Positions 1-64,000 of a DNA stretch of 64,000 nt are shown piece after piece. The notes under the pieces are model-generated. The model saw only the letters and a program-made list of their open reading frames with translations. It was not told where the DNA came from and ran no database searches. Within the stretch, counting starts at the first letter, position 1. Each line of letters starts with the position of its first letter. The DNA is from a virus. Its lineage: Duplodnaviria; Heunggongvirae; Uroviricota; Caudoviricetes. The stretch lies in the IMG/VR virus record IMGVR_UViG_3300021256_000055, positions 135,124 to 199,123 of that record. One strand, written 5' to 3'. A program made the translations under genes and the position numbers.

Positions 1-144
1 GCGCCCTGAACTTTGTCTTTGCCCTCAAGGGCCCATACCTTGTCAATTGTAGCAATAGATGCTAAATCTCTCATTTTAAAACCTCTTAAAATTTAAAATT
101 CTCGCACCACCACCTGCATTTGTCATAGATTTTGCAGGAAAAAT

Positions 145-516
145 CTATCTGGTTTCTACCAGCAAATTGAAATACCTGTGGTCACCTTCATACATTTCTT
201 GTATACCTATAACTGGTATTCTATTATCAATAAAGATTGGATCATTGGTAATACATTCTTCACTAATAAAGTTTTTCAACTCAGAAGTACCAATATATGG
301 TATTGTTTTTTCAGCATCAAGAAATCTGCAAGCAGTTTTCTTTTTACCATAGAAAGTACAAAAGTCACGCACTGGACTTTCAATAATATTATTAGCCTCT
401 GAAAACTTTTCAAAAGCCGTTTTTTGTACATCTCCTAATGTCTCAAATTTCGAATCCTCTTTTTTTAGGAAATTAAAAACTGCTTTTACTTCATCATCAG
501 ATAAGTTAACAATCAT
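145..516 (-). CDS. hypothetical protein (123 aa)
   Basis: Intact ORF. The conserved TATAATAT-type motif lies directly upstream of its ATG on the minus strand. No recognisable domain. Confidence 0.5.
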   Translation of the reverse strand: MIVNLSDDEVKAVFNFLKKEDSKFETLGDVQKTAFEKFSEANNIIESPVRDFCTFYGKKKTACRFLDAEKTIPYIGTSELKNFISEECITNDPIFIDNRIPVIGIQEMYEGDHRYFNLLVETR

Positions 517-602
517 ATTTATAATATATAAACTATTTTTTAAAAGTACAAATATAACTTAAAAGCTATAAAGTCAAGCATAACCTACTTGACTTTATTA
601 AA

Positions 603-1016
603 CTAACGTACATTATAATGATTTACTGAATATTGTGGCAAATCGTTATAGTCAACAAAGTGCCTAAAATTTTCGCCACAAGTAGTACTAGGCTTGTACT
701 TAGTAGGGTCGCTACCAGTTGTTGAAATTGTCCAATCTGGAGTTGGATTTATCTTTGGTACACTATCATAATAAATACCCGCAAATCCTGGCTTTTTAAG
801 CGCCTGAATAATTTTAATTTTAGTTACATCATCCATATTAGACGCCATTACAGCTTTTTCCAATGAATAATCATTAAAATCATAAGTTACATATCCGGAT
901 GTATTATTTGTAGTAATAGTACCACCGGATGAAGTGGTAATTGTAGACTGGATAAAATCGTCTGAATTAGCGTTTAGAGTTCCTTTTATGGTCTTATCAT
1001 TTGATTTTGATGCCAT
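603..1016 (-). CDS. hypothetical protein (137 aa), Thr/Ser-rich
   Basis: Intact ORF packed tightly in the minus-strand block. No recognisable motif. Confidence 0.5.
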   Translation of the reverse strand: MASKSNDKTIKGTLNANSDDFIQSTITTSSGGTITTNNTSGYVTYDFNDYSLEKAVMASNMDDVTKIKIIQALKKPGFAGIYYDSVPKINPTPDWTISTTGSDPTKYKPSTTCGENFRHFVDYNDLPQYSVNHYNVR

Positions 1017-1028
1017 TATAACATTCTC

Positions 1029-1373
1029 CTAATAAATATATTCTGCGAAAGCTGGAAGCTTATGATAGTCTCTTCCAGTTTCCTCTACATAGTATTTATA
1101 GTAGCGGCTCAAGTCGGATTTCTTCCATTTTAATACTACTTCAACAAACTGATTAAAACCTTGTAAGTCTTCATTATCAATAATAAAATATTCTTCAAGA
1201 GCTTCTAAAAGATAAGCCTTTTCTACTTCCAAAGTAGGCACCTTAAAAGAAAACTCTGGAGTCAAATTGGACTTGATATAAATAGTTGGCTTTCTATAAA
1301 CCTCTATTACGTCTGTAACTACCACAAAATAACAAGATAATGAATAAACCAATTTTAATTTCCCCCAACCCAT
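1029..1373 (-). CDS. hypothetical protein (114 aa)
   Basis: Intact ORF in the co-directional array. Confidence 0.5.
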   Translation of the reverse strand: MGWGKLKLVYSLSCYFVVVTDVIEVYRKPTIYIKSNLTPEFSFKVPTLEVEKAYLLEALEEYFIIDNEDLQGFNQFVEVVLKWKKSDLSRYYKYYVEETGRDYHKLPAFAEYIY

Positions 1374-1379
1374 TTTGTA

Positions 1380-1616
1380 TTAAAAATATCCGCCCTCAAT
1401 TGTAAATGCGGTACCTTTCTCATAAATTTCTACTTCTACTACTTTAGGATTTTTCCAGCCTCTATTATTAAACTCATATTGGAGCGCTATTATAGAATTT
1501 TTAGCTGCGCCAGTACCTGCATATATTCGTGCTTTCCATAAGTCATCCACTAGGTCTAAATGGCTGGTGTCATTACCTTTTAAGTATTGATCACCAATTT
1601 TTACAACGCATTTCAT
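1380..1616 (-). CDS. hypothetical protein (78 aa)
   Basis: Intact small ORF abutting its neighbours. Confidence 0.4.
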   Translation of the reverse strand: MKCVVKIGDQYLKGNDTSHLDLVDDLWKARIYAGTGAAKNSIIALQYEFNNRGWKNPKVVEVEIYEKGTAFTIEGGYF

Positions 1617-1619
1617 AAG

Positions 1620-2087
1620 TTATCGTCCATCATCATCTAGATATTGAAGTTTTCTCTTTAAGAGGTCATTTTCTTGCCTAAGCAGCGCATTTTCCCGCTT
1701 TAATTTTGTAAACATATCAAGTAAATTATCGCTGTCCTCTAAAGGTGTATTAGAGCTAGCACTAGATATATTACCTTCATCTGGGCTAAATATAATTTCT
1801 TGTGTTTCATTTAATGTATTTATATACTTTGTTAAAGCGTCTTTATTTAAATAGAAACTTACAGATTTCTTATGCTCATCATCGACAATAAAGCCTTCTA
1901 GATAAAAAGAAAAATAAGGTAAACTATCAACTTCGCTACGTATAATTCCAATATTATCGTAGCTATCTGATAAATCAATATAGGCATCTCTAAAAAGCTG
2001 CTTAAAATATGTTGTTGATTCTTTCCATTTGTTAAAATCTGATAATAAATTTGGATTATTAAGACTTGCTATAAAAACATTTAACAT
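1620..2087 (-). CDS. hypothetical protein (155 aa) with C-terminal coiled-coil-like segment
   Basis: Intact ORF. The C-terminus has a leucine/charged heptad-like stretch (LLRQENDLLKRKLQYL). Confidence 0.5.
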   Translation of the reverse strand: MLNVFIASLNNPNLLSDFNKWKESTTYFKQLFRDAYIDLSDSYDNIGIIRSEVDSLPYFSFYLEGFIVDDEHKKSVSFYLNKDALTKYINTLNETQEIIFSPDEGNISSASSNTPLEDSDNLLDMFTKLKRENALLRQENDLLKRKLQYLDDDGR

Positions 2088-2119
2088 TTTATTACCTTAT
2101 TAAATATAATAACAATTTA

Positions 2120-2140
2120 GGAGGGCCAATTAAACCCTCC
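2120..2140. terminator. GC-rich hairpin (ggagggccaattaaaccctcc) between genes
   Basis: Perfect 6-bp GC stem seen in the sequence. Flanking T/A runs are only moderate, so terminator function is uncertain. Confidence 0.35.
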
Positions 2141-2146
2141 TAAAAA

Positions 2147-2392
2147 TTATTTTTCTTTAAGTTTTTTCTCCACTAGCTTTGCCATAGCATGAATATTTTC
2201 AAAGTCTTCTTTAACAAGGCCACCTTCATAAATAGAAATACTAAAAGCATGTTCCAAATCATTTATAAGATGCATAATATCCAAAGAATCAATGATACCA
2301 TTATTAAGAGTAGTATCCTTATCGATCTCAAAAAATCCATCTTTATTGATTCCAGTATTTATAATTTCTAAAATTTTATTCTCTATGTCCAT
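2147..2392 (-). CDS. acyl carrier protein-like (81 aa)
   Basis: Small acidic 4-helix-sized protein. The motif GIIDSLDIMHLI matches the ACP phosphopantetheine-attachment DSL(D) serine motif. It lies immediately downstream of, and slightly overlapping, a KAS gene. Confidence 0.6.
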   Translation of the reverse strand: MDIENKILEIINTGINKDGFFEIDKDTTLNNGIIDSLDIMHLINDLEHAFSISIYEGGLVKEDFENIHAMAKLVEKKLKEK

Positions 2393-4355
2393 CTGTAGTC
2401 CTTTTTATTATTTTACGCATTAGCTGCTGAGAGGATAAATACCAACTTGAATTTCTATCCCACTGGTACTTTACCTCTTTACCTTCCTGTGCACGCCCTA
2501 AAACAATTGAACAACACATAATTTTATCATCCTTAATATCACAATAGGATAATAATAAAATATTAACTTTATGCATGTCAAATAGAGTACTTACCATATT
2601 GTAGCACATTGGAAAACCATTTAGGCCTTCTATAACAGATAAGCAAGCTCCCTTAATGCCTGTATTTATTGAAAGCCACCCATCACCAGCATTATATACT
2701 GAATTTGGAAAAATACCAGCGTCTCCCCAATTATTTCCTTTTTCATAAATAATTTTTCCATAAGTTGAGTCAATAGCAGTAGGTGTACCTATTTCTGAGC
2801 TTCCTAAAATACCTATTTCATAACAATTTGATTCAGTTACTTCTATCCCTGCTTTTTTAAGGGCTCTAATACCAGAAACACTCTTTACTCTAGAGTATAA
2901 ATCCATTTTTCTTAAATTATTTACGTCGATACCACAATTTAAAAAATCTTTTGCACTTGGTACAACTAAGTTTTTCTCGGGTAAACAGTTAATATCTATA
3001 AAATCTTCTGGATTTTTATATAAATTTGTGTATAAATCCCAGCTTAGAACTTCTATTGGGTCTTCTATAATATTATCTATCCAACCCTCAGGATATTTTT
3101 GTTTTCTAGATAATACAATACTCGCGTCATTTCCGCCAAAGGCAAAAGAATTACATAAAATAACATTTGGCATCTTAAATGTCTCATATTGTCTTATATA
3201 ATTAACATTTTTATTTATACCTTCACCGCTAAAGCCAACTGTAGGTAGTAGTGTACCTTCATAAAACATTCTTGTGGCTAATACTGCATTTATTATACCG
3301 GATACACCTAAAGTATGTCCCAATGCTGATTTTGAACTACTAACATAGGGACCTTCAAACTTATCAATATCCTTTGTAAGTTTTTCAATAGCTAATGATT
3401 CTGCTGTATCATTTGCTATTGTACCCGTTCCATGTGTATAAATATAATCTACTGCTTTTACAGTAAACTTTGCATCTTCTAATGCCTTTTGCATTGTGTA
3501 TAATTGACTTTCACCTGTACTATCTGGAGCAGTAATATGATGTGCCTCTGAACTAATAGCGCCACCATCAAGATAACAATACCAATCTGCTTTTCGTTCT
3601 TTTGCTGCTTTTTCTGATTCCAATATTATTGCAGCGGCTCCTTCACCAAGAGTAAGCCCATTAGGATTACTAAGAGGAGCGCAAGGTTTAGTATCAAGTG
3701 CTTTTAATGATAGAAACCCTGAAAAATGTACATCAGATAATACATCAGCGCCAATTACAACAACTCTGTCTTCTTTACCACTTGCAATAAGATTATACGC
3801 ATAATATAAAGCTACAGTGCCTGAAGAACAAGCAGTTGAAATAGTTATTACGTTATCTGGTGGAACTAAACAAAGAGATGACTTCTTAATTACTTCATCA
3901 AAAGTTCTATCTGTAATAGATTCTTCATTAAAATCTTTATTATTATAAATGCTATCCTTATTATAAATTTGAGTTGCCCTATCTGAATCGCCAGAGCAAG
4001 TTGCATTTAGTATTACAATTCTGGAATTATCAAGTAATTTCGCATCTTTAACTGCATCATCAAGAGCTTTTCTTAAGATATAAAAATATTTTTTATTTTT
4101 TGATTTTGTATTACCCTGTAAATCTACTGTAAAACCTTTATTAGTCTTAGATAAAATTGAAAGACCCTCTTCTGGTTCACCATCCATAGTTATCTGTGTA
4201 ATTTCAGCACCAAGGTTAGTATAACAATTTTCAGTTGAGATACCTTTTATTTCTTTAATACCAGTTTGGTTTGCACAGATTTTACTATAATTTTCTTGAA
4301 CTGTGTCACCAAGAGAAGTAACTAATCCTATTCCTGTTATTACGCATTCATTCAT
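2376..4355 (-). CDS. beta-ketoacyl-ACP synthase (KAS I/II-like) with about 250-aa C-terminal extension
   Basis: The N-terminus VITGIGLVTSLGD is typical of KAS. Active-site Cys lies in ISTACSSGT. His motifs are YIYTHGTGT and GHTLGVSGI. The family end motif CNSFAFGGNDASIVL is present. A C-terminal region of about 250 aa is unassigned. Confidence 0.8.
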   Translation of the reverse strand: MNECVITGIGLVTSLGDTVQENYSKICANQTGIKEIKGISTENCYTNLGAEITQITMDGEPEEGLSILSKTNKGFTVDLQGNTKSKNKKYFYILRKALDDAVKDAKLLDNSRIVILNATCSGDSDRATQIYNKDSIYNNKDFNEESITDRTFDEVIKKSSLCLVPPDNVITISTACSSGTVALYYAYNLIASGKEDRVVVIGADVLSDVHFSGFLSLKALDTKPCAPLSNPNGLTLGEGAAAIILESEKAAKERKADWYCYLDGGAISSEAHHITAPDSTGESQLYTMQKALEDAKFTVKAVDYIYTHGTGTIANDTAESLAIEKLTKDIDKFEGPYVSSSKSALGHTLGVSGIINAVLATRMFYEGTLLPTVGFSGEGINKNVNYIRQYETFKMPNVILCNSFAFGGNDASIVLSRKQKYPEGWIDNIIEDPIEVLSWDLYTNLYKNPEDFIDINCLPEKNLVVPSAKDFLNCGIDVNNLRKMDLYSRVKSVSGIRALKKAGIEVTESNCYEIGILGSSEIGTPTAIDSTYGKIIYEKGNNWGDAGIFPNSVYNAGDGWLSINTGIKGACLSVIEGLNGFPMCYNMVSTLFDMHKVNILLLSYCDIKDDKIMCCSIVLGRAQEGKEVKYQWDRNSSWYLSSQQLMRKIIKRTTDGHRE

Positions 4356-4483
4356 CTAATATTCTCTTTTCCGTATTTTTTTGTAAGCTCTAAGATCTCC
4401 TTAAAAGTTTTTCCATTTAAAGGATTATTAGGCTTTCCAAGCCAATAAGAAATTGAGTCTTCGATAATGTCTAAATCTGTCAT

Positions 4484-4702
4484 TTAATCCTCTTCATTAA
4501 GGTCATAGCCAGCAGGATGATTTTCAATAGTATAGTCTTCAAATAGCTTATCAGCAGATATCATTCTACCATTTACACAAACAAAGAGTTGACCATATTT
4601 GCTAAATCGCCAACCTGTAATCATTGCGCAGCTATCTACACTATTTACAATCTCTCCTACAGCTGGAGGATGCATTACATCAAATGGTTGAAAATTTTCC
4701 AT
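4484..4702 (-). CDS. hypothetical protein (72 aa)
   Basis: Intact ORF. Confidence 0.4.
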   Translation of the reverse strand: MENFQPFDVMHPPAVGEIVNSVDSCAMITGWRFSKYGQLFVCVNGRMISADKLFEDYTIENHPAGYDLNEED

Positions 4703-4717
4703 ACTTATATAGTACCT

Positions 4718-4924
4718 CTAAAGTCCTAAGATCTGAAAAATAATAGCCATAATCAGCATTACACCCGCTGTAAATAATTGTCCCCTATAAGTTTTTCTAC
4801 ATATTTCTTTATTCTGATAAGACCAGTTAGCTGAAGTTTTTGCTTTCTTTTTAGAAAAGAAATAATTATATGCTGCCTGTGCTAAAGAATAAATAAATAA
4901 AATAAATGAAAAACCAGCAAACAC
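4718..4924 (-). CDS. small membrane protein (68 aa, two hydrophobic segments)
   Basis: Hydrophobic N- and C-terminal stretches. Confidence 0.4.
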   Translation of the reverse strand: MFAGFSFILFIYSLAQAAYNYFFSKKKAKTSANWSYQNKEICRKTYRGQLFTAGVMLIMAIIFQILGL

Positions 4925-4954
4925 TTTTATCTCCTTTTATATTAGCCTTATATT

Positions 4955-5410
4955 TTACATTGCGTTTAATAAATCCTCAATATCTTTATCGTATCCACCA
5001 ATAGATGTAAAATCAGATGAGTTATCTTCTTCAGGTTCTTCCTCAATAGTATTAAAATAATCCGTAGCCATTTTATCCGCTATATGTCTAGCCATAGCCA
5101 TATTTGCTTTATTTTGCAATATACGACTTGGCTTATTTGACCTTAGGCTATTCACAAGGTCTTCCAGCGTAGCACAGCCACCAAAATAATCTTGACCAAA
5201 TCTAGTTTTATCGCCTAGAACATCCCAGTGTTTTTCATCATCATTCCATCCAAAAACTGTACAAAAATCTGATCTATATAAAATATCATTAAATCCAGAA
5301 GGCCTCCATTGTGAACTTCCCGTTGGATTATATTTTTCAAAATTATAAGGATATCCCATCGCAATGCCAGTAAACCTTAGTTTACTATAATGCTTAGCTG
5401 TATTATTCAT
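4955..5410 (-). CDS. hypothetical protein (151 aa)
   Basis: Intact ORF overlapping its upstream neighbour by 8 nt. Confidence 0.5.
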   Translation of the reverse strand: MNNTAKHYSKLRFTGIAMGYPYNFEKYNPTGSSQWRPSGFNDILYRSDFCTVFGWNDDEKHWDVLGDKTRFGQDYFGGCATLEDLVNSLRSNKPSRILQNKANMAMARHIADKMATDYFNTIEEEPEEDNSSDFTSIGGYDKDIEDLLNAM

Positions 5411-5918
5411 TTGTATCTTCTTCTCTTATCAGGGCTTTCTTAAGTTCTTCCATAAGAGTTTCTACAATTTTTTCTATTGGAAGTGGATCTGCATCTCTTG
5501 TTTTAGAATAAATCCAATTTAAGACATTAGATAAGCCTCTGGTTTTAGGCATACCAATTGCATCACAAGTATAGTAACCAGCGCCTAATCGTTTAATAAT
5601 TCCTGCATTAATACAAGAATTAATAAAACAGTCTGATATCATTCTTTGCGCAATTCGATGATTTGTATCATGTGATAACCAAGACCAATTTTCAATTTCA
5701 ACATACGATAATTTATCACTAAAACTTACAGTATATTCATCTTTAGATTCACTCTTTCTATGACGCAGTTCTACAATATATTTATCATTAACATGACTTA
5801 TAGATTTTACATCTGAATAGACCTGTATAAGTGTTGTACCATCATTACTATAAACGAAAACTGTGCGACAATATTTATTTGATTCTTCAAATTCTGCTTC
5901 TTTTTCTTCCTCTGACAT
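5403..5918 (-). CDS. hypothetical protein (171 aa)
   Basis: Intact ORF. A TGGAGGAC ribosome-binding site and the TATAATATGT motif lie upstream. Confidence 0.5.
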   Translation of the reverse strand: MSEEEKEAEFEESNKYCRTVFVYSNDGTTLIQVYSDVKSISHVNDKYIVELRHRKSESKDEYTVSFSDKLSYVEIENWSWLSHDTNHRIAQRMISDCFINSCINAGIIKRLGAGYYTCDAIGMPKTRGLSNVLNWIYSKTRDADPLPIEKIVETLMEELKKALIREEDTNE

Positions 5919-5946
5919 TTACAAAAAGTCCTCCAATTATAATATA

Positions 5947-5960
5947 TTTATAATATGTGC
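5947..5960 (-). promoter_or_regulatory. conserved TTTACATATTATAA-type motif instance
   Basis: Plus-strand tttataatatgtgc, about 30 nt upstream of the minus-strand start at 5918. One of at least 11 copies in the window. Confidence 0.4.
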
Positions 5961-5994
5961 TTAAAAATAAAAAAGACTAGATAAAAATCTAGTC

Positions 5995-6261
5995 TTATAT
6001 CTCATATACAATTCTATCTTTTGAAATCCAATTTATGCGCCCGATAAACTTACCTGTCTGTCGGTCCACGCTTCCTAAAAAGTAGTTATAGCCTACTTGA
6101 CTATTCCCCGCTTCATATAGAACATCATTTTCTCCAAAATCAACTCCACTATCATAGGAGTCCATATTAGAATAAAGTCTATAATAATAAACACCTGGTA
6201 TATTTCCATAGTTAAGTAGGTCCGCATCTACTATATTATTAAAAATATTTACCTGAATCAT
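5995..6261 (-). CDS. hypothetical protein (88 aa)
   Basis: Intact ORF. Confidence 0.45.
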   Translation of the reverse strand: MIQVNIFNNIVDADLLNYGNIPGVYYYRLYSNMDSYDSGVDFGENDVLYEAGNSQVGYNYFLGSVDRQTGKFIGRINWISKDRIVYEI

Positions 6262-6270
6262 ATTTATTAC

Positions 6271-7251
6271 CTACTCAATACTCAAGTATTCTCTTAAATC
6301 TATAGACTTAATAAAACGATTATCTCCCTTTACTAATGGTTTCCAATTACCCCTAATACTACTAAAATATAATTTAGCCGCAGGCTTAGTTTCTTTTCCT
6401 TTAGGACAATAACTTAATTCAAATATTGTATCTTCTTCAAATTTTTCAGCTTCTAATAATGCATCTACTCCAACAGTAGCATAATAACCCGGACGTTTGC
6501 TATATAATTTAACAATTCTTGGGGCATTTACCACTCTAGGCTCTTTGACAGGTTGAACAGTTTCTTTAGCAGTAATAGTATTTATAGCATTATTCTCTTG
6601 CTGTTCTTTCTGAATCATAGCTACAGAACGTGGCTTAATATGATGATATTTTTGCCTAAGGGATTCTATTAGGTCACATTTATCCTGCCAAGGTAAGTCC
6701 ATAAAAATAACATTTAAAACATCATCAAGTGGAATTAAAAGCCTTGCTACATATCCTTTTGACCACCAGCTATCGCTTGTATGCAAACTATTGCCATCTC
6801 TAGGAATACCAACTAGGTCTTGACCCCAAATAGCATATAAGTTATCATTTGCTTTTGTTACATAAAATGTTTCAGTATAGCTATTAAAAGCATCTGTTGG
6901 CGTGCCATGGTAACCAATACTTGAATTTAATGTGTCATTCGACCATTTTGTATCTAACCTACCACGTAATTCACGATAATTTTTCTTATATTCATAAGAA
7001 ATAAGAATATCACCCATAAGTGCATCAGTAATATTGGTACAAGTCATTCCCATAACATTCTTTACAAATGACTCACAATCCCAAACCTTAAAATGTTTAT
7101 CTATACCATTCTTCTTAATATATTTTTTAACATAATTGGCAACTTCAACTTCACCTACTTTGCCGTGCTCTAATCGTTTTTGAAAAGCACTGTTCTTCTT
7201 TAAGCTATCAAAGAAGACAACACCAGTGTTTGTCTTTCTTGTATAAGACAT
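6271..7251 (-). CDS. hypothetical protein (326 aa)
   Basis: Long intact ORF with no recognisable motif. Confidence 0.55.
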   Translation of the reverse strand: MSYTRKTNTGVVFFDSLKKNSAFQKRLEHGKVGEVEVANYVKKYIKKNGIDKHFKVWDCESFVKNVMGMTCTNITDALMGDILISYEYKKNYRELRGRLDTKWSNDTLNSSIGYHGTPTDAFNSYTETFYVTKANDNLYAIWGQDLVGIPRDGNSLHTSDSWWSKGYVARLLIPLDDVLNVIFMDLPWQDKCDLIESLRQKYHHIKPRSVAMIQKEQQENNAINTITAKETVQPVKEPRVVNAPRIVKLYSKRPGYYATVGVDALLEAEKFEEDTIFELSYCPKGKETKPAAKLYFSSIRGNWKPLVKGDNRFIKSIDLREYLSIE

Positions 7252-7284
7252 TTCAAAACCTCCAATAAAATTAATATTAACTTA

Positions 7285-7740
7285 TTAAGAATCTAGCCAA
7301 GCTTCAGGGTCAAATCTTTTTTTAGGTAAGGATGAGTCTAAATAAGACGTTGAACTATTAGTTTGGCTTATACTAGTACTGTAAGAAGTATTACCATTTT
7401 TTATTCTATCCCACCATGCCGTATGCTCTTCTGTACTAATAGGTTTTCCCGTCACGGGACTTTGAAAAGTATCTAGTCGTGTATGACAGCTTCGACAAAG
7501 TAAAACTACATTATCAAGATCATATGTTTTTTCAACATGTGCTCCTACAGCCTCTATATGAGCTACATCTGATGGAACTAAAAAATTACTAGGTATAAAT
7601 GTTTTTTGTCTAATTCCCATTTCTTCTGGTGTTAAAATAGCACAACATCTACATATACCTCTATCACGTTCCCAACATTTTTTCTTTGTTTCTTGCCAAA
7701 GAATATCCTCTTTACTTCTATGACTTACTTTCTCTTCCAT
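7285..7740 (-). CDS. HNH endonuclease (151 aa)
   Basis: Cys-rich: GICRCCAIL ... DVAHIEAVGAH ... NVVLLCRSCHTRLD matches the HNH His-Asn-His/zinc-finger pattern. Free-standing. Confidence 0.7.
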   Translation of the reverse strand: MEEKVSHRSKEDILWQETKKKCWERDRGICRCCAILTPEEMGIRQKTFIPSNFLVPSDVAHIEAVGAHVEKTYDLDNVVLLCRSCHTRLDTFQSPVTGKPISTEEHTAWWDRIKNGNTSYSTSISQTNSSTSYLDSSLPKKRFDPEAWLDS

Positions 7741-8207
7741 TATTCGCCTGTATAGTCTTCCCTGCGATGTTTAACCTCAACTGTTATTGCTGCGAAATCC
7801 CCTATACCAAAAGCTTTAACTAAATTTGAATCTGCTGCAACAATAATAGTTAATGTATTTTTATCTGTACCAGCAACATTTTTAAGAGATGCTTGGGTAA
7901 ACTTAAATGCTACATAATGATTGCCATCATTGCCTTGAACGTTTGCGCCATCTATAGACTCTAGCATAAAATTATTTTTAAAACTGGATGGAGTTATTGT
8001 AATTGTATATGCACTACCAAACATGGCTTTTATACGATTTTCTTCATTATTGGTAACAAAAATAAAATTATTATATTCATTTTCAGTAGTTACTTCAACA
8101 CTATTACCCATAAGCTTGTATGGTATATTACAATCTATGAAACTTACACGGCCTTTAAAAGTAATTACCTTTGAGTTTTCATCTATAACAGTTTTTCTTA
8201 CTCCCAT
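7740..8207 (-). CDS. hypothetical protein (155 aa)
   Basis: Intact ORF with beta-rich composition. Confidence 0.5.
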   Translation of the reverse strand: MGVRKTVIDENSKVITFKGRVSFIDCNIPYKLMGNSVEVTTENEYNNFIFVTNNEENRIKAMFGSAYTITITPSSFKNNFMLESIDGANVQGNDGNHYVAFKFTQASLKNVAGTDKNTLTIIVAADSNLVKAFGIGDFAAITVEVKHRREDYTGE

Positions 8208-8315
8208 GGCATTCTCCTAGGCTTTCTTGAGCCACGTGTATCCGCTACAATAATAATTACAATTTTTACAATCCATACTATAGCAACTGTCAAAAAAATT
8301 GCACTTACCAAATAA

Positions 8316-8540
8316 TCAACCATAAATCTTATACCTCTTATTTTCTTGAATTATAAAACTAGAGTATTGATATAATGATTGTCTAGTTTCTCTAATAAAA
8401 AACCTTATGCCATCTTTTGGATTTGTAATTTTTATAGTATGGTCCCTATAAAAAGCCTTTCCCCAATTTAAGATTGCATTTATATCTGGACTATCATAAA
8501 GTAATTTTAATCCGCCCATTTTATTTTCATTTTCAAACAA
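8316..8540 (-). CDS. small hypothetical protein (74 aa)
   Basis: ORF in an otherwise AT-rich gap. Weak support. Confidence 0.3.
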   Translation of the reverse strand: MFENENKMGGLKLLYDSPDINAILNWGKAFYRDHTIKITNPKDGIRFFIRETRQSLYQYSSFIIQENKRYKIYG

Positions 8541-8604
8541 AATTTAAACCGCCATTAGTATTAATATTAGAATTAGTTTTAAATATTTGCGGCTAAATTA
8601 AAAA

Positions 8605-8628
8605 AGGCCTTATAATAAGGCCTTTTTA
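8605..8628 (-). terminator. rho-independent terminator (aggccttataataaggcct + T-run)
   Basis: Perfect 7-bp stem with T-runs on both strands, placed at the 3' end of the 8629..9282 gene. Confidence 0.6.
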
Positions 8629-9282
8629 TTATTTTTTAGCTTTTGGTGATTTTAATTTTTCAGGTTTTAATAGAGCTTTTCTTAATGTATGTATCTCATC
8701 ATAATTATCATACGATACTTTTTTGTCATCCTCACCTCTAGAGTAAGAATATACGTCAGGATTAAAATAGGCTAAAGCTCGTTTAGTAAAATATTCTACT
8801 TGCGACTTAGCCTTTTCCTTAATATTTAAAAGATTATAAGGTTCAATACCATGATCTCTAGCAAATATTGCATTTTTTAATGCCGTCGCCAAACCTATAA
8901 TTGGGTAGGAATGTTCAAATCCCTCATCTTCTGTATAACTAACACCAATAGAAACAGTTCCTTTACCATTAGAAATGGCTACAACCGACCCAAATGGTTT
9001 TCCTCTCTCAGACTGAATATAACTTAAACCACTATCTGTTACTACTTTATCTCCAATAAAGCCAGGACGTAAACGATTGCATAAATACTTATTTCCGCCT
9101 TTAGTAAAATCTTTAACAAAATCCTCTGCAGCAATTACTTCTTGCGCAAAATTTAATTCATCATTTGAACATCCAAGCTCCTTAGCTGATAGCGATGAAT
9201 TCTCTCTTAATTTTTTTACAACTAGCTTAATTGACTTAGATTGTATTTTATTTTTAAATCTATTTTTTTGTGAAAAGCTCAC
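8629..9282 (-). CDS. hypothetical protein (217 aa), Lys-rich termini
   Basis: Intact ORF. Confidence 0.5.
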   Translation of the reverse strand: MSFSQKNRFKNKIQSKSIKLVVKKLRENSSLSAKELGCSNDELNFAQEVIAAEDFVKDFTKGGNKYLCNRLRPGFIGDKVVTDSGLSYIQSERGKPFGSVVAISNGKGTVSIGVSYTEDEGFEHSYPIIGLATALKNAIFARDHGIEPYNLLNIKEKAKSQVEYFTKRALAYFNPDVYSYSRGEDDKKVSYDNYDEIHTLRKALLKPEKLKSPKAKK

Positions 9283-9836
9283 TTATCATTACCTACACTA
9301 CTAAGTATTTTTGTTGCTATTCCAAATCCTAAACCGCAGACTGCGCCTAAAACATGATTCTGATGCGCAATATGATCAGTCTTTGTGAACATAGCTAAAA
9401 ACTCTGGTAAAACAAATACCAATAAAAGTATAATACTAGTTATAGGTAATCCTTCAGACTCATCAGTCTGGAATGTGTTCAAAATAACCCACATATATGC
9501 AATAGATGATAATCCATAACATGGTATGCCAGATACCACAGATACTATACCTATAACTAGAGCGCCAAGTAGTGTAATTATCGCCAACGGAATTGTACCA
9601 AATTTATCTTCAATGGAAGGACCGAGCATAGCAATATAAACAATATTACCCAAAAAATGGCTCCATCCACTATGACCAAAAATATGTAAAACAATACCTG
9701 CATTCCATTTATTATTTGTTGCAAAATGACTAGCAAAATTTGGAATAAAACATTCCTGAATAAGAACAATAATAAATGAAATAAAAATCAATAAAACTGT
9801 AAAAGTTGACTCAAATGACACTAACTTCTTCTTCAT
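9279..9836 (-). CDS. rhomboid-family intramembrane serine protease (185 aa)
   Basis: Several TM segments. A TM2-like HIFGHSGWSHFLGN...LGPSIEDKFG matches the H..H...N / G..E...G motif. A catalytic Ser candidate lies in YGLSSIAY. A TM6 His lies in HIAHQNHVLGAVCGLGFG. Confidence 0.65.
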   Translation of the reverse strand: MKKKLVSFESTFTVLLIFISFIIVLIQECFIPNFASHFATNNKWNAGIVLHIFGHSGWSHFLGNIVYIAMLGPSIEDKFGTIPLAIITLLGALVIGIVSVVSGIPCYGLSSIAYMWVILNTFQTDESEGLPITSIILLLVFVLPEFLAMFTKTDHIAHQNHVLGAVCGLGFGIATKILSSVGNDK

Positions 9837-9839
9837 AAA

Positions 9840-10415
9840 CTATGCGCTATACTTATTAAGAATATCCTGAAGCTCATCCTTAGAGCCTTCGCCTTTTGCT
9901 GCAAACTTCCATTCGCCATTGTGACGATAAAGCTCTGCAACAATCATTGAAGCAGCTGTTGAATAGTCTTCTGAAAGATCAAAACGGAATTCTTCCTTAC
10001 CATTTGTATCATCCATAGATGAAAGGCTAAGAAGACGGATATAAGCATTATTTACCATACCAAAATTCTGCTTACGTTCAGCAGCCTTATGAATTGTTAC
10101 TGCAAATACAATGTGTTCAATATTTGCTGGAATCTTTTCAAAGTCAATAAGAATTGACTCATCATCACCAGCAGCATCACCTGTACGATTGTCACCAGAA
10201 TGGATAACAGCTCCAGAACTATGCTTTGTATGATTGTAGAATACAAAGTCATCATCTGATGTCATCTTTGAATTTGCACCAAGCAAAAATACTTCAGTGT
10301 CCAAATCAAAATCGGCTCCATTATCATAGCCATTTACATCCCAACCAAGGCCGGCCTTAGCAAAGCGCATTCCCTTGTCCAAAGAAACTTTCTGTCCTTT
10401 CTCAAGATTAATCAT
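9840..10415 (-). CDS. terD: TerD-domain protein (paralogue 1, 191 aa)
   Basis: MINLEKGQKVSL...GLGWDV...DFDLD...GDNRTG...GDDE...EIYRHNGEWKFAAKG are canonical TerD/TerE/TerZ (tellurium-resistance, Ca-binding) motifs. Confidence 0.85.
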   Translation of the reverse strand: MINLEKGQKVSLDKGMRFAKAGLGWDVNGYDNGADFDLDTEVFLLGANSKMTSDDDFVFYNHTKHSSGAVIHSGDNRTGDAAGDDESILIDFEKIPANIEHIVFAVTIHKAAERKQNFGMVNNAYIRLLSLSSMDDTNGKEEFRFDLSEDYSTAASMIVAELYRHNGEWKFAAKGEGSKDELQDILNKYSA

Positions 10416-10819
10416 TTAAGATCCTCCAATATTTTGTTAACTTCTTTTTCAGCTAACATATAATAATATGTTTTCGGGTCATACAAAAGTCTAACTCCAA
10501 TAATATCGGAATAAGAGCCCTCATAAGCGTATACTTCCAATTTTATTGGAAGATAACTACCCTTTTTAGATATTTTAGCCCAATTAAGCTTAATATCTCT
10601 TGCGATATCTTGCCTAATATCTTCTACTGTTAGAACAACATATGGACTCAAAAAAGGACCTTTATCATACGAAAACTCATATTCTAAGCCATCTTTGATT
10701 TCTATATAATTTAGAAAATCTAAATGATGACAAAGACTATTATTGTTTATCATATTTTCAAAAGTCTTTTGAGCCCTCTTTAAGTAAAAAAGGGGAGACC
10801 TACTAAGATATTGCTCCAT
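10412..10819 (-). CDS. hypothetical protein (135 aa) embedded in TerD array
   Basis: Intact ORF overlapping TerD1 by 4 nt. No motif. Confidence 0.5.
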   Translation of the reverse strand: MEQYLSRSPLFYLKRAQKTFENMINNNSLCHHLDFLNYIEIKDGLEYEFSYDKGPFLSPYVVLTVEDIRQDIARDIKLNWAKISKKGSYLPIKLEVYAYEGSYSDIIGVRLLYDPKTYYYMLAEKEVNKILEDLK

Positions 10820-10833
10820 AATCTCCCTATTTA

Positions 10834-11415
10834 TTAGCAGCTTCCACCATACTTACGTACAAATGCTTCAAGGCCACCAGCAAAGCCATCACCCTTTGCA
10901 GCAAATTTCCATTCACCATTATGGCGATAGATTTCAGCTACAAGAATAGCTGTTTCTGTTGAATAGTCTTCAGACAAATCAAAACGGAGTTCTTCCTTAC
11001 CTGACTCAGCACCTGCCTTTTCAAGAGAAAGCAAACGAATAAATGCATTGTTTACCATACCAAAATTCTGATGGCGTGTTTCCGCATCATGAATTGTTAC
11101 AACAAACGCAAGCTTTTCAATATTTGCTGGCACTTTAGTGAAATCAATATAAATTGATTCATCATCACCTTCTCCAGCGCCTGTACGATTATCTCCTGAA
11201 TGTATAACTGCGCCAGATGCATGTTTCTGGTTATTATAGAAGATAAAATCCTCATCTTTTTGAAGTTTATCTCCAGATCCAAGCATAAATACTGATGCGT
11301 CAAGATCAAAATCCTGACCGTTATCAAAACCATTTACATCCCAGCCAAGACCTGCTTTAGCAAACTTGATTCCAGAATCAAGTGAAACTTTCTGTCCTTT
11401 AGATAAGTTAATCAT
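10834..11415 (-). CDS. terD: TerD-domain protein (paralogue 2, 193 aa)
   Basis: Same motif set as paralogue 1: MINLSKGQKVSLD, GDNRTGAGEGDDE, EIYRHNGEWKFAAKGDG. Confidence 0.85.
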   Translation of the reverse strand: MINLSKGQKVSLDSGIKFAKAGLGWDVNGFDNGQDFDLDASVFMLGSGDKLQKDEDFIFYNNQKHASGAVIHSGDNRTGAGEGDDESIYIDFTKVPANIEKLAFVVTIHDAETRHQNFGMVNNAFIRLLSLEKAGAESGKEELRFDLSEDYSTETAILVAEIYRHNGEWKFAAKGDGFAGGLEAFVRKYGGSC

Positions 11416-11441
11416 TAACTACTCCTTAAATTTTTATTACT

Positions 11442-11455
11442 TATATAATATGTGA
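11442..11455 (-). promoter_or_regulatory. conserved TATAATATGT-type motif instance
   Basis: Plus-strand tatataatatgtga, upstream of TerD2. An AAGGAG ribosome-binding site lies between it and the ATG. Confidence 0.4.
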
Positions 11456-11471
11456 ATATTTTACGCTAAGT

Positions 11472-11825
11472 CTAGCTTTCAAGTAATTTAGAAACTTCAT
11501 AATTTGCTACATCTACATAATATTTATGCTCATCATAACTAATTTTGGCCATTATACTAAAACCTTCAACATAGAAGCTAATGCTAATTGGAATACATAT
11601 ATCCTTAATAGTATTTTTCCAAATTATTCTTAAATAATCTAATTGATAATCTAAATAACTTGGATCAGGACCAATTCTCATTCCGCTTATTTCTACAATA
11701 TAAAAATCTTCACCTTGCTTAGCCAACCTAACATAATTATATCCATTAGCAAATACAGCCCTTCTCAAAATAAGAAGGGCTTTCTTTAAGTAATTCTCAG
11801 GTGTATCAGTTATTTCTAAAAACAT
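11472..11825 (-). CDS. hypothetical protein (117 aa) embedded in TerD array
   Basis: Intact ORF. Confidence 0.5.
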   Translation of the reverse strand: MFLEITDTPENYLKKALLILRRAVFANGYNYVRLAKQGEDFYIVEISGMRIGPDPSYLDYQLDYLRIIWKNTIKDICIPISISFYVEGFSIMAKISYDEHKYYVDVANYEVSKLLES

Positions 11826-11827
11826 AT

Positions 11828-12355
11828 TTATTTATAACAAACTGAACTTACTGAAACTATTGAAGTATACGGATTAGTATCTACTTTATTTGGATAATCA
11901 GGATAGTTTGGGGTTCTTACATAAACTCTCTTTTGAAAATCCTGATAAGCGGTAGTATAAGACATATTATAAGTAGAATGACTTACACTATGCCTACGCC
12001 CATTATATACAAAATAGTACTCAGCACTATGATGTCTAGACTTTCTGGTTCTATGTCCCTCACTGTCAGTAACATAATAGTATTCTGTCCATGCGGGCTT
12101 ATATTCTCGCATTATATTCCATGACTCAGTATAAACTGGTCCACGCTCACTTTCAATCTCTGAAGTTGTATAGCTATATGTCTTATGAAGATGAACTATA
12201 CCTTTTCCAGCATAGAAAATCAAAACACAAGCTAATACAATTCCTACCAGAATCATAAAAGTCTTACCAACGCTGTCCCAAGGAATCTCATCCTTAAGTA
12301 CAGTAAGCGCAGAAGGCCTAGAACTGTACTTATTCTTTTCTGATGCCATTAGCAC
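11828..12355 (-). CDS. membrane-anchored hypothetical protein (175 aa), Tyr/Thr/His-rich ectodomain
   Basis: One N-terminal TM helix (FMILVGIVLACVLIFYAG). The rest is Y/T/S/H/R-rich. Confidence 0.5.
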   Translation of the reverse strand: MLMASEKNKYSSRPSALTVLKDEIPWDSVGKTFMILVGIVLACVLIFYAGKGIVHLHKTYSYTTSEIESERGPVYTESWNIMREYKPAWTEYYYVTDSEGHRTRKSRHHSAEYYFVYNGRRHSVSHSTYNMSYTTAYQDFQKRVYVRTPNYPDYPNKVDTNPYTSIVSVSSVCYK

Positions 12356-12930
12356 TGTCCACCGTACATACGAACGAATCCAGCTAATCCATTCTTGAAT
12401 CCGTCACCTTTTGCGCCAAACTTCCATTCACCATTATGACGATAAATTTCAGCAATCAAAAGGGCTGTCTCAGTAGAATAATCCTCGGTTAAATCAAAAC
12501 GAAGTAATTCTTCTCCAGCTGTATCTTCTTTATTTTTTACTGCAGTAAGATGAATAAATGCATTATCAACCATACCAAAGTTCTGTCTACGCTGATCAGC
12601 TTCATGAATTGTTACAACAATTGCAAGCTTGCTAATACTTGCTGGGATCTTTGTAAAATCAATATAAATCTGTTCATCATCACCGTCTCCGGCGCCGGTA
12701 CGGTTATCTCCCATATGTTTTACTGACTTTGAAGGATGCTCCAAATTATTATAGAAAACAAAATCTTCATCTTTCTGAAGTTTACCATTTGCGCCAAGCA
12801 TAAATACAGATGCATCCAAATCGAAATCAAAACCGCCACTATATTTATTTGTATCCCAACCAAGACCTACATAGGCATACTGTGTGGATTTTCCAAGTTC
12901 AATTTTCTGTCCTTTTACGAGATTAATCAT
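12349..12930 (-). CDS. terD: TerD-domain protein (paralogue 3, 193 aa)
   Basis: MINLVKGQKIEL...GLGWD...DFDLD...GDNRTGAGDGDDE...EIYRHNGEWKFGAKGDG. Confidence 0.85.
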   Translation of the reverse strand: MINLVKGQKIELGKSTQYAYVGLGWDTNKYSGGFDFDLDASVFMLGANGKLQKDEDFVFYNNLEHPSKSVKHMGDNRTGAGDGDDEQIYIDFTKIPASISKLAIVVTIHEADQRRQNFGMVDNAFIHLTAVKNKEDTAGEELLRFDLTEDYSTETALLIAEIYRHNGEWKFGAKGDGFKNGLAGFVRMYGGQC

Positions 12931-12943
12931 TTATATTCCTCCA

Positions 12944-12962
12944 GGGCGTTTTATAACGCCCC
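12944..12962 (-). other. GC-rich hairpin (gggcgttttataacgcccc) between TerD4 and TerD3
   Basis: Stem seen in the sequence. On the minus strand it is followed by a GGAGG ribosome-binding site, not a U-run, so it is more likely an intercistronic RNA structure than a strong terminator. Confidence 0.35.
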
Positions 12963-12975
12963 GATTTTTAATTTT

Positions 12976-13551
12976 TTAGTTATAGCGGTTAACAACAGCG
13001 CTGACATAATCAGCGTCTTTTACACCTTCACCAATAGCTGCGAACTTCCATTCACCGTTATGACGATAAATTTCACCAGCAATCAAACCTGTTGATGTAC
13101 CTTTAGATTCATCAAGATTGAAACGTGCAAGCTCTTCATTGCCATTCTTTGGATTGTAAAGACGAATATATGCATTACGCAAAGCAGACATATCCTGTCC
13201 ACGTTTTGATGCTTCATAAATATTCATGAAAACTACAATCTTATCTACATTTGAACGAACTTCATTCAATGAAATCTCAATTGTTTCATCATCACCGTCG
13301 CCACCACCAGTACGGTTATCTCCAGAGTGATGAATACCAGGAAGGTCCTTATTGCTGAAATAAACAGTTGATTCATTAAACTGTCGAGAAACTACTCTAC
13401 CATCTGAGCCCAAACAAACGCAAGAAGCATCACAGTCAAAATCTGCTGCCCAAGAACTCTGCACTGGGTCCCAACCAAGACCAACATTAATTTTTGTAAG
13501 GCTTGTACCTTTTGTAAGATCAATTTTCTGACCCTTTGTTAAATTAATCAT
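12976..13551 (-). CDS. terD: TerD-domain protein (divergent paralogue 4, 191 aa)
   Basis: MINLTKGQKIDL...GLGWDP...DFDCD...SGDNRTGGGDGDDE...EIYRHNGEWKFAAIGEG. Confidence 0.8.
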   Translation of the reverse strand: MINLTKGQKIDLTKGTSLTKINVGLGWDPVQSSWAADFDCDASCVCLGSDGRVVSRQFNESTVYFSNKDLPGIHHSGDNRTGGGDGDDETIEISLNEVRSNVDKIVVFMNIYEASKRGQDMSALRNAYIRLYNPKNGNEELARFNLDESKGTSTGLIAGEIYRHNGEWKFAAIGEGVKDADYVSAVVNRYN

Positions 13552-13574
13552 TTAACATCCTCCAAATATTTTAA

Positions 13575-14162
13575 TTACCAGCGATTAATAATTTCTGAAA
13601 TACGACTAGCATTTTTAATTGATTCACCAACCGCAGTGAAATTCCAACCATCTTCCGACTTAGACAATTCTCCTGCTATAAATCCTTCAACTGGTCCCAG
13701 GTCTTTATCCAAATCATAACGACAAAGTTCTTCATTAGTGTCTGCGTTATATACACGAATATAAGCATTTCTCAAACTTGTCATATTCTGATGACGATCT
13801 CGCGCATCATAAATATTCATAAAGATTGGAATACGTTCAACATTATTTGGAAGTTTGTCAAAGGTGATAGAAATCGTTTCATTATCTTTATTTCCGCCAC
13901 CAACACGATCATCACCAGAATGATGAACACCAGCCATATCTTTATGACCATAATAAACTACATAATCAGTTCCAAGAAGTTTACCCTTCTTGGAAAGACA
14001 TGCCAAAGAAGCATCACAATCAATATCTTCATCATTACTAAAAATTGATAAAAGACCCTTTTTGCGTTCTACTTCATCCCAGCCTAAAGCAACATTGATA
14101 TGCTTAAGCGTACCATCTTTTTTTACAAGGTTAATTCCCTGTCCTTTTGTTAAATTAATCAT
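13575..14162 (-). CDS. terD: TerD-domain protein (divergent paralogue 5, 195 aa)
   Basis: MINLTKGQGINL...ALGWDE...DIDCD...SGDDRVGGGNKDNE. More degenerate, but the same architecture. Confidence 0.7.
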   Translation of the reverse strand: MINLTKGQGINLVKKDGTLKHINVALGWDEVERKKGLLSIFSNDEDIDCDASLACLSKKGKLLGTDYVVYYGHKDMAGVHHSGDDRVGGGNKDNETISITFDKLPNNVERIPIFMNIYDARDRHQNMTSLRNAYIRVYNADTNEELCRYDLDKDLGPVEGFIAGELSKSEDGWNFTAVGESIKNASRISEIINRW

Positions 14163-14171
14163 ATTTTTTAC

Positions 14172-14573
14172 CTACTTAGCCCAAAGGCCTTTAATAACAA
14201 TATCACTAGAATATTCTGGACATAATTTATATTTTCCTGATTTTGTTTTTCTTGCTAAAGACTGCGCAGTAACAAAATCTAATTGTGAATAAACAGGCGG
14301 CCCATATCGATAAAGCCGACGGTCGTCATAATCACCATAAGCATTTGGGTCTTCTAAAATAAGATGATATTGTACTGCGTCTATATATGACTTATAGTAT
14401 GTATCATTGCCCAAGTCCTTAAGAACTGCTAATCTAGTCAATTCTTTTGTATTAAGGCTAATAGGCCTAACATCGATTACCTTGTATTTAACTTCAATTG
14501 TTTCATAGCATTTATTACAACTTATAAGAAATAATGATGAAATAACTAATAAAGCAAATAATAACTTTTTCAT
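14172..14573 (-). CDS. lipoprotein (133 aa)
   Basis: Signal peptide with lipobox: MKKLLFALLVISSLFLISC. Confidence 0.55.
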   Translation of the reverse strand: MKKLLFALLVISSLFLISCNKCYETIEVKYKVIDVRPISLNTKELTRLAVLKDLGNDTYYKSYIDAVQYHLILEDPNAYGDYDDRRLYRYGPPVYSQLDFVTAQSLARKTKSGKYKLCPEYSSDIVIKGLWAK

Positions 14574-14599
14574 AAAACCTAAAATAAAACCACCATTAA

Positions 14600-14618
14600 A
14601 AATGGTGGCTATAGTTCT
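14600..14618 (-). terminator. rho-independent terminator (ccaccattaaaaatggtgg)
   Basis: 7-bp stem followed on the minus strand by ttttattttaggtttt. Sits 3' of the 14621..15232 gene. Confidence 0.55.
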
Positions 14619-14620
14619 TA

Positions 14621-15232
14621 TTAGAGAACCAAATCTCCATCAGCTGATGTTACAACACGAATACCATAAGTTTTTGTATCTACTTCGGCTGTTGGATCAA
14701 TAGCTACAGTTGCGTCCTTAACAATTGTTAGTGTCTGAGGAAGCTGAGCTACTTCATTTGCAAGTGCTGATTCTTTTGCACAATTGAATACACAATAGTC
14801 ATAACAAAGACCAGTAAAATACAAATTTACTTTTTCACCATTCTTAATAGCGTCATCAATTGGCTTCATATCTTTTTCTGACAGTCGTCCAAGAACATCA
14901 ACACCATACTCTTCTTCAGCTGCATTCTGGCCTTTATAAATAAAGGCAACTGGCTTGTCCTTTGCAAATGCAGAAATCATATCAGATACACGCCAATCCA
15001 AATCAGAACCAGCTGTGCCATCTACACAGTGTGCAGGCCAAGGACCATTCTGCTCCTTAAATGAACAGTGATTAGTAGGATGCATATCCTTTGTGGCGAT
15101 AATCATATCAGGATTAATTCTTTCCTGAGCAATCTTAAGCTTATTAAAAGCTTCATCCCACTTGTCATAACCGACTCCAAGTGAGCCGTTAATAAAATCG
15201 TTCTGAACATCTACCAAAACTAAAATATTCAT
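14621..15232 (-). CDS. pncA: nicotinamidase/pyrazinamidase-like isochorismatase-family hydrolase
   Basis: VLVDVQNDF N-terminal Asp motif. Catalytic Cys lies in YFTGLCYDYCV. Fold-typical length of 203 aa. Confidence 0.7.
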   Translation of the reverse strand: MNILVLVDVQNDFINGSLGVGYDKWDEAFNKLKIAQERINPDMIIATKDMHPTNHCSFKEQNGPWPAHCVDGTAGSDLDWRVSDMISAFAKDKPVAFIYKGQNAAEEEYGVDVLGRLSEKDMKPIDDAIKNGEKVNLYFTGLCYDYCVFNCAKESALANEVAQLPQTLTIVKDATVAIDPTAEVDTKTYGIRVVTSADGDLVL

Positions 15233-15250
15233 GTTTTAACTCCTTACGAA

Positions 15251-15261
15251 TATAATATGTA
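15251..15261 (-). promoter_or_regulatory. conserved TATAATATGT motif instance
   Basis: Plus-strand tataatatgta, upstream of the pncA-like gene. An AAGGAG ribosome-binding site follows. Confidence 0.4.
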
Positions 15262-15283
15262 TTTTAATATTAAAAATGCTAAA

Positions 15284-15550
15284 TTATTTTAATCTCTCAT
15301 GATTAAATTTTTTTGTATATTTGTTAACTTCTGCTTCTGTGAGCTTACCATAAATTCTTTCCATAAGAAAGAGTATTGCGTCTAATCCTGCATAAAATCC
15401 ATCAAAATTAAAAAATAAAATTTTATTAAAAAAATCTTTTTTAGACAAATTATCGGCGGGCATAACGCAAGCACTTCTTATACCCTGCTGTTCTTTTGGA
15501 GATACCTCAACTTGTTCACGATTTGCATTATACCTAAAAACCAAATCCAT
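15284..15550 (-). CDS. hypothetical protein (88 aa)
   Basis: Intact ORF. Confidence 0.45.
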   Translation of the reverse strand: MDLVFRYNANREQVEVSPKEQQGIRSACVMPADNLSKKDFFNKILFFNFDGFYAGLDAILFLMERIYGKLTEAEVNKYTKKFNHERLK

Positions 15551-15594
15551 AATAAGCTCCTTCCCTTCCTAGGTATAATATGTCTATGAAGATA

Positions 15595-16152
15595 CTATAA
15601 GTCTAAATTTTTAGATAAAATTTCTTTTCTAATACGAGTTGAAGATTCTGGATTATTCATTGGAATATATTCATATGGAATATCTGTTGGCAAGTCTGTA
15701 TCATATCCGGGGCGATTAAAAACTATAAGCTTTGTCAAAGCCAAAATTTCTTCCCACTTATACCATGTTTTAATTTTCTGAAGTGAATCTGAGCCAATAG
15801 CTACATAAAATTCTATACCAGCAGCATTTGCTTGTTTTTTAGCTAGCTCAATATTATCAATATCAGCTTGGCAAAAAGATTCTATAAAAAATTTAATTGT
15901 ATCTATAAAACGCCAATTTTCTGGAATATTAGCTTCAATTTTAGAAACTATAATATTTGGTAAATAGCTAACTTTATCCTCTACCATTTTACAGCGATCC
16001 TCAAATGAGTACATTGTTTGATTTGGCTTATAGTATGTAATATTTGTTGGTACAAGAATTACCTTATCAAACTTATCTGACAAATATTCAACTATTTCTT
16101 TATGTGCACTGTGAAATGGATCAAATGTACCACCATAAATTACATATCTCAT
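15595..16152 (-). CDS. nadD: nicotinate/nicotinamide mononucleotide adenylyltransferase (NadD/NMNAT family)
   Basis: GGTFDPFHSAH is the (H/T)xGH nucleotidyltransferase motif. The C-terminal SSTRIR is the ISSTxxR motif of NadD. Confidence 0.75.
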   Translation of the reverse strand: MRYVIYGGTFDPFHSAHKEIVEYLSDKFDKVILVPTNITYYKPNQTMYSFEDRCKMVEDKVSYLPNIIVSKIEANIPENWRFIDTIKFFIESFCQADIDNIELAKKQANAAGIEFYVAIGSDSLQKIKTWYKWEEILALTKLIVFNRPGYDTDLPTDIPYEYIPMNNPESSTRIRKEILSKNLDL

Positions 16153-16322
16153 TAAAAAACCTCTGCAAGAAATTTACCAATAAAAATTGAGGCTGTCCCA
16201 CCTAGAAGGATAAAAACTAATCTACGAAAGAAATGTGTCCACTTAAAAGACTCATCTGGAGTAAGCTTTACTTCATATAGAGTCTTATCTTCCTCATCCT
16301 TAATTTTAATAGTCTTTTCCAT
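16152..16322 (-). CDS. small membrane protein (about 56 aa), not in the supplied ORF track
   Basis: My own translation: MEKTIKIKDEEDKTLYEVKLTPDESFKWTHFFRRLVFILLGGTASIFIGKFLAEVF. Its stop overlaps the nadD start (TAATG). The conserved motif abuts its ATG. Confidence 0.4.
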   Translation of the reverse strand: MEKTIKIKDEEDKTLYEVKLTPDESFKWTHFFRRLVFILLGGTASIFIGKFLAEVF

Positions 16323-16323
16323 A

Positions 16324-16337
16324 TTTATAATATGTAA
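16324..16337 (-). promoter_or_regulatory. conserved TTTACATATTATAAA motif instance abutting a start codon
   Basis: Minus-strand reading is ACATATTATAAAT then ATG. No ribosome-binding site in between. Confidence 0.45.
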
Positions 16338-16360
16338 TTTATATTAAGAAATTATGAATT

Positions 16361-16921
16361 TTAATTTTTAAAAGTAAGTTCTACCTGATAAACTTCTGAG
16401 AAAGGATATACTTTAATATTTTCTTGTATAGTAATACCACTTGGGCTTGGGATTACATTACTAGCATAATCTGAAATTTCATTACTTATTTTATATTTTT
16501 CTAAAGTACTATCCAACTTATGCTGTAATAAAGCTGCATTATAATTATTCATTTGCTTACCAATCATAGTCTGAGATACAGCCTGAATATCCTGCTTTAT
16601 CTTACTATAAAGCATACGGTCCCTAAGTGATATTTCATCGGGCATATCACCACTATATAAACGGTCTAACTCATCCGCCTCTTCAAAGTCATCCCCACCA
16701 AAATAATCTACTGCATCATGAAATGATGCTTGATTAGTTGCGTCCCCAATCTTAAGCTTATCTTTTCTTACCTTACTTGTCTTTGGTACATCTACTTTCT
16801 CTAGACTAATGGGAGAAATGCCTTTGGAATCTAAAGTCAACTCATTAGGGCTTATAGTAACTTTATCATCTGCAAATGTAAATTTATTAAATATTGATAA
16901 AAGGTTCTTTTGAAGAGACAT
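16361..16921 (-). CDS. hypothetical protein (186 aa)
   Basis: Intact ORF. Confidence 0.5.
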   Translation of the reverse strand: MSLQKNLLSIFNKFTFADDKVTISPNELTLDSKGISPISLEKVDVPKTSKVRKDKLKIGDATNQASFHDAVDYFGGDDFEEADELDRLYSGDMPDEISLRDRMLYSKIKQDIQAVSQTMIGKQMNNYNAALLQHKLDSTLEKYKISNEISDYASNVIPSPSGITIQENIKVYPFSEVYQVELTFKN

Positions 16922-17114
16922 AAATTTCTATTACCCTAGCGCCTTCCGGCCATAATGGATGATTTTCATTTGGCTGTTCATCAGCTTCTCTATAATATGC
17001 TAAAATTTGGTCCATTGATTCAAATTCGCGAATTACTCTTAATCTGTTATCTGTGCCCTCACTAGTATAAATTGGAGCATTAGTAACTACACAAAATTTT
17101 TTTACGAAATTCAT
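16887..17114 (-). CDS. hypothetical protein (75 aa)
   Basis: Intact ORF overlapping its downstream gene. Confidence 0.4.
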   Translation of the reverse strand: MNFVKKFCVVTNAPIYTSEGTDNRLRVIREFESMDQILAYYREADEQPNENHPLWPEGARVIEIYVSSKEPFINI

Positions 17115-17144
17115 AATAATAGATTAGCGTAGGATAATAAAAAA

Positions 17145-17164
17145 GGACTGCATAGATGCAGTCC
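17145..17164 (-). terminator. rho-independent terminator (ggactgcatagatgcagtcc)
   Basis: 8-bp stem followed by tttttt on the minus strand. Sits 3' of the Nudix gene. Confidence 0.6.
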
Positions 17165-17187
17165 CTTAAATTTATTTTTAAATTATA

Positions 17188-17820
17188 TTACTTTTTATAT
17201 TTTGCTTCAAATTTTGCTTTTGCAAAAGCGGCTTTTTTAGCTTTACTATAATAATCAGCAATCTTTATTTGTTCCTTAAGCGCAGTAAGCTGTTCGTAAC
17301 TTTGCCAAAGAAAAGCGCCCATAACTGAATCATCATCACTTCCAAGATAATCATTTGGGTTATCTACTTCTACAACATTGATAAACTCATTCTCGTCAAG
17401 ATGCTGTTTATCACGCTCACCTGAAACTTCCACCAAAAATCCATTCATATGATTATTCATAAACGCCGGATTTGGACATTTTCTATAAAGCTGTGTAATA
17501 ATTTTTACATCTTTATAACCAGTTTCTTCCTTAACTTCTCTTACACAAGCTTCAGCTGGCGTTTCACCTTCCTCAACTGTTCCCGAAGGAAATTCATAAA
17601 CTTCCTTATTTACGCCATGACGAAACTCTTTTACCATAATAAACTTTTTTGTGTCTTTATTATAAATAAGAGCTGAACACCAATCTGGACATTTTAAAGA
17701 AACAAACTTACCCTGCTTACCCGCTGGATTAGTTTTAACAGTTTCCATAACTGTCCAAATAAATGTTTTTAAAAGTTCTTTTGTTTCACCAATTTTCCAT
17801 TCTGCCATTTTAAGCTCCAT
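17188..17820 (-). CDS. Nudix hydrolase (ADP-ribose/NAD-derivative pyrophosphatase-like)
   Basis: Perfect Nudix box: GTVEEGETPAEACVREVKEETGY (G-x5-E-x7-REVxEExGY). Confidence 0.8.
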   Translation of the reverse strand: MELKMAEWKIGETKELLKTFIWTVMETVKTNPAGKQGKFVSLKCPDWCSALIYNKDTKKFIMVKEFRHGVNKEVYEFPSGTVEEGETPAEACVREVKEETGYKDVKIITQLYRKCPNPAFMNNHMNGFLVEVSGERDKQHLDENEFINVVEVDNPNDYLGSDDDSVMGAFLWQSYEQLTALKEQIKIADYYSKAKKAAFAKAKFEAKYKK

Positions 17821-17821
17821 A

Positions 17822-17834
17822 TTTATAATATGTT
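17822..17834 (-). promoter_or_regulatory. conserved motif instance abutting the Nudix start codon
   Basis: Minus-strand reading is ACATATTATAAAT then ATG. Confidence 0.45.
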
Positions 17835-19362
17835 ATCTAATGTTATAAATGTCTGAATATTTATCTTTCAAATAGTCGATAAAATAATGTGGATTAAAAT
17901 CCTCATCTGTTATATATTTAATCCAGTCAAGGGTATCTCTTAAATCTGGCTCAGCATCAGTAAATACCCAATCTTTCATCCATTTATTTATTTTACTAAA
18001 GTCACATTTTGCTAAATCGCCTTTAATGTCGAGCTCTTCAGTATCTTCCAACATATAATTGTAATACATTGCATTCAACATATTTCCAATTGCATAAGTT
18101 GGAAAATATCCAAAACCACTTGACCAATGCATATCTTGAAGAATTCCTTCTTTATCATTTGGTGGTGTTATACCAAGATAGTCCTTATATTTATCATTCC
18201 AAATTTTTGGCAAATCTTCAATCTTAGCCTGCTTATTAAGAATAAGCTGTTCAATTTCATAGCGGATTATAATATGGAACGTATATGTTAATTCATCTGC
18301 TTCTGTACGAATAAGTGTTGGCTTAACTTCATTAAGCGCTTCATAAAGTTCTTGTGGAGTTACATCATTAAGTACATTAGGAATAATTTCTTTTAATTCA
18401 TCAAAAATACCAAAAATAAACTCTTTTGATGAGCACAAAACATTTTCATAAAATCTTGATACTGATTCATGTTTTGAAAGAGATTTATTATCACAGAACT
18501 TATCATATGCTTCAGGATTTCCATTCTGCATAAAAAGTGCATGGCCACCTTCATGAATACAGGAGTACATACTATACTGAAAAGCAGTTGGATAATAATG
18601 TGTTGTAACACGTGCATCATTCTTTGTCATCTGCTCTGTAAATGGATGCTCAGACTCTGCTAAAAGGCCCTTATTAAAATTAAATCCAATTTTAGAAAGA
18701 ACTAAATTGCTAATCTTTTTTTGTTGTTCAATAGAAACTTCTCTACTAAGGAAATCAGTCCTAATCTTCTTTTTAGAGTTTACAATCTTTTTAAGAAATG
18801 GTACCATTTCTGTTTTGAACTCACCAAACCAGTAATCCAAGTCCTTAGTTGTAATATCCTTTTCGTATTCATAGAATACAGCATCATAAACATTATCAAA
18901 CTTTGGTTTATCTGCCCACTTATCTAACTGTTCAAAAGTTACATCCCTAACCGCGCTTAGAGAATCCTTAAATAAATTAAAATCACTTGCTTGCTTAGCC
19001 TGTTGCCAATCAGAGAAAGCTTTTAAGAAAACCCTACAATGTTTATCAGCCATTTCCGGAGTAATATTTTTGCTTCTACAATAATCTTCATATAGAAGCT
19101 CAATAGTTTTACGAGCATATTTGTCTTTTATAATATGACGATGCTTATAAAAGTAGAGCATAGTTTTAATATATTTTTTATCTTTGAATCTTTTAAAATT
19201 CTGATTACTGATAAAAGCTTCTAATTCGCTATGCTCATCCATAGCGTCTTTTGGACAAATAGTTTCTCTATCAAAAGCCAATAAATTATTTATACTGTTG
19301 TATTTATTTGATTCTTCTAAAAACTTAATCAAATAATCTCTTTTCTTCTGTACGCTACTCAC
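17833..19362 (-). CDS. M32-family carboxypeptidase (carboxypeptidase Taq-like metallopeptidase)
   Basis: HEGGHALF is the HExxH motif. IRTEADELTY and GILQDMHWSSGFGYFPTYAIGNM match M32 signature blocks (IRxEADE; QDxHW...GYFPTY). Confidence 0.75.
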   Translation of the reverse strand: MSSVQKKRDYLIKFLEESNKYNSINNLLAFDRETICPKDAMDEHSELEAFISNQNFKRFKDKKYIKTMLYFYKHRHIIKDKYARKTIELLYEDYCRSKNITPEMADKHCRVFLKAFSDWQQAKQASDFNLFKDSLSAVRDVTFEQLDKWADKPKFDNVYDAVFYEYEKDITTKDLDYWFGEFKTEMVPFLKKIVNSKKKIRTDFLSREVSIEQQKKISNLVLSKIGFNFNKGLLAESEHPFTEQMTKNDARVTTHYYPTAFQYSMYSCIHEGGHALFMQNGNPEAYDKFCDNKSLSKHESVSRFYENVLCSSKEFIFGIFDELKEIIPNVLNDVTPQELYEALNEVKPTLIRTEADELTYTFHIIIRYEIEQLILNKQAKIEDLPKIWNDKYKDYLGITPPNDKEGILQDMHWSSGFGYFPTYAIGNMLNAMYYNYMLEDTEELDIKGDLAKCDFSKINKWMKDWVFTDAEPDLRDTLDWIKYITDEDFNPHYFIDYLKDKYSDIYNIR

Positions 19363-20206
19363 CTAAAATTACCTTCTTAAATACACGATAGTTTGTATCA
19401 TCATCTGGTCTACAATATACCGCAAACTCAATATTTCTAAAACAATGCTTAAACTCTGGCAAAACTGCCTTGTACGCTTTTGCTACAATTACTGGATCAT
19501 TTCTAAATGCACCACATCCAAAAGCGCCAACAATAAGTGTATCACAACCATTATTTGCAGCAACATTAAAAATACGTCGCGCACGTTTAACATGAAGATT
19601 ATACAAATCTTCATCTGAAATTTCAACCTTCTCTACAGCAAGCTCTTCATTATAAGCATTTTTTGGATTTGGCCGCAAATTCGGTGCAGCACAAGTAAGT
19701 ACATCTACTTTCATCCAGTCGTCATTCTGAAGAATATGATAATTATCTTCCTTAAAAATTACAACTCCAGGAGTATAAATAATATCATCATTATGGAGAG
19801 GCCCTAAACTTTCCCTATGCGGAGTATAAAACTTATCAAAACATTCTTTAATATTAAGGCTGTTATAAAGTGTTGAGCATCTACATAAACATTCTTCCTG
19901 TGCTGAAGAACCTTTTGTTACTCCACCACCTGGTGTAGTTGCTGAAGCAAAATTCAATACACATACTTTATTTGAAATATACTCCCTAGCTGCATCAAAA
20001 GAACTTGACTTTGTAACATATATCTTTGATGGTCCCTGGTATTTATCTTCAGCTTTAGGAATTTCTGTATTTTCCAAAATAATCTGTTGATTTTCAGTTG
20101 CTTTTTCTACAGCTTCCTTTAAGTAAGCCGTAGTTTTAATTCTGTCAACAGTATCATTAAAAACTGAAATATTACTTTCTCTTATTGAAAAAGATTTTCC
20201 TGACAT
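19355..20206 (-). CDS. bacterial-type poly(ADP-ribose) glycohydrolase / macro-domain protein (DUF2263/TIGR02452-like)
   Basis: ATTPGGGVTKGSSAQEECLCRCS matches the GGG-x6-8-QEE PARG signature. The downstream Gly-rich segment GAFGCGAF fits a macro fold. Confidence 0.6.
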   Translation of the reverse strand: MSGKSFSIRESNISVFNDTVDRIKTTAYLKEAVEKATENQQIILENTEIPKAEDKYQGPSKIYVTKSSSFDAAREYISNKVCVLNFASATTPGGGVTKGSSAQEECLCRCSTLYNSLNIKECFDKFYTPHRESLGPLHNDDIIYTPGVVIFKEDNYHILQNDDWMKVDVLTCAAPNLRPNPKNAYNEELAVEKVEISDEDLYNLHVKRARRIFNVAANNGCDTLIVGAFGCGAFRNDPVIVAKAYKAVLPEFKHCFRNIEFAVYCRPDDDTNYRVFKKVILGE

Positions 20207-20759
20207 TTTTAGTTTCCTCCAAACTGTACCTTTCTCTTGAAATTAATTTGTTACATTTATAACATTTACTAATTGTGCCATCTCTAGCAATAATAGTTTT
20301 ATGTCTACAACTATTTTTTTTAGAAAAATTAAAAGTTAGATATGGTATCTTACAATCATACATGCTTATACATGCATCTTTGAAATTATTAAACATAACC
20401 CAATATTTTGTTGACATCCAACAATTTGTAAAACCATAACAAGTTGGCGCAGTAAATGCATATAATTTTGCTATTTTCATACCTTTCTTAAGGCTAAATC
20501 TATCTTTATGACATCTACTTATACCAAATCTAATATCCGGCTCCGTAGTCGCGGTGCCTTCTTTAATGATAAAAGCCGCAAATAACATTATTGGCTTGCC
20601 CTTATCATTTGTAATTACACTATAGAGTTCCTTCTTACAAAGGGTATAAAGGCTCTCTCCCATCAGTATAGCTGTATCTGGTAAGCGTCTAATTTCACTT
20701 ACTAGTTCACCTTTCGCAAGTTTTTGATATGTTTCATTAAAATCTATATACTTACCCAT
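20172..20759 (-). CDS. hypothetical protein (195 aa) with C-terminal CxxC pair
   Basis: Intact ORF. C-terminal CYKC and a scattered Cys/His zinc-ribbon-like arrangement. Confidence 0.45.
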   Translation of the reverse strand: MGKYIDFNETYQKLAKGELVSEIRRLPDTAILMGESLYTLCKKELYSVITNDKGKPIMLFAAFIIKEGTATTEPDIRFGISRCHKDRFSLKKGMKIAKLYAFTAPTCYGFTNCWMSTKYWVMFNNFKDACISMYDCKIPYLTFNFSKKNSCRHKTIIARDGTISKCYKCNKLISRERYSLEETKNVRKIFFNKRK

Positions 20760-21336
20760 ATCTATAGATATCCTTTACCTTCAATGCATTACCTTCTGTA
20801 TAGCATTCCATCATATCAAGGTTTCTAAACTGAAATGTTTTACTATTTATTAAATCATACAGCTCTGAATCACCCTTGCCTGTTAGCTTATTATAAAGAT
20901 ACCTTACGAAAAGGCCATGTGTTACACAAATAATTGCTTCATCTTCTTTTAATTCCATCCCTAAAATTTTTAATATTAAAGCTGATACTTGTTTATCAAA
21001 TGTATCTAGGTCTGGATGACAAATTTCATCAAATTCCTCTTTTGAAATTTCCCAGAATTTTTTATTTCCAAGAGAAGAGCAATCAAGTTCTTTTAATAGG
21101 TCTGTTTCAGTAACAAATTGTGGATCAACTAAAAATAAATTTTTGGCGGTTGAATGACACCTTACAGTTGGCGATACCCAAATTTTAAGAGTACTACATT
21201 CAATATTATTACCTACTTTTTTCCACCAGTCCATAGCATCAAAGGGTTCAATGTCATACTGGTCATAATTTTCTTTCATTTCACCTGAAAGATTTGCTGC
21301 TGTAGGCGCATGCCTAATAAAATATACTTTAGCCAT
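20752..21336 (-). CDS. histidine phosphatase superfamily (phosphoglycerate-mutase-like) protein
   Basis: N-terminal FIRHAPTAAN is an RHG-type motif. A second His lies in CVTHGLFVRYL. Confidence 0.5.
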   Translation of the reverse strand: MAKVYFIRHAPTAANLSGEMKENYDQYDIEPFDAMDWWKKVGNNIECSTLKIWVSPTVRCHSTAKNLFLVDPQFVTETDLLKELDCSSLGNKKFWEISKEEFDEICHPDLDTFDKQVSALILKILGMELKEDEAIICVTHGLFVRYLYNKLTGKGDSELYDLINSKTFQFRNLDMMECYTEGNALKVKDIYRYG

Positions 21337-21361
21337 AATAATTTTCCTATAATAATAAAAT

Positions 21362-21387
21362 AGCCTCAGATTTGATAATCCGAGGCT
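21362..21387 (-). terminator. rho-independent terminator (agcctcagatttgataatccgaggct)
   Basis: 8-bp stem plus T-rich tail on the minus strand. Confidence 0.5.
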
Positions 21388-21393
21388 TTCTTA

Positions 21394-21843
21394 TTAAACC
21401 TTCTTTTTTATTTGAGGTGTATCCTCATAAAGGTAAAGTGTTCCTTCATCCTTATAAGAAATAATCTTAGTATCTGAAGTTTCATAACCAAAAATCAATG
21501 GTAATAAATCCTCACATGCATAAAACTCGGTATAGGCCTGAACATTATCCAAAGGATAAAGCCATAAGGCATACTTGAAATTTTTTCCTTTTGCCTTATT
21601 TAAGTTACTAATAAGGCCTTTAACATAGTCTTTCTGCTTTTCATTCTCCGCAGAAAAGGCTAGTTTTTTATAAAGTCTAAACTGACTTAGCTTTTCTTCT
21701 TTTGTATGGTATACACTAAGAAGATTTTTTACAAGCCTATCATTTTCACGATCAAAAATTTCATACATCAAGACTCTATCAATATCCGATGTGTGGTCCT
21801 TTGAAAGTTCATTTGTTCGATACAATACCATCTTATTCTCCAT
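21394..21843 (-). CDS. hypothetical protein (149 aa)
   Basis: Intact ORF. Conserved motif upstream. Confidence 0.5.
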   Translation of the reverse strand: MENKMVLYRTNELSKDHTSDIDRVLMYEIFDRENDRLVKNLLSVYHTKEEKLSQFRLYKKLAFSAENEKQKDYVKGLISNLNKAKGKNFKYALWLYPLDNVQAYTEFYACEDLLPLIFGYETSDTKIISYKDEGTLYLYEDTPQIKKKV

Positions 21844-21847
21844 GCAA

Positions 21848-21862
21848 TTATAATATGTAAAT
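21848..21862 (-). promoter_or_regulatory. conserved motif instance (ttataatatgtaaat)
   Basis: 4 nt upstream of the minus-strand ATG at 21843. Confidence 0.45.
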
Positions 21863-21876
21863 AATTGACATAAAGA

Positions 21877-22185
21877 CTAGTTATTCATCGGAATATTTTC
21901 AGGTTTATTATTAATTTCCCAAGCATAAGTAGCGATAGCTTTTAATACCTCACTATCACCCGCGTCATATCTGAAAAGACCTTTTCTGGTAGCTACAAAA
22001 TAATCTACACCAAATTGCTTTGCTGCTTGTTCAACTGCATTTACAAAAGCTTCTTCTTTAGAAATAACTTCTGTTCCTGATTCTTCAGGCTTAACATAAT
22101 TTTCAAAGCTGTTATCAACTTCGATTTTAGCGTCCATATTTCCCATTGATGATTCTCCTAATTCTCGTATACTATAATTACGCAT
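21877..22185 (-). CDS. hypothetical protein (102 aa)
   Basis: Intact ORF. Confidence 0.45.
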   Translation of the reverse strand: MRNYSIRELGESSMGNMDAKIEVDNSFENYVKPEESGTEVISKEEAFVNAVEQAAKQFGVDYFVATRKGLFRYDAGDSEVLKAIATYAWEINNKPENIPMNN

Positions 22186-22553
22186 TCCTGCTTAGAATCA
22201 TATGTAAAACAAGAAACTTTTTTATTACCTATATTTTCTTTTATAAGCTTAATTACCGATTCGCCACTACCACCTTTAGTGAAGGACCAATCATGAAATC
22301 TAACTGATATAACTTTTTGACTAGTAGGCTTAGAAGTATCATACATAACAAGTAAGCATTCTTGTTCAGAGTCATATGAAATAACTTCAATATAACCCTT
22401 ACTTAAAAAGTTACGAATTTCTTTTGCAACGGTTTCACCACTACCCGCTTTAGTAAAAGACCAATCACGAATACGTACTGATGCATACCTCTGTTCTGCA
22501 AATACAAAACTACTAACAAATAAAATAATAAGAATACTTAGAAATTTTTTCAT
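22158..22553 (-). CDS. secreted protein with internal tandem duplication (131 aa)
   Basis: Signal peptide. Two about 50-aa repeats: VRIRDWSFTKAGSGETVAKEI...YDSEQECLLVMYD and VRFHDWSFTKGGSGESVIKLI...YDSKQECVIIVYE. Confidence 0.5.
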   Translation of the reverse strand: MKKFLSILIILFVSSFVFAEQRYASVRIRDWSFTKAGSGETVAKEIRNFLSKGYIEVISYDSEQECLLVMYDTSKPTSQKVISVRFHDWSFTKGGSGESVIKLIKENIGNKKVSCFTYDSKQECVIIVYEN

Positions 22554-22555
22554 TT

Positions 22556-23374
22556 TTATCCTCTTAATCCTGCAATATTTATTTGATAAATATGCCCTTC
22601 ACATATTAAATATGCCTGATGATATTTTGTTTCTACCTCAGGAGCTTTAGAATAAATTGTACGTGGTCCACTTTTATAGATAGGCTCTCTACCGTCACTT
22701 ATCATATCATCTCGACCGAAATCTAATGCTACCTGAGCTTCTTCCTGATATTTTTGCTCTTGAAGTTTAATATCTTCTTCAGTTAATTTATCTCGTTTCT
22801 CTTCAGGAATTTCAATATAAGTGTTTTCAAACCTATCAGAATCTACCCTATGTATAACAATTCTTGAATGTGTTAATGGAGGTTCCACAGTACCTACCTC
22901 ATAAGGTGGCTCATATTGTTTTTTAGAAATCCTAAAATTTGGATATAGTTTTATATAGGCAGTAATTGAGGGATCACAATACATTTCAGCTGTTTTATTA
23001 AGACCAATCATAGAAAAAAGACTATCAAGTACTCTTATAGACTGCGCAAAATAAGACTGTACACCTGATCCTTTAACAAGTTCTTTTTCTATAAAAATCT
23101 GTTCACCCTTTTGAGCTTCAAAAACCTTTTTAAGAGTCATAAAGCCTATTTCATATTCTGCCTTTTGTTTATAACTCGCAATGGTATTTTTTATCATGTC
23201 TTCGGGAAGCTTAGTATCTTTAAGTTCTGCTTCCAATTTTTCGTCCCACTGCTTGTTAGACTTAATAATGTGCTTTTTTGTAGTTTCTGAAATAAGATGC
23301 TTATAAAAAGCCTCATACTCAATTTTAGCGGTAGATAAAGTATCATCTACCGTTGTATGTTTTAATATTTCCAC
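22556..23374 (-). CDS. hypothetical protein (272 aa)
   Basis: Intact ORF. Confidence 0.5.
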   Translation of the reverse strand: MEILKHTTVDDTLSTAKIEYEAFYKHLISETTKKHIIKSNKQWDEKLEAELKDTKLPEDMIKNTIASYKQKAEYEIGFMTLKKVFEAQKGEQIFIEKELVKGSGVQSYFAQSIRVLDSLFSMIGLNKTAEMYCDPSITAYIKLYPNFRISKKQYEPPYEVGTVEPPLTHSRIVIHRVDSDRFENTYIEIPEEKRDKLTEEDIKLQEQKYQEEAQVALDFGRDDMISDGREPIYKSGPRTIYSKAPEVETKYHQAYLICEGHIYQINIAGLRG

Positions 23375-23437
23375 TATATCTCCTACGAAATGCCTCTTTA
23401 GTAAAAATACTTAAGGTCTTTTTCTCTTAAAAAATTT

Positions 23438-24226
23438 TTACCAAAGATTTTCAATATAGAAAGGCAAATCTGGATGATAATAGTCAATATTGATATATCT
23501 GCGCTTCCACTTATTACGCTTTATGATACCAACAATATTTTCATTATGATTTCCAACTTTACCAATGCGAATAAATGCATCAAGTTCCTCATAAGAGAAT
23601 CCAAGCTTATCCTCATCTGACTTATATGACCCATCCTCATTTACGGACATACCATCAATTGGAGTTTTATTATAAAGTTTTTCTGGAAGTCCAAGATACT
23701 TTGCAATAGCGCGAACTTCTGTTTTTGTAAATCTTGCAATTGGAGCAAATGCGCCAGTAGAGTCTCCCCAAACTGTATCATATCCACAAGCAGTTTCAGA
23801 AGCGTTACATGTATTTGCAGGATAAGCATTTCCCATCAAAGCAGCAATACCATAAATTGTAGTCATACGAATACGTGCAGGCGTATTTGTACTATACTGG
23901 TCTGATACTTTGCCTTTTGTTTCTTCAAGAATTGTATCAGTTAACTTTTTATAGGCTTCACCAATATTTACTTCAAGGCTCTTAATACCAAGAGCGTCAC
24001 AAGCTGCCTTAGCGTCATCAATATCTTTCTGTTCACCACATGGGAGACGAACCCCAATAACTTTATCAGCGCCAAGTGCTTCTACACAAAGCTTTCCAGT
24101 AGTAGTTGAATCAACACCTCCTGAAATACCAAGTACAACTTTTGCATCTGGGCCCTTATCAGCAAACCAGCTACGAATCCAAGCAATACAGCTTTCCGTC
24201 TCTTTCTTTACATCAAACTTATACAT
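23438..24226 (-). CDS. nadE: NH3-dependent NAD+ synthetase
   Basis: PP-loop GISGGVDSTT. Length of 262 aa and overall layout are typical of NadE. Confidence 0.8.
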   Translation of the reverse strand: MYKFDVKKETESCIAWIRSWFADKGPDAKVVLGISGGVDSTTTGKLCVEALGADKVIGVRLPCGEQKDIDDAKAACDALGIKSLEVNIGEAYKKLTDTILEETKGKVSDQYSTNTPARIRMTTIYGIAALMGNAYPANTCNASETACGYDTVWGDSTGAFAPIARFTKTEVRAIAKYLGLPEKLYNKTPIDGMSVNEDGSYKSDEDKLGFSYEELDAFIRIGKVGNHNENIVGIIKRNKWKRRYINIDYYHPDLPFYIENLW

Positions 24227-24243
24227 TATATACTCCTACATAT

Positions 24244-24258
24244 TATTATATGTAAACT
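24244..24258 (-). promoter_or_regulatory. conserved motif instance (tattatatgtaaact)
   Basis: The 15-mer is identical to the copy at 42686..42700. 18 nt upstream of the nadE start. Confidence 0.45.
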
Positions 24259-24268
24259 GTTTTACAAA

Positions 24269-26146
24269 TTACCAAAGTTCCTTTGTTTCAGGCTTTATAT
24301 TTTCATCCCAATATGCACCTGTAAAGGTTTCTTCATAATCTACGCCTTTTCTATTTTTCGCAAAATATATATCCATTTCTTCGTAGCCGTGCTCGCCTTT
24401 ATCATCTTTCTGATTAGCTGCCTTTACTACATGATAACCAAATTTATACATAATTTTAAGAAATGCAATATAATATTTATACTTAAAGCTTCTTTTAGGA
24501 GAATAACCATCAAATCTCCAAGAACCATTATAATTCTCTATCTTAACATGAATTTTAATACATTTATGATTTTCATAAACTTCATTACTGATATCCAAAT
24601 GGCCCCGTAATATTGATTCTTTACTTACGCCTTCAATATTGGCAAATGTATTTTCTATCTTAGACAAATCAGAAATTCTAATACCATCTACTAATTCTTT
24701 CCAAATAAAATAATCTCTAGCATAATGTTCTTTCTTTTTTTGGTCATCTTCCAGATATCTCAAATAGTAATCATGGTCATGATCACTAGGCACTATTACA
24801 TAATTATCTACTGGGAATACTATAGTATTCATACAGCTATGTATACTTGTACTATGCCAATAACCATCCTTAATTGCATATCTTAGCCAGCTATCTCTTA
24901 ATGCAGTTGTTTCTAATTCGGATATATCTGTATCTTTCTTAACAATATAATTCTTACTAGAATCTAAGTCAATATCAAGATAATCCTCACGATCACCAAT
25001 TTGTGGATGATAACTTTTTGCAAAGATTTTTCCTTTATTTACATCTTGACCATTTACCATAAGTACTTCTGGACGAATAAAATAACTATCTTTACTTCTA
25101 AGATTACCTGTTAAAATTTTAGTAGCTGATTCAATCAAATCCTTCGGAAGTTTACTAAAAGACTTAATAGAATCAATAATGGCTGACATTGTATTATCAA
25201 AATCTTTATATAAATCTTTTACCTCTGTATTATATATTGGAGAATACTCTAACCCAGCGTTTTTAAAAGCTTTAGTTACTCTTGCTTTTAACGATTCTTT
25301 TCCTACAAGGCCATTCTCAATAATATATTGCTTTTCTATAGCATAAGATGAGTCGTCAAGGCACAAGAACCTATCAAAATATCCCTTACTGACTACATCT
25401 GCGAAACTTACATTTACAAGTGTTCCATCAAGATTATAATTCTTTTTAGTATCATATAATGGTATTAAATCAATAATTCCCTTTGCTGTTAAGCTTTTCT
25501 TAAACTCACCAAAATATCTTTTTTCATGAAAGTCCTTACTCTCTACCCAACCACGGCCCATATAATTACAGCCCGACTTGTGATATCCACCAATTTGGTT
25601 AAACCAAACTTCTGCCGTAATTTTTGCTAAGAGCTCATTTGGTGCCTCAACTAATAAAACTACTTTGCCTGTCTTTCCATGGTCCTTTCCATAAGAATCA
25701 CCAAAATCAACATCCGCGTTATAAACTTCACCATCCATCCAATCAGTCATTCTGCTAATAGCGCTGAATAAATATTGCTTCTGTGCTCTATGACGACTCT
25801 GCATTAAATCAGTATACTCTTCATAAGAAAGCTCTTTTTTATATTTAGGAAATTTATAACTTTCAAGATAATTAATATAATTTTCCCCAAAAAACTCTTT
25901 TTGAGTAAGTGGGTAAAATAAGCTATAAGTGCTATGATGTGATCTAGTTTTTGTAACATTTTCAAAAGGATTATGCTTATAATTTTTATTTGTTTTCAAT
26001 TCCCCAAATGCTTTTTCTTCTCTTTTCTCTACATAGCCCTTGAGTGTTACAATATCATCTGCAAAAATACCTGTCTTTAAGCCTTTTGCATCTTTTATAT
26101 GAAGAGCATTAATTACTTTTGATTCATCAAATTTTAATTTTTCCAT
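24269..26146 (-). CDS. large hypothetical protein (625 aa)
   Basis: Intact ORF. No motif I can assign. A His/Asp-rich patch VPSDHDHDYY is present. Confidence 0.55.
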   Translation of the reverse strand: MEKLKFDESKVINALHIKDAKGLKTGIFADDIVTLKGYVEKREEKAFGELKTNKNYKHNPFENVTKTRSHHSTYSLFYPLTQKEFFGENYINYLESYKFPKYKKELSYEEYTDLMQSRHRAQKQYLFSAISRMTDWMDGEVYNADVDFGDSYGKDHGKTGKVVLLVEAPNELLAKITAEVWFNQIGGYHKSGCNYMGRGWVESKDFHEKRYFGEFKKSLTAKGIIDLIPLYDTKKNYNLDGTLVNVSFADVVSKGYFDRFLCLDDSSYAIEKQYIIENGLVGKESLKARVTKAFKNAGLEYSPIYNTEVKDLYKDFDNTMSAIIDSIKSFSKLPKDLIESATKILTGNLRSKDSYFIRPEVLMVNGQDVNKGKIFAKSYHPQIGDREDYLDIDLDSSKNYIVKKDTDISELETTALRDSWLRYAIKDGYWHSTSIHSCMNTIVFPVDNYVIVPSDHDHDYYLRYLEDDQKKKEHYARDYFIWKELVDGIRISDLSKIENTFANIEGVSKESILRGHLDISNEVYENHKCIKIHVKIENYNGSWRFDGYSPKRSFKYKYYIAFLKIMYKFGYHVVKAANQKDDKGEHGYEEMDIYFAKNRKGVDYEETFTGAYWDENIKPETKELW

Positions 26147-26172
26147 TATTATCTACCATCATAATTTAATTT

Positions 26173-26859
26173 TTAGTATAAACGGCATTTTGCATTTTCA
26201 CCAAATTTATCTTTAACAAACTTAAGAAACTTATTATGCTGAGTCCAATAATCTTTTATATCTTTATCCAAACAAACATAATCCTTGCAGCATCTCTCTA
26301 GGCGTGCTGATACAGGCATTCCCTTTACTGGTCTATACTTTAACATTAAAAATGGTCTAGGACTAGTATAATATTGATCTAGGAGAATATCTCTGTTTTG
26401 TCCCAAATAATGAATACCAAGATGTGCTAAATAGCTTCCTTTTTCAATTTCTGAGTCATTATATGACTTTACAGGATAGCCATCCTCATCGAAATTATCT
26501 ACAATAACATAGATTCTACCTGGTAATAAATACTGTAAAGTTGTTTCATCATGAAAATTTGGCTCAAATGAACATACGGGCTCTTTTTCCATTTTTCTAA
26601 TAGAAACTTTATGCGTATCATCGTCTATAATTGTTTCAATTTTTTTAACTTTCCAAACTTTTGCTGAGGCCCCCGCTTTTGAAACGCGCTCTGCATCTCT
26701 TTCTGCAACTTCAAGGTCATTATACAATAGCGCAAGGGTTTTATCCTTTGTATAATTATAAGTTTTATTTACATCCCACTGGCAACTAAATCTATCACCT
26801 GGTACTGGTTTATAATACATTGATTTACAATAATCGTCTGAACATTCTATTAAGTACAT
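26173..26859 (-). CDS. hypothetical protein (228 aa)
   Basis: Intact ORF. Confidence 0.5.
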   Translation of the reverse strand: MYLIECSDDYCKSMYYKPVPGDRFSCQWDVNKTYNYTKDKTLALLYNDLEVAERDAERVSKAGASAKVWKVKKIETIIDDDTHKVSIRKMEKEPVCSFEPNFHDETTLQYLLPGRIYVIVDNFDEDGYPVKSYNDSEIEKGSYLAHLGIHYLGQNRDILLDQYYTSPRPFLMLKYRPVKGMPVSARLERCCKDYVCLDKDIKDYWTQHNKFLKFVKDKFGENAKCRLY

Positions 26860-26906
26860 ATATAGCTCCTTTTAATATAATATATAAATAATTCTATAAA
26901 AGTATA

Positions 26907-26929
26907 AAGCCGAGCAAAATACTCGGCTT
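26907..26929 (-). terminator. rho-independent terminator (aagccgagcaaaatactcggctt)
   Basis: 8-bp stem, T/A-rich flanks. Sits 3' of the purA-like gene. Confidence 0.5.
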
Positions 26930-26934
26930 TTATA

Positions 26935-28038
26935 TCAAAGTTCCTTTGTATCATAAAAATTTATTGGATGCATTAAAAATGTGTTTCTAAACTCATCTGT
27001 TCTGTCCATTTCATCACAGTGTGTGACTTCCATTATATAAGGCAGTTTCTTATGAGTAATCCTTCTAATCTCCTTATCACATCTTTCTTTTAATTCTGTG
27101 ATAGAAAGAGGAGAATAATAAAAATCGCGCTGCCACTCATTATATTGATTTATTTCTACTGAATTATCTATCAACTTTGGTAGCTCTATATCATTAACCC
27201 ATTCTCTAGATCCATGACGAGTCAAATATGGTCTTGTAACAAAATGAATTATTGGTTTCTTTTCAATATTACCATATAATGTGCGAATACCTGTCTCAGA
27301 TGGTGTTTTTTCAATATTATCAGTGCCATCATCATTTAAGAGCAAACCTTGCCCATTTTCAATAATAACATGCTTTTTTTCGCTAACACTTATGCTATCG
27401 CGAACCATACATGATAAAAACATATTCTCACAATCACTTATAAAGTGATTAATTGTTCCATCACTAAACCATGCGTCATAATATTCATTTGTTACATTTA
27501 CTTTTTCAATTTTACCAAAATAAAAGTCCCTAATAATAAGAAGATATTTTATTTTTTCATCTAAGCTTCTTGTACAAAATTCTGAAAATGGTATAGAATA
27601 ACCACATTCGTAACGCTTAATAGTCTCCCATATGCCCATTCCACAAGAGCCTGTCCATCTTTCCTTTTGATGTATTTGATTCACCATCATATCCCATGGT
27701 GTAGACCACATACACGCTTCATTCCTAGAAGTTTTAGGGTAAAATCCATAAGTATGGTATATTTCATCTTTTTCTTTTACAAACTGCATAGGATTAAGAA
27801 TATATTTAGGACCAAAATAAGACTCTACCGAAAGAGGAGTTGCAGATCCGAAATGCTTAAAAATATGTTCTTTTCCATTTACGCTTACAGAGTGGCCTCT
27901 CTGAGCGCCACCATTGTTTAGTATAACAATTGTATTATCATAATCATTATAGGCTTTTGCAATGCGCGCAGTTATAATTCCTTTTCCTTCGTCGCCCGCA
28001 CCACTTCCAATAACAATATCTAAGCTTTTCTTATCCAT
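26935..28038 (-). CDS. adenylosuccinate synthetase family protein, short form (PurA/PurZ-like, 367 aa)
   Basis: The P-loop VIGSGAGDEGKGII corresponds to GDEGKGK. NGGAQRGHSV corresponds to the GGxNAGH His motif. ENGQGLLLNDDGTDN corresponds to QGxLLDxDxGTYP. It is about 60 aa shorter than canonical PurA. Confidence 0.7.
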   Translation of the reverse strand: MDKKSLDIVIGSGAGDEGKGIITARIAKAYNDYDNTIVILNNGGAQRGHSVSVNGKEHIFKHFGSATPLSVESYFGPKYILNPMQFVKEKDEIYHTYGFYPKTSRNEACMWSTPWDMMVNQIHQKERWTGSCGMGIWETIKRYECGYSIPFSEFCTRSLDEKIKYLLIIRDFYFGKIEKVNVTNEYYDAWFSDGTINHFISDCENMFLSCMVRDSISVSEKKHVIIENGQGLLLNDDGTDNIEKTPSETGIRTLYGNIEKKPIIHFVTRPYLTRHGSREWVNDIELPKLIDNSVEINQYNEWQRDFYYSPLSITELKERCDKEIRRITHKKLPYIMEVTHCDEMDRTDEFRNTFLMHPINFYDTKEL

Positions 28039-28053
28039 AATTTTATCCTTTAC

Positions 28054-28067
28054 TTTATAATATGTAT
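28054..28067 (-). promoter_or_regulatory. conserved motif instance (tttataatatgtat)
   Basis: About 20 nt upstream of the purA-like start. Confidence 0.4.
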
Positions 28068-28079
28068 ATAAAAAAATAA

Positions 28080-28104
28080 GAGCATAGCTTTTTAGCTATG
28101 CTCT
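28080..28104 (-). terminator. rho-independent terminator (gagcatagctttttagctatgctc)
   Basis: 9-bp stem followed on the minus strand by ttatttttttat. Confidence 0.6.
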
Positions 28105-28129
28105 TTAATTCAATTAAAGATAATATAAC

Positions 28130-28474
28130 CTACCAAGTAATTACGCCTGATTCAGTATTAACCTCAGTATATGTTTTATTAAAAGTATCCTTTTTAACTG
28201 GATAAACTGACCCATCAATTCCCTTTACAAAATAATCACCATCCTGAATCGGCGACAGAATAGGCTGTCTACCAGCATTATAAGTATCACATGAAAAAGT
28301 AATTCTTGGATAATCATAGGATTTATAGCCCTTATTTAACTCATCCTCAAATACGGGTATAATATCAACATCCCTACACATTTTTTCTAGGTCTGGCCAC
28401 CATTCGCTACGATTAAAAAATGTACATTGAACAGCTTCAACCTCTAAAGGACGCTTTTTATATTTCTTTACCAT
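28130..28474 (-). CDS. hypothetical protein (114 aa)
   Basis: Intact ORF. Confidence 0.45.
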   Translation of the reverse strand: MVKKYKKRPLEVEAVQCTFFNRSEWWPDLEKMCRDVDIIPVFEDELNKGYKSYDYPRITFSCDTYNAGRQPILSPIQDGDYFVKGIDGSVYPVKKDTFNKTYTEVNTESGVITW

Positions 28475-28800
28475 GTAATTCCTTCCTCATCCATTCTATA
28501 TCTTTTCTTAAAAGCCTCATCTGTCATAGAATTAATTTCACCATTTGAATGGATTAAAAGCCATTCTGTAGAATACAAACAAAACTCTGTATTTTCCAAA
28601 ACTACAATTATACGAATTTTATCTGTATACATTTTATCTGTTGGGTTATAAAAATCAATCCTATGTGGAACTCCATTAAGGAATTCTTCTAAAGAAGCTA
28701 AAATTTCTTTAGCTTCTTTTTCAGTATGAAAAACAGGTATTTGTATAGCTCTAGCACTATCTGGCCTTACTATATAAAAACCTTGTTTCATTTCTACCAT
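28468..28800 (-). CDS. hypothetical protein (110 aa)
   Basis: Intact ORF with overlapping start and stop. Confidence 0.45.
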   Translation of the reverse strand: MVEMKQGFYIVRPDSARAIQIPVFHTEKEAKEILASLEEFLNGVPHRIDFYNPTDKMYTDKIRIIVVLENTEFCLYSTEWLLIHSNGEINSMTDEAFKKRYRMDEEGITW

Positions 28801-29705
28801 ACAATCGCACCTGTTTCATCATGCTTTACGGTATTATCAGCCTTCTCAGCAAGATGCTCTTTATTCTTATAACTACGTTCAATAAGTTTTACAATATTGT
28901 TCTTCAAACTATCAACTGAAGAAACAATATAATTATCATCGCCAATTACTGACTTAAATGACTTATCAACGCGCTCTTCATATGAGTCACCATCACCCTC
29001 ATAATTTGTACGATGGTCCTGAACAGTAATATGGTAAATATCAAACTTCTTTGATGCAGCTTTATAAAGCTTATCTGTATCAAATACATATTCTGTATTT
29101 TTACCAGAATCTGTTTTTTCGCCAAGGAAATCAAATACTTCCCTTTCATGGAGTCTTGGATTCAAAGGTTCATCACCCATTGTAATAATAATGCCTTTTC
29201 TTCCCTGCTTATCATAACAATCTAGCTTAGTTCTGTAAAGACCAAACCACCATGGTGCTGTATAACTTTCATACCCATTACCACCACCACCTTTTTCAAG
29301 CCAAACCTGGTCCATTTGTTTAGCAACACGAACATCTGATTCGAACTGTGAAACCTGAAGCGGTGCATCATCACACTCAAAGTCACCGACGCCCATTACC
29401 ATGACCTCAACATCCTTAAACTTCTCATAAAGGTCTTTCATCAAAGCTGAAATTGAAGCAGCACACTCATCGCATGCTGAGCCCATAGAACCAGTAACAT
29501 CCAGGGCAAGAATTACAGGAACTGTATTTGGATGCTCTTTTGAATTACAGCACTCCCTAATTTTTCCTTTTGCATTCAATTCTCTTGAAATTGACCTAGC
29601 ATTAAAAGTATGCCCTGAAACACGATGTGTTGATGTATCATAAACTGTACCAACTGATTTTGAATAACTCGCAAATGAGCTTACACTATAGCTTCCGCCA
29701 CCCAT
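28794..29705 (-). CDS. von Willebrand factor A (vWA) domain protein, TerY-like
   Basis: VILALDVTGSMG is the MIDAS D-x-[ST]-x-S motif. Downstream ITMGDEP is vWA-like. Confidence 0.6.
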   Translation of the reverse strand: MGGGSYSVSSFASYSKSVGTVYDTSTHRVSGHTFNARSISRELNAKGKIRECCNSKEHPNTVPVILALDVTGSMGSACDECAASISALMKDLYEKFKDVEVMVMGVGDFECDDAPLQVSQFESDVRVAKQMDQVWLEKGGGGNGYESYTAPWWFGLYRTKLDCYDKQGRKGIIITMGDEPLNPRLHEREVFDFLGEKTDSGKNTEYVFDTDKLYKAASKKFDIYHITVQDHRTNYEGDGDSYEERVDKSFKSVIGDDNYIVSSVDSLKNNIVKLIERSYKNKEHLAEKADNTVKHDETGAIVW

Positions 29706-29766
29706 ATATTTCTCCTTTATTTTAACTTACTAATAATTTGCCCCCTTTATAGGAGGCAAACTTTAT

Positions 29767-30672
29767 TTAGGCTTTCTTTTCTGCGGCTTCAAGAGCTGCA
29801 AGTTCTGCCTTAAGACGTGCTTTCTTTTCTTCTGGAGTTTCATCCTCAACAGCTGTTGTTGGGTCGAAATCTGCTTCTTCAAAGTCGAAATCGAACATTT
29901 CAGAAAGGTCCATATCTCCGTCTTTGCCACCAAGCATATTGCTCATCATCATCATTCCGAGCATACTATTTGCATCACCGTTACCAGCACTAAAGCCGTC
30001 ACCGCCCATAAATGATTTGAGCATATTCATTTTAAACATCATACCCATCATTCCACTGATGCCCTTTCCCTTCTTAAGGAAGTTGTTACTACCAAACATA
30101 GAAACAATCTTGCGGTAGAAGAACATCTGTCCCATGAAGAAATGACGCTCTGGTACAATTTCCTGGATTGCACTATTTTCGTAATCCATTACCTTAATTG
30201 TCTTATTTGCATTATTTTCAATAACACACTTTGGTTTACCATCAATCAAAAGGATATCACCTGTCTTTGCCTTTGTAGTTGGAACTACAAAGAAAAATTC
30301 CTGGCCAATGTCAAAACAGAACTGTGTTACATTTGTAAGACGACCAGTCTTTACATCATATGTTTTGTATCCATTTGAAGTTTTAACAGCCATCTGACCA
30401 TTAAGGCCAAGACGACACATACCCTTACCAAGGCGGCTAAACATGTCACCAAACATTCCATTCATTGCACTATCTAAACTCATCTCTTCTTCCTCCTGAG
30501 ATTCTAAATAACTATCTAAAACTGATTTTGAATGGTCGCTTATATTTATACCACAAGCTTCTAAACTGGAAAGTGCAGCACTTATACCAGGTGAGTGAAA
30601 CATATCACTCCATGCATTTAAGCTTGATCTTAAGCCATCCAATTTATATAAGTCATAATTTGCAATACTCAT
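29767..30672 (-). CDS. Met/Gly-rich hypothetical protein (301 aa) with acidic C-terminal tail
   Basis: The C-terminal third contains GMMGMMFKMNM...MLGMMMMSNMLGG low-complexity Met-rich tracts followed by a Glu/Ala-rich helix. Confidence 0.5.
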   Translation of the reverse strand: MSIANYDLYKLDGLRSSLNAWSDMFHSPGISAALSSLEACGINISDHSKSVLDSYLESQEEEEMSLDSAMNGMFGDMFSRLGKGMCRLGLNGQMAVKTSNGYKTYDVKTGRLTNVTQFCFDIGQEFFFVVPTTKAKTGDILLIDGKPKCVIENNANKTIKVMDYENSAIQEIVPERHFFMGQMFFYRKIVSMFGSNNFLKKGKGISGMMGMMFKMNMLKSFMGGDGFSAGNGDANSMLGMMMMSNMLGGKDGDMDLSEMFDFDFEEADFDPTTAVEDETPEEKKARLKAELAALEAAEKKA

Positions 30673-30728
30673 TAACTTAATTCCTATTTAAATAATAACA
30701 ATTTATTTTGACGTAGGAGTAGAAAATG

Positions 30729-31067
30729 TCATTTTTTTATATAATCTGGATAAGTCCAGCCCTTAAAGCTGTAGTTATCTAAATCATAAATATCTTCCAA
30801 TTCCTCTATATCATTATAATTCACTTCTTCATATTGATTATACCAAATACCCCAACAGTCTTCAGTCTCATCATCTGCCCATAAATCATAAATACAGCAC
30901 TCAAATTCTTCCGCAAATTTACAAGCGAGTTCCAATGTCTTTGTAGTTACCTTACAATAATTTATATACCCATTCCTAGCTACATAAAATACTCTATCAG
31001 GGAGATCTTTTGACTTTTCATATAATTTAGAAATTTCTAAAGTAAGATCATAATTTTCTTGTTTCAT
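30729..31067 (-). CDS. hypothetical acidic protein (112 aa)
   Basis: Intact ORF. Confidence 0.45.
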   Translation of the reverse strand: MKQENYDLTLEISKLYEKSKDLPDRVFYVARNGYINYCKVTTKTLELACKFAEEFECCIYDLWADDETEDCWGIWYNQYEEVNYNDIEELEDIYDLDNYSFKGWTYPDYIKK

Positions 31068-31097
31068 AATTATATATTTGCGTAAAACTAATTCAAT

Positions 31098-31514
31098 ATG
31101 ATTAAAAATATTTTATTATACCTTTGGCAGTTGCCTCAAAATATTGGTGGTCTTATAGTTTTATTATTTAACTTAAAAAATAAAGAAAAATGTTCACTAA
31201 GTGGAATAACCTATTGGAAAGTAAAACATATAAATGACTGTGGCATTTCACTTGGAAATTATATTATATTAGATAAAGATACTTATATTTCAGAAACTAG
31301 TATTAAGCATGAGCATGGACACCAAATCCAAAGTTTATATTTTGGGCCAGTATATCTTATATTTATTGGACTTCCTAGCGCAGTTGGTAATCTTATTGAT
31401 CGTTATATGCATAAAAAATGGAGTCGTAGAAAGAGACAGTTATGGTATTATTCTCAGCCATGGGAAGCTGGCGCGGACAAATTAGGAAAGGTAGAAAGAT
31501 TATATTCAGTTTAA
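31098..31514 (+). CDS. small membrane protein with HExxH motif (138 aa), possible metallopeptidase-like
   Basis: Hydrophobic N-terminus. SIKHEHGHQIQSLYFG carries HEHGH. Confidence 0.4.
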   Translation: MIKNILLYLWQLPQNIGGLIVLLFNLKNKEKCSLSGITYWKVKHINDCGISLGNYIILDKDTYISETSIKHEHGHQIQSLYFGPVYLIFIGLPSAVGNLIDRYMHKKWSRRKRQLWYYSQPWEAGADKLGKVERLYSV

Positions 31515-31517
31515 AAT

Positions 31518-31548
31518 AAAAAAACCCTAGGATATCCTAGGGTTTTTT
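31518..31548. terminator. bidirectional rho-independent terminator (aaaaaaccctaggatatcctagggtttttt)
   Basis: Perfect 10-bp palindromic stem flanked by an A-run and a T-run, between convergent genes. Confidence 0.75.
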
Positions 31549-31565
31549 ATAAAACAAATTTGGTA

Positions 31566-32393
31566 TTAGTTGCTAGAACGCATATCAATGATTGTAGAGG
31601 TTCCATCTCCACCAGCTACCGTTGGCAAATGTCCATCCCACTTTTTAATCTTTTCAAATTCAACAAGTTCCTTTGTTAAAGATGCTGATACAATTTTATT
31701 ATATTCCGCAATACCACGAGCTGCCTCAATTTGCTTATCCGCTTCAGCTTTTGCTTCAAGAACTTCATTTTCACGCTGTTGGGCTTTCTGCTTAGCAGCA
31801 ACTTTAGCATTAAGTGCTTCCAAAACCTGCTCAGGTGGACGTGGAGCACCAATCCAATAAACACCATTAATAATAATTTCTGGAGCAAAGTAATTTTTTA
31901 CTTCTTTGTAAACTGTCTCCATAAGTTCAGTCTTACCATCAGAAATAATCTGGTCAGCGGAATATGTAGAGCCATAACGTGTCAATGCATCTCGCACTTT
32001 CTGACGAATAGCAATATCCGCAATATCTTGTGGAGTTTTACGATATTTACTATAAATTTTAGCTACTGATCCTGGCTCACCACTAAAACTATAATCCATA
32101 CCAATATCAGCTACAATTTCAAGACCTTCATTTGACTGAAACCTTAAGGCCTCATCAGTCTTTGAATTCTCTCGCGAATCCTCCGTCCAAACTGCATACT
32201 GTACAAAGTTTGGATATGCCAGATGCTGTTTATTGATAGTATCTAAATAGTATCCAGGAGGAACTTCTTCAATAGATCCCTTCTCATCACCAAGCAGTGA
32301 AACCTTAAGGCCAGTATAGCCATTTTCAATTTTAGTACAGCTTGTAAAAATAACTGTTACTAAAAACAAAGCAAATAACAAAAATTTTTTCAT
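31566..32393 (-). CDS. SPFH/band-7 (prohibitin/HflC-like) domain lipoprotein
   Basis: Lipobox LFLVTVIFTSC. The SPFH-like core and a C-terminal Ala/Glu/Lys helix (EALNAKVAAKQKAQQRENEVLEAKAEADKQIEAARGIAEYNKI) are typical of band-7 proteins. Confidence 0.6.
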   Translation of the reverse strand: MKKFLLFALFLVTVIFTSCTKIENGYTGLKVSLLGDEKGSIEEVPPGYYLDTINKQHLAYPNFVQYAVWTEDSRENSKTDEALRFQSNEGLEIVADIGMDYSFSGEPGSVAKIYSKYRKTPQDIADIAIRQKVRDALTRYGSTYSADQIISDGKTELMETVYKEVKNYFAPEIIINGVYWIGAPRPPEQVLEALNAKVAAKQKAQQRENEVLEAKAEADKQIEAARGIAEYNKIVSASLTKELVEFEKIKKWDGHLPTVAGGDGTSTIIDMRSSN

Positions 32394-32394
32394 G

Positions 32395-32622
32395 TTACCA
32401 CCTATTCTTTCTTTTATAATGTTTATACTTTTTTATGATGTCCTTTGTAAATCTTACTATTGCCATTATAGCAAGGCAAAGACTTAACAAACCAATTGCA
32501 ATACCAAAAAATAAATTGATGGTACTGGCACTATTAAACATTGGAATTATCGCAAAAATAAATTCTGCTGATACCCCAAAAACAATAGCTAAAATTAGAA
32601 AAATATCTAAAATTATAGCCAC
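32395..32622 (-). CDS. small two-TM membrane protein (75 aa), possible NfeD-like partner of the SPFH protein
   Basis: Two hydrophobic helices. Translationally coupled upstream of the SPFH gene. Confidence 0.4.
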   Translation of the reverse strand: MAIILDIFLILAIVFGVSAEFIFAIIPMFNSASTINLFFGIAIGLLSLCLAIMAIVRFTKDIIKKYKHYKRKNRW

Positions 32623-33086
32623 TTTGACACCTCCGGCGGTTCTAATGTAAATATATTAAATTTACATAAATAATCATATATTTCTGATGCTTCACTATAT
32701 AATCTATGCCCATCCATAGTGATAACAACATCATATCTTTTACTTAAATTATTTTTTATTATTATATTAAGAAAATTAATAATATCATTTTTAGTAGACT
32801 CTTTAATATCATTTGGATCATTTGAAAAATATTCTACTGATGTATTATTAAGCGCTTGATTGACAATTTCATCAAAATCATCTATAAGTATATGACAATT
32901 TTTGTTTTTTGATATATCCTTGAAAAAATTATAATCTACACCACTATAATAGGTATGGTATTGTTTAGCAGAATTATTCTTAAAAGCATCATAAACCATG
33001 ATATCTTCTAATTTATATTGTGAATATGCTTTCCAAGCTGCACTAGTTTTCCCAGTGCCTCTTTTACCATCTATTACAAGTATCAT
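32613..33086 (-). CDS. P-loop NTPase / small nucleotide kinase-like protein (157 aa)
   Basis: Walker A GKRGTGKTS at the N-terminus. hhhhDDFDE is Walker B-like. Confidence 0.5.
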   Translation of the reverse strand: MILVIDGKRGTGKTSAAWKAYSQYKLEDIMVYDAFKNNSAKQYHTYYSGVDYNFFKDISKNKNCHILIDDFDEIVNQALNNTSVEYFSNDPNDIKESTKNDIINFLNIIIKNNLSKRYDVVITMDGHRLYSEASEIYDYLCKFNIFTLEPPEVSKWL

Positions 33087-33090
33087 ATAA

Positions 33091-33105
33091 ATAATATGTA
33101 AAATA
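33091..33105 (-). promoter_or_regulatory. conserved motif instance (aataatatgtaaaat)
   Basis: 5 nt upstream of the minus-strand ATG at 33086. Confidence 0.4.
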
Positions 33106-33140
33106 ATTTTGTAAAGTATAATAAAAATTAATAAATTAAT

Positions 33141-33240
33141 GTGAATTTTCCGAAATTGAAGTTATATTAATTAATGAGCATTAAGAAGATATATTTTAGC
33201 CTTGCGATAGCGGCTATTAATATAGGATTTTTAAAATTTA
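33141..33240 (+). repeat. about 100-bp conserved intergenic element, copy A (direct repeat of 60805..60900)
   Basis: About 85% identical by eye to copy B: gtgaatttt..gaaattgaagttatattaattaatga...ttgcgatagcggctattaatatagg.tttttaaaat. It sits in a divergent promoter region upstream of the plus-strand gene at 33260. Confidence 0.7.
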
Positions 33241-33259
33241 TTTACATATTTTATATAAT

Positions 33260-33919
33260 ATGAAAGATGTAGATTTTGAAAATTTAGATTGTGATGATGT
33301 CACAATGTATTTTGATATGAATAAAAAAGAATTTAAGGATTTCACTAAATCTGAAGAACAAAATTTAACATATCTTGGTTCTGCAAATACTTTTTATCCT
33401 GTTTTAAGGCGTATTAAGCCTAAATCATATGCTAGAGGAGCTGTATCTGGTTTTTATAATAGATATTCCAATAAGGATGGCTATTATGTAAATAAATATG
33501 GTGTTTGCTTGAAAAATGCTACTGAAGAAAAATTTTTAGGACTTTATAAAAAAACTCCTATAAAAATATATGTTCCAAAGTGTTCTTTATCAATTAAATA
33601 TTATGAAGATAAAGATGATTCTAATAAAACTAAGATTATTTTAGAACTATTACCCGATACTATTAGAGATAATTATAGAAATAGTCTTACAGGTCCTCAT
33701 CAAACATTTAAGGATAGACAATTATTTTGTTCTGATAATGGTAATCCTGATAAAGTAAATAAAATGTTCGATTATGCTATAGAGAATTATCCTAAAGAAG
33801 CAGAGGCTATTGAGGGTTTAAGATGTCTTTATAGTTTATCAGGTTTTGGCAGATTTACATCGGCAGATGTAAAAAATAGTATAGAGGGTAAAGAATTATC
33901 CGTAGCTTATTTTAATTAA
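33260..33919 (+). CDS. hypothetical protein (219 aa)
   Basis: Intact ORF, first gene of a plus-strand island. Confidence 0.5.
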   Translation: MKDVDFENLDCDDVTMYFDMNKKEFKDFTKSEEQNLTYLGSANTFYPVLRRIKPKSYARGAVSGFYNRYSNKDGYYVNKYGVCLKNATEEKFLGLYKKTPIKIYVPKCSLSIKYYEDKDDSNKTKIILELLPDTIRDNYRNSLTGPHQTFKDRQLFCSDNGNPDKVNKMFDYAIENYPKEAEAIEGLRCLYSLSGFGRFTSADVKNSIEGKELSVAYFN

Positions 33920-33930
33920 GGTTAAATAAT

Positions 33931-34323
33931 ATGTCTAAAAATTTAAGTAAAAGTTCACTTAGTCATTATTTTGATTATGAAGTAATCTATCTAAAAGATA
34001 GAAAAGAATTATATAACTGTAGTATTGGATCAAAGCTTCCTTGGTTTCCATATTCATCAATGAATGAAGTAGTGATGGCTACAGGCTGTTTAACTCCAGA
34101 AAGATATGCCGCATATAGAACAATTCTTTGTTTATATATTTCAAATCCTTCATTGTATAAGTGGTATTGGTATAGACGTGAGCTTATTGGTGATAAATGG
34201 AATTTTCGAGATAGCTATATGCAATATATTCCTTCTAAAGAAATTAAGCTTTTTAAGAAAGAATGCCAACGACTTATAAATACTCTTGATAAAAATTTTA
34301 AGGAAAAATATAATATAAATTAA
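33931..34323 (+). CDS. hypothetical protein (130 aa)
   Basis: Intact ORF. Confidence 0.5.
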   Translation: MSKNLSKSSLSHYFDYEVIYLKDRKELYNCSIGSKLPWFPYSSMNEVVMATGCLTPERYAAYRTILCLYISNPSLYKWYWYRRELIGDKWNFRDSYMQYIPSKEIKLFKKECQRLINTLDKNFKEKYNIN

Positions 34324-34330
34324 AATAAAA

Positions 34331-34351
34331 AGCACCAGATTTTCTGGTGCT
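34331..34351. terminator. bidirectional rho-independent terminator (agcaccagattttctggtgct)
   Basis: 8-bp stem with T-runs on both strands, between convergent genes. Confidence 0.65.
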
Positions 34352-34359
34352 TTAATTTA

Positions 34360-35817
34360 TTATAAAATATATTTTTCGTTAGATTTTACAATTTCTACAT
34401 TTTTATATCCCGCTTCTGCTAATTCTTTTTTTAGATAAGCCTGACTATCTGGTTCACCATGAACTAAAAATATTTTCTTTAAGCGGCTAGTATCAATTGA
34501 ATTAAGCCAATCAATTTCTTCTTTATAATCCGCATGTGCAGAGAATGCATTTATTTTTTCGATATTAGCTTTAACACTAAAAAGGCTGTTTAAGATTGTG
34601 ACTTCTTTTTCTCCATCAAGAAGTTTTCTTCCTAATGTATTCTCTGCCATAAATCCAACGATTAAAACAGTATTTTTTGGGTCTTCAATATTTGCTGCTA
34701 AGTGGTGAGTAATTCTTCCAGCTTCACACATACCATCTGCAGCAATAATAATACATGGGTCTTTCTTTTTGTCAAGTTTCATTGAATCTTGATTAGATGC
34801 TACAAAAGTTAACTTATCAAATTGGAAAGGACTTTTATGTTTATCTAAGAAATCATCATAAATACCATGATCATAGCATTCTGGATGAACTCTAAATATA
34901 CCCGTCGCATTTGTCGCCATTGGTGAATCTACATAAACTGGAAGTTTAGGAATTTTTTTATCTCTTAAAAGGAGATTAAGATAGTAAATTATTTCCTGAG
35001 TTCTTTCAATAGCAAAAGATGGAATTAAAACTTTTCCACCTTTATCTGCTGTTTCTTTAATTATTTTAGCAAAATGTTCTAATGCTACATCTCTTCCTTC
35101 ATGTCGTCTATTACCATATGTAGATTCCATATAAATATAATCTGGCGCGTCAACATTAGTATCTGGCTTTTTAATAATTGGTTTCTCAGGACGGCCTAAG
35201 TCGCCAGTATATAGTACTCTAATTTCTTTAGAAGATTCACCCTTATTAAATAACTTATCTAATATTCCAGGTTCTTCTTTAACATATAGTTCTACCATAG
35301 ATGAGCCAAGAATATGACCCGCATCAAAAAGTTGAACATCACAATTCTTAAAAAGATTAGTTTTAGTATGATATGGAATAGTTACCATTTTACAAGCTGT
35401 ATTTACACAATCATCTTCATTGTATAATGGCTGTAAAACTGTCTTTCCTATCTTATCACCTTTACGTCTTGCAGCTGCAAGATAAGTTTGATAGTCTTGA
35501 TATTGGATTTTTGCTGAGTCCATCATTACAAGATTTGCTAAATCTCTTGTAGCTGATGTTGAATAGATTGATTTTTTATAACCGTTTTTAATTAAAAGTG
35601 GTAATAATGCACAATGGTCGGCGTGTGCATGCGTTAAGATAACTGATTCCAAGTTTGAAGTATCAACATTAAAGTCTCTATTTTTTTCATCAGATTCTTT
35701 TCGTTTTCCTTGAAATAGTCCACAATCAATTTGGACAAGTTTACCGTTAATGTCCAAAAAGTGTCTAGAACCTGTAACTTCTTCACAAGCTCCTTGACTG
35801 AATGCTACAATTTTCAA
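34360..35817 (-). CDS. metallo-beta-lactamase fold beta-CASP nuclease (RNase J/CPSF-like)
   Basis: VILTHAHADHCALLP is the HxHxDH motif. Length and C-terminal layout are consistent with beta-CASP/RMMBL. Confidence 0.7.
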   Translation of the reverse strand: MKIVAFSQGACEEVTGSRHFLDINGKLVQIDCGLFQGKRKESDEKNRDFNVDTSNLESVILTHAHADHCALLPLLIKNGYKKSIYSTSATRDLANLVMMDSAKIQYQDYQTYLAAARRKGDKIGKTVLQPLYNEDDCVNTACKMVTIPYHTKTNLFKNCDVQLFDAGHILGSSMVELYVKEEPGILDKLFNKGESSKEIRVLYTGDLGRPEKPIIKKPDTNVDAPDYIYMESTYGNRRHEGRDVALEHFAKIIKETADKGGKVLIPSFAIERTQEIIYYLNLLLRDKKIPKLPVYVDSPMATNATGIFRVHPECYDHGIYDDFLDKHKSPFQFDKLTFVASNQDSMKLDKKKDPCIIIAADGMCEAGRITHHLAANIEDPKNTVLIVGFMAENTLGRKLLDGEKEVTILNSLFSVKANIEKINAFSAHADYKEEIDWLNSIDTSRLKKIFLVHGEPDSQAYLKKELAEAGYKNVEIVKSNEKYIL

Positions 35818-35842
35818 TAATATTCTCCTATATAAATATAAA

Positions 35843-35868
35843 TTAACCCAAGATAAAACTTGGGTTAA
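35843..35868 (-). terminator. hairpin (ttaacccaagataaaacttgggttaa)
   Basis: 8-bp stem. The AT-rich tail is only moderately T-rich. Confidence 0.4.
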
Positions 35869-35883
35869 TTCATTTATTAGTTT

Positions 35884-37794
35884 TTATTTTTGAGCTGCTT
35901 CACGTAAAAGATTTGCTGCATTAAATAGCTTCTTAAAAGACTCTTCAAAAGCATTTTCATCAGGATGCTCAAAACCGAGGTCTTGAGTATCATCCTTAGC
36001 GTAAGGCTTAAAGATATTTGAATAAGATGCTACTTTTGAAGTATCCCTAGCTGGAGCTGTATATTTGCCTTCTAAAGCTGTAGGCACAAATCCTTTTTCA
36101 TCTTGATTATATAATGTGTTATAAATATTTAATGCATCTTCATAAGTTTTAACTTGAGAAGGCCTCAAATTGCGTTTTACAATTTTTGATATTTCACCTT
36201 TTTTATTATGAAGTGGTATTTCTACTTCTGTATCACTATCCTCAATAGGTGTTTCTGCAGCAGCAGCTTCAGGGCTAGCAATATCATCTGGGCTAACAGT
36301 CGTACTTAAAGGCTCAAGTACTTTAACAAAAGCATCTACTAAGATTGCATCACCAGCTGTTTTATGAAGTGATTGATATAGAGTTGAAAGGTCTGCATTG
36401 CTACCAGCGTACCTTAAAGAAATATCTCTTGCTGCCTTAAATGCGTCATCCGTATAAGTTTGTAATAACCAAGCTTCCTTAGCCAAAATTCTACGCATAC
36501 AATTATGCTTTGGGTCCAAAATAAAGATATGGTCAGTATTACAAAGTAATGTAGGGAATTTATCCTTATAAACTTTACAATGAGCAGGGTCTACAGCGCC
36601 TTTTTTAGATTGGAATGAAATATCAATAACAGCGTATTCTTTAATAGGCTCTTCTGTTAAGCCTTCTTTAACTAAGAAAGGATAGTCTGCTAAAGATGTA
36701 GTTTCTTCAGAATATTCTTTGGTATGTGTTTTAGCCTTAATCATGTCCATTTGGCTGACATAATCAAGAATTTCATCTTTTAATTCTTTAATTTTATCTT
36801 CATCTTCTTGCTTAAACTCATCAAAAAGATAACCATAATTTTTCAATTCATCTGCAATTTTGTTAACATCTGTTTCATTAGCTTTTATCTTTTTTGCTAA
36901 TTCACGAAGGTCATCAATAGTATGGCCTTTAATAAGATCGTTATCATTTTCTGGGCCATATTTAGACGTAACACGTATACCTTTATGTGTGTTACCATCA
37001 TATATTATAACTTTATGCGCTTTAGTGTAAACTGAGTCTTCTTCTTTAATATCTTCCATAGAAGTACTATTAAAGAGGCTTACAAGTTTTGATAAACGCG
37101 CGGTATTACTTGTATCATCATCAAAAGCTTTTCCCTTGAAAGGAATGTATTTCTTTAGACCTACTCCTTTAAGAGCTGCTACAACAAATGTTCTCGCACG
37201 CATTTGTGGTTGACCAACATCAGTACCGTTAACGTCCATAACGTATGTATTATAACCAAAAGCTTCAATTTGTCTAAGAACAGTATTAAACCAACCGTTA
37301 TTCGCTTTATTATGAATTGGTGTTACATTTTCAATAATAAAATAATGTGGCTGTCTAGTATGTTTTACTGGGTCAAGCTCATAACACTCTCTTAAAATAC
37401 GAATACCTTCCCACAAGAATGAAGATTTTTCATTAACAAGTGGTGCCATACCATCCTGAATACCTGCATTTGATAATGACTGACAAGGTGATGAACAAGT
37501 CATAACCCAGATGTCTTTACCATTATGAATAATTCTATTATCAACAGGCTCTTTATCAATAGATGGATCTTGACGAGTGTTAGAACCAATATCTGATCCC
37601 CGTACGTTATTTACATCGCCCCTACCAGGTCCGCCTAAGAAAGTTGTACCATGTACTCTGTTATAAATATCAACAGATTTTTGATCCCATTCTACAAGGT
37701 CAACACAGTCTATTTTACCAAACTTACTTTGTAACCTTTCAAAAGCCATTGTTTGGGTACCAATACCACCAAATAACTCTATAAGTTTAATCAT
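35884..37794 (-). CDS. DNA cytosine-5 methyltransferase with about 180-aa C-terminal extension
   Basis: Motif I ELFGGIGT. Motif IV SSPCQSLS. Motif VI IIENV. Motif VIII QPQMRARTFVV. Motif X-like RRILAKEAWLLQTYTDDAF. Confidence 0.85.
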   Translation of the reverse strand: MIKLIELFGGIGTQTMAFERLQSKFGKIDCVDLVEWDQKSVDIYNRVHGTTFLGGPGRGDVNNVRGSDIGSNTRQDPSIDKEPVDNRIIHNGKDIWVMTCSSPCQSLSNAGIQDGMAPLVNEKSSFLWEGIRILRECYELDPVKHTRQPHYFIIENVTPIHNKANNGWFNTVLRQIEAFGYNTYVMDVNGTDVGQPQMRARTFVVAALKGVGLKKYIPFKGKAFDDDTSNTARLSKLVSLFNSTSMEDIKEEDSVYTKAHKVIIYDGNTHKGIRVTSKYGPENDNDLIKGHTIDDLRELAKKIKANETDVNKIADELKNYGYLFDEFKQEDEDKIKELKDEILDYVSQMDMIKAKTHTKEYSEETTSLADYPFLVKEGLTEEPIKEYAVIDISFQSKKGAVDPAHCKVYKDKFPTLLCNTDHIFILDPKHNCMRRILAKEAWLLQTYTDDAFKAARDISLRYAGSNADLSTLYQSLHKTAGDAILVDAFVKVLEPLSTTVSPDDIASPEAAAAETPIEDSDTEVEIPLHNKKGEISKIVKRNLRPSQVKTYEDALNIYNTLYNQDEKGFVPTALEGKYTAPARDTSKVASYSNIFKPYAKDDTQDLGFEHPDENAFEESFKKLFNAANLLREAAQK

Positions 37795-37796
37795 TA

Positions 37797-38255
37797 TTAT
37801 AGTCCTCTATATAAGTTTATATATTCCATATAATCAAATTTACTATCTGTATTTCTTTTTACAAAACCATTTGATTTATATAGGTTTATTGCATTATAAT
37901 TAGCTTTTACTACTGCTAATATTAGTCTGAAGTTTGAATAGTTATCTTTCCAATATTTTATAGCATATTGTAATAAAGCACTAGCATAGCCTTTTCCTCT
38001 TGCAGAAGGGTCCGTATAACAGCATTCAATAACTACAAATCTTTTATCAGGTAAAATATCTAAAGTAAGAATAGCTTTATTATCTATTGAAAATATTTGA
38101 TGTTTATCTGGCTCATTATAAATGCTATCTACGTAAGATATTACTTTATTTATTTCGCTATTAGATGTTTCTTTATTTAATAGATTATTACTATAATCCA
38201 TTTCATCAAGAGCATACTGTATAGCTATATCTTTATCCGGTTTTATTATATCCAT
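37797..38255 (-). CDS. GNAT-family N-acetyltransferase
   Basis: ARGKGYASALLQYAI...AINLYKSNGF fits the acetyl-CoA-binding motif A/B pattern. Confidence 0.6.
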   Translation of the reverse strand: MDIIKPDKDIAIQYALDEMDYSNNLLNKETSNSEINKVISYVDSIYNEPDKHQIFSIDNKAILTLDILPDKRFVVIECCYTDPSARGKGYASALLQYAIKYWKDNYSNFRLILAVVKANYNAINLYKSNGFVKRNTDSKFDYMEYINLYRGL

Positions 38256-38259
38256 ATTA

Positions 38260-38892
38260 TTAAAAACCTATATGCAGTCTACGCTTAGCCATTTCTGAAA
38301 TAACAGCTAATGCTTCAGGTCGTAGTTGTTCTGTAAATAATGTGCATTTAGCTTTGGTTTCAAGAACCATATTTTCACCTATTGTTCCAGTAAGCTCAGT
38401 AACAATTAAAGTTAAAACAGTTGGTGCGATATTTGCAGGGTCCAGATATACTCTGATAATAAGGTCATCAACATCAATATCTGACTCATATGGAATAGTA
38501 ATATTCCATTGTTCTTCAGTGCCATCTTCAGCAATACTAACTGGAGAAATTTTATAACCAGCCATACCGTCTTTATATATTCTTCGTAAAGGTACTTCAG
38601 GCATCTTAGGAAAAATAATAGAGTCTACTGTAGCGCTTTTTACATCTGCGTACATTAAGTCACCATCTTTATTGCGCTTAAAGGTTACGCGAATACAATC
38701 AGTAGCAGAGCCAGCAAAAGAGATTAAGTTATCTAATAATTTTCTCTTTACAGGTTCTAATTTCATTGAAAGTCTATTTTGAAAACTACGTGCCATGTAA
38801 AAATTAGTAATAAAAACCACTTTATTAGAATAAATTAATACCTTGTAGTTAATATTAATAATATTGTAAAAATTTATTTGATGAGGTTTCAT
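38260..38892 (-). CDS. hypothetical protein (210 aa)
   Basis: Intact ORF. Confidence 0.5.
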   Translation of the reverse strand: MKPHQINFYNIININYKVLIYSNKVVFITNFYMARSFQNRLSMKLEPVKRKLLDNLISFAGSATDCIRVTFKRNKDGDLMYADVKSATVDSIIFPKMPEVPLRRIYKDGMAGYKISPVSIAEDGTEEQWNITIPYESDIDVDDLIIRVYLDPANIAPTVLTLIVTELTGTIGENMVLETKAKCTLFTEQLRPEALAVISEMAKRRLHIGF

Positions 38893-39300
38893 GTGGTTGT
38901 GTTAAAAACAGAAGTGCCACAAAATTGTAATTATAAATCCGCGGATTATGTAAAGTGTTGCTGGAATTGTGATTTCTCTGAAGAGAATCCTTCTTATTCA
39001 GGTGGAAACTTAGATTGTAATAAGAATAAGGGCATTTGTTCTATTATGGGAATATGTGATGACTTTTATGATTCAAGTCAGCTAAATAGTAGAAGGAGAA
39101 AAGAAAACATGACCAGAGAAGAAGTTTTGAATCGTTCAAAATTCGAATTAAAAGCAATGCAGCTAGAAGCTCTTATTAAAGTAACTAAAGAGTTTTTAGA
39201 GACTTGTGACGATGAGTTGGAACGAGAAGTCTTAAATCAGTTAGACTCATTTCAGGATGAGTTAAAAGAAATAAAGGAAACTTATAATTTGGATTTCTAA
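38878..39300 (+). CDS. hypothetical Cys-containing protein (140 aa; true start possibly 38890)
   Basis: Intact ORF. A GAGG ribosome-binding site precedes the second ATG. Several Cys residues, then a coiled-coil-like C-terminus. Confidence 0.45.
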   Translation: MMRFHVVVLKTEVPQNCNYKSADYVKCCWNCDFSEENPSYSGGNLDCNKNKGICSIMGICDDFYDSSQLNSRRRKENMTREEVLNRSKFELKAMQLEALIKVTKEFLETCDDELEREVLNQLDSFQDELKEIKETYNLDF

Positions 39301-39320
39301 AATATGTTTGGAGGTTAAAA

Positions 39321-40424
39321 GTGGCTTATTTAATAGCGGGTAATACTGTCCGTATCATGAATGATAATGATATTGACCTTGTAGAAAATATTCCCGCGGG
39401 CACTTATAAATATTGTTTTAACCCAAAAATGGGCTCTTGGTTAGAAGAATATAAATACAATACTAACCATACAAAAATTTATGGTGATTCAGCAAAAATT
39501 GCCAATCATATTGTAAAGCGATATGAGCTTAATGAGAGCAGAGACAATTTGGGTGTTTTGCTTTCTGGTGGTAAAGGCCTTGGAAAGTCTTTAACTGTAC
39601 GCCTTGTAGTAGAAAAACTTAAGGCTGAAAAACCAATCATTATTGTAGACCAGTACACGCCTGATTTACCAAATTTTTTATGTCAAATAAATGATGCAGT
39701 TATTCTTATGGATGAGTTTGATAAGTTTATGAAAGGCTCATCATCAGAGAATGATGAAAAAGATGAAGAAGATATGACTAAGCAAGAGTCATTGCTTTCT
39801 ACTCTTGATGGTGTAGGTAATAAACTTAATAATTTGTATTTACTTACATGTAATGAGGTATCTAAGGTTGATACAAATTTTATATCTAGACCAGGAAGAA
39901 TAAAGTATCATTATAAATTTACCAAAATTTCAGATGCCTCTATTAGAGCTTATTGTAAAGATAACTTAGATGACCAAAGTTTAACAGAAGATATTGTACG
40001 TTCTTTGAATAAAGTTATGTATGTATCATTTGATATTGTTAAGGCAGTTGTTGAAGAGCTTAATTTATTTGAAGTAAGCGTTCAAGACGCATTAGAATAT
40101 TTAAATATTTCTAAACCAGAAAAAGATATAGTATTGTGGTTTAAGTGTGAATATCTTGATGAAGATAAATGGGAAAGTTATGAGGGTCGAGAATATTATT
40201 ATGATATTGACTTAAATAGCGCAGTTTCATTTAATTTCCGCGGAAATCAATATTATATTGATTTAGAAAAATTAGATTTTTCTAAAAAATATGTTGTTAT
40301 TCAAGAAAAAGATATTGTTGGAGATCCTTCTAATACAAATCGAGATATTAGAGGAATGACCGCAAAAATAACTTTTGCGGGTGGAGAGCATGTTTTAGGA
40401 AAAACAAGTACGTCTGCTTGGTAA
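39321..40424 (+). CDS. AAA+/P-loop ATPase
   Basis: GTG start with a GGAGG ribosome-binding site. Walker A is GGKGLGKSLT. Walker B is VILMDEFD. Confidence 0.6.
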   Translation: MAYLIAGNTVRIMNDNDIDLVENIPAGTYKYCFNPKMGSWLEEYKYNTNHTKIYGDSAKIANHIVKRYELNESRDNLGVLLSGGKGLGKSLTVRLVVEKLKAEKPIIIVDQYTPDLPNFLCQINDAVILMDEFDKFMKGSSSENDEKDEEDMTKQESLLSTLDGVGNKLNNLYLLTCNEVSKVDTNFISRPGRIKYHYKFTKISDASIRAYCKDNLDDQSLTEDIVRSLNKVMYVSFDIVKAVVEELNLFEVSVQDALEYLNISKPEKDIVLWFKCEYLDEDKWESYEGREYYYDIDLNSAVSFNFRGNQYYIDLEKLDFSKKYVVIQEKDIVGDPSNTNRDIRGMTAKITFAGGEHVLGKTSTSAW

Positions 40425-40431
40425 TAAAAAA

Positions 40432-40451
40432 AGACCAGCTTTTGCTGGTCT
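40432..40451 (+). terminator. rho-independent terminator (agaccagcttttgctggtct + ttatttttt)
   Basis: 8-bp stem plus T-run directly after the ATPase stop. Confidence 0.7.
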
Positions 40452-40491
40452 TTATTTTTTAGGGAAATCTTAATTTTTACTAATTGGTATT

Positions 40492-40830
40492 ATGAAGAAA
40501 TTGAATAAGCAAGTCCTAATAGATTTAGAAAAAAAGTCTAAGCAACTACGTTTATTAGATAAAACTAATATACATGAATTTACGAAGGCATTAGTTGACT
40601 TTCAAAAATGCTTAGAAGACTTATCAATTTCTGTAGATAAAGAATTAGAAAAATATAGTTTTTGTGAAAAATGTGGTTCATACCATAATATAGATTCACA
40701 AAAATATACTTGTGAAATTCATGAAGATGAAACTAGCTTTGGATATTATTACGATATGTGTCCTATCTGTGGACATAAAGTTTTTGTAATGAAAAAGCTG
40801 TTAGAACATAGAAAAGCTAATCAGCAATAA
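40492..40830 (+). CDS. zinc-ribbon protein (112 aa)
   Basis: CEKCGSYHN ... CPICGH form two CxxC pairs. Confidence 0.5.
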   Translation: MKKLNKQVLIDLEKKSKQLRLLDKTNIHEFTKALVDFQKCLEDLSISVDKELEKYSFCEKCGSYHNIDSQKYTCEIHEDETSFGYYYDMCPICGHKVFVMKKLLEHRKANQQ

Positions 40831-41521
40831 AGGCTTTATCCCATTCAGGAAATTCTTTCTTAACTTCCTTTATTATTCTTTTCATTTCTTCGCCATAAAT
40901 AAATGTGACTTGTGGACATTGTTCCATTTTTAGTACATCATTTGCGCGGAAAATACCTTTAACTTCATGAGGACAACCATTTACTACAAAATCATAGTAG
41001 AATTTTCTACGTTTACCCGCTGCATCAATATAATAGAAATAATCATCCGTATTTCTTTCTATAGAGCCACCCTGGATATTTTTAACGTAAACATAATATG
41101 CATATTCCCATTTAGAGTCAAAATGTACCCCTTCAGCAGAACCAGACACGGATTGGAAACTATGGTTTTTCTTATCTTTTTTGTCTAATTTTTCAATATC
41201 GTCTTTATCAGATTCCTTTCCATTAAAGCTATCAATATAATCTTCTAAGTCTTTTAGAGAAGCAACATCTGCAGGAAGTTGGATATGCTCACACCTATCT
41301 AGCTCACACATATCTAAATCATCTATATCTAGATCATCCATATCTAGGTCATCTATATCTAGGTCATCTATATCTAACTCGCCCGTAGTATCTTTTCCAA
41401 AAACTTTTATTTTTTTAGGTTTAGTATATAATTTAATTTTATCAAGGCTAGTAGTATTGCTTATTACTGGGAATTTTTTTTGTTCTTTAATATATTGTTT
41501 GATATTTATTTTCTTAGGCAT
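40817..41521 (-). CDS. hypothetical protein with DIDDLD tandem acidic repeats (234 aa)
   Basis: GELDIDDLDIDDLDMDDLDIDDLDMCELD is encoded by 15-nt DNA tandem repeats at about 41311..41390. Confidence 0.5.
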   Translation of the reverse strand: MPKKINIKQYIKEQKKFPVISNTTSLDKIKLYTKPKKIKVFGKDTTGELDIDDLDIDDLDMDDLDIDDLDMCELDRCEHIQLPADVASLKDLEDYIDSFNGKESDKDDIEKLDKKDKKNHSFQSVSGSAEGVHFDSKWEYAYYVYVKNIQGGSIERNTDDYFYYIDAAGKRRKFYYDFVVNGCPHEVKGIFRANDVLKMEQCPQVTFIYGEEMKRIIKEVKKEFPEWDKAFIAD

Positions 41522-41530
41522 AAATAAATT

Positions 41531-41554
41531 AGGTCCGGCAAATTAACCGGACCT
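41531..41554 (-). terminator. hairpin (aggtccggcaaattaaccggacct)
   Basis: 8-bp GC-rich stem with an AT-rich tail, 3' of the 41561..42670 gene. Confidence 0.5.
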
Positions 41555-41560
41555 TATATT

Positions 41561-42670
41561 TTAGTTGTCTGCTCTATCACCTAAGAAGTTTTCGTAGTAT
41601 CTAACTGCGTCTTCTTCAGTAATTGTTGTATCTGGATGTATTTTTTTAAATTCTTCTAGGAATCGTTTACCATCTTCAGCGGTTGCTACTTCGTCCCAAT
41701 ATGGATCACCATCTGGATGGTCAACTAAGTCATCATAAAACATATTATAAAACTCATTTACTTCGTCTTCATTATTATCATCAGGACTATGAGTTTCAAT
41801 ACTTTCATTAAGTGGAGCTGGCTCTTTTAGCTTTCCAATTTTTCTAAGTAAAGCATCAGCAGCATCATGCTTTGCTGATCTATTTTCAGAAGAATAAACT
41901 AAACCATTAGCACCAGCGATTACAGCTTCATTTAATTTTTCCTTCTTTGAAATTTCTTTAATGTTCTCTTCTAAACCTTGTGGGTCTCTAACTGTATCAT
42001 ATACTAAAGCAAGCTTATCAAAATATTCTTCACCTTTAGTATCATAGATTCTGAAATCTTCAACATCTAGTTCATTTTCCATAACAAAATTACGGAATTC
42101 ACCAATAGTTGCCATAGAGGAGTTATCTACATAACCACCATCAAATTTTTCATCAATTTTTTTCTGTATATCAGAGTTTGGGTCATTAAATACAAATTGA
42201 ATAACTTCATCGCTAGGATCATAAACATCTTCCTCAATTTCAGTAGGAATTGATGGCTCTTTATCCAAAAATTCTGCTAAGTCTTCATCTGTATAACCAG
42301 CAGGTAAATCTCCAACATTTTCTTTCATTTTTGATTCAGAAATTCTTACATGAGTAACAGAAGCCCCTCTTTCATTTACAGCATCAAGGTATTTTTTAAA
42401 ATCTTCAAGTTTCCAGTATGAATGTTGTGTAGATTCTGTACCATCTTCTTCAGTAATTGTTAATGCAGCTGGAATAGGGTCATCTATGCCATGGTCCGCT
42501 CTATCAAAGAGCCAATAATAAAATTGACCAACACCATCAAAACCAACACCATCAAAATCTATAGGATGCGTTGATCCATTTTCGTCTTTACAAACTCCTG
42601 CATTTGGGAGAATTTCTATATTAGACTCTTTTAACTTTTCTGACTTAAAAAATGTATCTAAAATATCCAT
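41561..42670 (-). CDS. highly acidic hypothetical protein (369 aa)
   Basis: Intact ORF with strongly Asp/Glu-rich composition. Confidence 0.5.
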   Translation of the reverse strand: MDILDTFFKSEKLKESNIEILPNAGVCKDENGSTHPIDFDGVGFDGVGQFYYWLFDRADHGIDDPIPAALTITEEDGTESTQHSYWKLEDFKKYLDAVNERGASVTHVRISESKMKENVGDLPAGYTDEDLAEFLDKEPSIPTEIEEDVYDPSDEVIQFVFNDPNSDIQKKIDEKFDGGYVDNSSMATIGEFRNFVMENELDVEDFRIYDTKGEEYFDKLALVYDTVRDPQGLEENIKEISKKEKLNEAVIAGANGLVYSSENRSAKHDAADALLRKIGKLKEPAPLNESIETHSPDDNNEDEVNEFYNMFYDDLVDHPDGDPYWDEVATAEDGKRFLEEFKKIHPDTTITEEDAVRYYENFLGDRADN

Positions 42671-42685
42671 AGTTATTTCCTCATT

Positions 42686-42700
42686 TATTATATGTAAACT
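42686..42700 (-). promoter_or_regulatory. conserved motif instance (tattatatgtaaact)
   Basis: 16 nt upstream of the minus-strand ATG at 42670. Identical to the copy at 24244..24258. Confidence 0.45.
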
Positions 42701-42814
42701 ATTATAAATTAGTTTATTTTTTATAAAATAGCCGTAAAGTACTAATTAAAAATCAGTCAGAGTTTTTAAAACTCGCTATTATAATTTTAGAATTTTATTA
42801 TAAAGAGGCTAATA

Positions 42815-43018
42815 ATGGTTACAGTTATCGTTCAGGATGACAATTTAGAAAGAGCAATTCGCAAATTCCGCAAAGAAGTAGATAAAGAAGATATCTTACA
42901 GGAATATCGTGATCGTCAATATTTTGAAAAACCTTCTGCAAAGAAACATCATAAAGAAGTTTCCTTAAAAAGAAAGCAGGAAAAAGAAAACGAAGCGGCT
43001 GCAAAAGAAAGAAAATAA
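42815..43018 (+). CDS. rpsU: ribosomal protein bS21 homologue
   Basis: 67 aa, basic. MVTVIVQDDNLERAIRKFRKEVDKEDILQEYRDRQYFEKPSAKKHHK parallels the S21 pattern (V..EN..FD.ALRRFKR.CEK.G...E.R.R..YEKP...RKR). An AAAGAGG ribosome-binding site is present. Confidence 0.75.
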   Translation: MVTVIVQDDNLERAIRKFRKEVDKEDILQEYRDRQYFEKPSAKKHHKEVSLKRKQEKENEAAAKERK

Positions 43019-43025
43019 AATAAAA

Positions 43026-43044
43026 GGTACCATAATGTGGTACC
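43026..43044. terminator. bidirectional terminator (ggtaccataatgtggtacc + T-run)
   Basis: 7-bp stem followed by tttctttttt, between convergent genes. Confidence 0.65.
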
Positions 43045-43052
43045 TTTCTTTT

Positions 43053-43661
43053 TTATTTATCTATTAAGACCATATTTTTTGGTTTATATTTATAACCTGC
43101 ATGCCTAAGATGATTTTTTTGCCATTTTTTTAATTTTATATATTTTTCATCTTGTTCGTATTCTTTAGCATCATATAGCTGCAAAATAGCTTTAGCTTTT
43201 TCGGTTTCATTTGGTACTGGGCCAGTATATATTCCCGCTACATCCTTAAAAGCGCCATTTTCAGAAATCTCATAGTTAGAATTATTTTTACTATTTGGAT
43301 TTATTCCATCATCATATGGTATAGGGCCGGAATATGTGCCCGCATCTTTATAAGTACCATTTGTATCTACTAGATAACCTGTATTTTTTTGATTAGTTTC
43401 CTCAGCTGGCGAAGGTACTGGTGCACTATAAAAATCTCCCTCATCTTTTAATTGAGTTTTCTCATTTATTTCATATGGAAAATTCTTTTTAGAAACTTCT
43501 GAGAGCGTTTTAGTTCTTGGGTATGGACCTGTATATACTCCATTAATTTTGAAAAATCCACGTTCATCCGTTTGATAACTCTGTTTAATAACCGCTTCTT
43601 GCTCTAATGATTCAAAGTCCAAGCTAAAAGACTCTGATTCAGCATCTATACTGTCTGACAT
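43053..43661 (-). CDS. repeat protein with G-x-Y-[TS]-G-P-x-P motifs (202 aa)
   Basis: Three to four repeats: NGVYTGPYPR, AGTYSGPIPY, AGIYTGPVPN. Confidence 0.5.
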   Translation of the reverse strand: MSDSIDAESESFSLDFESLEQEAVIKQSYQTDERGFFKINGVYTGPYPRTKTLSEVSKKNFPYEINEKTQLKDEGDFYSAPVPSPAEETNQKNTGYLVDTNGTYKDAGTYSGPIPYDDGINPNSKNNSNYEISENGAFKDVAGIYTGPVPNETEKAKAILQLYDAKEYEQDEKYIKLKKWQKNHLRHAGYKYKPKNMVLIDK

Positions 43662-43683
43662 AATTCCACTCCTATTAAAAATT

Positions 43684-43709
43684 AGTGGGTAACTATTAAG
43701 CTACCCACT
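43684..43709 (-). terminator. hairpin (agtgggtaactattaagctacccact)
   Basis: 8-bp stem immediately 3' of the giant ORF. Confidence 0.45.
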
Positions 43710-43717
43710 ATTAGTTA

Positions 43718-46700
43718 TTATTCTATACTACATGACCCATATTTTACAAAGCTTGTAAAGCTAACATGCTGCGTATCTGAGCGGTATTCTATTGGTGGGA
43801 ATACTGCATATGCTATGAGTATGTGGTATCTATTAAATATACCAAGTTCAGTTACTTCTACAATTGCAGAATCTGCCTCATTTGGGTTTGCAAAGTTCTT
43901 TTTACTATTTACAGTATATGAGCTTTGTAGGTATCCAGGTATTTTAATTTCCTCACCATCATTTGGATGGAAGGTATCTTTTACAGTATTATTTGCACAA
44001 ATACCATATTTTATAATTTCTGCTGCTCCACCTTCTGAGTATAGAGTATTATCTGGCTCAGAAGCAATAAATCTTATTTTACCCTCAAATAAGTCTAAAT
44101 AGTTACAATTATAATCTTGACGAATTTCATCATCAATTATTTCTGCAGTTGAAGCTCTACTTAACTTTAAGTAGGCCTCATCATTACTAACAGGAGTTTG
44201 TTTTATTGTTCTATTCATTTTTTCAAATTTATTAAGAGTAAGCTCTTGGTTCCATGACTGAGTTACAGTATTAAATTTAGAAGTTAAGTTAATAACTTGC
44301 CAGAATGGGTTAGATTCTTGCCCTTTAATATAGAATTCGTTTTCAAACCATTCTTTACAAGAATTATAGTTTGGATATCTTGGAATAAAGGTATCATCAA
44401 TACTATCTTTACTGCTATCAATTGGTCTATCGATGATATCACCATTAGAAACAATATATCTAATAAGCTTACCTGATTTATTACATTCTCTTATATAATT
44501 ATCATTAGCATTAGTAAATAAAGCAGAGCTATAATAAATATTATTTTCGCCTCTAAATAGGGTATTATTTATTATAATTGGAGACTTTGGATATCCCTTT
44601 GGATTAAAGTAAACTCTATCTGGAGGGAAAATGGAAATATCTTTGAGAGGTATTTCTTCATAATCATCATTAAATGCGTTATTTTTTGTTAGCGGTACAG
44701 TCTTTCTAGTAAGAACTTCTATACGCACAAAATGAGTCTTACCATCATTAAGGCTATCAATAGGTAGTTTCTTTGAGAGTGTAACGCCATTTGTTTCAAT
44801 TAGATTGAATGCATCAGATATTGGCTCTTCATTTCCGCCCTTTACAGTTGAAGCATTAAAGTAGTCATCATATTCCTTGATAACCGGACCTTCTTCTCTC
44901 AAAAGGCTTTCAAAGCTTTGATAACGTGGGTATCTCATATAAATAGGGCCTAAAGCACCTTTTATATATAACTCATTTTCATTAGCTGGATCAGCAATTA
45001 CCTTAAACTTAATCTCATTCTCATTACTTACTATAAATGTTTCTGAGTCTAGCGCTAATCCTGAGCTAGATTCAGTATGTTTTTCAATAGTAAATTCACC
45101 AAATTCAAAAGTATAGGTGTTATCACTATAAGATGCAGAAATAGATATAGATTCCTCACTTTTGCTATCGTCAGGCTCTTCAGAAATATAGGTATCCTCA
45201 ATTTTTCTGCTACCAATATAATAATTACTTCGTACATGATAGAGAGGATTTGTGGAATCTACCCCTGTTCTCTCGTATGACATATCATATAAGTAATATG
45301 CATTAAGTTTTCCTAGCTCGAATAGTGGTAAGTTTACCTCTCTTGCGGAATCTGTATCGGTTAAAGATATCTTTTCAGAATTATTAAGAGTAACTGTATT
45401 ACTACCTAAAGTATAAGATGCCATATTGTTATTTGTGTTTTTAACAAAAACATATTCATCATTATAATAATAATAGTAAGCTGGTGTTACAGTTCCATAG
45501 ACATTATTTGGATTCTTATCATATGAAATAGAGATTATCTTTGTAATACCCTTACTTGTAATTTTAATCCATTTAGGGTAACGTTCAAGTGAACCAGGCA
45601 TTGTAAATTTAAGAACGCCACCCTCAATTTTGAAATTTTTGGCAAAATTTTTGGCAAAAACTTCGTCAGAATTTTCGTCAGAATTTTCGTCAGCGTCAAA
45701 TTTATTAACTCTATTAAATGCAGCTTCATATGTTTCACCATCTTTTCTATCACTATCTGTTATTTCTACTATATCCTCTATGGTAGAGACCATAATACTT
45801 GTATCAGCAGATAGCTCAGATTTCATAAACTTATCTGGACAAATGTAGTAAATATTAGTAAGTTCCTGAGTAGTACCAGTTCTTTGTGTAATATCAATAG
45901 ATACGTTATTTTGAGATGTCCAAATAAGGTTTTTTGATAAAGCTGGTTTACTAACCTTAACTGTAGCGAGAGTTCTAATTGTATTATTCTCAAATGATAA
46001 TAAGCTTAATGTTTTAGAAGTATTTTCTGCTAAATCATTAACAGAAACTTTCACAATATCATTATTATGAACTATAAATTCTCCATGGTTAGAAATTATT
46101 TCTTTACCAATACTATCACATAATAATATAGGTTCATTATTAGAATTTTTAAGATGCTTATCCATGAAAGCAACCTTGTCTATTTCCCAAGGTAACTCTT
46201 CCTTCCAACTATTATCTTTCTCAGTTCTTAGTCTTGTACCACCATAACCACGCTGCTGAAGATAGATATGCGTAATAGGCGCTGGAATTCCACTATCTAG
46301 AGTATCGATATCATGTAAATTTTGATTAAAGAAGTTCTTTACAGCTTGGTTAATTGAGTAACCAAATTTTGCATTAAACTCAATATATCTTACAGCCTTA
46401 AGAGGGAAGTATCCTAATATTCTATCATAGTAGAATCTATTAGAACTATTACCAATTTTTTTCAAGACAAATCTATCATCAAATGAAAGACTTATTTGCT
46501 CTACAGCTGAGCTAACAGAATCTAAATATTCAGTTTCTATATTAAGACGTTCTTGGTCCTCATCCTCTAAATAGAAGTATTCACTTAACTTATCATCTGA
46601 AATTGAAAGGCTTTCAGAGAGTGTAATTCCTATATCTGCTAAACAGATATCTGGCCCCATATACTTGAAGTATTTATCATTTACAAATTCGCTCAATACT

Positions 46701-49700
46701 TTGATATCGAAATCAGCTATTACGTCAAGTCGTGCATTATCACTGATTAGCCAATCTCCATGGTTATTTAAGATATAACTATTAGTCTTAAATACATATT
46801 CTTCACCAGTATATTGTCTATATGTACCTTCTTCAATTGAATCAAGGTCTCTTAAATCAAAAGTTGCAAAATTATCTAGTTTTTTAAATTCTTTATTTAA
46901 TATTGCAAACTTTCCATCTAATCGTACAATATATGAATTTTTGTTAATACTTACAGTTTGGCCAGTATACTGTACTTCAGTATTATCGTCTAATGTTGTA
47001 AGTTTTTCTAAGGTATTAAGAATATCACCACTAATAGGAGTTTGTCTAGTAATCACTTTATCTGCAGTAGAAATAGTATTATTAGACTTTATAATATATG
47101 TATTTTCTTTTAGAGTATAGTTTTCACCAGTATACTTATAGATTATATTACTCTGCATCTTATACAATTGATCAAAATCAATTTTGTCAATACTTGTTTC
47201 TGTATATCCATATAATTGTGGTGCATTAGAGGTTACCTTTAAGTAGCCGTTAGACTTAGTTACAAATTCATCTTTATTTATAAGTATGTTATTTGCAGTT
47301 AAGTCTAACTTAATATATTTCGTTTCTGGGTTAGAAACTAATGAAGAAATTGATCGTAATTTATCATCATTTGCAGACTCCTCATCCATAGATGATGGCT
47401 GAGAAATACTAATATGGAATGATCCCTCAAGATAATAAATATAATATATTCCAGCTGGTAAAGATACGTTATTATCAATACATTTTGTACAGGTATTTTC
47501 TGGTATTTTTACCAAGTTATTAAGTATAGTTTCTACCTTATTTTCTGTAAGGTCACCTTCAATATGAAGCTCTTCATTACTAGGAGTATAGCTAACATTA
47601 GATTCTACCTTATATTCTCCATTCTCTTTGTAGATATATGAGTTTTTACTAATACCACCATCTTTACCAACATACTTAATATGGTAATCATTATATGATA
47701 CCGCAATAAAGCTGCTAATAAAGCTTGTGGTATCTTCCGCTACTATATCGTTAAGTCTAAGCATATTAGATGGTAAATTTTCAGATATACTTAAGTGGTT
47801 ATCATTATATACAAAATATGAATTACTCTTAATAATTATACCTTTATTATTATCAGGCATAAACTTATAAGTAACTGTTGGGTTACTAAGAATAGCTTCA
47901 AGTATACCTATAATATCTCCGCTAGTAGATATATTAGCCTCATCAACCTCAGAAGGGCTTCTACTAATGATATCACTAGCGTTTATATACAAGTCAGGAC
48001 CTATATATTGTCTATACCAAGATGTAGGTGTATTAAGGAACTTATTTAAGTCAAATGTATCTACGTCCATGTAATGGTAAGTACTAGATGAAGATTCAGC
48101 ACTAGAAATTTTGCCATCTACATTTCTATAGAATGTATCATTTTTAATTTCGATATTTTCAGTAGCCTTAACTTGATAATTACTCATATTAGCAAGAATA
48201 TTAAGGTCCAAACTGTTAATACTTCCCTTATTTTCTACTGGGAAGTTTGCTTCAATTTTTGATTGAGCCTTATCCTCTGTTCTAATAAAGTAGCTGTTCT
48301 TTAAGATAGTATAGTTAACACCCGTATATTTTGCATAGGTATCTTCAGCCATGCTATAAAGGTTCGCTAATGTAAACTCTTTAATATCGTCAGACGATTT
48401 AAGTTGATTCTGATGAGAATAGGATATTACATTATTGGATTTTATATAATAGCCATTATGTGGAATACTCATAGCAACTTTTATATTAATATAAGAGTTG
48501 TTATCTAATGGCTTATTGAAATCCAAAGAATTAGTTTTATTACTTTCAGGAAGCTTAACATCATCTTCGGTTCCATAGAAAATTGTTCCTCTATGATTAC
48601 AGAACTCAATAGATGAGCTAAGAGTAACTTTTTCGCCTGTATAAGTAAAGTACTTATTTTCAGTCGTATTATTGGCAATACTATTTATTGTTGCAAAATC
48701 TAATGATGTTAGCTCACCAACAGATTTCATATTATAAATAGGATTATCTACAATATATTTTTTATTATTTGTATTTATTAAATATCCATTTTTAGCTATT
48801 GTAAATGTCTCACCTGTATACTCCATACAGGTATTAGCTGTACTTAAGCTACCAATGATATTATCCTTAGTTGTTACTTTTTCTACATCCTTATAGAGGA
48901 TATTATTATATCTGAGTATATAACTATTTTTATTAAATGTAAGGCTAGTACCAGTATATTTATACCATGTATTATTTGCTAGTCCAATTAATCCTGTAGG
49001 AGTATTAATTTCTGGTCCTTTATTATATTTTACATATATAGAATCGTTAGCTACAGTATACTTTTTATTTTGATAAATAATACAAGTATCTTTTGTAAGT
49101 GAGAATCCAGCTTCACAGTAATAGAACTGGTTATTCGACATCGCCATAATTGTATCTAGACTAGGGCTACTTAAATTACGGTCATTTTTTACATTATATG
49201 TTTTTGATGAAGTTAGCTCTACTCTCTGGCCAGGCTTAATACTAAGAGTACTACCAGTATAAAGATAACTTCCCGCTTTCAAGCCTTTAATAGTATCTTG
49301 TTTAAGAGTACTTATAGGACTACCAAGTGGAGAATCATCAGTAACAGCTGGAGCAGTTGTAGAAACTGATATATTACCTTTACCATCAGATGTGATATAG
49401 TTATTTTTAGCTATAACTGTGATAGTATTATTAGAAATATTTATAAAGTATCCATTAGCTGCTAAACCTATTAAATCCTTTAGTGTTATTGAGCTTTTAT
49501 TTATAGTTGACTGGAATGAGCTCGTTAAGGTAGCATAGCTTGTATAACCTGTACCAGCTACATATACTAGCCATTTCTTAGCATCCTGTAACACAGCCGA
49601 CTCAGTAACTTTAATACATTCATTATCCACTAATGTCTTAATTTGGTTAAATGTTGGCGTACACTCAAGTTTTAAGCTAGTACTACTAATATTGATTGTA

Positions 49701-52700
49701 TCATTTACTTTATATATATAACTACCACCTTTTAATAAGGTCGTGCTATTTGCGCCAGTATAGATTACCATACTGCCTTCATTCATAGTTGCAATTTTAT
49801 CTAAAGTAATAGTAGATACATTTTCAGAAGGAATAGAACTTCTACTTAAAATTACTAAATTATCATCTTTATTATAAATAAAGTCATTTTTAGATAATGT
49901 TCTATCTTCTTGAATTTCATATGGTATATATGAATTATTAACTAAAGCAGAGTCCGTAAGTGCAATATCAGAAATAGTGTCCTTAGCTTTAGTTTTATCA
50001 GTGATAGGATTTTTCCTTACTTCATAATTACCAGAAATAGTATGGATAATATAATCATTCTTATCAATTAATTCAGTATTGTCACCTTGTATACTTAAGT
50101 ACTCACGGTCCTTTAATGTATTAACTTTTTCGATAATTGTTGAAATATTATCTGTACTTGATAATGTACTATTTTGTATTAAACTATTAGGGTTAACGGT
50201 ACTTAAATAGTGTGTTCCATTAACATTTGTTAAATAATAGCTACTATCAATTACCTTTGTTGCGCCTATATACTGTATATAGGTCTCATCTGGTAAATCA
50301 TAAATTCTTTGGATATTTTCATCATCTAAAGAGCTCAAACTAGACTGTTCAGCTAAAGGTGCTTTTTCAGAGAGAGTAAATGTTTTACCAGAATGAAGAA
50401 TATAGCTATTAGTTTTTACAGGATAATTTTCTCCTGTATACTTACTGTAACTATTTTCTGGTATATTGATAATATCATTAATATTAGACCTATCACCTAT
50501 ATTATCATATATGAAGTCTGCGTATGATTTTAATTTTCCATTAATTCTTGCGATATAGCTATTTTTAGCAATTTTTTTATCAGCACCTGTATATTTACGC
50601 TGATAGTACAACTTCACGTAATTTATAATATTTCTTAAGTCTATAGCGTCATTAGGCTGTGTAACATCATCCGTTAGATTTAAGCCACTCTTAGGCTCTG
50701 TAGTTACTACTTCATATTTGCCATTACCATTATTTGTAATATAAGCATTTTCAGGAATAATATCTATCTTTTCACCAACATAAATAAAATATGAATTACA
50801 TGGCATAGATATTAAATTTGTAATACCTACTGAATTTAAGTAGCCTAAAAGCTTAGCTTCTGTACCAGGAGAATCAGGCATAGACTGTATAAGGCCAGTA
50901 TTAGTTTTATAAATATAATTATCTGTTTGTACGGTAGCGCCAGTTGGCTTATATTGCATATAAGCGGGTCCAGCACATGTAATTTCGTTAAGATCAAAGC
51001 TACTTATGTCTGCGCCTATCTGAATATCTGCAGGGCTTTCAGAAGATACGCTAATAGAATTACCCTTCTTAATAATAAAGTTTCCCTTTCTTAAAACGCC
51101 CAACTCTTCTGGGTCCTCTACCATATAACTATATGGAACAGTTTCATAATCCTGATTGATTGCTTTAATATATTTAACATTAAATAGGCTTTTCCAAGAT
51201 TCATCTTCTTCTCTTAAGCTAGAATCTTGTTTAGCTTTATCAACAGATTCATAAATAGGCTTTGGAGCTGCATACATAATATCAGTACCAAGATCTGAAT
51301 ATATAATCTCATAGAAAGAAAGTGGCTGAATAACTTTATTTGATTTATTTATATACTCTCCATCTACATTACAAAGGTATATTGCTTGACCATCAGCATT
51401 TGTAATATTTTTAGGAATATACTTAGTTTCAGTTTCTCCATTGTCGTTTTTAACTGTAGTAGGGTCATTATATTCATAGAACTTATGATTAGTGTCTTCA
51501 ACTACTGCAGGATATCCTTCATCATTATTTTTTAAGTTTTCTAATGTTTCTCTGTAGTTGAATACACCATCAGCACTTGCTGCATTTTCTGTTATCTTAA
51601 TATGCTTTACATAGCAATTGTGATATTCATCAAAATAATTTGATAAGAATTCCTGATTAATACAGCTCTTTTGATCTGATATACTAAGTGATGACATTGT
51701 TTCAAAAGCGATAACTACTTCTGTACGAGCGCCATCAGTGCCTGAAGCTATGAGGTCTGTATCCATTGTAATACCATCAGGAGATACTGCATCAACCTTA
51801 GCGAGTGTATTAACAGTACCTCTAGATATTATACCAATAGAGCTCATAGATGGATTTACATATAAGACAAAATTATTATAGTTAACACTATAAGCTGTAG
51901 ATAATTTTTTAACGTCGTTTTCGAAATCTTTATAATTCAAATTTTCAAAATCTGTGTCATTATATTTATCAAGCTTAGTTTCAAGAATATAATCGTAGTC
52001 AGCAGAGTCTTTAGATTTTTGTAGGTAGAACTTATATGTATCAGGTGAGACATATGTTACACCCATAACTTTAAGACCGCCGTCTTGATTATCATCCAAA
52101 ATGCCATTTACATCAATTGCATCGTATACAGTTAAATCAAGCTTCTTTTCATCAGTGGAGCTCTTAATATAGGTACTCATGGATGCTTTTTCGGTGCCAT
52201 TCTGTGTAACTATAACTTTACTAGTTGCATCATCTAATAATATTGCATCTCCTACTATCCTTGTTGCAGTTTTAAGTGTGACCGGACTTGTCGCATTAAT
52301 GCTATAGTATGGTAGACTATTTGGAATGTTTGATATACTGAATGTCTTACCACCATTAGTAGAATATAATATAAGTGGTGTTGTACTATAATAGAATCTA
52401 GCTAGAGGTACACATTTAGAGAGTAAGTATAATCCATATTCTCTATCGCTCTCTTTATCAAGAGAGTATCGTGTATTCCAATCAGACTCAATTGATTCAC
52501 GTGATTGAATTGCGCCACATAGTATAATTATATCTTCATTAACATATGTAGAGCTAATAGTGTATATCGGCTGAAATCTATTTAAGTATTGGACAGGTAA
52601 CTTAAATACTGAATCTGCTTTATATTTTATAGTTTTATGTAAAACATTAGTTCTATCTATATAATCATATGATAAACCCTTAGGTATATCAGAAGTATGC

Positions 52701-55700
52701 CAATTATTTATATTCTCTAAATCTGATACCTTATATGTATGCTTTTTATCAATATAAATAATAGAGCCACCTGATGAGGTAAATATAATATTATTCTTTG
52801 TAAAAATAACGTTAGTAATATCACCATCAAAAACCTGAGATATATCATCTTCTAGCATACCATAAGTTGCAAAATTATTTGCATAGTCAACATACCAGCT
52901 ACTATCATAGTTATTGTCACTTCTATATTGTTTCTGACAGCTTCCATCAAATGTAAGGTTTGCTCCGTAGATTCTATCAATAGGTGTTTCACTTTGAGCT
53001 TTATTTACAGTCATTCTTTCATAAGGACCAACACCATAATAGATTATTTCTGCATAACCACCTTCCTTATTATAGGAACCTTCAAGATATTCTTTATAGG
53101 TTGATGGATCATCCGTACTAATTGTTGGCTTTACACTAGTTATTGTGAAATTATTAGTATTCCAATAATAATAGAATTTATTGCCTTCTTCTTTTGAAAT
53201 TTTAGCTATAAAGCTTTCAATACCCGTAATACCATCTTCATCTCTCCAAGGCATAGGATGGAGATTAGTCAAGATCTGATAGTATGGATAATATTTTTCC
53301 ATAATATCCGCTAAAGTAGGATTTAATGAGGAATCACCATTGCTACCAAATGCTTTTCCAAGAGCGGATAGCATAACTATTACATCTTTATTTTTAGACT
53401 GTCCCTCACCAGGTAATGTATCACCTTCTATTATAGTACTTGAGTTTTCACCATCATAGAATGTCCATTTATTATTGCTGTCTCTTTTAATGTATTTTGG
53501 CAAATTAGCCATTTCTTTATATATATCTAAAATACTGTCTCTAAGAGTCCTTATAGACATATATACACCATGCTCACCTGTAGTTTGTTTAATTCTCTCA
53601 TATTTTGCGTAGCTAGTATCATTTAATAATGGTAGACATGCATATTTCCAATAAGTGTCCTGGGATACCTGTTCAGTGTATTCACCATCCTTTGTTGATA
53701 AATATACTGGAGATTTAATAAATGCGTCTCTACCACATCCAAAAACAGCATATTTAGAATTAGGATCTGAGAAGAAGAACTTTTTATCAGATCTACCCTC
53801 AAGGCCGTCATCTTTATAATTAATAGCGAATGGTTTAATTTCATATTCGCCACCTTCAGAAGCACTACTTACGCTAACATCTTCCCACTTAGCATACGCA
53901 TTAGAGTATGTTAGAACACCATCTTTAGTTGTTTTTATCTGCTCAGTATTTGGTAATAATATTGTATCTACTATAGAATCAACTTTACTAAAAGCGCTAT
54001 AAGCAGTTCTTACCTCAATTTTACCTGTTGAAGCTTCATAGTCATGTGGGAAAGAATAAACATTTGTCGTGCCCTTTTCTTCTATAGTTAAAATCCAATC
54101 ATCATCATCACTTGTAACATTCTTAATTTTATAATCATCACTTAAGCTTTCAAAACCATTGCTAGTAATCTGGTATACTTCACTAAAATAATTTAGACTA
54201 ACCTTTTTTTCTGTTGGTAAGTCGACAGGTTGTGCATAACCAACCTTCTTACCAGACACACAAATAAATGATTTAGATGCAGCATCATAATATGCTTTAT
54301 CTAAATTATCAATAACAACTTCTTGTGCGCCAGCTTCAGAATCTGTAAAAGCAATTGCTAATGGCATATTTATTGCGTCAGCTGAGCTGCTTAATACAAA
54401 TGACTCTATAGGCGTATCACCCTTTCTCAAGAACCGAGTTGCATTATTAAATTGATTTGTATCATTTTTAGTAGGTACCAATGTATCTGGCTTATTATTA
54501 GCAATAGCACCATGTAGTATAAGTAAGTTTTTGAAATACTTAAATTCATAAGCATTATTACCTACAATTCTATTATCACTAATAATAGATTTTGTAAACT
54601 TAACACTTGATGTATTTATTACTGGTGCAGGGTACGCATTATCACCTGTAAACTCAAAATAGCTTTCCTCTGGGAATACGGTATTAAAGGATTGTGTTTC
54701 ATCATCGAATACTTTAGTTACAGGAATAATTGATCTAAGCTTGCTACCATATAAAAGCTTTTCTGTATTATTTGCAATTCCGGATACTGTATTATCATAG
54801 CTTATTACTAAGTTTCCATCTTTATCAATACCCCTTACCATACCATCTACGCTATAATAATTTGAGTAAAGAACAGGTTCTAGATATTGATTATAGATTG
54901 ATCTTAAATCCATAGGAGTAATTCTAATAATGCTGTCATTAGAGGATATAAGATTTGTATTAAATTCGCCAACATCATTTATCTGTCGCAAAGTTGGTGT
55001 TTCAATTATTTCATTTGAGCCGGATGCCTGTGAAATAACATTCTTATACATACCAGTGAGATATGTTGTATTCTTAAAATACTTTTGTTCCTCAAATTTA
55101 ATAGCTACTTTTTTTAGCTTATCAAATGAATTATGAGAGATACCACTAGCATCTTTATATTCATTTGTGTATGTATAAAATTCATTATTTATATCATCTT
55201 TATATATAGCCGCTCTTGTAGCATTAAAGGTAACCTCATCATTTGTTATAATGTCAAAGTTATCATTTTCGATAGTATCATATTCATTTACATCACCCTC
55301 AGCTTTATCATATACTACTTCATTTGGAGTAGACGTACCATATAAATAACCTGTACATGTAATTCCGGCATCTATAATATAATCAAAATTATATGATCCC
55401 TCCGTAATACACCTTCTAGGAAGTGTAATTTCCGTAACGCCTCTTATAATATTATATACGGGACTTGAACTATATGAAATAACAGGTTTAGCTGTAGGAG
55501 AGTCTATATAAATAGAATCTCCTGGAGCAATCTTTTTAGTAGCACCAACATATTTTGTATATCCCTCTGAAAGGGCAGCTATACCCGCTTGTGTTAGCGC
55601 CTCTATATACTTATCTGTTGAAATGCCATCCGGTAAGCTATCAACTACTGTAAATGTAGATTGGTTTCTAAGAATATATTGATTTGTTTCGATAAGGTTA

Positions 55701-58700
55701 ATAGTATTTCCGCTATTATTTAAATATTCTGTTTTAGTATCTAGATTACAGAATTCTTGTATAGTAAGACTGCTAATATTATTCTTAATATTTCCAATTG
55801 ACTTATTATAGTTGGTATCTGGTATATCTATAGGCCTTACAATAGGTAGGGTAGATGTATAATAGCCACGATTAAAGATAGCATATCCAAAGTCGCTGAT
55901 ATTACTAGTTGTTTTATTTGGAGTTATTAAACCTACAATACTATTTTTCTTAATATTTTTTTCAGTAAATGTATAATTTTCTTCTTCTGATGTAGCATCA
56001 CGCTCATTAATATCACCAATAATATACCAGAAGATTTTATTTCTATTTGAGATATCAGTAAGCTTACTTATATGATTTGTGAAGTCACTATCAATTTTAA
56101 ATTGATATTTTAGAGTAGCATAAACAAGCTCAGTAATAATATTCTTATTATCACTGGATGTTCTATATAGCGTTGTTTTATCAATATAGCCACCAAATAT
56201 AGGCTCATATAAGTATGATATATTATTATTTCTAATATAGATACTATGATTTTTATAAGTAATATCCTTAAAGCTTATTGTAGCACCATTCCTATCTGTC
56301 TCATCAATATAAGCTTTATCTATAAATTCACCATTATTATTTACTGCTACATTTGATAGAGTTACGTCTTCTGGAATAATACAGTACTCACTATTACTAA
56401 TAGATGGTAAATTAATTATATTAATTCCCTTATATTTTGTTGTAGTAGGTATCCAATCCTTCTTTTGTTCAAGCGGCTGAATACCATTAAAATAAGCTAT
56501 AGGTTCTTTTTCTAAAAAGTTTTTATTATTAAGAACTATAGGCATATTCTCTACATCACCACTGCCTGAGCTAGTGTCACTACCCATATATTTTGTGAGC
56601 TTATTAAAGGTTTGAGCGTAAAAAGATGACTGAATTGTAGTACAAGCCCTATTAAGATCTTCAGAACTACTTGGTAGATATCTAGTTTGAACGTCATATT
56701 CGCCAAGTGGTATTTCAAATAAGGGCTTTTCAACAGAACGGAAGCGAGAGTTTCCCTCAATAGACTCTTGCTCTATTACATCATTATTTCCCCAAGTAGA
56801 TCTTTTACGAATTTTACCATTGTTCTCATTAAGAACTTCCAAATCATCTTTAGAAATAGCTTCAGAGTCATAAATATTATTACCCCAAATATTAGGATAG
56901 CTAACATCCGCTGGAGATGTAAACCAGTTAAAACGTCCCGAACCACCAGTTCCTATCTGCGCATATGCTGGAACTGTCCAATCACCATTCTGACCATGCG
57001 AACTAATAGGGTAGTTATGCCACATTGGTTGTATACCCTTAAAGTTTAAGGTAATGAACTTTAACTGAACATTTGGATCTGTATATGTAAGATTAGGAGA
57101 CAATGTATAATACCCTGTAGAATCTGTCTCCATCATTAAGTTTACACCTACATTAGCTTTATCAGTAGCTCTAGATATGTCCTTAAGAGAGTTTGTAATA
57201 TAGTCTAGCCAGTCTACACTCATAAGAATATTAGACTTTCCAGTTCTTGTAGTCGCAGGGATAGTCTTAGTAATATTAAGTTCTACAAAGAGGTCATTCA
57301 TAAATTTAATTGTAGAAGGCATTCTTACAAAATTATCACCTGTATAGCGTTTAGGGTGTATTTCATTCATAACCTCATTAAATGAGCTAATAGTAGTGTT
57401 ATCAACATCTACCTTATAATTATAAGGCTTATAGAATGAAATATCTGGTAATGATTCCAATATAGCATTTGAAGCATATGGGAAGTCACGTGAACCCCAA
57501 AGACCATGGTCGAAAGGATTAACGATTGAGTATGTGTCATACTTATCTAGATTCGCTCTATAAGCAGACATATCTTCTTCTTCGTCAGTACCATTAATAT
57601 CCATTTTACAATTGTATGTAAAAATAAATGTGCCGGACTGTGTGAAGTCCCTATTTACTGTTACAGAGTTATATCCAATAGAAGTAATATAGACCGTTGC
57701 GTTATCCGAGTCAATTGTTGGACCAAATACCGTATCACCTACACTTAAAGTTTTATAATACTTTTTAGCAATGTCTGACTTAAATGTAATTGTTCGTGTT
57801 AAATTTTCATTACTTATATCAATTACACTTTCAATCTTTACTGGATTTGTTGAAATTGGCTTAATAGTAATATTCTTTATTATACCATCTGGATTAGATT
57901 CAGCATTAGCAAACCAGCTAGCAGCTGAATCAGTTCGAGAGTCTCTATTTATATCGATTTCTGAATATGATGATGCATTATAATTTGTTCTTACCTCATC
58001 ACCGGATGATGTGCTTACTATAAGCGTTGGGTGAGGACATTTTTCCGGTGAAAAATAAGCCATATGTGGCCAGTGAATAGTTATATTCTTATAATCATAA
58101 GATGAGCATTTGTTTTCATCATAAGTCATTATGTCAGTATCAGCATTAACAGAGCCTATACTAAAAGCGTCATAGCCGTCATTAACTACTGGGAGTACAC
58201 TTAAGTATCCTAGAGAGTATTCATCTATAATTCCACTATTATATGCTGTTGTTCCAAATACAGGTTTTAAAGGAGAGCCAGATATTTGTAAAATTTTATT
58301 AACTACACAGCCTGGCCTAATAGTGGATCTTTCAAAAGTTGTCCATTCATCTTCATCAAGCGTTGTATCTGCGGTAAAAGTTGAGTTTTCATATAATAAT
58401 GATCTATTTAATGAATAGCTATTAATTGCATCTAAATATGTCTGCTTTTCAAGATAAAGCTCTATATATTTACTATAGTCATGCCCAGATGCAGATTTAT
58501 AATATGCTAATACTGCCTCAGGGCTAGTATTGATATTTTCACCAAATTTAATAACATTACCATTAGTAGTCTTAAAATAATATTGGTCAGTGTTATCCTG
58601 TAAAATTTTACCAAAGGTAGACTCTTCTATACCATCTATAGAAGTGACTACTGGTACATCTAATGGCTGCACATTCATAATTTTAATAATATCTTGACAG

Positions 58701-60733
58701 CCCTCTTCTGTCATACCAACATAATTATATGACGCGCATTCATCATTTATAATATCTATTGCGTTTTTCAAATTATTATAGTCAGAGTAGACTACTTTCA
58801 TTAACGCATCTGATTTTGTTTCTGGTATATTTGTAATATTAAATAAAATTGTATCTGGTTTATATAAAGCACCATCTGTGATATAGTTTACTTTAATATT
58901 ACCAACTAATACTACTTTATCATTATTTGCTGTAGTAACTACAATACAGTATCTATTATCTTTTGGTAAAACAGGTATTTCTTCTACAGTAGCTACACTT
59001 GTAGAATCTAGAGTATAACTAATTGAGCCTTTTGTAAAATTATTTATAATGTATAAGTAGCTAGTTCTAGCTCTGCTATCAGCAACTAAGTTCTTGTTAC
59101 CAATATATTTATTAAATAAATGTAAAGAATCTATAAGCTTATCTTCCTCAACCTCTATATCCCCAGTTGGATTACCTAATGCATCCTTGCTTAAGCTAAA
59201 ATTAGGAATATCATTTGGGTAATATGATATTGATTTTGAAGGCTCTAATAATAAGGTTCCCCCTATATATGGGTTTAACATTACCTTACATGATGTAGGC
59301 TTAATTATATTTAAAATAGACTCTACTTCATCAGTGTATAATGAAATTTTACTATTAAGGCGGGAAAAGAGAAAATCAAAAAAGCTCATACTAGAACCTT
59401 TAGGATTTTTATAATGGTTATTATAATCACCGCTAACTTGTGCAAAATAGTCATTTATTAAATTATTGTTATTGCAATTCTTAACTGCATTTAAAATAGT
59501 CTCTACACCGTTATATAAATATCCAGTTTGATATTTAATAGCATTATTATGTGATGTGCTTATATAATGAATCTCATTAGTTGCGGACTCTTTTGAGCTA
59601 CAGTTCATTACGTTATTTTCATCTAGAGAGCCACTTAAAATAGTTTCAAATATACCATTACTTACTTCATTTATATAAGTAATACCTTTAACATCCTCTG
59701 AATTTTCTACTACAGAACCAGCATTTATATTGTCTAATAAAGCATTATTATCATCAGTATTAGGGAACTCATAAATACGGTTTTCGTTACAAGGAATTGA
59801 GTATCCAAAAATATAAGTATTTTTATCTTCTTTTTGGAGGTATGAAGAGTTTTTACCGTCCCAGTCTACAAGCCTAAATTTTCTATAATAAAGCTTTGAG
59901 TAGGTATCAATATCACGATGGTATTGGCGAGTATAATTTTGATACTCTTTTTTAGTCATATTAAATGCATCAAGTGCGCTTTGATTATTAAGAGTATTAT
60001 TCTCACGCTGAATTAAATTGGGGTCTACTGGTTTAATAGGTAAATAAGTAGCAACTGGGAATATTGTACAAATTTGGAAAATATCATTTGCAAACATACG
60101 ATATCCCGCTTTTGATCCGTAAAGCTTACGCCTAAAAGAGTTATTCAATAAGTTCCTAATCTTAATTTTTGAGGCCTCATCTAGAATATCATTATTAGAT
60201 AAGCCTCTTGATAAGTTTTCGGCGACTTTATTAAAAAATTTAATATCTGGTGTATAATCTATCATATCACCAGCTGCTAAAATGGTATCATTAAACTCAT
60301 TTTCTGTTAAAAGCTTATTTTCATCAGGATGGTCTGGATAGAGAGTAGCTAGATACCTATATACCTCATGTAACATGAGGTCGAACTCTGGCAAAATAAC
60401 GCCATCTATTTCAATACGATTATATGTAGGATTATAATTATTTTTTGATGGATCATTAGATACAGTTGGACCATAATTTTTTGATATTTGTCCATTTGTC
60501 ATTTTAAGATAGACTTCATCACTATTCTCATCATGAACATAACTATTTTTCTGTTCACTATAGATACGATAAGGGAGATTGTATTCTACTTTTGAAGTTC
60601 CTAATAACCATTTCCAAAATGGCTCCTGCATAGCTGAATTGAGAGCTTTGTACATATCATAAGGTGGAATCTCATTTGTCATCCACACACGTCTCTCTAA
60701 ATCAAATTCGTCTGAACTAGTATAAGCGGCCAT
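43718..60733 (-). CDS. giant repeat-rich protein (5671 aa), putative virion fibre/adhesin
   Basis: Uninterrupted 17,016-nt ORF. Asn/Tyr/Thr/Ser-rich with more than 20 degenerate about 55-60-aa repeats containing [FY]xxYTGxxxT[IL]xKNSYI (residues about 3380-4660). Small DNA tandem repeats lie inside it. Confidence 0.85.
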   Translation of the reverse strand: MAAYTSSDEFDLERRVWMTNEIPPYDMYKALNSAMQEPFWKWLLGTSKVEYNLPYRIYSEQKNSYVHDENSDEVYLKMTNGQISKNYGPTVSNDPSKNNYNPTYNRIEIDGVILPEFDLMLHEVYRYLATLYPDHPDENKLLTENEFNDTILAAGDMIDYTPDIKFFNKVAENLSRGLSNNDILDEASKIKIRNLLNNSFRRKLYGSKAGYRMFANDIFQICTIFPVATYLPIKPVDPNLIQRENNTLNNQSALDAFNMTKKEYQNYTRQYHRDIDTYSKLYYRKFRLVDWDGKNSSYLQKEDKNTYIFGYSIPCNENRIYEFPNTDDNNALLDNINAGSVVENSEDVKGITYINEVSNGIFETILSGSLDENNVMNCSSKESATNEIHYISTSHNNAIKYQTGYLYNGVETILNAVKNCNNNNLINDYFAQVSGDYNNHYKNPKGSSMSFFDFLFSRLNSKISLYTDEVESILNIIKPTSCKVMLNPYIGGTLLLEPSKSISYYPNDIPNFSLSKDALGNPTGDIEVEEDKLIDSLHLFNKYIGNKNLVADSRARTSYLYIINNFTKGSISYTLDSTSVATVEEIPVLPKDNRYCIVVTTANNDKVVLVGNIKVNYITDGALYKPDTILFNITNIPETKSDALMKVVYSDYNNLKNAIDIINDECASYNYVGMTEEGCQDIIKIMNVQPLDVPVVTSIDGIEESTFGKILQDNTDQYYFKTTNGNVIKFGENINTSPEAVLAYYKSASGHDYSKYIELYLEKQTYLDAINSYSLNRSLLYENSTFTADTTLDEDEWTTFERSTIRPGCVVNKILQISGSPLKPVFGTTAYNSGIIDEYSLGYLSVLPVVNDGYDAFSIGSVNADTDIMTYDENKCSSYDYKNITIHWPHMAYFSPEKCPHPTLIVSTSSGDEVRTNYNASSYSEIDINRDSRTDSAASWFANAESNPDGIIKNITIKPISTNPVKIESVIDISNENLTRTITFKSDIAKKYYKTLSVGDTVFGPTIDSDNATVYITSIGYNSVTVNRDFTQSGTFIFTYNCKMDINGTDEEEDMSAYRANLDKYDTYSIVNPFDHGLWGSRDFPYASNAILESLPDISFYKPYNYKVDVDNTTISSFNEVMNEIHPKRYTGDNFVRMPSTIKFMNDLFVELNITKTIPATTRTGKSNILMSVDWLDYITNSLKDISRATDKANVGVNLMMETDSTGYYTLSPNLTYTDPNVQLKFITLNFKGIQPMWHNYPISSHGQNGDWTVPAYAQIGTGGSGRFNWFTSPADVSYPNIWGNNIYDSEAISKDDLEVLNENNGKIRKRSTWGNNDVIEQESIEGNSRFRSVEKPLFEIPLGEYDVQTRYLPSSSEDLNRACTTIQSSFYAQTFNKLTKYMGSDTSSGSGDVENMPIVLNNKNFLEKEPIAYFNGIQPLEQKKDWIPTTTKYKGINIINLPSISNSEYCIIPEDVTLSNVAVNNNGEFIDKAYIDETDRNGATISFKDITYKNHSIYIRNNNISYLYEPIFGGYIDKTTLYRTSSDNKNIITELVYATLKYQFKIDSDFTNHISKLTDISNRNKIFWYIIGDINERDATSEEENYTFTEKNIKKNSIVGLITPNKTTSNISDFGYAIFNRGYYTSTLPIVRPIDIPDTNYNKSIGNIKNNISSLTIQEFCNLDTKTEYLNNSGNTINLIETNQYILRNQSTFTVVDSLPDGISTDKYIEALTQAGIAALSEGYTKYVGATKKIAPGDSIYIDSPTAKPVISYSSSPVYNIIRGVTEITLPRRCITEGSYNFDYIIDAGITCTGYLYGTSTPNEVVYDKAEGDVNEYDTIENDNFDIITNDEVTFNATRAAIYKDDINNEFYTYTNEYKDASGISHNSFDKLKKVAIKFEEQKYFKNTTYLTGMYKNVISQASGSNEIIETPTLRQINDVGEFNTNLISSNDSIIRITPMDLRSIYNQYLEPVLYSNYYSVDGMVRGIDKDGNLVISYDNTVSGIANNTEKLLYGSKLRSIIPVTKVFDDETQSFNTVFPEESYFEFTGDNAYPAPVINTSSVKFTKSIISDNRIVGNNAYEFKYFKNLLILHGAIANNKPDTLVPTKNDTNQFNNATRFLRKGDTPIESFVLSSSADAINMPLAIAFTDSEAGAQEVVIDNLDKAYYDAASKSFICVSGKKVGYAQPVDLPTEKKVSLNYFSEVYQITSNGFESLSDDYKIKNVTSDDDDWILTIEEKGTTNVYSFPHDYEASTGKIEVRTAYSAFSKVDSIVDTILLPNTEQIKTTKDGVLTYSNAYAKWEDVSVSSASEGGEYEIKPFAINYKDDGLEGRSDKKFFFSDPNSKYAVFGCGRDAFIKSPVYLSTKDGEYTEQVSQDTYWKYACLPLLNDTSYAKYERIKQTTGEHGVYMSIRTLRDSILDIYKEMANLPKYIKRDSNNKWTFYDGENSSTIIEGDTLPGEGQSKNKDVIVMLSALGKAFGSNGDSSLNPTLADIMEKYYPYYQILTNLHPMPWRDEDGITGIESFIAKISKEEGNKFYYYWNTNNFTITSVKPTISTDDPSTYKEYLEGSYNKEGGYAEIIYYGVGPYERMTVNKAQSETPIDRIYGANLTFDGSCQKQYRSDNNYDSSWYVDYANNFATYGMLEDDISQVFDGDITNVIFTKNNIIFTSSGGSIIYIDKKHTYKVSDLENINNWHTSDIPKGLSYDYIDRTNVLHKTIKYKADSVFKLPVQYLNRFQPIYTISSTYVNEDIIILCGAIQSRESIESDWNTRYSLDKESDREYGLYLLSKCVPLARFYYSTTPLILYSTNGGKTFSISNIPNSLPYYSINATSPVTLKTATRIVGDAILLDDATSKVIVTQNGTEKASMSTYIKSSTDEKKLDLTVYDAIDVNGILDDNQDGGLKVMGVTYVSPDTYKFYLQKSKDSADYDYILETKLDKYNDTDFENLNYKDFENDVKKLSTAYSVNYNNFVLYVNPSMSSIGIISRGTVNTLAKVDAVSPDGITMDTDLIASGTDGARTEVVIAFETMSSLSISDQKSCINQEFLSNYFDEYHNCYVKHIKITENAASADGVFNYRETLENLKNNDEGYPAVVEDTNHKFYEYNDPTTVKNDNGETETKYIPKNITNADGQAIYLCNVDGEYINKSNKVIQPLSFYEIIYSDLGTDIMYAAPKPIYESVDKAKQDSSLREEDESWKSLFNVKYIKAINQDYETVPYSYMVEDPEELGVLRKGNFIIKKGNSISVSSESPADIQIGADISSFDLNEITCAGPAYMQYKPTGATVQTDNYIYKTNTGLIQSMPDSPGTEAKLLGYLNSVGITNLISMPCNSYFIYVGEKIDIIPENAYITNNGNGKYEVVTTEPKSGLNLTDDVTQPNDAIDLRNIINYVKLYYQRKYTGADKKIAKNSYIARINGKLKSYADFIYDNIGDRSNINDIINIPENSYSKYTGENYPVKTNSYILHSGKTFTLSEKAPLAEQSSLSSLDDENIQRIYDLPDETYIQYIGATKVIDSSYYLTNVNGTHYLSTVNPNSLIQNSTLSSTDNISTIIEKVNTLKDREYLSIQGDNTELIDKNDYIIHTISGNYEVRKNPITDKTKAKDTISDIALTDSALVNNSYIPYEIQEDRTLSKNDFIYNKDDNLVILSRSSIPSENVSTITLDKIATMNEGSMVIYTGANSTTLLKGGSYIYKVNDTINISSTSLKLECTPTFNQIKTLVDNECIKVTESAVLQDAKKWLVYVAGTGYTSYATLTSSFQSTINKSSITLKDLIGLAANGYFINISNNTITVIAKNNYITSDGKGNISVSTTAPAVTDDSPLGSPISTLKQDTIKGLKAGSYLYTGSTLSIKPGQRVELTSSKTYNVKNDRNLSSPSLDTIMAMSNNQFYYCEAGFSLTKDTCIIYQNKKYTVANDSIYVKYNKGPEINTPTGLIGLANNTWYKYTGTSLTFNKNSYILRYNNILYKDVEKVTTKDNIIGSLSTANTCMEYTGETFTIAKNGYLINTNNKKYIVDNPIYNMKSVGELTSLDFATINSIANNTTENKYFTYTGEKVTLSSSIEFCNHRGTIFYGTEDDVKLPESNKTNSLDFNKPLDNNSYINIKVAMSIPHNGYYIKSNNVISYSHQNQLKSSDDIKEFTLANLYSMAEDTYAKYTGVNYTILKNSYFIRTEDKAQSKIEANFPVENKGSINSLDLNILANMSNYQVKATENIEIKNDTFYRNVDGKISSAESSSSTYHYMDVDTFDLNKFLNTPTSWYRQYIGPDLYINASDIISRSPSEVDEANISTSGDIIGILEAILSNPTVTYKFMPDNNKGIIIKSNSYFVYNDNHLSISENLPSNMLRLNDIVAEDTTSFISSFIAVSYNDYHIKYVGKDGGISKNSYIYKENGEYKVESNVSYTPSNEELHIEGDLTENKVETILNNLVKIPENTCTKCIDNNVSLPAGIYYIYYLEGSFHISISQPSSMDEESANDDKLRSISSLVSNPETKYIKLDLTANNILINKDEFVTKSNGYLKVTSNAPQLYGYTETSIDKIDFDQLYKMQSNIIYKYTGENYTLKENTYIIKSNNTISTADKVITRQTPISGDILNTLEKLTTLDDNTEVQYTGQTVSINKNSYIVRLDGKFAILNKEFKKLDNFATFDLRDLDSIEEGTYRQYTGEEYVFKTNSYILNNHGDWLISDNARLDVIADFDIKVLSEFVNDKYFKYMGPDICLADIGITLSESLSISDDKLSEYFYLEDEDQERLNIETEYLDSVSSAVEQISLSFDDRFVLKKIGNSSNRFYYDRILGYFPLKAVRYIEFNAKFGYSINQAVKNFFNQNLHDIDTLDSGIPAPITHIYLQQRGYGGTRLRTEKDNSWKEELPWEIDKVAFMDKHLKNSNNEPILLCDSIGKEIISNHGEFIVHNNDIVKVSVNDLAENTSKTLSLLSFENNTIRTLATVKVSKPALSKNLIWTSQNNVSIDITQRTGTTQELTNIYYICPDKFMKSELSADTSIMVSTIEDIVEITDSDRKDGETYEAAFNRVNKFDADENSDENSDEVFAKNFAKNFKIEGGVLKFTMPGSLERYPKWIKITSKGITKIISISYDKNPNNVYGTVTPAYYYYYNDEYVFVKNTNNNMASYTLGSNTVTLNNSEKISLTDTDSAREVNLPLFELGKLNAYYLYDMSYERTGVDSTNPLYHVRSNYYIGSRKIEDTYISEEPDDSKSEESISISASYSDNTYTFEFGEFTIEKHTESSSGLALDSETFIVSNENEIKFKVIADPANENELYIKGALGPIYMRYPRYQSFESLLREEGPVIKEYDDYFNASTVKGGNEEPISDAFNLIETNGVTLSKKLPIDSLNDGKTHFVRIEVLTRKTVPLTKNNAFNDDYEEIPLKDISIFPPDRVYFNPKGYPKSPIIINNTLFRGENNIYYSSALFTNANDNYIRECNKSGKLIRYIVSNGDIIDRPIDSSKDSIDDTFIPRYPNYNSCKEWFENEFYIKGQESNPFWQVINLTSKFNTVTQSWNQELTLNKFEKMNRTIKQTPVSNDEAYLKLSRASTAEIIDDEIRQDYNCNYLDLFEGKIRFIASEPDNTLYSEGGAAEIIKYGICANNTVKDTFHPNDGEEIKIPGYLQSSYTVNSKKNFANPNEADSAIVEVTELGIFNRYHILIAYAVFPPIEYRSDTQHVSFTSFVKYGSCSIE
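45633..45700 (-). repeat. short tandem DNA repeats inside giant ORF (aaatttttggc x2; agaattttcgtc x3)
   Basis: Seen directly in the sequence. Encodes SDENSDENSDEVFAKNFAKNF. Confidence 0.8.
46750..50600 (-). repeat. protein-level tandem repeat region of giant ORF (YTG...KNSYI units)
   Basis: Landmarks mapped back to DNA: YTGEEYVF at about 46790-46820, YKYTGENYTLKEN at about 47100-47140, KYTGADKKIAKNSYI at about 50560-50600. Confidence 0.6.
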
Positions 60734-60804
60734 TATTTATTCCTATTATTTAATCAAAAATTGTATTATAAAAATTAGTGATTTTACAGAATGCCACAAA
60801 AAAT

Positions 60805-60900
60805 GTGAATTTTTGCAAATTGAAGTTATATTAATTAATGATACTAAGAAAGAGTATATTTGAGCTTTGCGATAGCAGCTAATTATATAGAGGTTTTAAA
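60805..60900 (+). repeat. about 100-bp conserved intergenic element, copy B
   Basis: Direct repeat of 33141..33240. It ends exactly at the ATG of the plus-strand gene at 60901 and lies in the divergent region that also contains the giant ORF's upstream sequence. Confidence 0.7.
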
Positions 60901-61167
60901 ATGGAACTTATGATTATTGAGTGCAAAGAATGTGGTAATGCTTATAAAGGCGATATAACTAAACCGTTTCTTTGCCCAAAATGTATTGCTAATGGGGTAA
61001 AATTACCTAGTATGTTGCAATCAGAAAATTTAGCAAAAAATAAAAAGCCAGTATTAGATACATCTAGTTCTGATACATCTAATAATCCTGATGTAGTAAA
61101 AAGATTAGATAATTTAGAGTCACGTATTAAAGCAATAGAAGATTTAATTAAGAAAATGACGGAGTAG
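60901..61167 (+). CDS. zinc-ribbon/coiled-coil small protein (88 aa)
   Basis: CKECGNAY...CPKC, then a helical C-terminus. Confidence 0.5.
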   Translation: MELMIIECKECGNAYKGDITKPFLCPKCIANGVKLPSMLQSENLAKNKKPVLDTSSSDTSNNPDVVKRLDNLESRIKAIEDLIKKMTE

Positions 61168-61171
61168 TATT

Positions 61172-61384
61172 ATGGGAAGAGATTTTTTTAGAGCTGGTCC
61201 TGGACATTTTGGATATACCTGGGTCCATGCAAGGGATGTTCCAGAAGGAAAAAATATGGATGAGCTTTTTAAGGAAGTTTATGAACAAGCAACTAGAGAA
61301 CGCTTAGAAAGAGGATATATTGTAGATAGCTTAGAAAAATATGATAGTCCTGAATATGGTGTTACTCATCCAACAGAGAGTTAG
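61172..61384 (+). CDS. hypothetical protein (70 aa)
   Basis: Intact ORF. Confidence 0.4.
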   Translation: MGRDFFRAGPGHFGYTWVHARDVPEGKNMDELFKEVYEQATRERLERGYIVDSLEKYDSPEYGVTHPTES

Positions 61385-61748
61385 AACTATTAAAATAATC
61401 TGTAGCAAATGTATTAGAAAAAGTAGGCATATAATTTTTCTTAAAAGAGGGGTGTAAAACTATAGTTTTGGTATAAGAATCTATCATATCTTCTAATGGT
61501 TGAAATTTAAGATTATAAATTTCTAATACTACTACTTCAGGTCCTAAAATATCTGAAATAGACCTTATGTAATTTTTTATTTCATTTGGTTTTGTTAAAT
61601 CCAAATTTGCATTTGGTATATTTAATTTTTTATTATTTGCCTTAAATGAAATTTTATTATCTATTACTTTTATTTTTAAAAAATTGCTTTTTGATTCAAA
61701 TGTAAACTTATCCATGCTATTATAATAGCATTTTATTCTACATAGCAA
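61362..61748 (-). CDS. hypothetical protein (128 aa)
   Basis: Intact ORF. Confidence 0.45.
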   Translation of the reverse strand: MLCRIKCYYNSMDKFTFESKSNFLKIKVIDNKISFKANNKKLNIPNANLDLTKPNEIKNYIRSISDILGPEVVVLEIYNLKFQPLEDMIDSYTKTIVLHPSFKKNYMPTFSNTFATDYFNSSNSLLDE

Positions 61749-62182
61749 ACAATTGCGCTACCTTGGCCGGATACCATAGAATTATCAATTAAGCCAGATC
61801 TTTTATCCTGAGGTGCCACAGAAATTTCCCACCTACGTTTATTCATATTTGCTATTATTTTACATTCAACAAGATTTATAGTTGGAAAGTTAGCTTCAGT
61901 TTCAAGTCTAAGATTGGATTCTATAACTTTAGCATTAGCATCTGATAATGGAGTTTTAACTACATATTTTGCTAAAAAGCCACCATAATTAGGATTTCTA
62001 TGATAATCATAATTATCTGACATAAGCCATAATTTATATTTTTGTAAAACACAATTTACACCATAAATACCAATAGAGCCTTTTTCATCAATACCTTTAT
62101 AGTTTACATCAAAATAATTTATTGATTCTTTTAATGAGTTTTTTAATTCATTTATTTGTCTTAGTAATCCTGAATTTAACAT
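61733..62182 (-). CDS. hypothetical protein (149 aa), possible baseplate-wedge (gp25/W-like) protein
   Basis: Size and position are gp25-like. Motif similarity is weak. Confidence 0.3.
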   Translation of the reverse strand: MLNSGLLRQINELKNSLKESINYFDVNYKGIDEKGSIGIYGVNCVLQKYKLWLMSDNYDYHRNPNYGGFLAKYVVKTPLSDANAKVIESNLRLETEANFPTINLVECKIIANMNKRRWEISVAPQDKRSGLIDNSMVSGQGSAIVCYVE

Positions 62183-62209
62183 TGTTTAAGCTCCTATCCT
62201 TATTCATTG

Positions 62210-63169
62210 TTATTTTGCATTTTCAGCAGCTTTCGCATTTTCAGCAGCCTTTTTTTTATCATCTTCTCTTTTCTTTACTGCAGCTTCAGCTTCATCTTTA
62301 GCAGTAGTAAACCTACCTTTTAGCCTTTTTAAGAATGCGGATTGTTCATTATTAGTATTTGGTGTTGAATCACTTGAAGCTTCTTTACTATCAGCGTCCT
62401 CATTTTTAGTAGTACTTTCAATTTGTTCTTTATATAACATATAGGTATGCGGAATACCCGTATTATTTTCACCGGACCAAGCTTGTTCTGGCTTAGTACC
62501 AGTTTCCTTAGAAGTTATTTCTGGACCAATTCTATTTGAATTATTACCAAAATTAGGACCATAACCGTAACTATAAATAGAGTTTCCTTGACCGTTCTTA
62601 ATAGGTGTAGGGTCACTCGTATAATTATTATGATATAGTACCTCTCCAACTTTTGCAAATTTATAGGTAGTTGTAAACTCTCTAATACCTCCCTGGCTCC
62701 AATCAAATTCATACCCGCTACCTAAGTCAGTAGGTACACAATTTATTAAGTTTAATGTTAGTACGGGGTCTGCATCCATTAAAGGCGCAGATAATGAATT
62801 ATTCTTATTTATATAATGGTATGCATATATTATTATATTCTTAAATTTATTACCTAATCCAATAGGGATAAAATCTCCTGTAAAATTATACCAAGAGCGC
62901 ATCCAGCTAAGATGCATTTGCTCTACAGTTCTATACTCATCCTCAATCCAAGTAATTGTTACTTCTTCAGGTACTTCTCCAGACTTAAACTCTAAAAATC
63001 TGTTATTATTTTTTTCAAAAGACAATTTTGGTGAGCCAATACTTATTTTTGAAATGCGGTATATTGAATCTGATATACCACTTATTTTTGCGAAAAATAA
63101 GTTATTTTGGCTATGTGCTAAGCTATAAAGATAATCGACACCTTCTGCTTCTGAAGCTAAATAATCCAT
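62210..63169 (-). CDS. hypothetical protein (319 aa) with Lys/Ala/Glu-rich C-terminal tail
   Basis: Intact ORF. The C-terminus is AKDEAEAAVKKREDDKKKAAENAKAAENAK. Confidence 0.5.
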   Translation of the reverse strand: MDYLASEAEGVDYLYSLAHSQNNLFFAKISGISDSIYRISKISIGSPKLSFEKNNNRFLEFKSGEVPEEVTITWIEDEYRTVEQMHLSWMRSWYNFTGDFIPIGLGNKFKNIIIYAYHYINKNNSLSAPLMDADPVLTLNLINCVPTDLGSGYEFDWSQGGIREFTTTYKFAKVGEVLYHNNYTSDPTPIKNGQGNSIYSYGYGPNFGNNSNRIGPEITSKETGTKPEQAWSGENNTGIPHTYMLYKEQIESTTKNEDADSKEASSDSTPNTNNEQSAFLKRLKGRFTTAKDEAEAAVKKREDDKKKAAENAKAAENAK

Positions 63170-63234
63170 ACCTGATAATATTATTCCCTATAATTTATTA
63201 TAATAAAAATTAGTAATTTATTTATATAACCCGA

Positions 63235-63999
63235 TTATGTAGCTGAATAAGCTAAACCAGATTCCTCTTCATCAATTCGCTTAAAAGTAAAATCAAAGTT
63301 TAGTTCAACTTTACTACCATCTTTTGAAAATTCAATTTCCGGAACTCCTAAGAATCGTATATTCTTAAAAATATAGTATCTGGCATATAAATTATTGGTG
63401 TTATCATGTTGATAATTTATAACTTTTTTACTATATGGTGTAGACGGGTCAGTATAGCTAGCAATAGGTATAAAATTTGTTACTAGGTTATATCCAACAT
63501 ATAAATCTACTTCAAGTTCATTATTAGCGCTATTACTACGTCTTAAAACAGTAACAGGAGATAAAGACTGAGTACTCTCTATATAGCCTTCTGGGTTTTT
63601 TGATACTTGAACTAATCTTTGATTATTAAGTATAATTCCAGACGCCTCTAGCATCTTTCGCCATATTTTTAAGTTTTCATCAATACGTACTTTTATAGAG
63701 CCCTGATGATTCATATTTATTGCGTTAGATATAACGGGAATAGTCCTATTAACAAAATCAATGCTTTCAGTTTTTAAAGATGGCATTTTAACTGATATGT
63801 CTACTATTCTAGCTGGCTCAATATCCACCATATCTGTACTAATTGGCACTCCACCTACTTTAGGAGTAGTAAAAAATACATAAGACATATTTCCCATAAA
63901 ATCGGGATATCTATGCATTAAGGCTTGAATAGGCGTAGCTGCAGATTGACCTCGTGTACTATCTTGCCATACCCACCTAGCATGTTTATTGTCCGACAT
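63235..63999 (-). CDS. hypothetical protein (254 aa), possible virion structural protein
   Basis: Intact ORF, beta-rich. No motif. Confidence 0.45.
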   Translation of the reverse strand: MSDNKHARWVWQDSTRGQSAATPIQALMHRYPDFMGNMSYVFFTTPKVGGVPISTDMVDIEPARIVDISVKMPSLKTESIDFVNRTIPVISNAINMNHQGSIKVRIDENLKIWRKMLEASGIILNNQRLVQVSKNPEGYIESTQSLSPVTVLRRSNSANNELEVDLYVGYNLVTNFIPIASYTDPSTPYSKKVINYQHDNTNNLYARYYIFKNIRFLGVPEIEFSKDGSKVELNFDFTFKRIDEEESGLAYSAT

Positions 64000-64000
64000 A

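Follow-up and report, generated by a model that had tools for sequence, protein, structure and literature searches.

Three phage systems for the reconstitution of NAD+ (NARP1, NARP2 and NARP3) have been proven. NARP1 relies on Adps and Namat, to which NARP1-AP adds the macrodomain phosphatase Adpp, whereas NARP2 is represented by NadV and NatV of Vibrio phage KVP40 (NAMPT plus NMNAT-Nudix) and NARP3 by a PnuC transporter and a NadR-like kinase/adenylyltransferase (PMC13464706). In a computational study, Li et al. (2024, Microbiome; PMC11662467) described Preiss-Handler modules in gut jumbo phages, such as the pncB-nadD-nadE of Kuafu_71, so that modules of the kind discussed here are already published. 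The same authors mention phage pncA, propose that the modules serve NAD+ supply and counter-defence, and suggest that NARP2-like salvage is used against NAD+ depletion.

The locus under study lies in a window of 64,000 nucleotides (the whole stretch of DNA that was analysed) of a contig of 203,783 bp. The original prediction saw a near-complete Preiss-Handler set in its PncA-like, NadD-type, NadE and Nudix genes. All four are found on the minus strand where they had been placed (Table 1), profile searches agree with their families and their catalytic motifs are intact. Three of the four steps from nicotinamide to NAD+ are apparently encoded, but the PncB step is absent from the 84 kb examined. 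As in the NAD-jumbo phages, the nicotinate-branch genes nadD and nadE are clustered in a metagenomic, probably viral genome of more than 200 kb. Nevertheless, since pncB is missing from those 84 kb, the locus would not, on present evidence, count as a complete pathway in the sense of PMC11662467, and it has an ADPRase-type Nudix, a PARG and a histidine phosphatase besides. Shine-Dalgarno usage is strong (30 of 54 genes), which speaks against hosts in the Bacteroidota, as predicted for the Kuafu clade. Salvage from nicotinamide, an adenylyltransferase and an ADP-ribose pyrophosphatase-type Nudix are shared with NARP2, yet the route here would be the deamidated one, with PncA and NadE and two extra ATP-consuming steps; NAMPT was not found, the adenylyltransferase is of the NadD and not the NadM/NadR type, and the Nudix is a gene of its own. 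The locus would resemble NARP1 and NARP1-AP in rebuilding NAD+ from NADase products, and each has an enzyme of the macrodomain family along with a phosphatase, with ADP-ribose derivatives as possible substrates. However, the PRPS-like Adps and the NAMPT-like Namat were not found among the ORFs scanned, the macrodomain is of the PARG type (TIGR02452) and not of the Poa1p type, and the predicted fate of ADP-ribose is cleavage, not pyrophosphorylation. NARP3 likewise is a phage-encoded route to NAD+, but its precursor is nicotinamide riboside and the PnuC and NadR families were not found among the scanned ORFs. Finally, bacterial Preiss-Handler salvage (PncA-PncB-NadD-NadE) has three of its four enzymes here, with conserved catalytic residues, and all four in operon-like order in relatives; the differences are the missing PncB, the divergence of PncA and NadD, and a context of a large orphan-rich mobile genome.

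Table 1 Features of the NAD+ locus (positions in the window)
Feature	Position	Strand	Remarks
Terminator-like hairpin	14588..14610	minus	ends p75-p186-p56-NadD-p88-PncA unit
PncA-like nicotinamidase, isochorismatase family, 203 aa	14621..15232	minus	Pfam Isochorismatase and PDB matches
Promoter-like 10-mer ACATATTATA	15251..15260	minus	upstream of PncA
Conserved 88-aa protein (p88)	15284..15550	minus	between NadD and PncA
Promoter-like 10-mer ACATATTATA, exact copy	15574-15583		p88
NadD-type nicotinate-mononucleotide adenylyltransferase, 185 aa	15595..16152	minus	motifs GGTFDPFHSAH, SSTRIR
Possible 56-aa membrane ORF (p56)	16152..16322	minus	stop overlaps NadD start codon
Promoter-like 10-mer ACATATTATA, exact copy	16326-16335		p56/NadD
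Terminator-like hairpin	17142..17167	minus	ends HisPhos-p195-PARG-M32-Nudix unit
Nudix hydrolase, ADP-ribose pyrophosphatase type	17188..17820	minus	NUDIX 2.5e-16
Promoter-like 10-mer ACATATTATA, exact copy	17824-17833		Nudix
M32 (Taq-type) carboxypeptidase	17833..19362	minus	Pfam Peptidase_M32 1.9e-143
Bacterial-type PARG macrodomain (TIGR02452)	19355..20206	minus	GGG-X7-QEE signature intact
Histidine phosphatase (branch 1)	20752..21336	minus	Pfam His_Phos_1 2.2e-9
Terminator-like hairpin	21362..21387	minus	ends p228-p625-NadE-...-p149 unit
Promoter-like 10-mer ACATATTATA, exact copy	21849-21858		p149
NH3-dependent NAD+ synthetase NadE, 262 aa	23438..24226	minus	SGGVDS PP-loop
11-mer TACATATTATA, one-mismatch variant	24244-24254		NadE
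625-aa clade-restricted protein	24269..26146	minus	
228-aa protein	26173..26859	minus	
11-mer TACATATTATA, one-mismatch variant	26876-26886		p228
Promoter-like 10-mer ACATATTATA, exact copy	28056-28065		PurA-like

The PncA-like protein exceeds the Pfam Isochorismatase cutoff (30.5 bits against 27) and its top matches among solved structures are all nicotinamidases (3r2j, 1im5, 3pl1, 2h0r). In the alignment to these structures, the triad D8/K100/C147 and the metal ligands D49/H51/H68 (DMHPTNHCSF...WPAHCV) are conserved. Its score against the NCBIfam nicotinamidase equivalog (51 bits, cutoff 174) marks it as a divergent member. The NadD-like protein matches CTP_transf_like (1.7e-22), and NaMN adenylyltransferases make up all of its top matches in NCBIfam and the PDB; its score against TIGR00482 is 96.7 (cutoff 112.45). 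Neither protein reaches any of the NCBIfam equivalog cutoffs, which leaves their substrate specificity uncertain. NadE matches NAD_synthase (7e-50), passes TIGR00552 (157.6, cutoff 63.65) and has NH3-dependent NAD synthetases as best PDB matches; it has no glutaminase domain. The best PDB matches of the Nudix protein are ADP-ribose/ADP-sugar pyrophosphatases. Its start is more likely at 17808 (206 aa), as suggested by the public gene call of 206 aa and a Shine-Dalgarno sequence before the second ATG. The PARG matches those of D. radiodurans and T. curvata in the PDB (1e-28), and the histidine phosphatase has a weak CobC-like match and no match in the PDB. The M32 carboxypeptidase is kept in close relatives, but its link to NAD+ is not evident. 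Two small ORFs accompany NadD: p88, for which profile searches gave no family match, and p56, which has the promoter-like motif 4 nt upstream and is not among the gene calls of the public contig annotation.

The four NAD+ genes had been described as one co-directional block. Their common strand bears this out, but they span 9.6 kb, are intermixed with about 14 other genes and are separated by three terminator-like hairpins. This is not the layout of one tight operon, and the genes probably fall into separate transcription units. A promoter-like motif is common to the upstream regions of PncA, p56/NadD, Nudix and NadE (10 matches against 1.17 expected). In the two syntenic relatives presented below, it is conserved ahead of the genes homologous to NadD, p88 and p149.

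The NAD+ genes are grouped in at least ten viral loci, whether related or unrelated, and therefore their grouping is not due to chance. A 225-kb contig (L008/L009) is syntenic with the locus, with identities of 97% for NadE, 88% for M32, 76% for PncA, 66% for PARG, 63% for the histidine phosphatase and 55% for NadD, and with a weak p88 homologue (31%) at the same position. A second contig, L024, has the same arrangement (PncA 76%; NadE 96-97% across the two), and both carry a bona fide 438-aa NAPRTase (PF17767 and PF04095 in L008/L009). HisPhos-p195-PARG-M32 are kept together in both, and an unrelated 226-aa gene occupies the Nudix position. Tight clusters of the form pncA-pncB-nadD-nadE(-Nudix) occur in viral contigs that are less closely related: the four genes are consecutive within 3.5 kb in three IMG/VR contigs (L012-L014), the order is PncB-Nudix-NadE-NadD in L010 and PncA-NadE-PncB-NadD-x-Nudix on a 296-kb scaffold (L019 and L020), the Nudix adjoining the NAD+ genes in these last loci, and PncA, NadE and PncB lie within 8 kb in the 735-kb phage LR756501. 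The deamidated route that had been proposed is supported by relatives that place the same genes beside a true PncB, since PncA and NadE are of use only in the nicotinate branch. Judged from these comparisons of sequence, the block is a version without PncB of a Preiss-Handler module conserved among phages.

The absence of PncB extends beyond the block, as none was found in the window or in 10 kb on either flank. In the window, neither NAMPT, PRPP synthetase, PnuC and NadR (all ORFs of at least 120 aa, save a few of 123-149 aa) nor a type-I PRPP-binding motif was found. The original prediction named the 625-aa and 228-aa proteins as candidates for the missing step, as a non-orthologous nicotinate/nicotinamide phosphoribosyltransferase. 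The position of the 625-aa gene, which ends 42 bp upstream of NadE, is what speaks for this, yet neither protein has a PRPP-binding motif or a family match in Pfam, NCBIfam or PHROGs, and hhalign against a PncB alignment gave each a probability of 0.3%. The AlphaFold model of the 625-aa protein is of low confidence (pLDDT 55), its family numbers no more than two full-length members in 1.84 billion proteins, a 627-aa homologue coexists with the genuine PncB in L008, and none is present in L024, where the remaining module is retained; for the 228-aa protein, L008 contains no homologue. That either protein completes the pathway is thus extremely unlikely. Among the best 120 homologues of the relatives' PncB, none could be assigned to the contig of the present genome, nor could homologues of the 712-aa neighbour of that PncB, so the pathway may be truly incomplete in this genome. 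The step would probably be provided by a PncB of the host or by a copy in another part of the contig.

One could also suppose that PncB was lost and that the remaining genes drift without a pathway, as PncB and the 712-aa gene are missing where relatives have both and a comparison with L008 shows the region to be rearranged. Such a decaying remnant is very improbable: the ORFs are intact, the catalytic residues are conserved and an ADPRase-type Nudix is present where those relatives have none. Moreover, PncA, NadD and NadE are under purifying selection, with dN/dS values of 0.04-0.32 against PncB-bearing relatives (0.14-0.16 for PncA, about 0.3 for NadD, 0.04 for NadE); the histidine phosphatase, conserved in L008 and L024, has about 0.1. 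PncB is also common in low-GC bacteria that use Shine-Dalgarno sequences, which again counts against decay.

The attribution to a phage is probable from contig size, gene style and the IMG/VR relatives, although among the ORFs compared with PHROGs, from the window and its flanks, no virion or packaging gene was recognised. The absence of capsid, portal, terminase and tail families from these ORFs, of GenBank phage matches at the DNA level or for an 806-aa flank protein, and the presence of identical proteins on a 940,564-bp contig could indicate that the DNA belongs to a large mobile element of another kind or to a cellular genome with ordinary housekeeping salvage. This seems improbable, given the long co-directional arrays of mostly orphan genes at 31% GC, the absence of ribosomal, tRNA and core-metabolism genes, and the nearest NadE relatives, which are on IMG/VR viral contigs and faecal 'Bacteriophage sp.' records. 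Furthermore, a Beta-CASP protein and p303 match PHROGs (3.9e-97 and 1e-44), and the 625-aa protein has no relative in 185,579 GTDB species genomes.

The purpose of the module may be approached through its neighbours. The PARG, the histidine phosphatase and a sirtuin are additional to the genes first listed; the canonical sirtuin (PF02146, 1.7e-54) is encoded a few kb beyond the window start, next to an RNA ligase. It is conceivable, if rather doubtful, that the genes serve the NAD+ economy of the element itself and not counter-defence. In that case, PncA would remove nicotinamide, the product that inhibits sirtuins and ADP-ribosyltransferases, and NadD and NadE would make up for the NAD+ that these consume. 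PARG, Nudix and the histidine phosphatase would dispose of O-acyl-ADP-ribose and ADP-ribose as well as their phosphates. The sirtuin, a SIR2 homologue (55% identity) near the NAD+ genes of another relative (L011), the intact catalytic signature of the PARG and the conservation of its gene group are congruent with this scenario, and Li et al. make a case for NAD+ consumers of phage origin in NAD-jumbo phages (PMC11662467). Yet distant relatives have PncA, PncB, NadD, NadE and Nudix with no PARG or histidine phosphatase nearby, which implies that the salvage core is independent of these two, and both purposes are not mutually exclusive.

The reading that we favor, with a probability of roughly 0.6, is that the block is this genome's copy of a module for NAD+ salvage, found repeatedly in a clade of large viral genomes of mostly gut origin, and that it salvages NAD+ during infection. 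The predicted flux would start with nicotinamide, the product of NADases and sirtuins, which the PncA-like enzyme would convert to nicotinate and ammonia. Nicotinate and PRPP would be joined to NaMN by a nicotinate phosphoribosyltransferase that either the host or another part of the contig would provide, the NadD-type enzyme would adenylate NaMN to NaAD, and the ammonia-dependent NadE, which the ammonia released by PncA could feed, would amidate NaAD to NAD+. From free ADP-ribose the Nudix would release AMP together with ribose-5-phosphate, and the latter can return to PRPP synthesis. ADP-ribose derivatives probably enter the same pool through the PARG macrodomain and the histidine phosphatase. 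In sum, the module would maintain the supply of NAD+ in infection, and the need for this most likely arises because host NADase defences, or NAD+ consumers of the element itself, deplete it. A role in counter-defence is plausible and reasonable in the light of the NARP literature.

The NAD+ genes sit within a long array of minus-strand genes (window GC 31%). The three Preiss-Handler enzymes and the Nudix protein that the original prediction had placed there are confirmed by Pfam, NCBIfam and PDB matches and by their motifs, and the PncA-, NadD- and NadE-like genes all fall in the expected families rather than in unrelated ones. NadE scores 157.6 bits against TIGR00552 (cutoff 63.65), matches an NH3-dependent NadE in the PDB at 5e-33, retains the PP-loop and resembles the single-domain, ammonia-dependent NAD synthetases. 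The PncA-like protein narrowly passes the Pfam Isochorismatase cutoff (30.5 bits for 27) and does not reach that of the NCBIfam nicotinamidase equivalog (51 bits for 174). Its best solved-structure matches are all nicotinamidases, with which its Asp-Lys-Cys triad (D8/K100/C147) and its metal ligands D49/H51/H68, contained in DMHPTNHCSF...WPAHCV, can be aligned. The NadD-like protein carries GGTFDPFHSAH and SSTRIR, corresponding to the (H/T)xGH and ISSTxxR signatures of NadD. Its top NCBIfam and PDB matches are NadD or NaMN adenylyltransferases, below the equivalog cutoffs, and its E value against NadD (1e-27) compares with marginal ones against the NadR and archaeal NMNAT models (1e-3 to 1e-4). 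It is predicted to be of the NaMN adenylyltransferase type. Both PncA and NadD are divergent members of their families with presumed substrates. The Nudix protein contains the Nudix box GTVEEGETPAEACVREVKEETGY; the first 18 proteins it matches in the PDB are all ADPR/ADP-sugar pyrophosphatases or homologues of these, and its best NCBIfam match is NudE, features of the ADP-ribose pyrophosphatase (ADPRase) subfamily whose substrate it is predicted to share.

Positions and strands of the genes of the block, listed in transcription order (from high to low coordinates), and of the coding-strand copies of the 10-mer ACATATTATA; p followed by a number stands for a protein of that many residues
Feature	Position	Strand
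Divergent PurA-like gene	26935-28038	-
p228	26173-26859	-
p625	24269-26146	-
NadE	23438-24226	-
Four small or unknown genes	21394-23374	-
Histidine phosphatase	20752-21336	-
p195	20172-20759	-
Bacterial-type PARG	19355-20206	-
M32 carboxypeptidase	17833-19362	-
Nudix	17188-17820	-
p75, p186, p56	16152-17114	-
NadD-like	15595-16152	-
p88	15284-15550	-
PncA-like	14621-15232	-
ACATATTATA	15251-15260, 15574-15583, 16326-16335, 17824-17833, 21849-21858, 28056-28065, 11444-11453, 5949-5958	-

While these four enzymes had been recognized, a PARG, a histidine phosphatase and a nearby sirtuin had been overlooked. The 283-aa protein matches TIGR02452 with 176.5 bits (cutoff 50) and its signature TPGGGVTKGSSAQEE, an intact GGG-X7-QEE that fits the GGG-X6-8-QEE pattern, aligns with that of the D. 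radiodurans PARG; it belongs to the bacterial-type PARGs (DUF2263/TIGR02452). The 194-aa protein is a branch-1 histidine phosphatase according to Pfam. A few kb beyond position 1 of the window, the same contig (L003, 10943-13566) encodes an RNA ligase (433 aa), a small gene and a sirtuin (245 aa). The latter is canonical (PF02146 at 1.7e-54), so that the element itself encodes an enzyme that consumes NAD+; a SIR2 protein 55% identical to it is found near NadE in L011, one of the loci used for comparison. The presence of these three genes makes the neighbourhood a wider NAD+/ADP-ribose island, beyond a biosynthetic set. Two purposes may be considered for it. Bacterial antiphage systems commonly end in NAD+ depletion and, by analogy with what has been shown for the phage NAD+ reconstitution systems NARP1-3, the block could confer resistance to NADase-based defences. 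It could equally maintain NAD+, and clear inhibitory nicotinamide, to the benefit of the sirtuin and ADP-ribose enzymes that the element itself encodes. Both may hold.

In reverse complement, the window corresponds to ~58.9-122.9 kb of a 203,783-bp contig (ENA ERZ12302812 NODE_59), the source of which is likely a large phage. The closest relatives of NadE come from viral contigs of IMG/VR, 130-164 kb long, and from faecal records named 'Bacteriophage sp.', and no relative of p625 was found in the GTDB species genomes. No virion or packaging family was recognized when 30 proteins of the window and its flanks were compared with PHROGs, an 806-aa flank protein had no tblastn match in phages, the block had none at the DNA level in GenBank phages, and the window contains no tRNA. 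A 940,564-bp contig also carries proteins identical to ones encoded in the window, and another, of 578,814 bp, a NadE with 96% identity. The true genome could far exceed 204 kb, or could be a concatemer assembly or an integrated element. As for the host, a GGAG/GAGG/AGGA core is present 5-20 nt upstream of the start of 30 of the 54 minus-strand genes, versus 8.5% of random positions. These frequent Shine-Dalgarno cores hint at a host outside Bacteroidota, probably a Shine-Dalgarno user among the low-GC Bacillota.

The Preiss-Handler step between PncA and NadD, catalysed by the nicotinate phosphoribosyltransferase PncB, is missing from the block. The suggestion that p625 or p228 could be this phosphoribosyltransferase was rejected: both are unmatched in Pfam, NCBIfam and PHROGs, the HMM search of 24269..26146 and its neighbours for NAPRT/NAMPT folds gave no match, hhalign against a 10-sequence PncB profile returned a probability of 0.3%, and a regular expression for the type-I PRPP-binding loop found nothing in any of the six frames. 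The p625 family is nearly confined to the clade: a profile search of 1.84 billion representatives yielded two full-length relatives and some short proteins that share its N-terminal ~80 residues. Its AlphaFold2 model, from a 6-sequence alignment, is too poor for fold comparison (pLDDT 55, pTM 0.44). Pfam matches to PncB itself (PF04095/PF17767), and to NAPRTase, NAMPT, PRPP synthetase, PnuC and NadR, are lacking among the window ORFs of at least 120 aa (all scanned but for a few of 123-149 aa, with a giant ORF treated as three pieces), as they are among the existing Pfam calls for the 10 kb on either side. Likewise, tblastn with the PncB of L008, a close syntenic relative, and with its 712-aa neighbour found nothing in the window or flanks. 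Locally at least, in the 84 kb formed by the window and its flanks, this is a variant without PncB. The region is rearranged: the p301-p303-PurA-like block, which precedes Band_7 in L008, is found downstream of it in the window. Among the best 120 homologues of the relatives' PncB (at least 61% identity) and the six of the 712-aa protein, none sits on a contig with the length of this one (203,783 bp) or of the one with identical proteins (940,564 bp); this is indirect evidence that the PncB segment is absent from the genome, not just relocated. Despite the missing PncB, PncA, NadD and NadE are intact, and their dN/dS values relative to the PncB-bearing relatives are 0.14-0.16, 0.30-0.32 and 0.04-0.05, respectively, rough figures given that dS is near 1 for some genes.

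The homologue of p625 pointed to L008 (ENA contig NODE_28, 225,101 bp; also recorded as NCBI AUXO017836535, L009). L008 is syntenic with the window, with identities of 97% for NadE, 88% for M32, 76% for PncA, 66% for PARG, 63% for the histidine phosphatase, 56% for p625 and 55% for NadD, and it encodes a genuine 438-aa NAPRTase, located ~6 kb upstream of p627, its counterpart of p625. L024, a third close relative, shares the 712-aa/PncB pair and lacks p625 altogether. In both L008 and L024 the position of the window's ADPRase-type Nudix is occupied by an unrelated 226-aa gene. PncB was found in these loci and in L009, L010, L012-L014, L019, L020 and L022. In more distant viral contigs the genes are tightly packed: pncA-pncB-nadD-nadE occupy 3.5 kb in L012-L014, the order is PncB-Nudix-NadE-NadD in L010 and PncA-NadE-PncB-NadD-x-Nudix in L019 and L020 (296-kb scaffold), and the 735-kb phage LR756501 has PncA, NadE and PncB inside 8 kb. 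This linkage is kept across wide sequence divergence; what is conserved is a Preiss-Handler module in which an ADPRase recurs as partner.

Most intergenic gaps in the block are below 100 bp or negative. Terminator-like hairpins with 10-13 paired positions occur on the coding strand in the gaps 3' of p149, Nudix and PncA (12 such sites in 18.5 kb, versus 7.0 +/- 2.2 in shuffles), suggesting three transcription units: p228-p625-NadE-...-p149, HisPhos-p195-PARG-M32-Nudix and p75-p186-p56-NadD-p88-PncA. A sigma-70 promoter scan of the sequence showed no excess (99 versus 93 in the shuffled background). The 10-mer ACATATTATA is present in 10 copies in the window, 8 of them on the coding strand, for a chance expectation of 1.17 (a roughly nine-fold excess); none of 100 shuffles reached ten copies. 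The coding-strand copies precede, by 4-31 nt, the starts of PncA, p88, p56/NadD, Nudix, p149, the PurA-like gene, one TerD gene and p171, and one-mismatch variants occur ahead of NadE and p228. The position of the 10-mer implies later start codons for Nudix (17808) and p149 (21831). In both L008 and L024 the motif is also kept ahead of the homologues of NadD, p88 and p149, and it is probably a clade-specific phage promoter element, which would place the NAD genes in one temporal class, though it is not exclusive to them.

Several other genes of the region, on the minus strand unless indicated, deserve mention. Directly downstream of PncA, a lipoprotein-like ORF is followed by five TerD-domain paralogues in a row (E values of 1e-49 to 1e-73), adjoined by a rhomboid protease gene (9840-14162 with 9279-9836 for the whole); L014, from IMG/VR, has three TerD genes beside its NAD genes. 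The first gene of the table encodes a very divergent adenylosuccinate-synthetase-like protein of 367 aa. It matches PHROG 1211 at 5e-24, PurA in the PDB weakly (E 4e-4) and no PurZ entry; the PHROG carries a PurZ annotation, which the retained GDEGKG loop and the PDB matches make uncertain. This gene is conserved with p301 and p303 (28794-30672) in L008, L011, L014 and L024, and p303 has a vWA-like-looking DVTGSM motif and no Pfam match. A secreted-looking 131-aa protein (22158-22553) is built of two internal repeats (…RIRDWSFTKAGSGETVAKEI… and …RFHDWSFTKGGSGESVIKLI…), is 60% identical to its L008 homologue and matches no family. Further away, 2376-4355 encodes a 659-aa beta-ketoacyl synthase with N- and C-terminal KS domains, unusual for a phage-like genome and followed by an 81-aa ORF, and 43718-60733 is a single ORF of 5,671 aa, also one gene in the public contig annotation, without any Pfam domain in the three pieces scanned. 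A Beta-CASP/RMMBL nuclease (PHROG 36352 at 3.9e-97), a 636-aa C5 cytosine methylase and an AAA ATPase are encoded at 34360-37794 (minus strand) and 39321-40424 (plus strand); L020 likewise has the Beta-CASP and AAA genes close to its NAD cluster.

Three phage routes of NAD+ rebuilding are proven, all of which avoid the nicotinate branch, and the block corresponds to none of them. NARP1 combines the PRPS-like Adps with the NAMPT-like Namat, and the scanned window ORFs have no Pribosyl_synth or NAPRTase-family match. NARP2 relies on the NAMPT NadV and a NadM/NadR-type NMN adenylyltransferase; here there is no NAMPT and the adenylyltransferase is of the NadD type. Neither family of NARP3, the PnuC transporter and a bifunctional NadR-like enzyme, occurs among these ORFs. 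The block follows the Preiss-Handler pathway in its PncA, NadD and NadE, but not in PncB, not found in the 84 kb examined. The survey of Iyer et al. 2022 includes NadV, NadM and NadR only, and Bacillus phage G has a PncA-like gene and NadE. In phage Phass-1 (OQ749652; L018, 8480-12918), five genes in a row encode a nicotinamidase, a 'ribose-phosphate pyrophosphokinase' resembling PRPS, a PRTase resembling NAMPT, a small hypothetical protein and a homologue of NadE that bears no annotation; this has the look of NARP1-type genes (Adps, Namat) joined to nicotinate-branch enzymes and, if real, would be a hybrid NAD+ route. Li et al. 2024 (Microbiome, PMC11662467) defined 'NAD-jumbo phages' from gut metagenomes as phage genomes >200 kb that encode one or more NAD+ synthesis pathways in full, reported pncB-nadD-nadE clusters and mentioned phage pncA. 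The present contig has 203,783 bp; PncB was not found in the 84 kb examined, nor were viral hallmark genes among the 30 proteins compared with PHROGs. Its Shine-Dalgarno usage, hinting at a non-Bacteroidota host, would set it apart from their Kuafu clade.

The enzymes of the block most likely form a deamidated salvage route, in which PncB would come from the host or from another part of the genome. The Nudix enzyme would cleave ADP-ribose into AMP and ribose-5-phosphate, and the ammonia-dependent NadE could use the ammonia from PncA, a coupling that is our own suggestion. Tentatively, with a probability of roughly 0.3, PncA-(PncB)-NadD-NadE-ADPRase would constitute a fourth phage system of NAD+ reconstitution, one that takes the deamidated route and overcomes NADase defences. 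In that case, the window variant, without a PncB of its own, would tap the host enzyme or an orphan protein of the block, and PARG and the histidine phosphatase would widen the range of recyclable ADP-ribose derivatives. The concept was already put forward in 2024 from metagenomic jumbo phages, and the window adds a variant and its context, no new principle. What is distinctive here is the lack of PncB, the separate ADPRase and the interleaved PARG, phosphatase and M32 peptidase. With and without PncB, the ADPRase Nudix, or PARG and the phosphatase, the locus and its relatives make up a natural comparison set for the nicotinate-branch route, which could show whether this route works as a counter-defence and to what extent it relies on host enzymes.

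Follow-up and report, generated by a model that had tools for sequence, protein, structure and literature searches.

Phage genes of the adenylosuccinate synthetase superfamily (i.e., those labeled "adenylosuccinate synthetase," "PurA-like," or "2-aminooxy adenylosuccinate synthetase") are now interpreted either as aiding purine salvage or as marking 2-aminoadenine (Z) genomes. The housekeeping enzyme PurA contacts IMP through Asn37 and Asn38 and GDP through Lys322 and Asp324 (PMC11276676), and its L-aspartate-binding loop (298-GATTGR-303 in Escherichia coli) has been defined (PMC11276676 and PMC8342488); the residue roles given below are taken from the same two papers. The phage enzymes PurZ and PurZ0 (PDB 6FM1, 7ODX, and 7VF6; NCBIfam NF038379) are shortened PurA homologs that have lost the Arg303 contact to the ribose 2'-OH. 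They differ from PurA by a serine in place of Asp13, which is present in all 147 phage PurZ/PurZ0 proteins (PMC12884076). They keep a Thr-rich aspartate loop with paired Arg residues, and they are linked to DatZ, MazZ, DpoZ, DutZ, or DmtZ. PurZ uses ATP or dATP and has an NF motif where PurA has a TKLD-type motif. Archaeal PurA is short as well: that of Pyrococcus horikoshii (PH0438; 2d7u/5k7x; NF003295), a bona fide aspartate-using PurA, comes to ~340 aa via deletions and keeps Asp13. The pairing of a gene for a P-loop NTP-binding protein with a gene for a vWA protein that has a complete MIDAS is known from RavA-ViaA, NorQ-NorD, BchI-BchD (Mg-chelatase), and MoxR-vWA, and in these systems the NTPase is of the AAA+ (MoxR) type and acts in remodeling or metal insertion. 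Phage genes for NAD+ reconstitution and salvage are known from the NARP1 to NARP3 pathways and from pncB-nadD-nadE clusters of gut jumbo phages (PMC11662467 and PMC13464706).

The window analyzed here (i.e., the whole 64-kb stretch of phage DNA; G+C content, 31%) carries a gene for a PurA-like protein that is neither a housekeeping PurA nor a PurZ/PurZ0 but a member of a distinct third clade. What is new about this clade is its nearly constant vWA partner, a putative metal-binding adaptor, usually accompanied by a third small protein (here called p301). The features of the locus are as follows.

26906..26930 (-): terminator-like hairpin directly after the stop codon of the PurA-like gene

26935..28038 (-): PurA-like enzyme, third clade of the adenylosuccinate synthetase superfamily (from the ORF, PF00709, AlphaFold2, Foldseek, and the tree)

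27013..27024 (-): T339-H340-C341-D342, the counterpart of PurA TKLD, with the guanine-specifying Asp333 kept (hhalign)

27118..27141 (-): NEWQRDFY, the remnant of the aspartate loop, standing for E. coli NEFGATTGRRRR (hhalign and loop comparison)

27214..27222 (-): T273-R274-H275 of TRHG, with His replacing PurA Val273, a ribose/IMP contact (hhalign, TRHG aligned with TRVG)

27892..27912 (-): GGAQRGH, with His49 as the kept catalytic His (E. coli His41) and Gln46 in place of the IMP-contacting Asn38 (alignments)

27979..27996 (-): P-loop G15-D16-E17-G18-K19-G20, with the catalytic Asp (E. coli Asp13) kept (translation)

28078..28105 (-): terminator-like hairpin (12-bp stem and T-run) that parts the PurA-like gene from the inserted ORFs

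28130..28474 (-): 114-aa ORF between the vWA and PurA-like genes, matching phrog_419/1810/4502 (annotated as unknown function)

28468..28800 (-): 110-aa ORF between the vWA and PurA-like genes, lineage specific and outside the conserved module, with no family matches

28794..29705 (-): vWA/MIDAS partner, 303 aa, with an MGGG N terminus and the MIDAS D69-x-T71-G-S73...T175-x-G-D178

29694..29705 (-): M-G-G-G N terminus of the vWA partner (M1, G2, and G4 invariant in alignment A2)

29767..30672 (-): p301-family third module protein, with a beta-rich core, a Met/Gly-rich low-complexity segment, and an acidic MFDFD...E tail (conservation profile)

The ORF of the PurA-like gene starts with ATG, is intact, and encodes 367 aa. 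The motifs that the preliminary description had read from it are found in the translation (GDEGKG, residues 15 to 20; GGAQRGH, residues 43 to 49; ENGQGLLLNDDGTD, residues 227 to 240), and its claim of PurA homology is borne out by a PF00709 match of 52.1 bits (cutoff, 27; E value, 5.8e-14; residues 8 to 277). The protein is also shorter than PurA, as had been described, the E. coli enzyme having 432 aa; about 90 C-terminal residues, including Ser414 to Gly416, are missing, and the aspartate loop is 4 residues shorter. A family profile was aligned with E. coli PurA at a probability of 97% over 316 columns (hhalign). When the AlphaFold2 model (pLDDT, 91.2; pTM, 0.91) was compared with the PDB using Foldseek, the top 41 matches were exclusively PurA, PurZ0, or PurZ, led by E. 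coli PurA 1cg1 (E value, 6.5e-18; TM, 0.71). The resemblance to adenylosuccinate synthetase is far above chance. The protein also matched PHROG 1211 (E value, 5e-24), which bears the name "2-aminooxy adenylosuccinate synthetase." Public annotations name homologs of the protein adenylosuccinate synthetase. At the nucleotide level, a 20-kb part of the window had no megablast match among 50,697 phage records.

The level of identity to PurA is ~17 to 22%, and the protein scored below every housekeeping PurA equivalog cutoff in NCBIfam (TIGR00184, 39.3 versus 402 bits; NF002223, 35.1 versus 395.6; NF003295, 26.6 versus 368; NF010355, 31.1 versus 445; NF010357, 16.2 versus 700). The match to the archaeal model (NF003295) covered residues 6 to 92, and archaeal PurA ranked under bacterial PurAs in the fold matches to the model. 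A neighbor-joining tree with few references placed the family in a monophyletic clade on a long branch (100 of 100 bootstraps). Its nearest clade was PurA, and it sat beside or among the 7 sampled PurAs, whose monophyly without the family was recovered in 46 of 100 bootstraps. Firm clustering within housekeeping PurA, an outcome considered in the preliminary description, was not what we found: the family forms a long-branched clade of its own, although one that may lie beside or among the PurAs. Its basal members matched E. coli PurA with a BLAST E value of 1e-27 and PurZ with one of 1e-4. This placement agrees with the tree published in PMC12884076, which puts about 330 phage proteins of PF00709 outside PurZ.

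We counted alignment columns in 258 family sequences and motifs in 192 family ORFs; the residue register was set by hhalign and direct loop comparison, so that the mapping rests on the alignments and the AlphaFold2 model. Essentially invariant are the residues that in PurA serve GTP binding and phosphoryl transfer (the P-loop, Lys16, and Asp333), deprotonation/protonation at the 6-oxopurine (Asp13, His41, and Gln224), and nucleotide 5'-phosphate binding (Thr239 and, contributed by the second subunit, Arg143). The P-loop Asp is present in 258 of the 258 sequences, and GD[EA]GKG was found in 189 of the 192 ORFs and GGxQx[GA]H in 182. His49, Gln230 (Gln224), Arg142 (intersubunit Arg143), and the P-loop are conserved in 253 to 258 of the 258 sequences, while Thr339, His340, and Asp342 are invariant in the family alignment (A1). 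The first half-reaction of PurA, GTP-dependent 6-O-phosphorylation of a 6-oxopurine nucleoside monophosphate, is probably shared.

The residues around the substrates differ from those of PurA. Where PurA has the IMP-contacting residues Asn38, Thr129, and Val273, the present protein has Gln46, Cys132, and His275, and the replacements are family-wide (Gln in 257, Cys in 236, and His in 258 of the 258 sequences; T[RK]HG in 192 of the 192 ORFs). The L-aspartate loop of housekeeping PurA (298-GATTGR-303 and Arg305) and Arg131 are both absent: the shortened loop (NEWQ----RDFY) has no equivalents of Thr300, Thr301, Arg303, and Arg305, and Arg131 is replaced by Met in the clade. The TTG[RK] motif occurred in 0 of the 192 family ORFs and the short NxxQ loop in 189. 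Because the aspartate pocket is lost, the product probably differs from that of PurA. The shortened loop still holds one basic residue (R/K), and Arg47 beside His49 is a gain of the main subclade; because of these residues, the substrate may be an amine that bears a carboxylate, perhaps even aspartate bound in another pose. The preliminary description had offered, as one of two readings, a PurA-like C-N ligase recruited to an NAD/Ter metabolite module. The altered C-N ligase part of that reading fits, as the protein combines intact catalytic machinery with a rebuilt aspartate site; the NAD/Ter block, however, is not its module, as shown by the neighborhood counts below.

Within ±5 kb of the PurA-like gene, only three families are conserved. 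The vWA gene lies directly upstream of it in 80 of 83, 76 of 78, and 73 of 73 loci in three sets, on the same strand and often overlapping by a few bases (mostly gaps of -6 to +20 nt), and homology among the partners is supported pairwise across four lineages. Sequence searches with the vWA partner against PDB, Pfam, and NCBIfam returned nothing significant; its vWA (integrin I-domain-like) fold is visible by structure prediction only, with fold matches that include the NorD VWA and BchD. The MIDAS residues (D69-V-T71-G-S73, T175, and D178) do not vary among 56 partner sequences; metal binding is predicted. The MGxG start was found in 159 of 173 distinct vWA N termini, with an aromatic residue at position 6 in 152 of the 159; it is conserved in all divergent lineages, and three partners begin with MSKG. 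The M-G-x-G-(S/T)-aromatic start is kept from the 25%-identical mycobacteriophage to the gut-phage vWA copies. Upstream of the vWA gene, a p301-family gene was found in 71 to 72 of 83, 76 of 78, and 58 of 80 loci. The p301 protein had no Pfam, PHROG, NCBIfam, or PADLOC match, and the copy in this window has an N-terminal extension of ~65 aa.

In this window, the vWA and PurA-like genes are separated by two inserted ORFs. The 114-aa ORF belongs to a family present in 11 loci, and in one of these (L004) its homolog likewise lies between the vWA and PurA-like genes, with a 136-aa ORF before the latter. Because a terminator-like hairpin parts the two module genes, their tight coexpression is not guaranteed in this window. 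We claim no promoter, since a promoter scan gave 28 matches versus 28.1 expected from shuffled sequence. No PADLOC match was obtained for the PurA-like protein, both partners, and seven neighbors, and nothing relevant to the triad was found within the searchable part of the literature. The module shares with RavA-ViaA and similar pairs the neighborhood of P-loop and complete-MIDAS vWA genes; it differs from them in its NTP-binding component, a SIMIBI-class enzyme of PurA fold whose purine-activating residues are intact, and in having no conserved AAA+ gene.

The PurA-like gene of this window lies ~3 to 12 kb from NadE, NMNAT-like, PncA-like, NUDIX, and PARG genes, and this surrounding had suggested the NAD/Ter block as its home module. 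Linkage counts over 83 loci rule out that block as conserved context: NadE was near the PurA-like gene in 11 of the 83 loci, TerD in 1, and NMNAT-, PncA-, and NUDIX-like genes in 3 to 5, the conserved partners being the vWA protein and the small beta-rich protein, neither of which the preliminary description had connected with the PurA-like gene. NMNAT/NUDIX genes adjoin the PurA-like copy of a Rhizobium phage, and NrtR-type Nudix regulator genes occur in 45 Firmicutes loci, flanking the triad directly in about two-thirds of them. An association of the module with NAD/ADP-ribose genes that recurs independently and is facultative is thus loosely supported. NAD genes near the PurA-like gene are what this locus has in common with the NARP1 to NARP3 and pncB-nadD-nadE clusters, but the PurA-like/vWA/p301 triad is no described component of the NARP pathways and is conserved independently of NAD genes. 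It is also absent from the phage NAD-cluster accounts in PMC11662467 and PMC9503650.

We propose that the PurA-like protein is a GTP-dependent enzyme that aminates a 6-oxopurine nucleotide with a noncanonical amine and works with its partners; judged from sequence and models, this account as a whole has about an even chance of being correct. The enzyme would still be dimeric and would phosphorylate, at the expense of GTP, the O6 of an IMP-like 6-oxopurine nucleoside monophosphate without a 2-amino group. An amine other than canonically bound free L-aspartate would then displace the phosphate, yielding an N6-substituted adenine nucleotide or AMP itself. The reaction would take place in a complex with the vWA partner, whose MIDAS plausibly holds the acidic tail of p301 and whose conserved N-terminal glycine may reach into the rebuilt amine pocket. 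Because NAD-salvage, Nudix, PARG, and NrtR genes recur as facultative neighbors, we suggest that the product may feed into, or signal within, adenine-nucleotide/NAD/ADP-ribose metabolism in phage-host conflict. In a bolder form of the proposal, which we consider improbable, no free metabolite would be made; IMP (or dIMP) would be activated as 6-phosphoryl-IMP and the nucleotide moved onto the alpha-amine of the vWA N-terminal glycine after removal of Met. This form is tenable because the free-aspartate pocket is dismantled and more hydrophobic (Met, Trp, and Phe) and because the vWA gene is obligate and often translationally coupled, with a conserved N terminus. If true, the vWA N terminus would be N6 linked to an adenine nucleotide, a new protein-nucleotide conjugation via purine-biosynthesis chemistry, employed by some bacteria as well as by large phages. 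The Gly motif at the N terminus might instead have a structural role, and the partners might serve as regulators or scaffolds that have no bearing on the choice of substrate.

The other reading offered in the preliminary description was a PurZ-type enzyme (dGMP + Asp to N6-succino-2-amino-dAMP) marking a Z genome. In its favor are the short length, the name of PHROG 1211, and the loss of Arg303, the ribose 2'-OH contact in PurA, which is also a PurZ trait (PMC8342488). This reading is close to refuted, however. The catalytic Asp13 is kept, whereas phage PurZ and PurZ0 have Ser in 100% of cases; the PurZ-type P-loop pattern (GS[TE][GA]KG; GSTGKG in the PurZ references and GSEAKG in the PurZ0 references) was found in 0 of the 192 family ORFs (GS..KG). 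The NCBIfam PurZ model NF038379 gave 11.1 bits versus a cutoff of 300, with only residues 7 to 63 aligned, and hhalign aligned the family with phiVC8 PurZ at a probability of 57% over 49 columns only. PurZ structures ranked below all bacterial, eukaryotic, and archaeal PurA in the Foldseek comparison (i.e., last among the superfamily matches), and the family plus PurA was split from PurZ/PurZ0 in 91 of 100 bootstraps (neighbor joining; few references). The TT.T..RR aspartate loop that PurZ keeps is missing in the PurA-like clade, and bacterial chromosomes carry the clade too. The absence of DatZ and MazZ from the window, remarked on earlier, was upheld by tblastn: with phiVC8 and S-2L queries, no DatZ, MazZ, DpoZ, or PrimPol was found in the 64 kb (best E value, 0.12). 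Among the 83 loci, no DatZ, MazZ/DUF550, or DpoZ (or DutZ/DmtZ) was conserved near the PurA-like gene. The retained Asp13, the low PurZ score, the split in the tree, and the lack of DatZ, MazZ, and DpoZ in the window together leave the Z-genome reading unsupported.

It is also conceivable, though we think it unlikely, that the gene is an ordinary auxiliary metabolic gene, i.e., a divergent but working adenylosuccinate synthetase (IMP + L-Asp + GTP) whose product is converted to AMP by host PurB and which raises the supply of adenine nucleotides to an AT-rich genome and to the neighboring NAD-synthesis enzymes. The conserved PurA fold with all of its phosphoryl-transfer and catalytic residues, the closer relationship to PurA than to PurZ, the public annotation of homologs, and the 31% G+C content of a window with ATP-consuming NAD enzymes would all fit. 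This explanation is at odds with the clade-wide deletion or replacement of loop 298 to 303 (Thr300/301 and Arg303), Arg305, Arg131, and Val273 (TTG[RK] in 0 of 192), with a score of 39 bits against a 402-bit equivalog cutoff, and with the GC-rich hosts that also carry the family (mycobacteriophages, Rhodococcus, and Rhizobium). Lachnospiraceae and similar carriers are expected to own purA, which likewise counts against it, and it leaves unexplained an obligate vWA partner that PurA lacks. Counterdefense repair, by re-amination of (d)IMP made by host adenine-nucleotide deaminase defenses (RADAR or Kongming type), would restore the adenylate pool or remove the precursor of a dITP signal beside NAD-restoring genes; we give this idea a low probability. 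The kept Asp13 implies a hypoxanthine-type substrate, loss of the 2'-OH contact Arg303 is compatible with deoxy-IMP, the Kongming effector depletes NAD+, and the window holds NAD-salvage genes. Against it, the Dmp phosphatase is the only reported anti-Kongming factor and no PurA homolog is named, PADLOC and anti-defense matches are lacking, the vWA protein, p301, and chromosomal triads under NrtR-like regulators are unexplained, and the amine problem persists. The protein might, lastly, be a nucleotide-gated switch, a dimerizing SIMIBI-type GTPase whose binding of IMP and GTP controls the assembly or activity of a vWA-p301 complex, with the reaction perhaps halting at 6-phosphoryl-IMP, as a counterpart to RavA-ViaA and NorQ-NorD. 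Such a switch would account for the dismantled amine site and the close coupling with the vWA partner, and P-loop NTPase and vWA/MIDAS gene pairs are a known theme, with the NorD VWA among the fold matches. We nevertheless rate its chances as slim. Known NTPase-vWA pairs use AAA+ MoxR ATPases and not a PurA fold; moreover, because Asp13, His41, and Gln224, which serve purine chemistry beyond GTP hydrolysis, are invariant across very divergent lineages, full catalysis appears to be under selection.

The proposed aminating enzyme belongs to a two- to three-gene module that combines intact purine-activating chemistry with a rebuilt amine site and is common to phages and bacterial chromosomes and plasmids. 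Found repeatedly beside NAD/ADP-ribose genes, the module is a starting point for studying what may be a new nucleotide product or modification in phage-host conflict. A large share of the phage genes now taken as purine-salvage helpers or Z-genome markers are neither, including those of cluster C mycobacteriophages, large Rhizobium and Vibrio phages, and gut and rumen jumbo-phage contigs. They can be recognized by GD[EA]GKG, T[RK]HG, and a short NxxQ loop together with an upstream vWA gene starting with MGxG, a rule that guards against false Z-genome calls in metagenomic screens based on PF00709 or PHROG 1211.

The pair or triad is carried by large phages from gut and rumen communities of Bacteroidota type and by phages of Rhizobium, Vibrio, and Mycobacterium; among cellular replicons, it lies on a Rhodococcus megaplasmid and on Lachnospiraceae/Ruminococcus chromosomes. 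The clade is present in every cluster C mycobacteriophage of the collection (about 200 genomes) and in hundreds of gut/rumen jumbo-phage contigs. A prophage origin of the cellular copies was rejected for Lachnospiraceae AC2031, in which the neighbors of the triad are a two-component system, a PLP decarboxylase, a STAND NTPase, and NrtR. Cultivable carriers include the cluster C phages of M. smegmatis, Vibrio phage Va1, Rhodococcus opacus, and Lachnospiraceae isolates.

An ATG-initiated ORF encodes the PurA-like protein, for which the preliminary description was exact in position, length, and motifs:

26935..28038 (-), PurA-like protein, 367 aa

The translation carries GDEGKG (residues 15 to 20), GGAQRGH (43 to 49), and ENGQGLLLNDDGTD (227 to 240). 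Similarity to adenylosuccinate synthetases is far beyond chance: the protein matches Pfam PF00709 (E = 5.8e-14, exceeding the gathering score) and PHROG 1211 (E = 5e-24), and Foldseek matched its AlphaFold2 model (114 homologues as input; pLDDT, 91.2; pTM, 0.91) significantly to 41 PDB structures, every one of which is a PurA, PurZ0, or PurZ. The enzyme superfamily itself is already known. The window (~31% G+C) contains no tRNA genes, all genes in the PurA-like gene's half lie on the minus strand, and no annotated phage close to it at the DNA level was found.

The protein does not read as a housekeeping PurA, by equivalog scores and by the monophyly of its family. Five NCBIfam PurA equivalog models gave 16 to 39 bits (cutoffs, 368 to 700), and identity to E. 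coli PurA is ~22% across the N-terminal 240 residues. We built a neighbor-joining tree of 61 sequences (48 family members, 7 cellular PurAs including an archaeal one, 3 PurZ, 2 PurZ0, and one Ser-type bacterial PurA homologue; 360 trimmed columns; 100 bootstraps). The family was monophyletic in 100/100 replicates, and family plus PurA split from PurZ/PurZ0 in 91/100; the family sits next to the sampled PurAs on a long branch, whose point of origin is approximate because the tree method is simple and reference sampling is thin. This agrees with a published tree in which ~330 phage PF00709 proteins lie outside PurZ, all but a handful of them also outside the cellular PurA clade, and receive no further discussion (PMC12884076). 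The PurA-like family is a distinct clade, and the public labels of its members (i.e., PurA or "2-aminooxy adenylosuccinate synthetase") are often misleading.

The same split, together with the P-loop and model scores, overturned the proposal that the gene is PurZ-like and marks a Z-genome. Ser occupies the Asp13 position (E. coli numbering) in 100% of 147 phage PurZ/PurZ0 proteins (PMC12884076), and in the published data this criterion (Ser versus Asp) by itself discriminates without exception. The PurZ proteins of phiVC8 and S-2L (fetched from their genomes) and of SH-Ab 15497 carry GSTGKG, and two PurZ0 proteins carry GSEAKG; the window protein has Asp, like PurA, and a PurZ-type P-loop occurs in 0/192 distinct family ORFs. 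The curated PurZ model scored 11 bits (cutoff, 300), the family profile aligned with phiVC8 PurZ across just 49 columns, and all bacterial, eukaryotic, and archaeal PurA structures ranked ahead of PurZ/PurZ0 in the fold comparison. As the preliminary description had noted for DatZ and MazZ, the 64-kb window lacks the usual partners: tblastn with DatZ, MazZ, DpoZ, and the S-2L PrimPol gave no match. On these grounds PurZ is rejected, and we give it almost no credence; practical rules against false Z-genome calls are gained.

The Ser-type homologue in the tree comes from Sinorhizobium meliloti BL225C megaplasmid pSINMEB01 (L256:2398-4041). It has a PurZ/PurZ0-like P-loop (GAQFGSEGKG), keeps the aspartate loop (GTVSGKKRR), is fused N-terminally to a P-loop kinase-like domain, and falls with PurZ/PurZ0 (91/100); it is possibly a cellular relative of PurZ.

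The active site was read from column counts over 258 family sequences, placed in register by aligning the family profile with that of E. coli PurA (97% probability over 316 columns), from direct sequence inspection, and from a motif census of 192 distinct ORFs that included both phage and cellular loci. Essentially invariant are the P-loop with Asp13 and Lys16, His41, Glu221, Gln224, Thr239, Arg143 (which extends into the IMP site of the other subunit), and the guanine-specifying Asp333 (THCD in the window protein, TKLD in E. coli). Family-specific changes are Asn38 to Gln (257/258), Thr129 to Cys (236/258), and Val273 to His (258/258; T[RK]HG in 192/192); at Arg131, Met is found in 170/258, and Arg is outside the five commonest residues. 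Mutagenesis by Fromm and Honzatko reportedly established Arg131, Arg303, Arg305, Thr300/301, and Val273 as determinants of L-aspartate recognition. The aspartate loop reads NEFGATTGRRRRTGWLD in E. coli PurA and keeps TT.T..RR in the PurZ references; in the family it is four residues shorter (NE-x-Q-G-x-hydrophobic-(R/K)-x-G-x-LD), with TTG[RK] in 0/192 ORFs. Residue roles were carried over by numbering from H. pylori AdSS, in which IMP is contacted by Arg135', Asn37, Thr121, Thr230, Val264, and Arg294, GDP by Lys322, Asp324, and Ser400-402, and aspartate by the loop of residues 289 to 294 (PMC11276676). Arg303 touches the IMP 2'-OH and aspartate, and the Thr-rich loop tip touches aspartate (PMC8342488). 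The sequences show an intact purine-activating catalytic set beside a rebuilt amine site. The protein probably still transfers a phosphoryl group from GTP to O6 of a hypoxanthine-type nucleoside monophosphate, and the canonical free L-aspartate pocket is probably gone, although the loop still holds one basic residue and the main subclade acquired Arg47 beside His49.

The gene belongs to a compact triad, whose other members in the window are as follows:

28794-29705 (-), vWA/MIDAS protein (vWA partner), 303 aa
29767-30672 (-), p301 family protein, 301 aa

The vWA partner lies two genes upstream in the window. Its homologues are encoded immediately upstream of the PurA-like gene in several replicons unrelated to one another, namely, the phages RHph_TM3_3_6 of Rhizobium (E = 1e-39), Va1 of Vibrio (E = 5e-49), and Sebata of Mycobacterium (E = 3e-28), a contig of 592 kb (60% identity), and a linear megaplasmid of Rhodococcus opacus. 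Among 83 loci encoding the PurA-like protein, the vWA partner is present in 80 and p301 in 71 to 72. A search seeded from the vWA partner found all three genes in 76 of 78 new IMG/VR loci (in the other two, sequence stops <50 bases from the vWA gene), and a prokaryote scan (one genome per species) found the vWA partner in 73/73 loci with upstream room. The order p301, vWA, PurA-like is constant on a single strand, vWA and PurA-like genes are typically spaced by -6 to +20 nt, and no further family is conserved within ±5 kb. The vWA partner is obligate and the third protein frequent, and the module occurs in both phages and bacteria. The window is an exception in its spacing, with 110-aa and 114-aa ORFs (-) inserted between vWA and PurA-like genes and terminator-like hairpins before and after the latter. 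The 114-aa ORF (28130-28474, -; phrog_419/1810/4502) has a homologue between the same two genes in a 45%-identical relative (L004:9237-9551); its family is present in 11 related loci, a recurrent small insertion of the subclade.

Of 173 distinct vWA partner sequences, 159 begin with M-G-x-G, and 152 of these carry an aromatic residue at position 6. The pattern extends to the most divergent lineages (MGGGRF in Rhizobium, MGGATW in Vibrio, MGYGKW in Rhodococcus, and, from an internal start, MGSGAW in Sebata), whereas MSKG opens three sequences. Proteins of the p301 family (typically ~200 aa) combine a beta-rich core, which is strongly conserved, with a low-complexity stretch rich in Met and Gly and an acidic tail (MFDFD...E). 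No family assignment was obtained, all similarities being subthreshold, and no homologue was detected in the phages of Rhizobium, Vibrio, and Mycobacterium or at the Rhodococcus locus. Since MIDAS sites bind carboxylates, the tail may be a MIDAS ligand.

An exhaustive search at E <= 1e-30 returned 469 family representatives, each standing for a 50%-identity cluster; at E <= 1e-10 the number was 2,605, probably with true PurA among the weaker matches. Carriers are large phages (contigs of 150 to 420 kb) and cellular replicons; of 220 GenBank phage matches, 202 are in cluster C mycobacteriophages. The exact PurA-like and vWA proteins also occur on a 203,783-bp ENA contig and on a 940,564-bp record, which exceeds typical phage genomes and may be a genuine genome, a prophage-bearing host chromosome, or a chimeric assembly. 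In Lachnospiraceae bacterium AC2031, the triad lies within a 3.19-Mb contig, with no phage genes nearby, between an OmpR-type two-component system and a 1,297-aa STAND NTPase with an NrtR-type Nudix-wHTH gene. This STAND/AAA_16 protein separates the PurA-like and NrtR-like genes (L212:7301-11194) and is confined to AC2031; in the related NE2001 locus, NrtR directly follows the PurA-like gene, which suggests that the triad occupies a variable, conflict-type island. The vWA and PurA-like pair on R. opacus plasmid pRho-VOC14-L (L255:1905-4257) is 43 to 44% identical to that of cluster C mycobacteriophages, which points to exchange between phages and plasmids of actinobacteria.

Regulators of the NrtR type are responsive to ADP-ribose and govern NAD genes. 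An NrtR-like gene accompanies the triad on the same strand in 45 Firmicutes loci, directly flanking it in about two-thirds and otherwise lying 1 to 5 kb away; genes for NMNAT/NUDIX and phosphoribosyltransferase lie close to the copy in the Rhizobium phage. The window has an NAD/ADP-ribose block (14621-24226, -):

14621-15232 (-), isochorismatase/PncA-like
15595-16152 (-), NMNAT-like cytidylyltransferase
17188-17820 (-), NUDIX
17833-19362 (-), M32 carboxypeptidase
19355-20206 (-), microbial PARG
20752-21336 (-), histidine phosphatase
23438-24226 (-), NadE

No PncB is recognizable in the block, and a 625-aa ORF (24269-26146, -) has no family match. The block is consistent with the NAD-synthesis clusters already published for gut jumbo phages (PMC11662467); neither that study nor a survey of viral NAD/ADPr systems mentions the triad. 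Because such neighbors recur while NadE is found in just 11/83 viral loci, the tie to NAD/ADP-ribose metabolism is recurrent but facultative. The suggested NAD/Ter module holds in this partial sense for NAD; its Ter component does not, since TerD accompanies the PurA-like gene in 1/83 related loci. The window itself encodes five TerD-domain paralogues in tandem (9279-14162, -; Pfam E values between 1e-49 and 1e-73), and a protein with a rhomboid domain precedes them.

We propose that the PurA-like protein would be a dimeric, GTP-dependent enzyme forming a 6-phosphoryl intermediate on IMP or dIMP, that an amine other than canonically bound L-aspartate would displace the phosphoryl group, and that the enzyme would act in complex with its partners, in a role tied to adenine-nucleotide/NAD/ADP-ribose metabolism and phage-host conflict. 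Taken whole, this proposal has about an even chance of being right. Ordinary adenylosuccinate synthesis, for which the retained catalytic residues and remaining basic residues could speak, is unlikely given the altered aspartate loop. Re-amination of (d)IMP to counter deaminase defenses would also draw on the conserved purine chemistry, and a nucleotide-gated switch controlling the vWA complex on the obligate partnership; we consider each improbable. Within the preferred reading of a noncanonical amine, the N-terminal glycine of the vWA partner, yielding a protein-nucleotide conjugate, is a similarly long shot.

No description was found in the searchable literature of the clade as distinct from PurA and PurZ, of its signature residues, of its obligate vWA and p301 partners, or of its occurrence in bacterial chromosomes beside NrtR, an absence that is not proof of novelty. 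What comes to light is a compact, widespread, experimentally tractable module.

Elsewhere in the window, one unbroken ORF encodes 5,671 aa (43718-60733, -), very large for a phage gene, and both the N- and the C-terminal domain of beta-ketoacyl synthase (E = 1e-19 and 3e-24) are present in a 659-aa protein (2376-4355, -), an unusual gene in a phage. On the basis of Pfam labels from the identical contig, a 485-aa beta-CASP/RMMBL metallo-beta-lactamase-fold nuclease adjoins a 636-aa C5 DNA methylase (34360-37794, -), and a Band_7/SPFH protein is encoded at 31566-32393.
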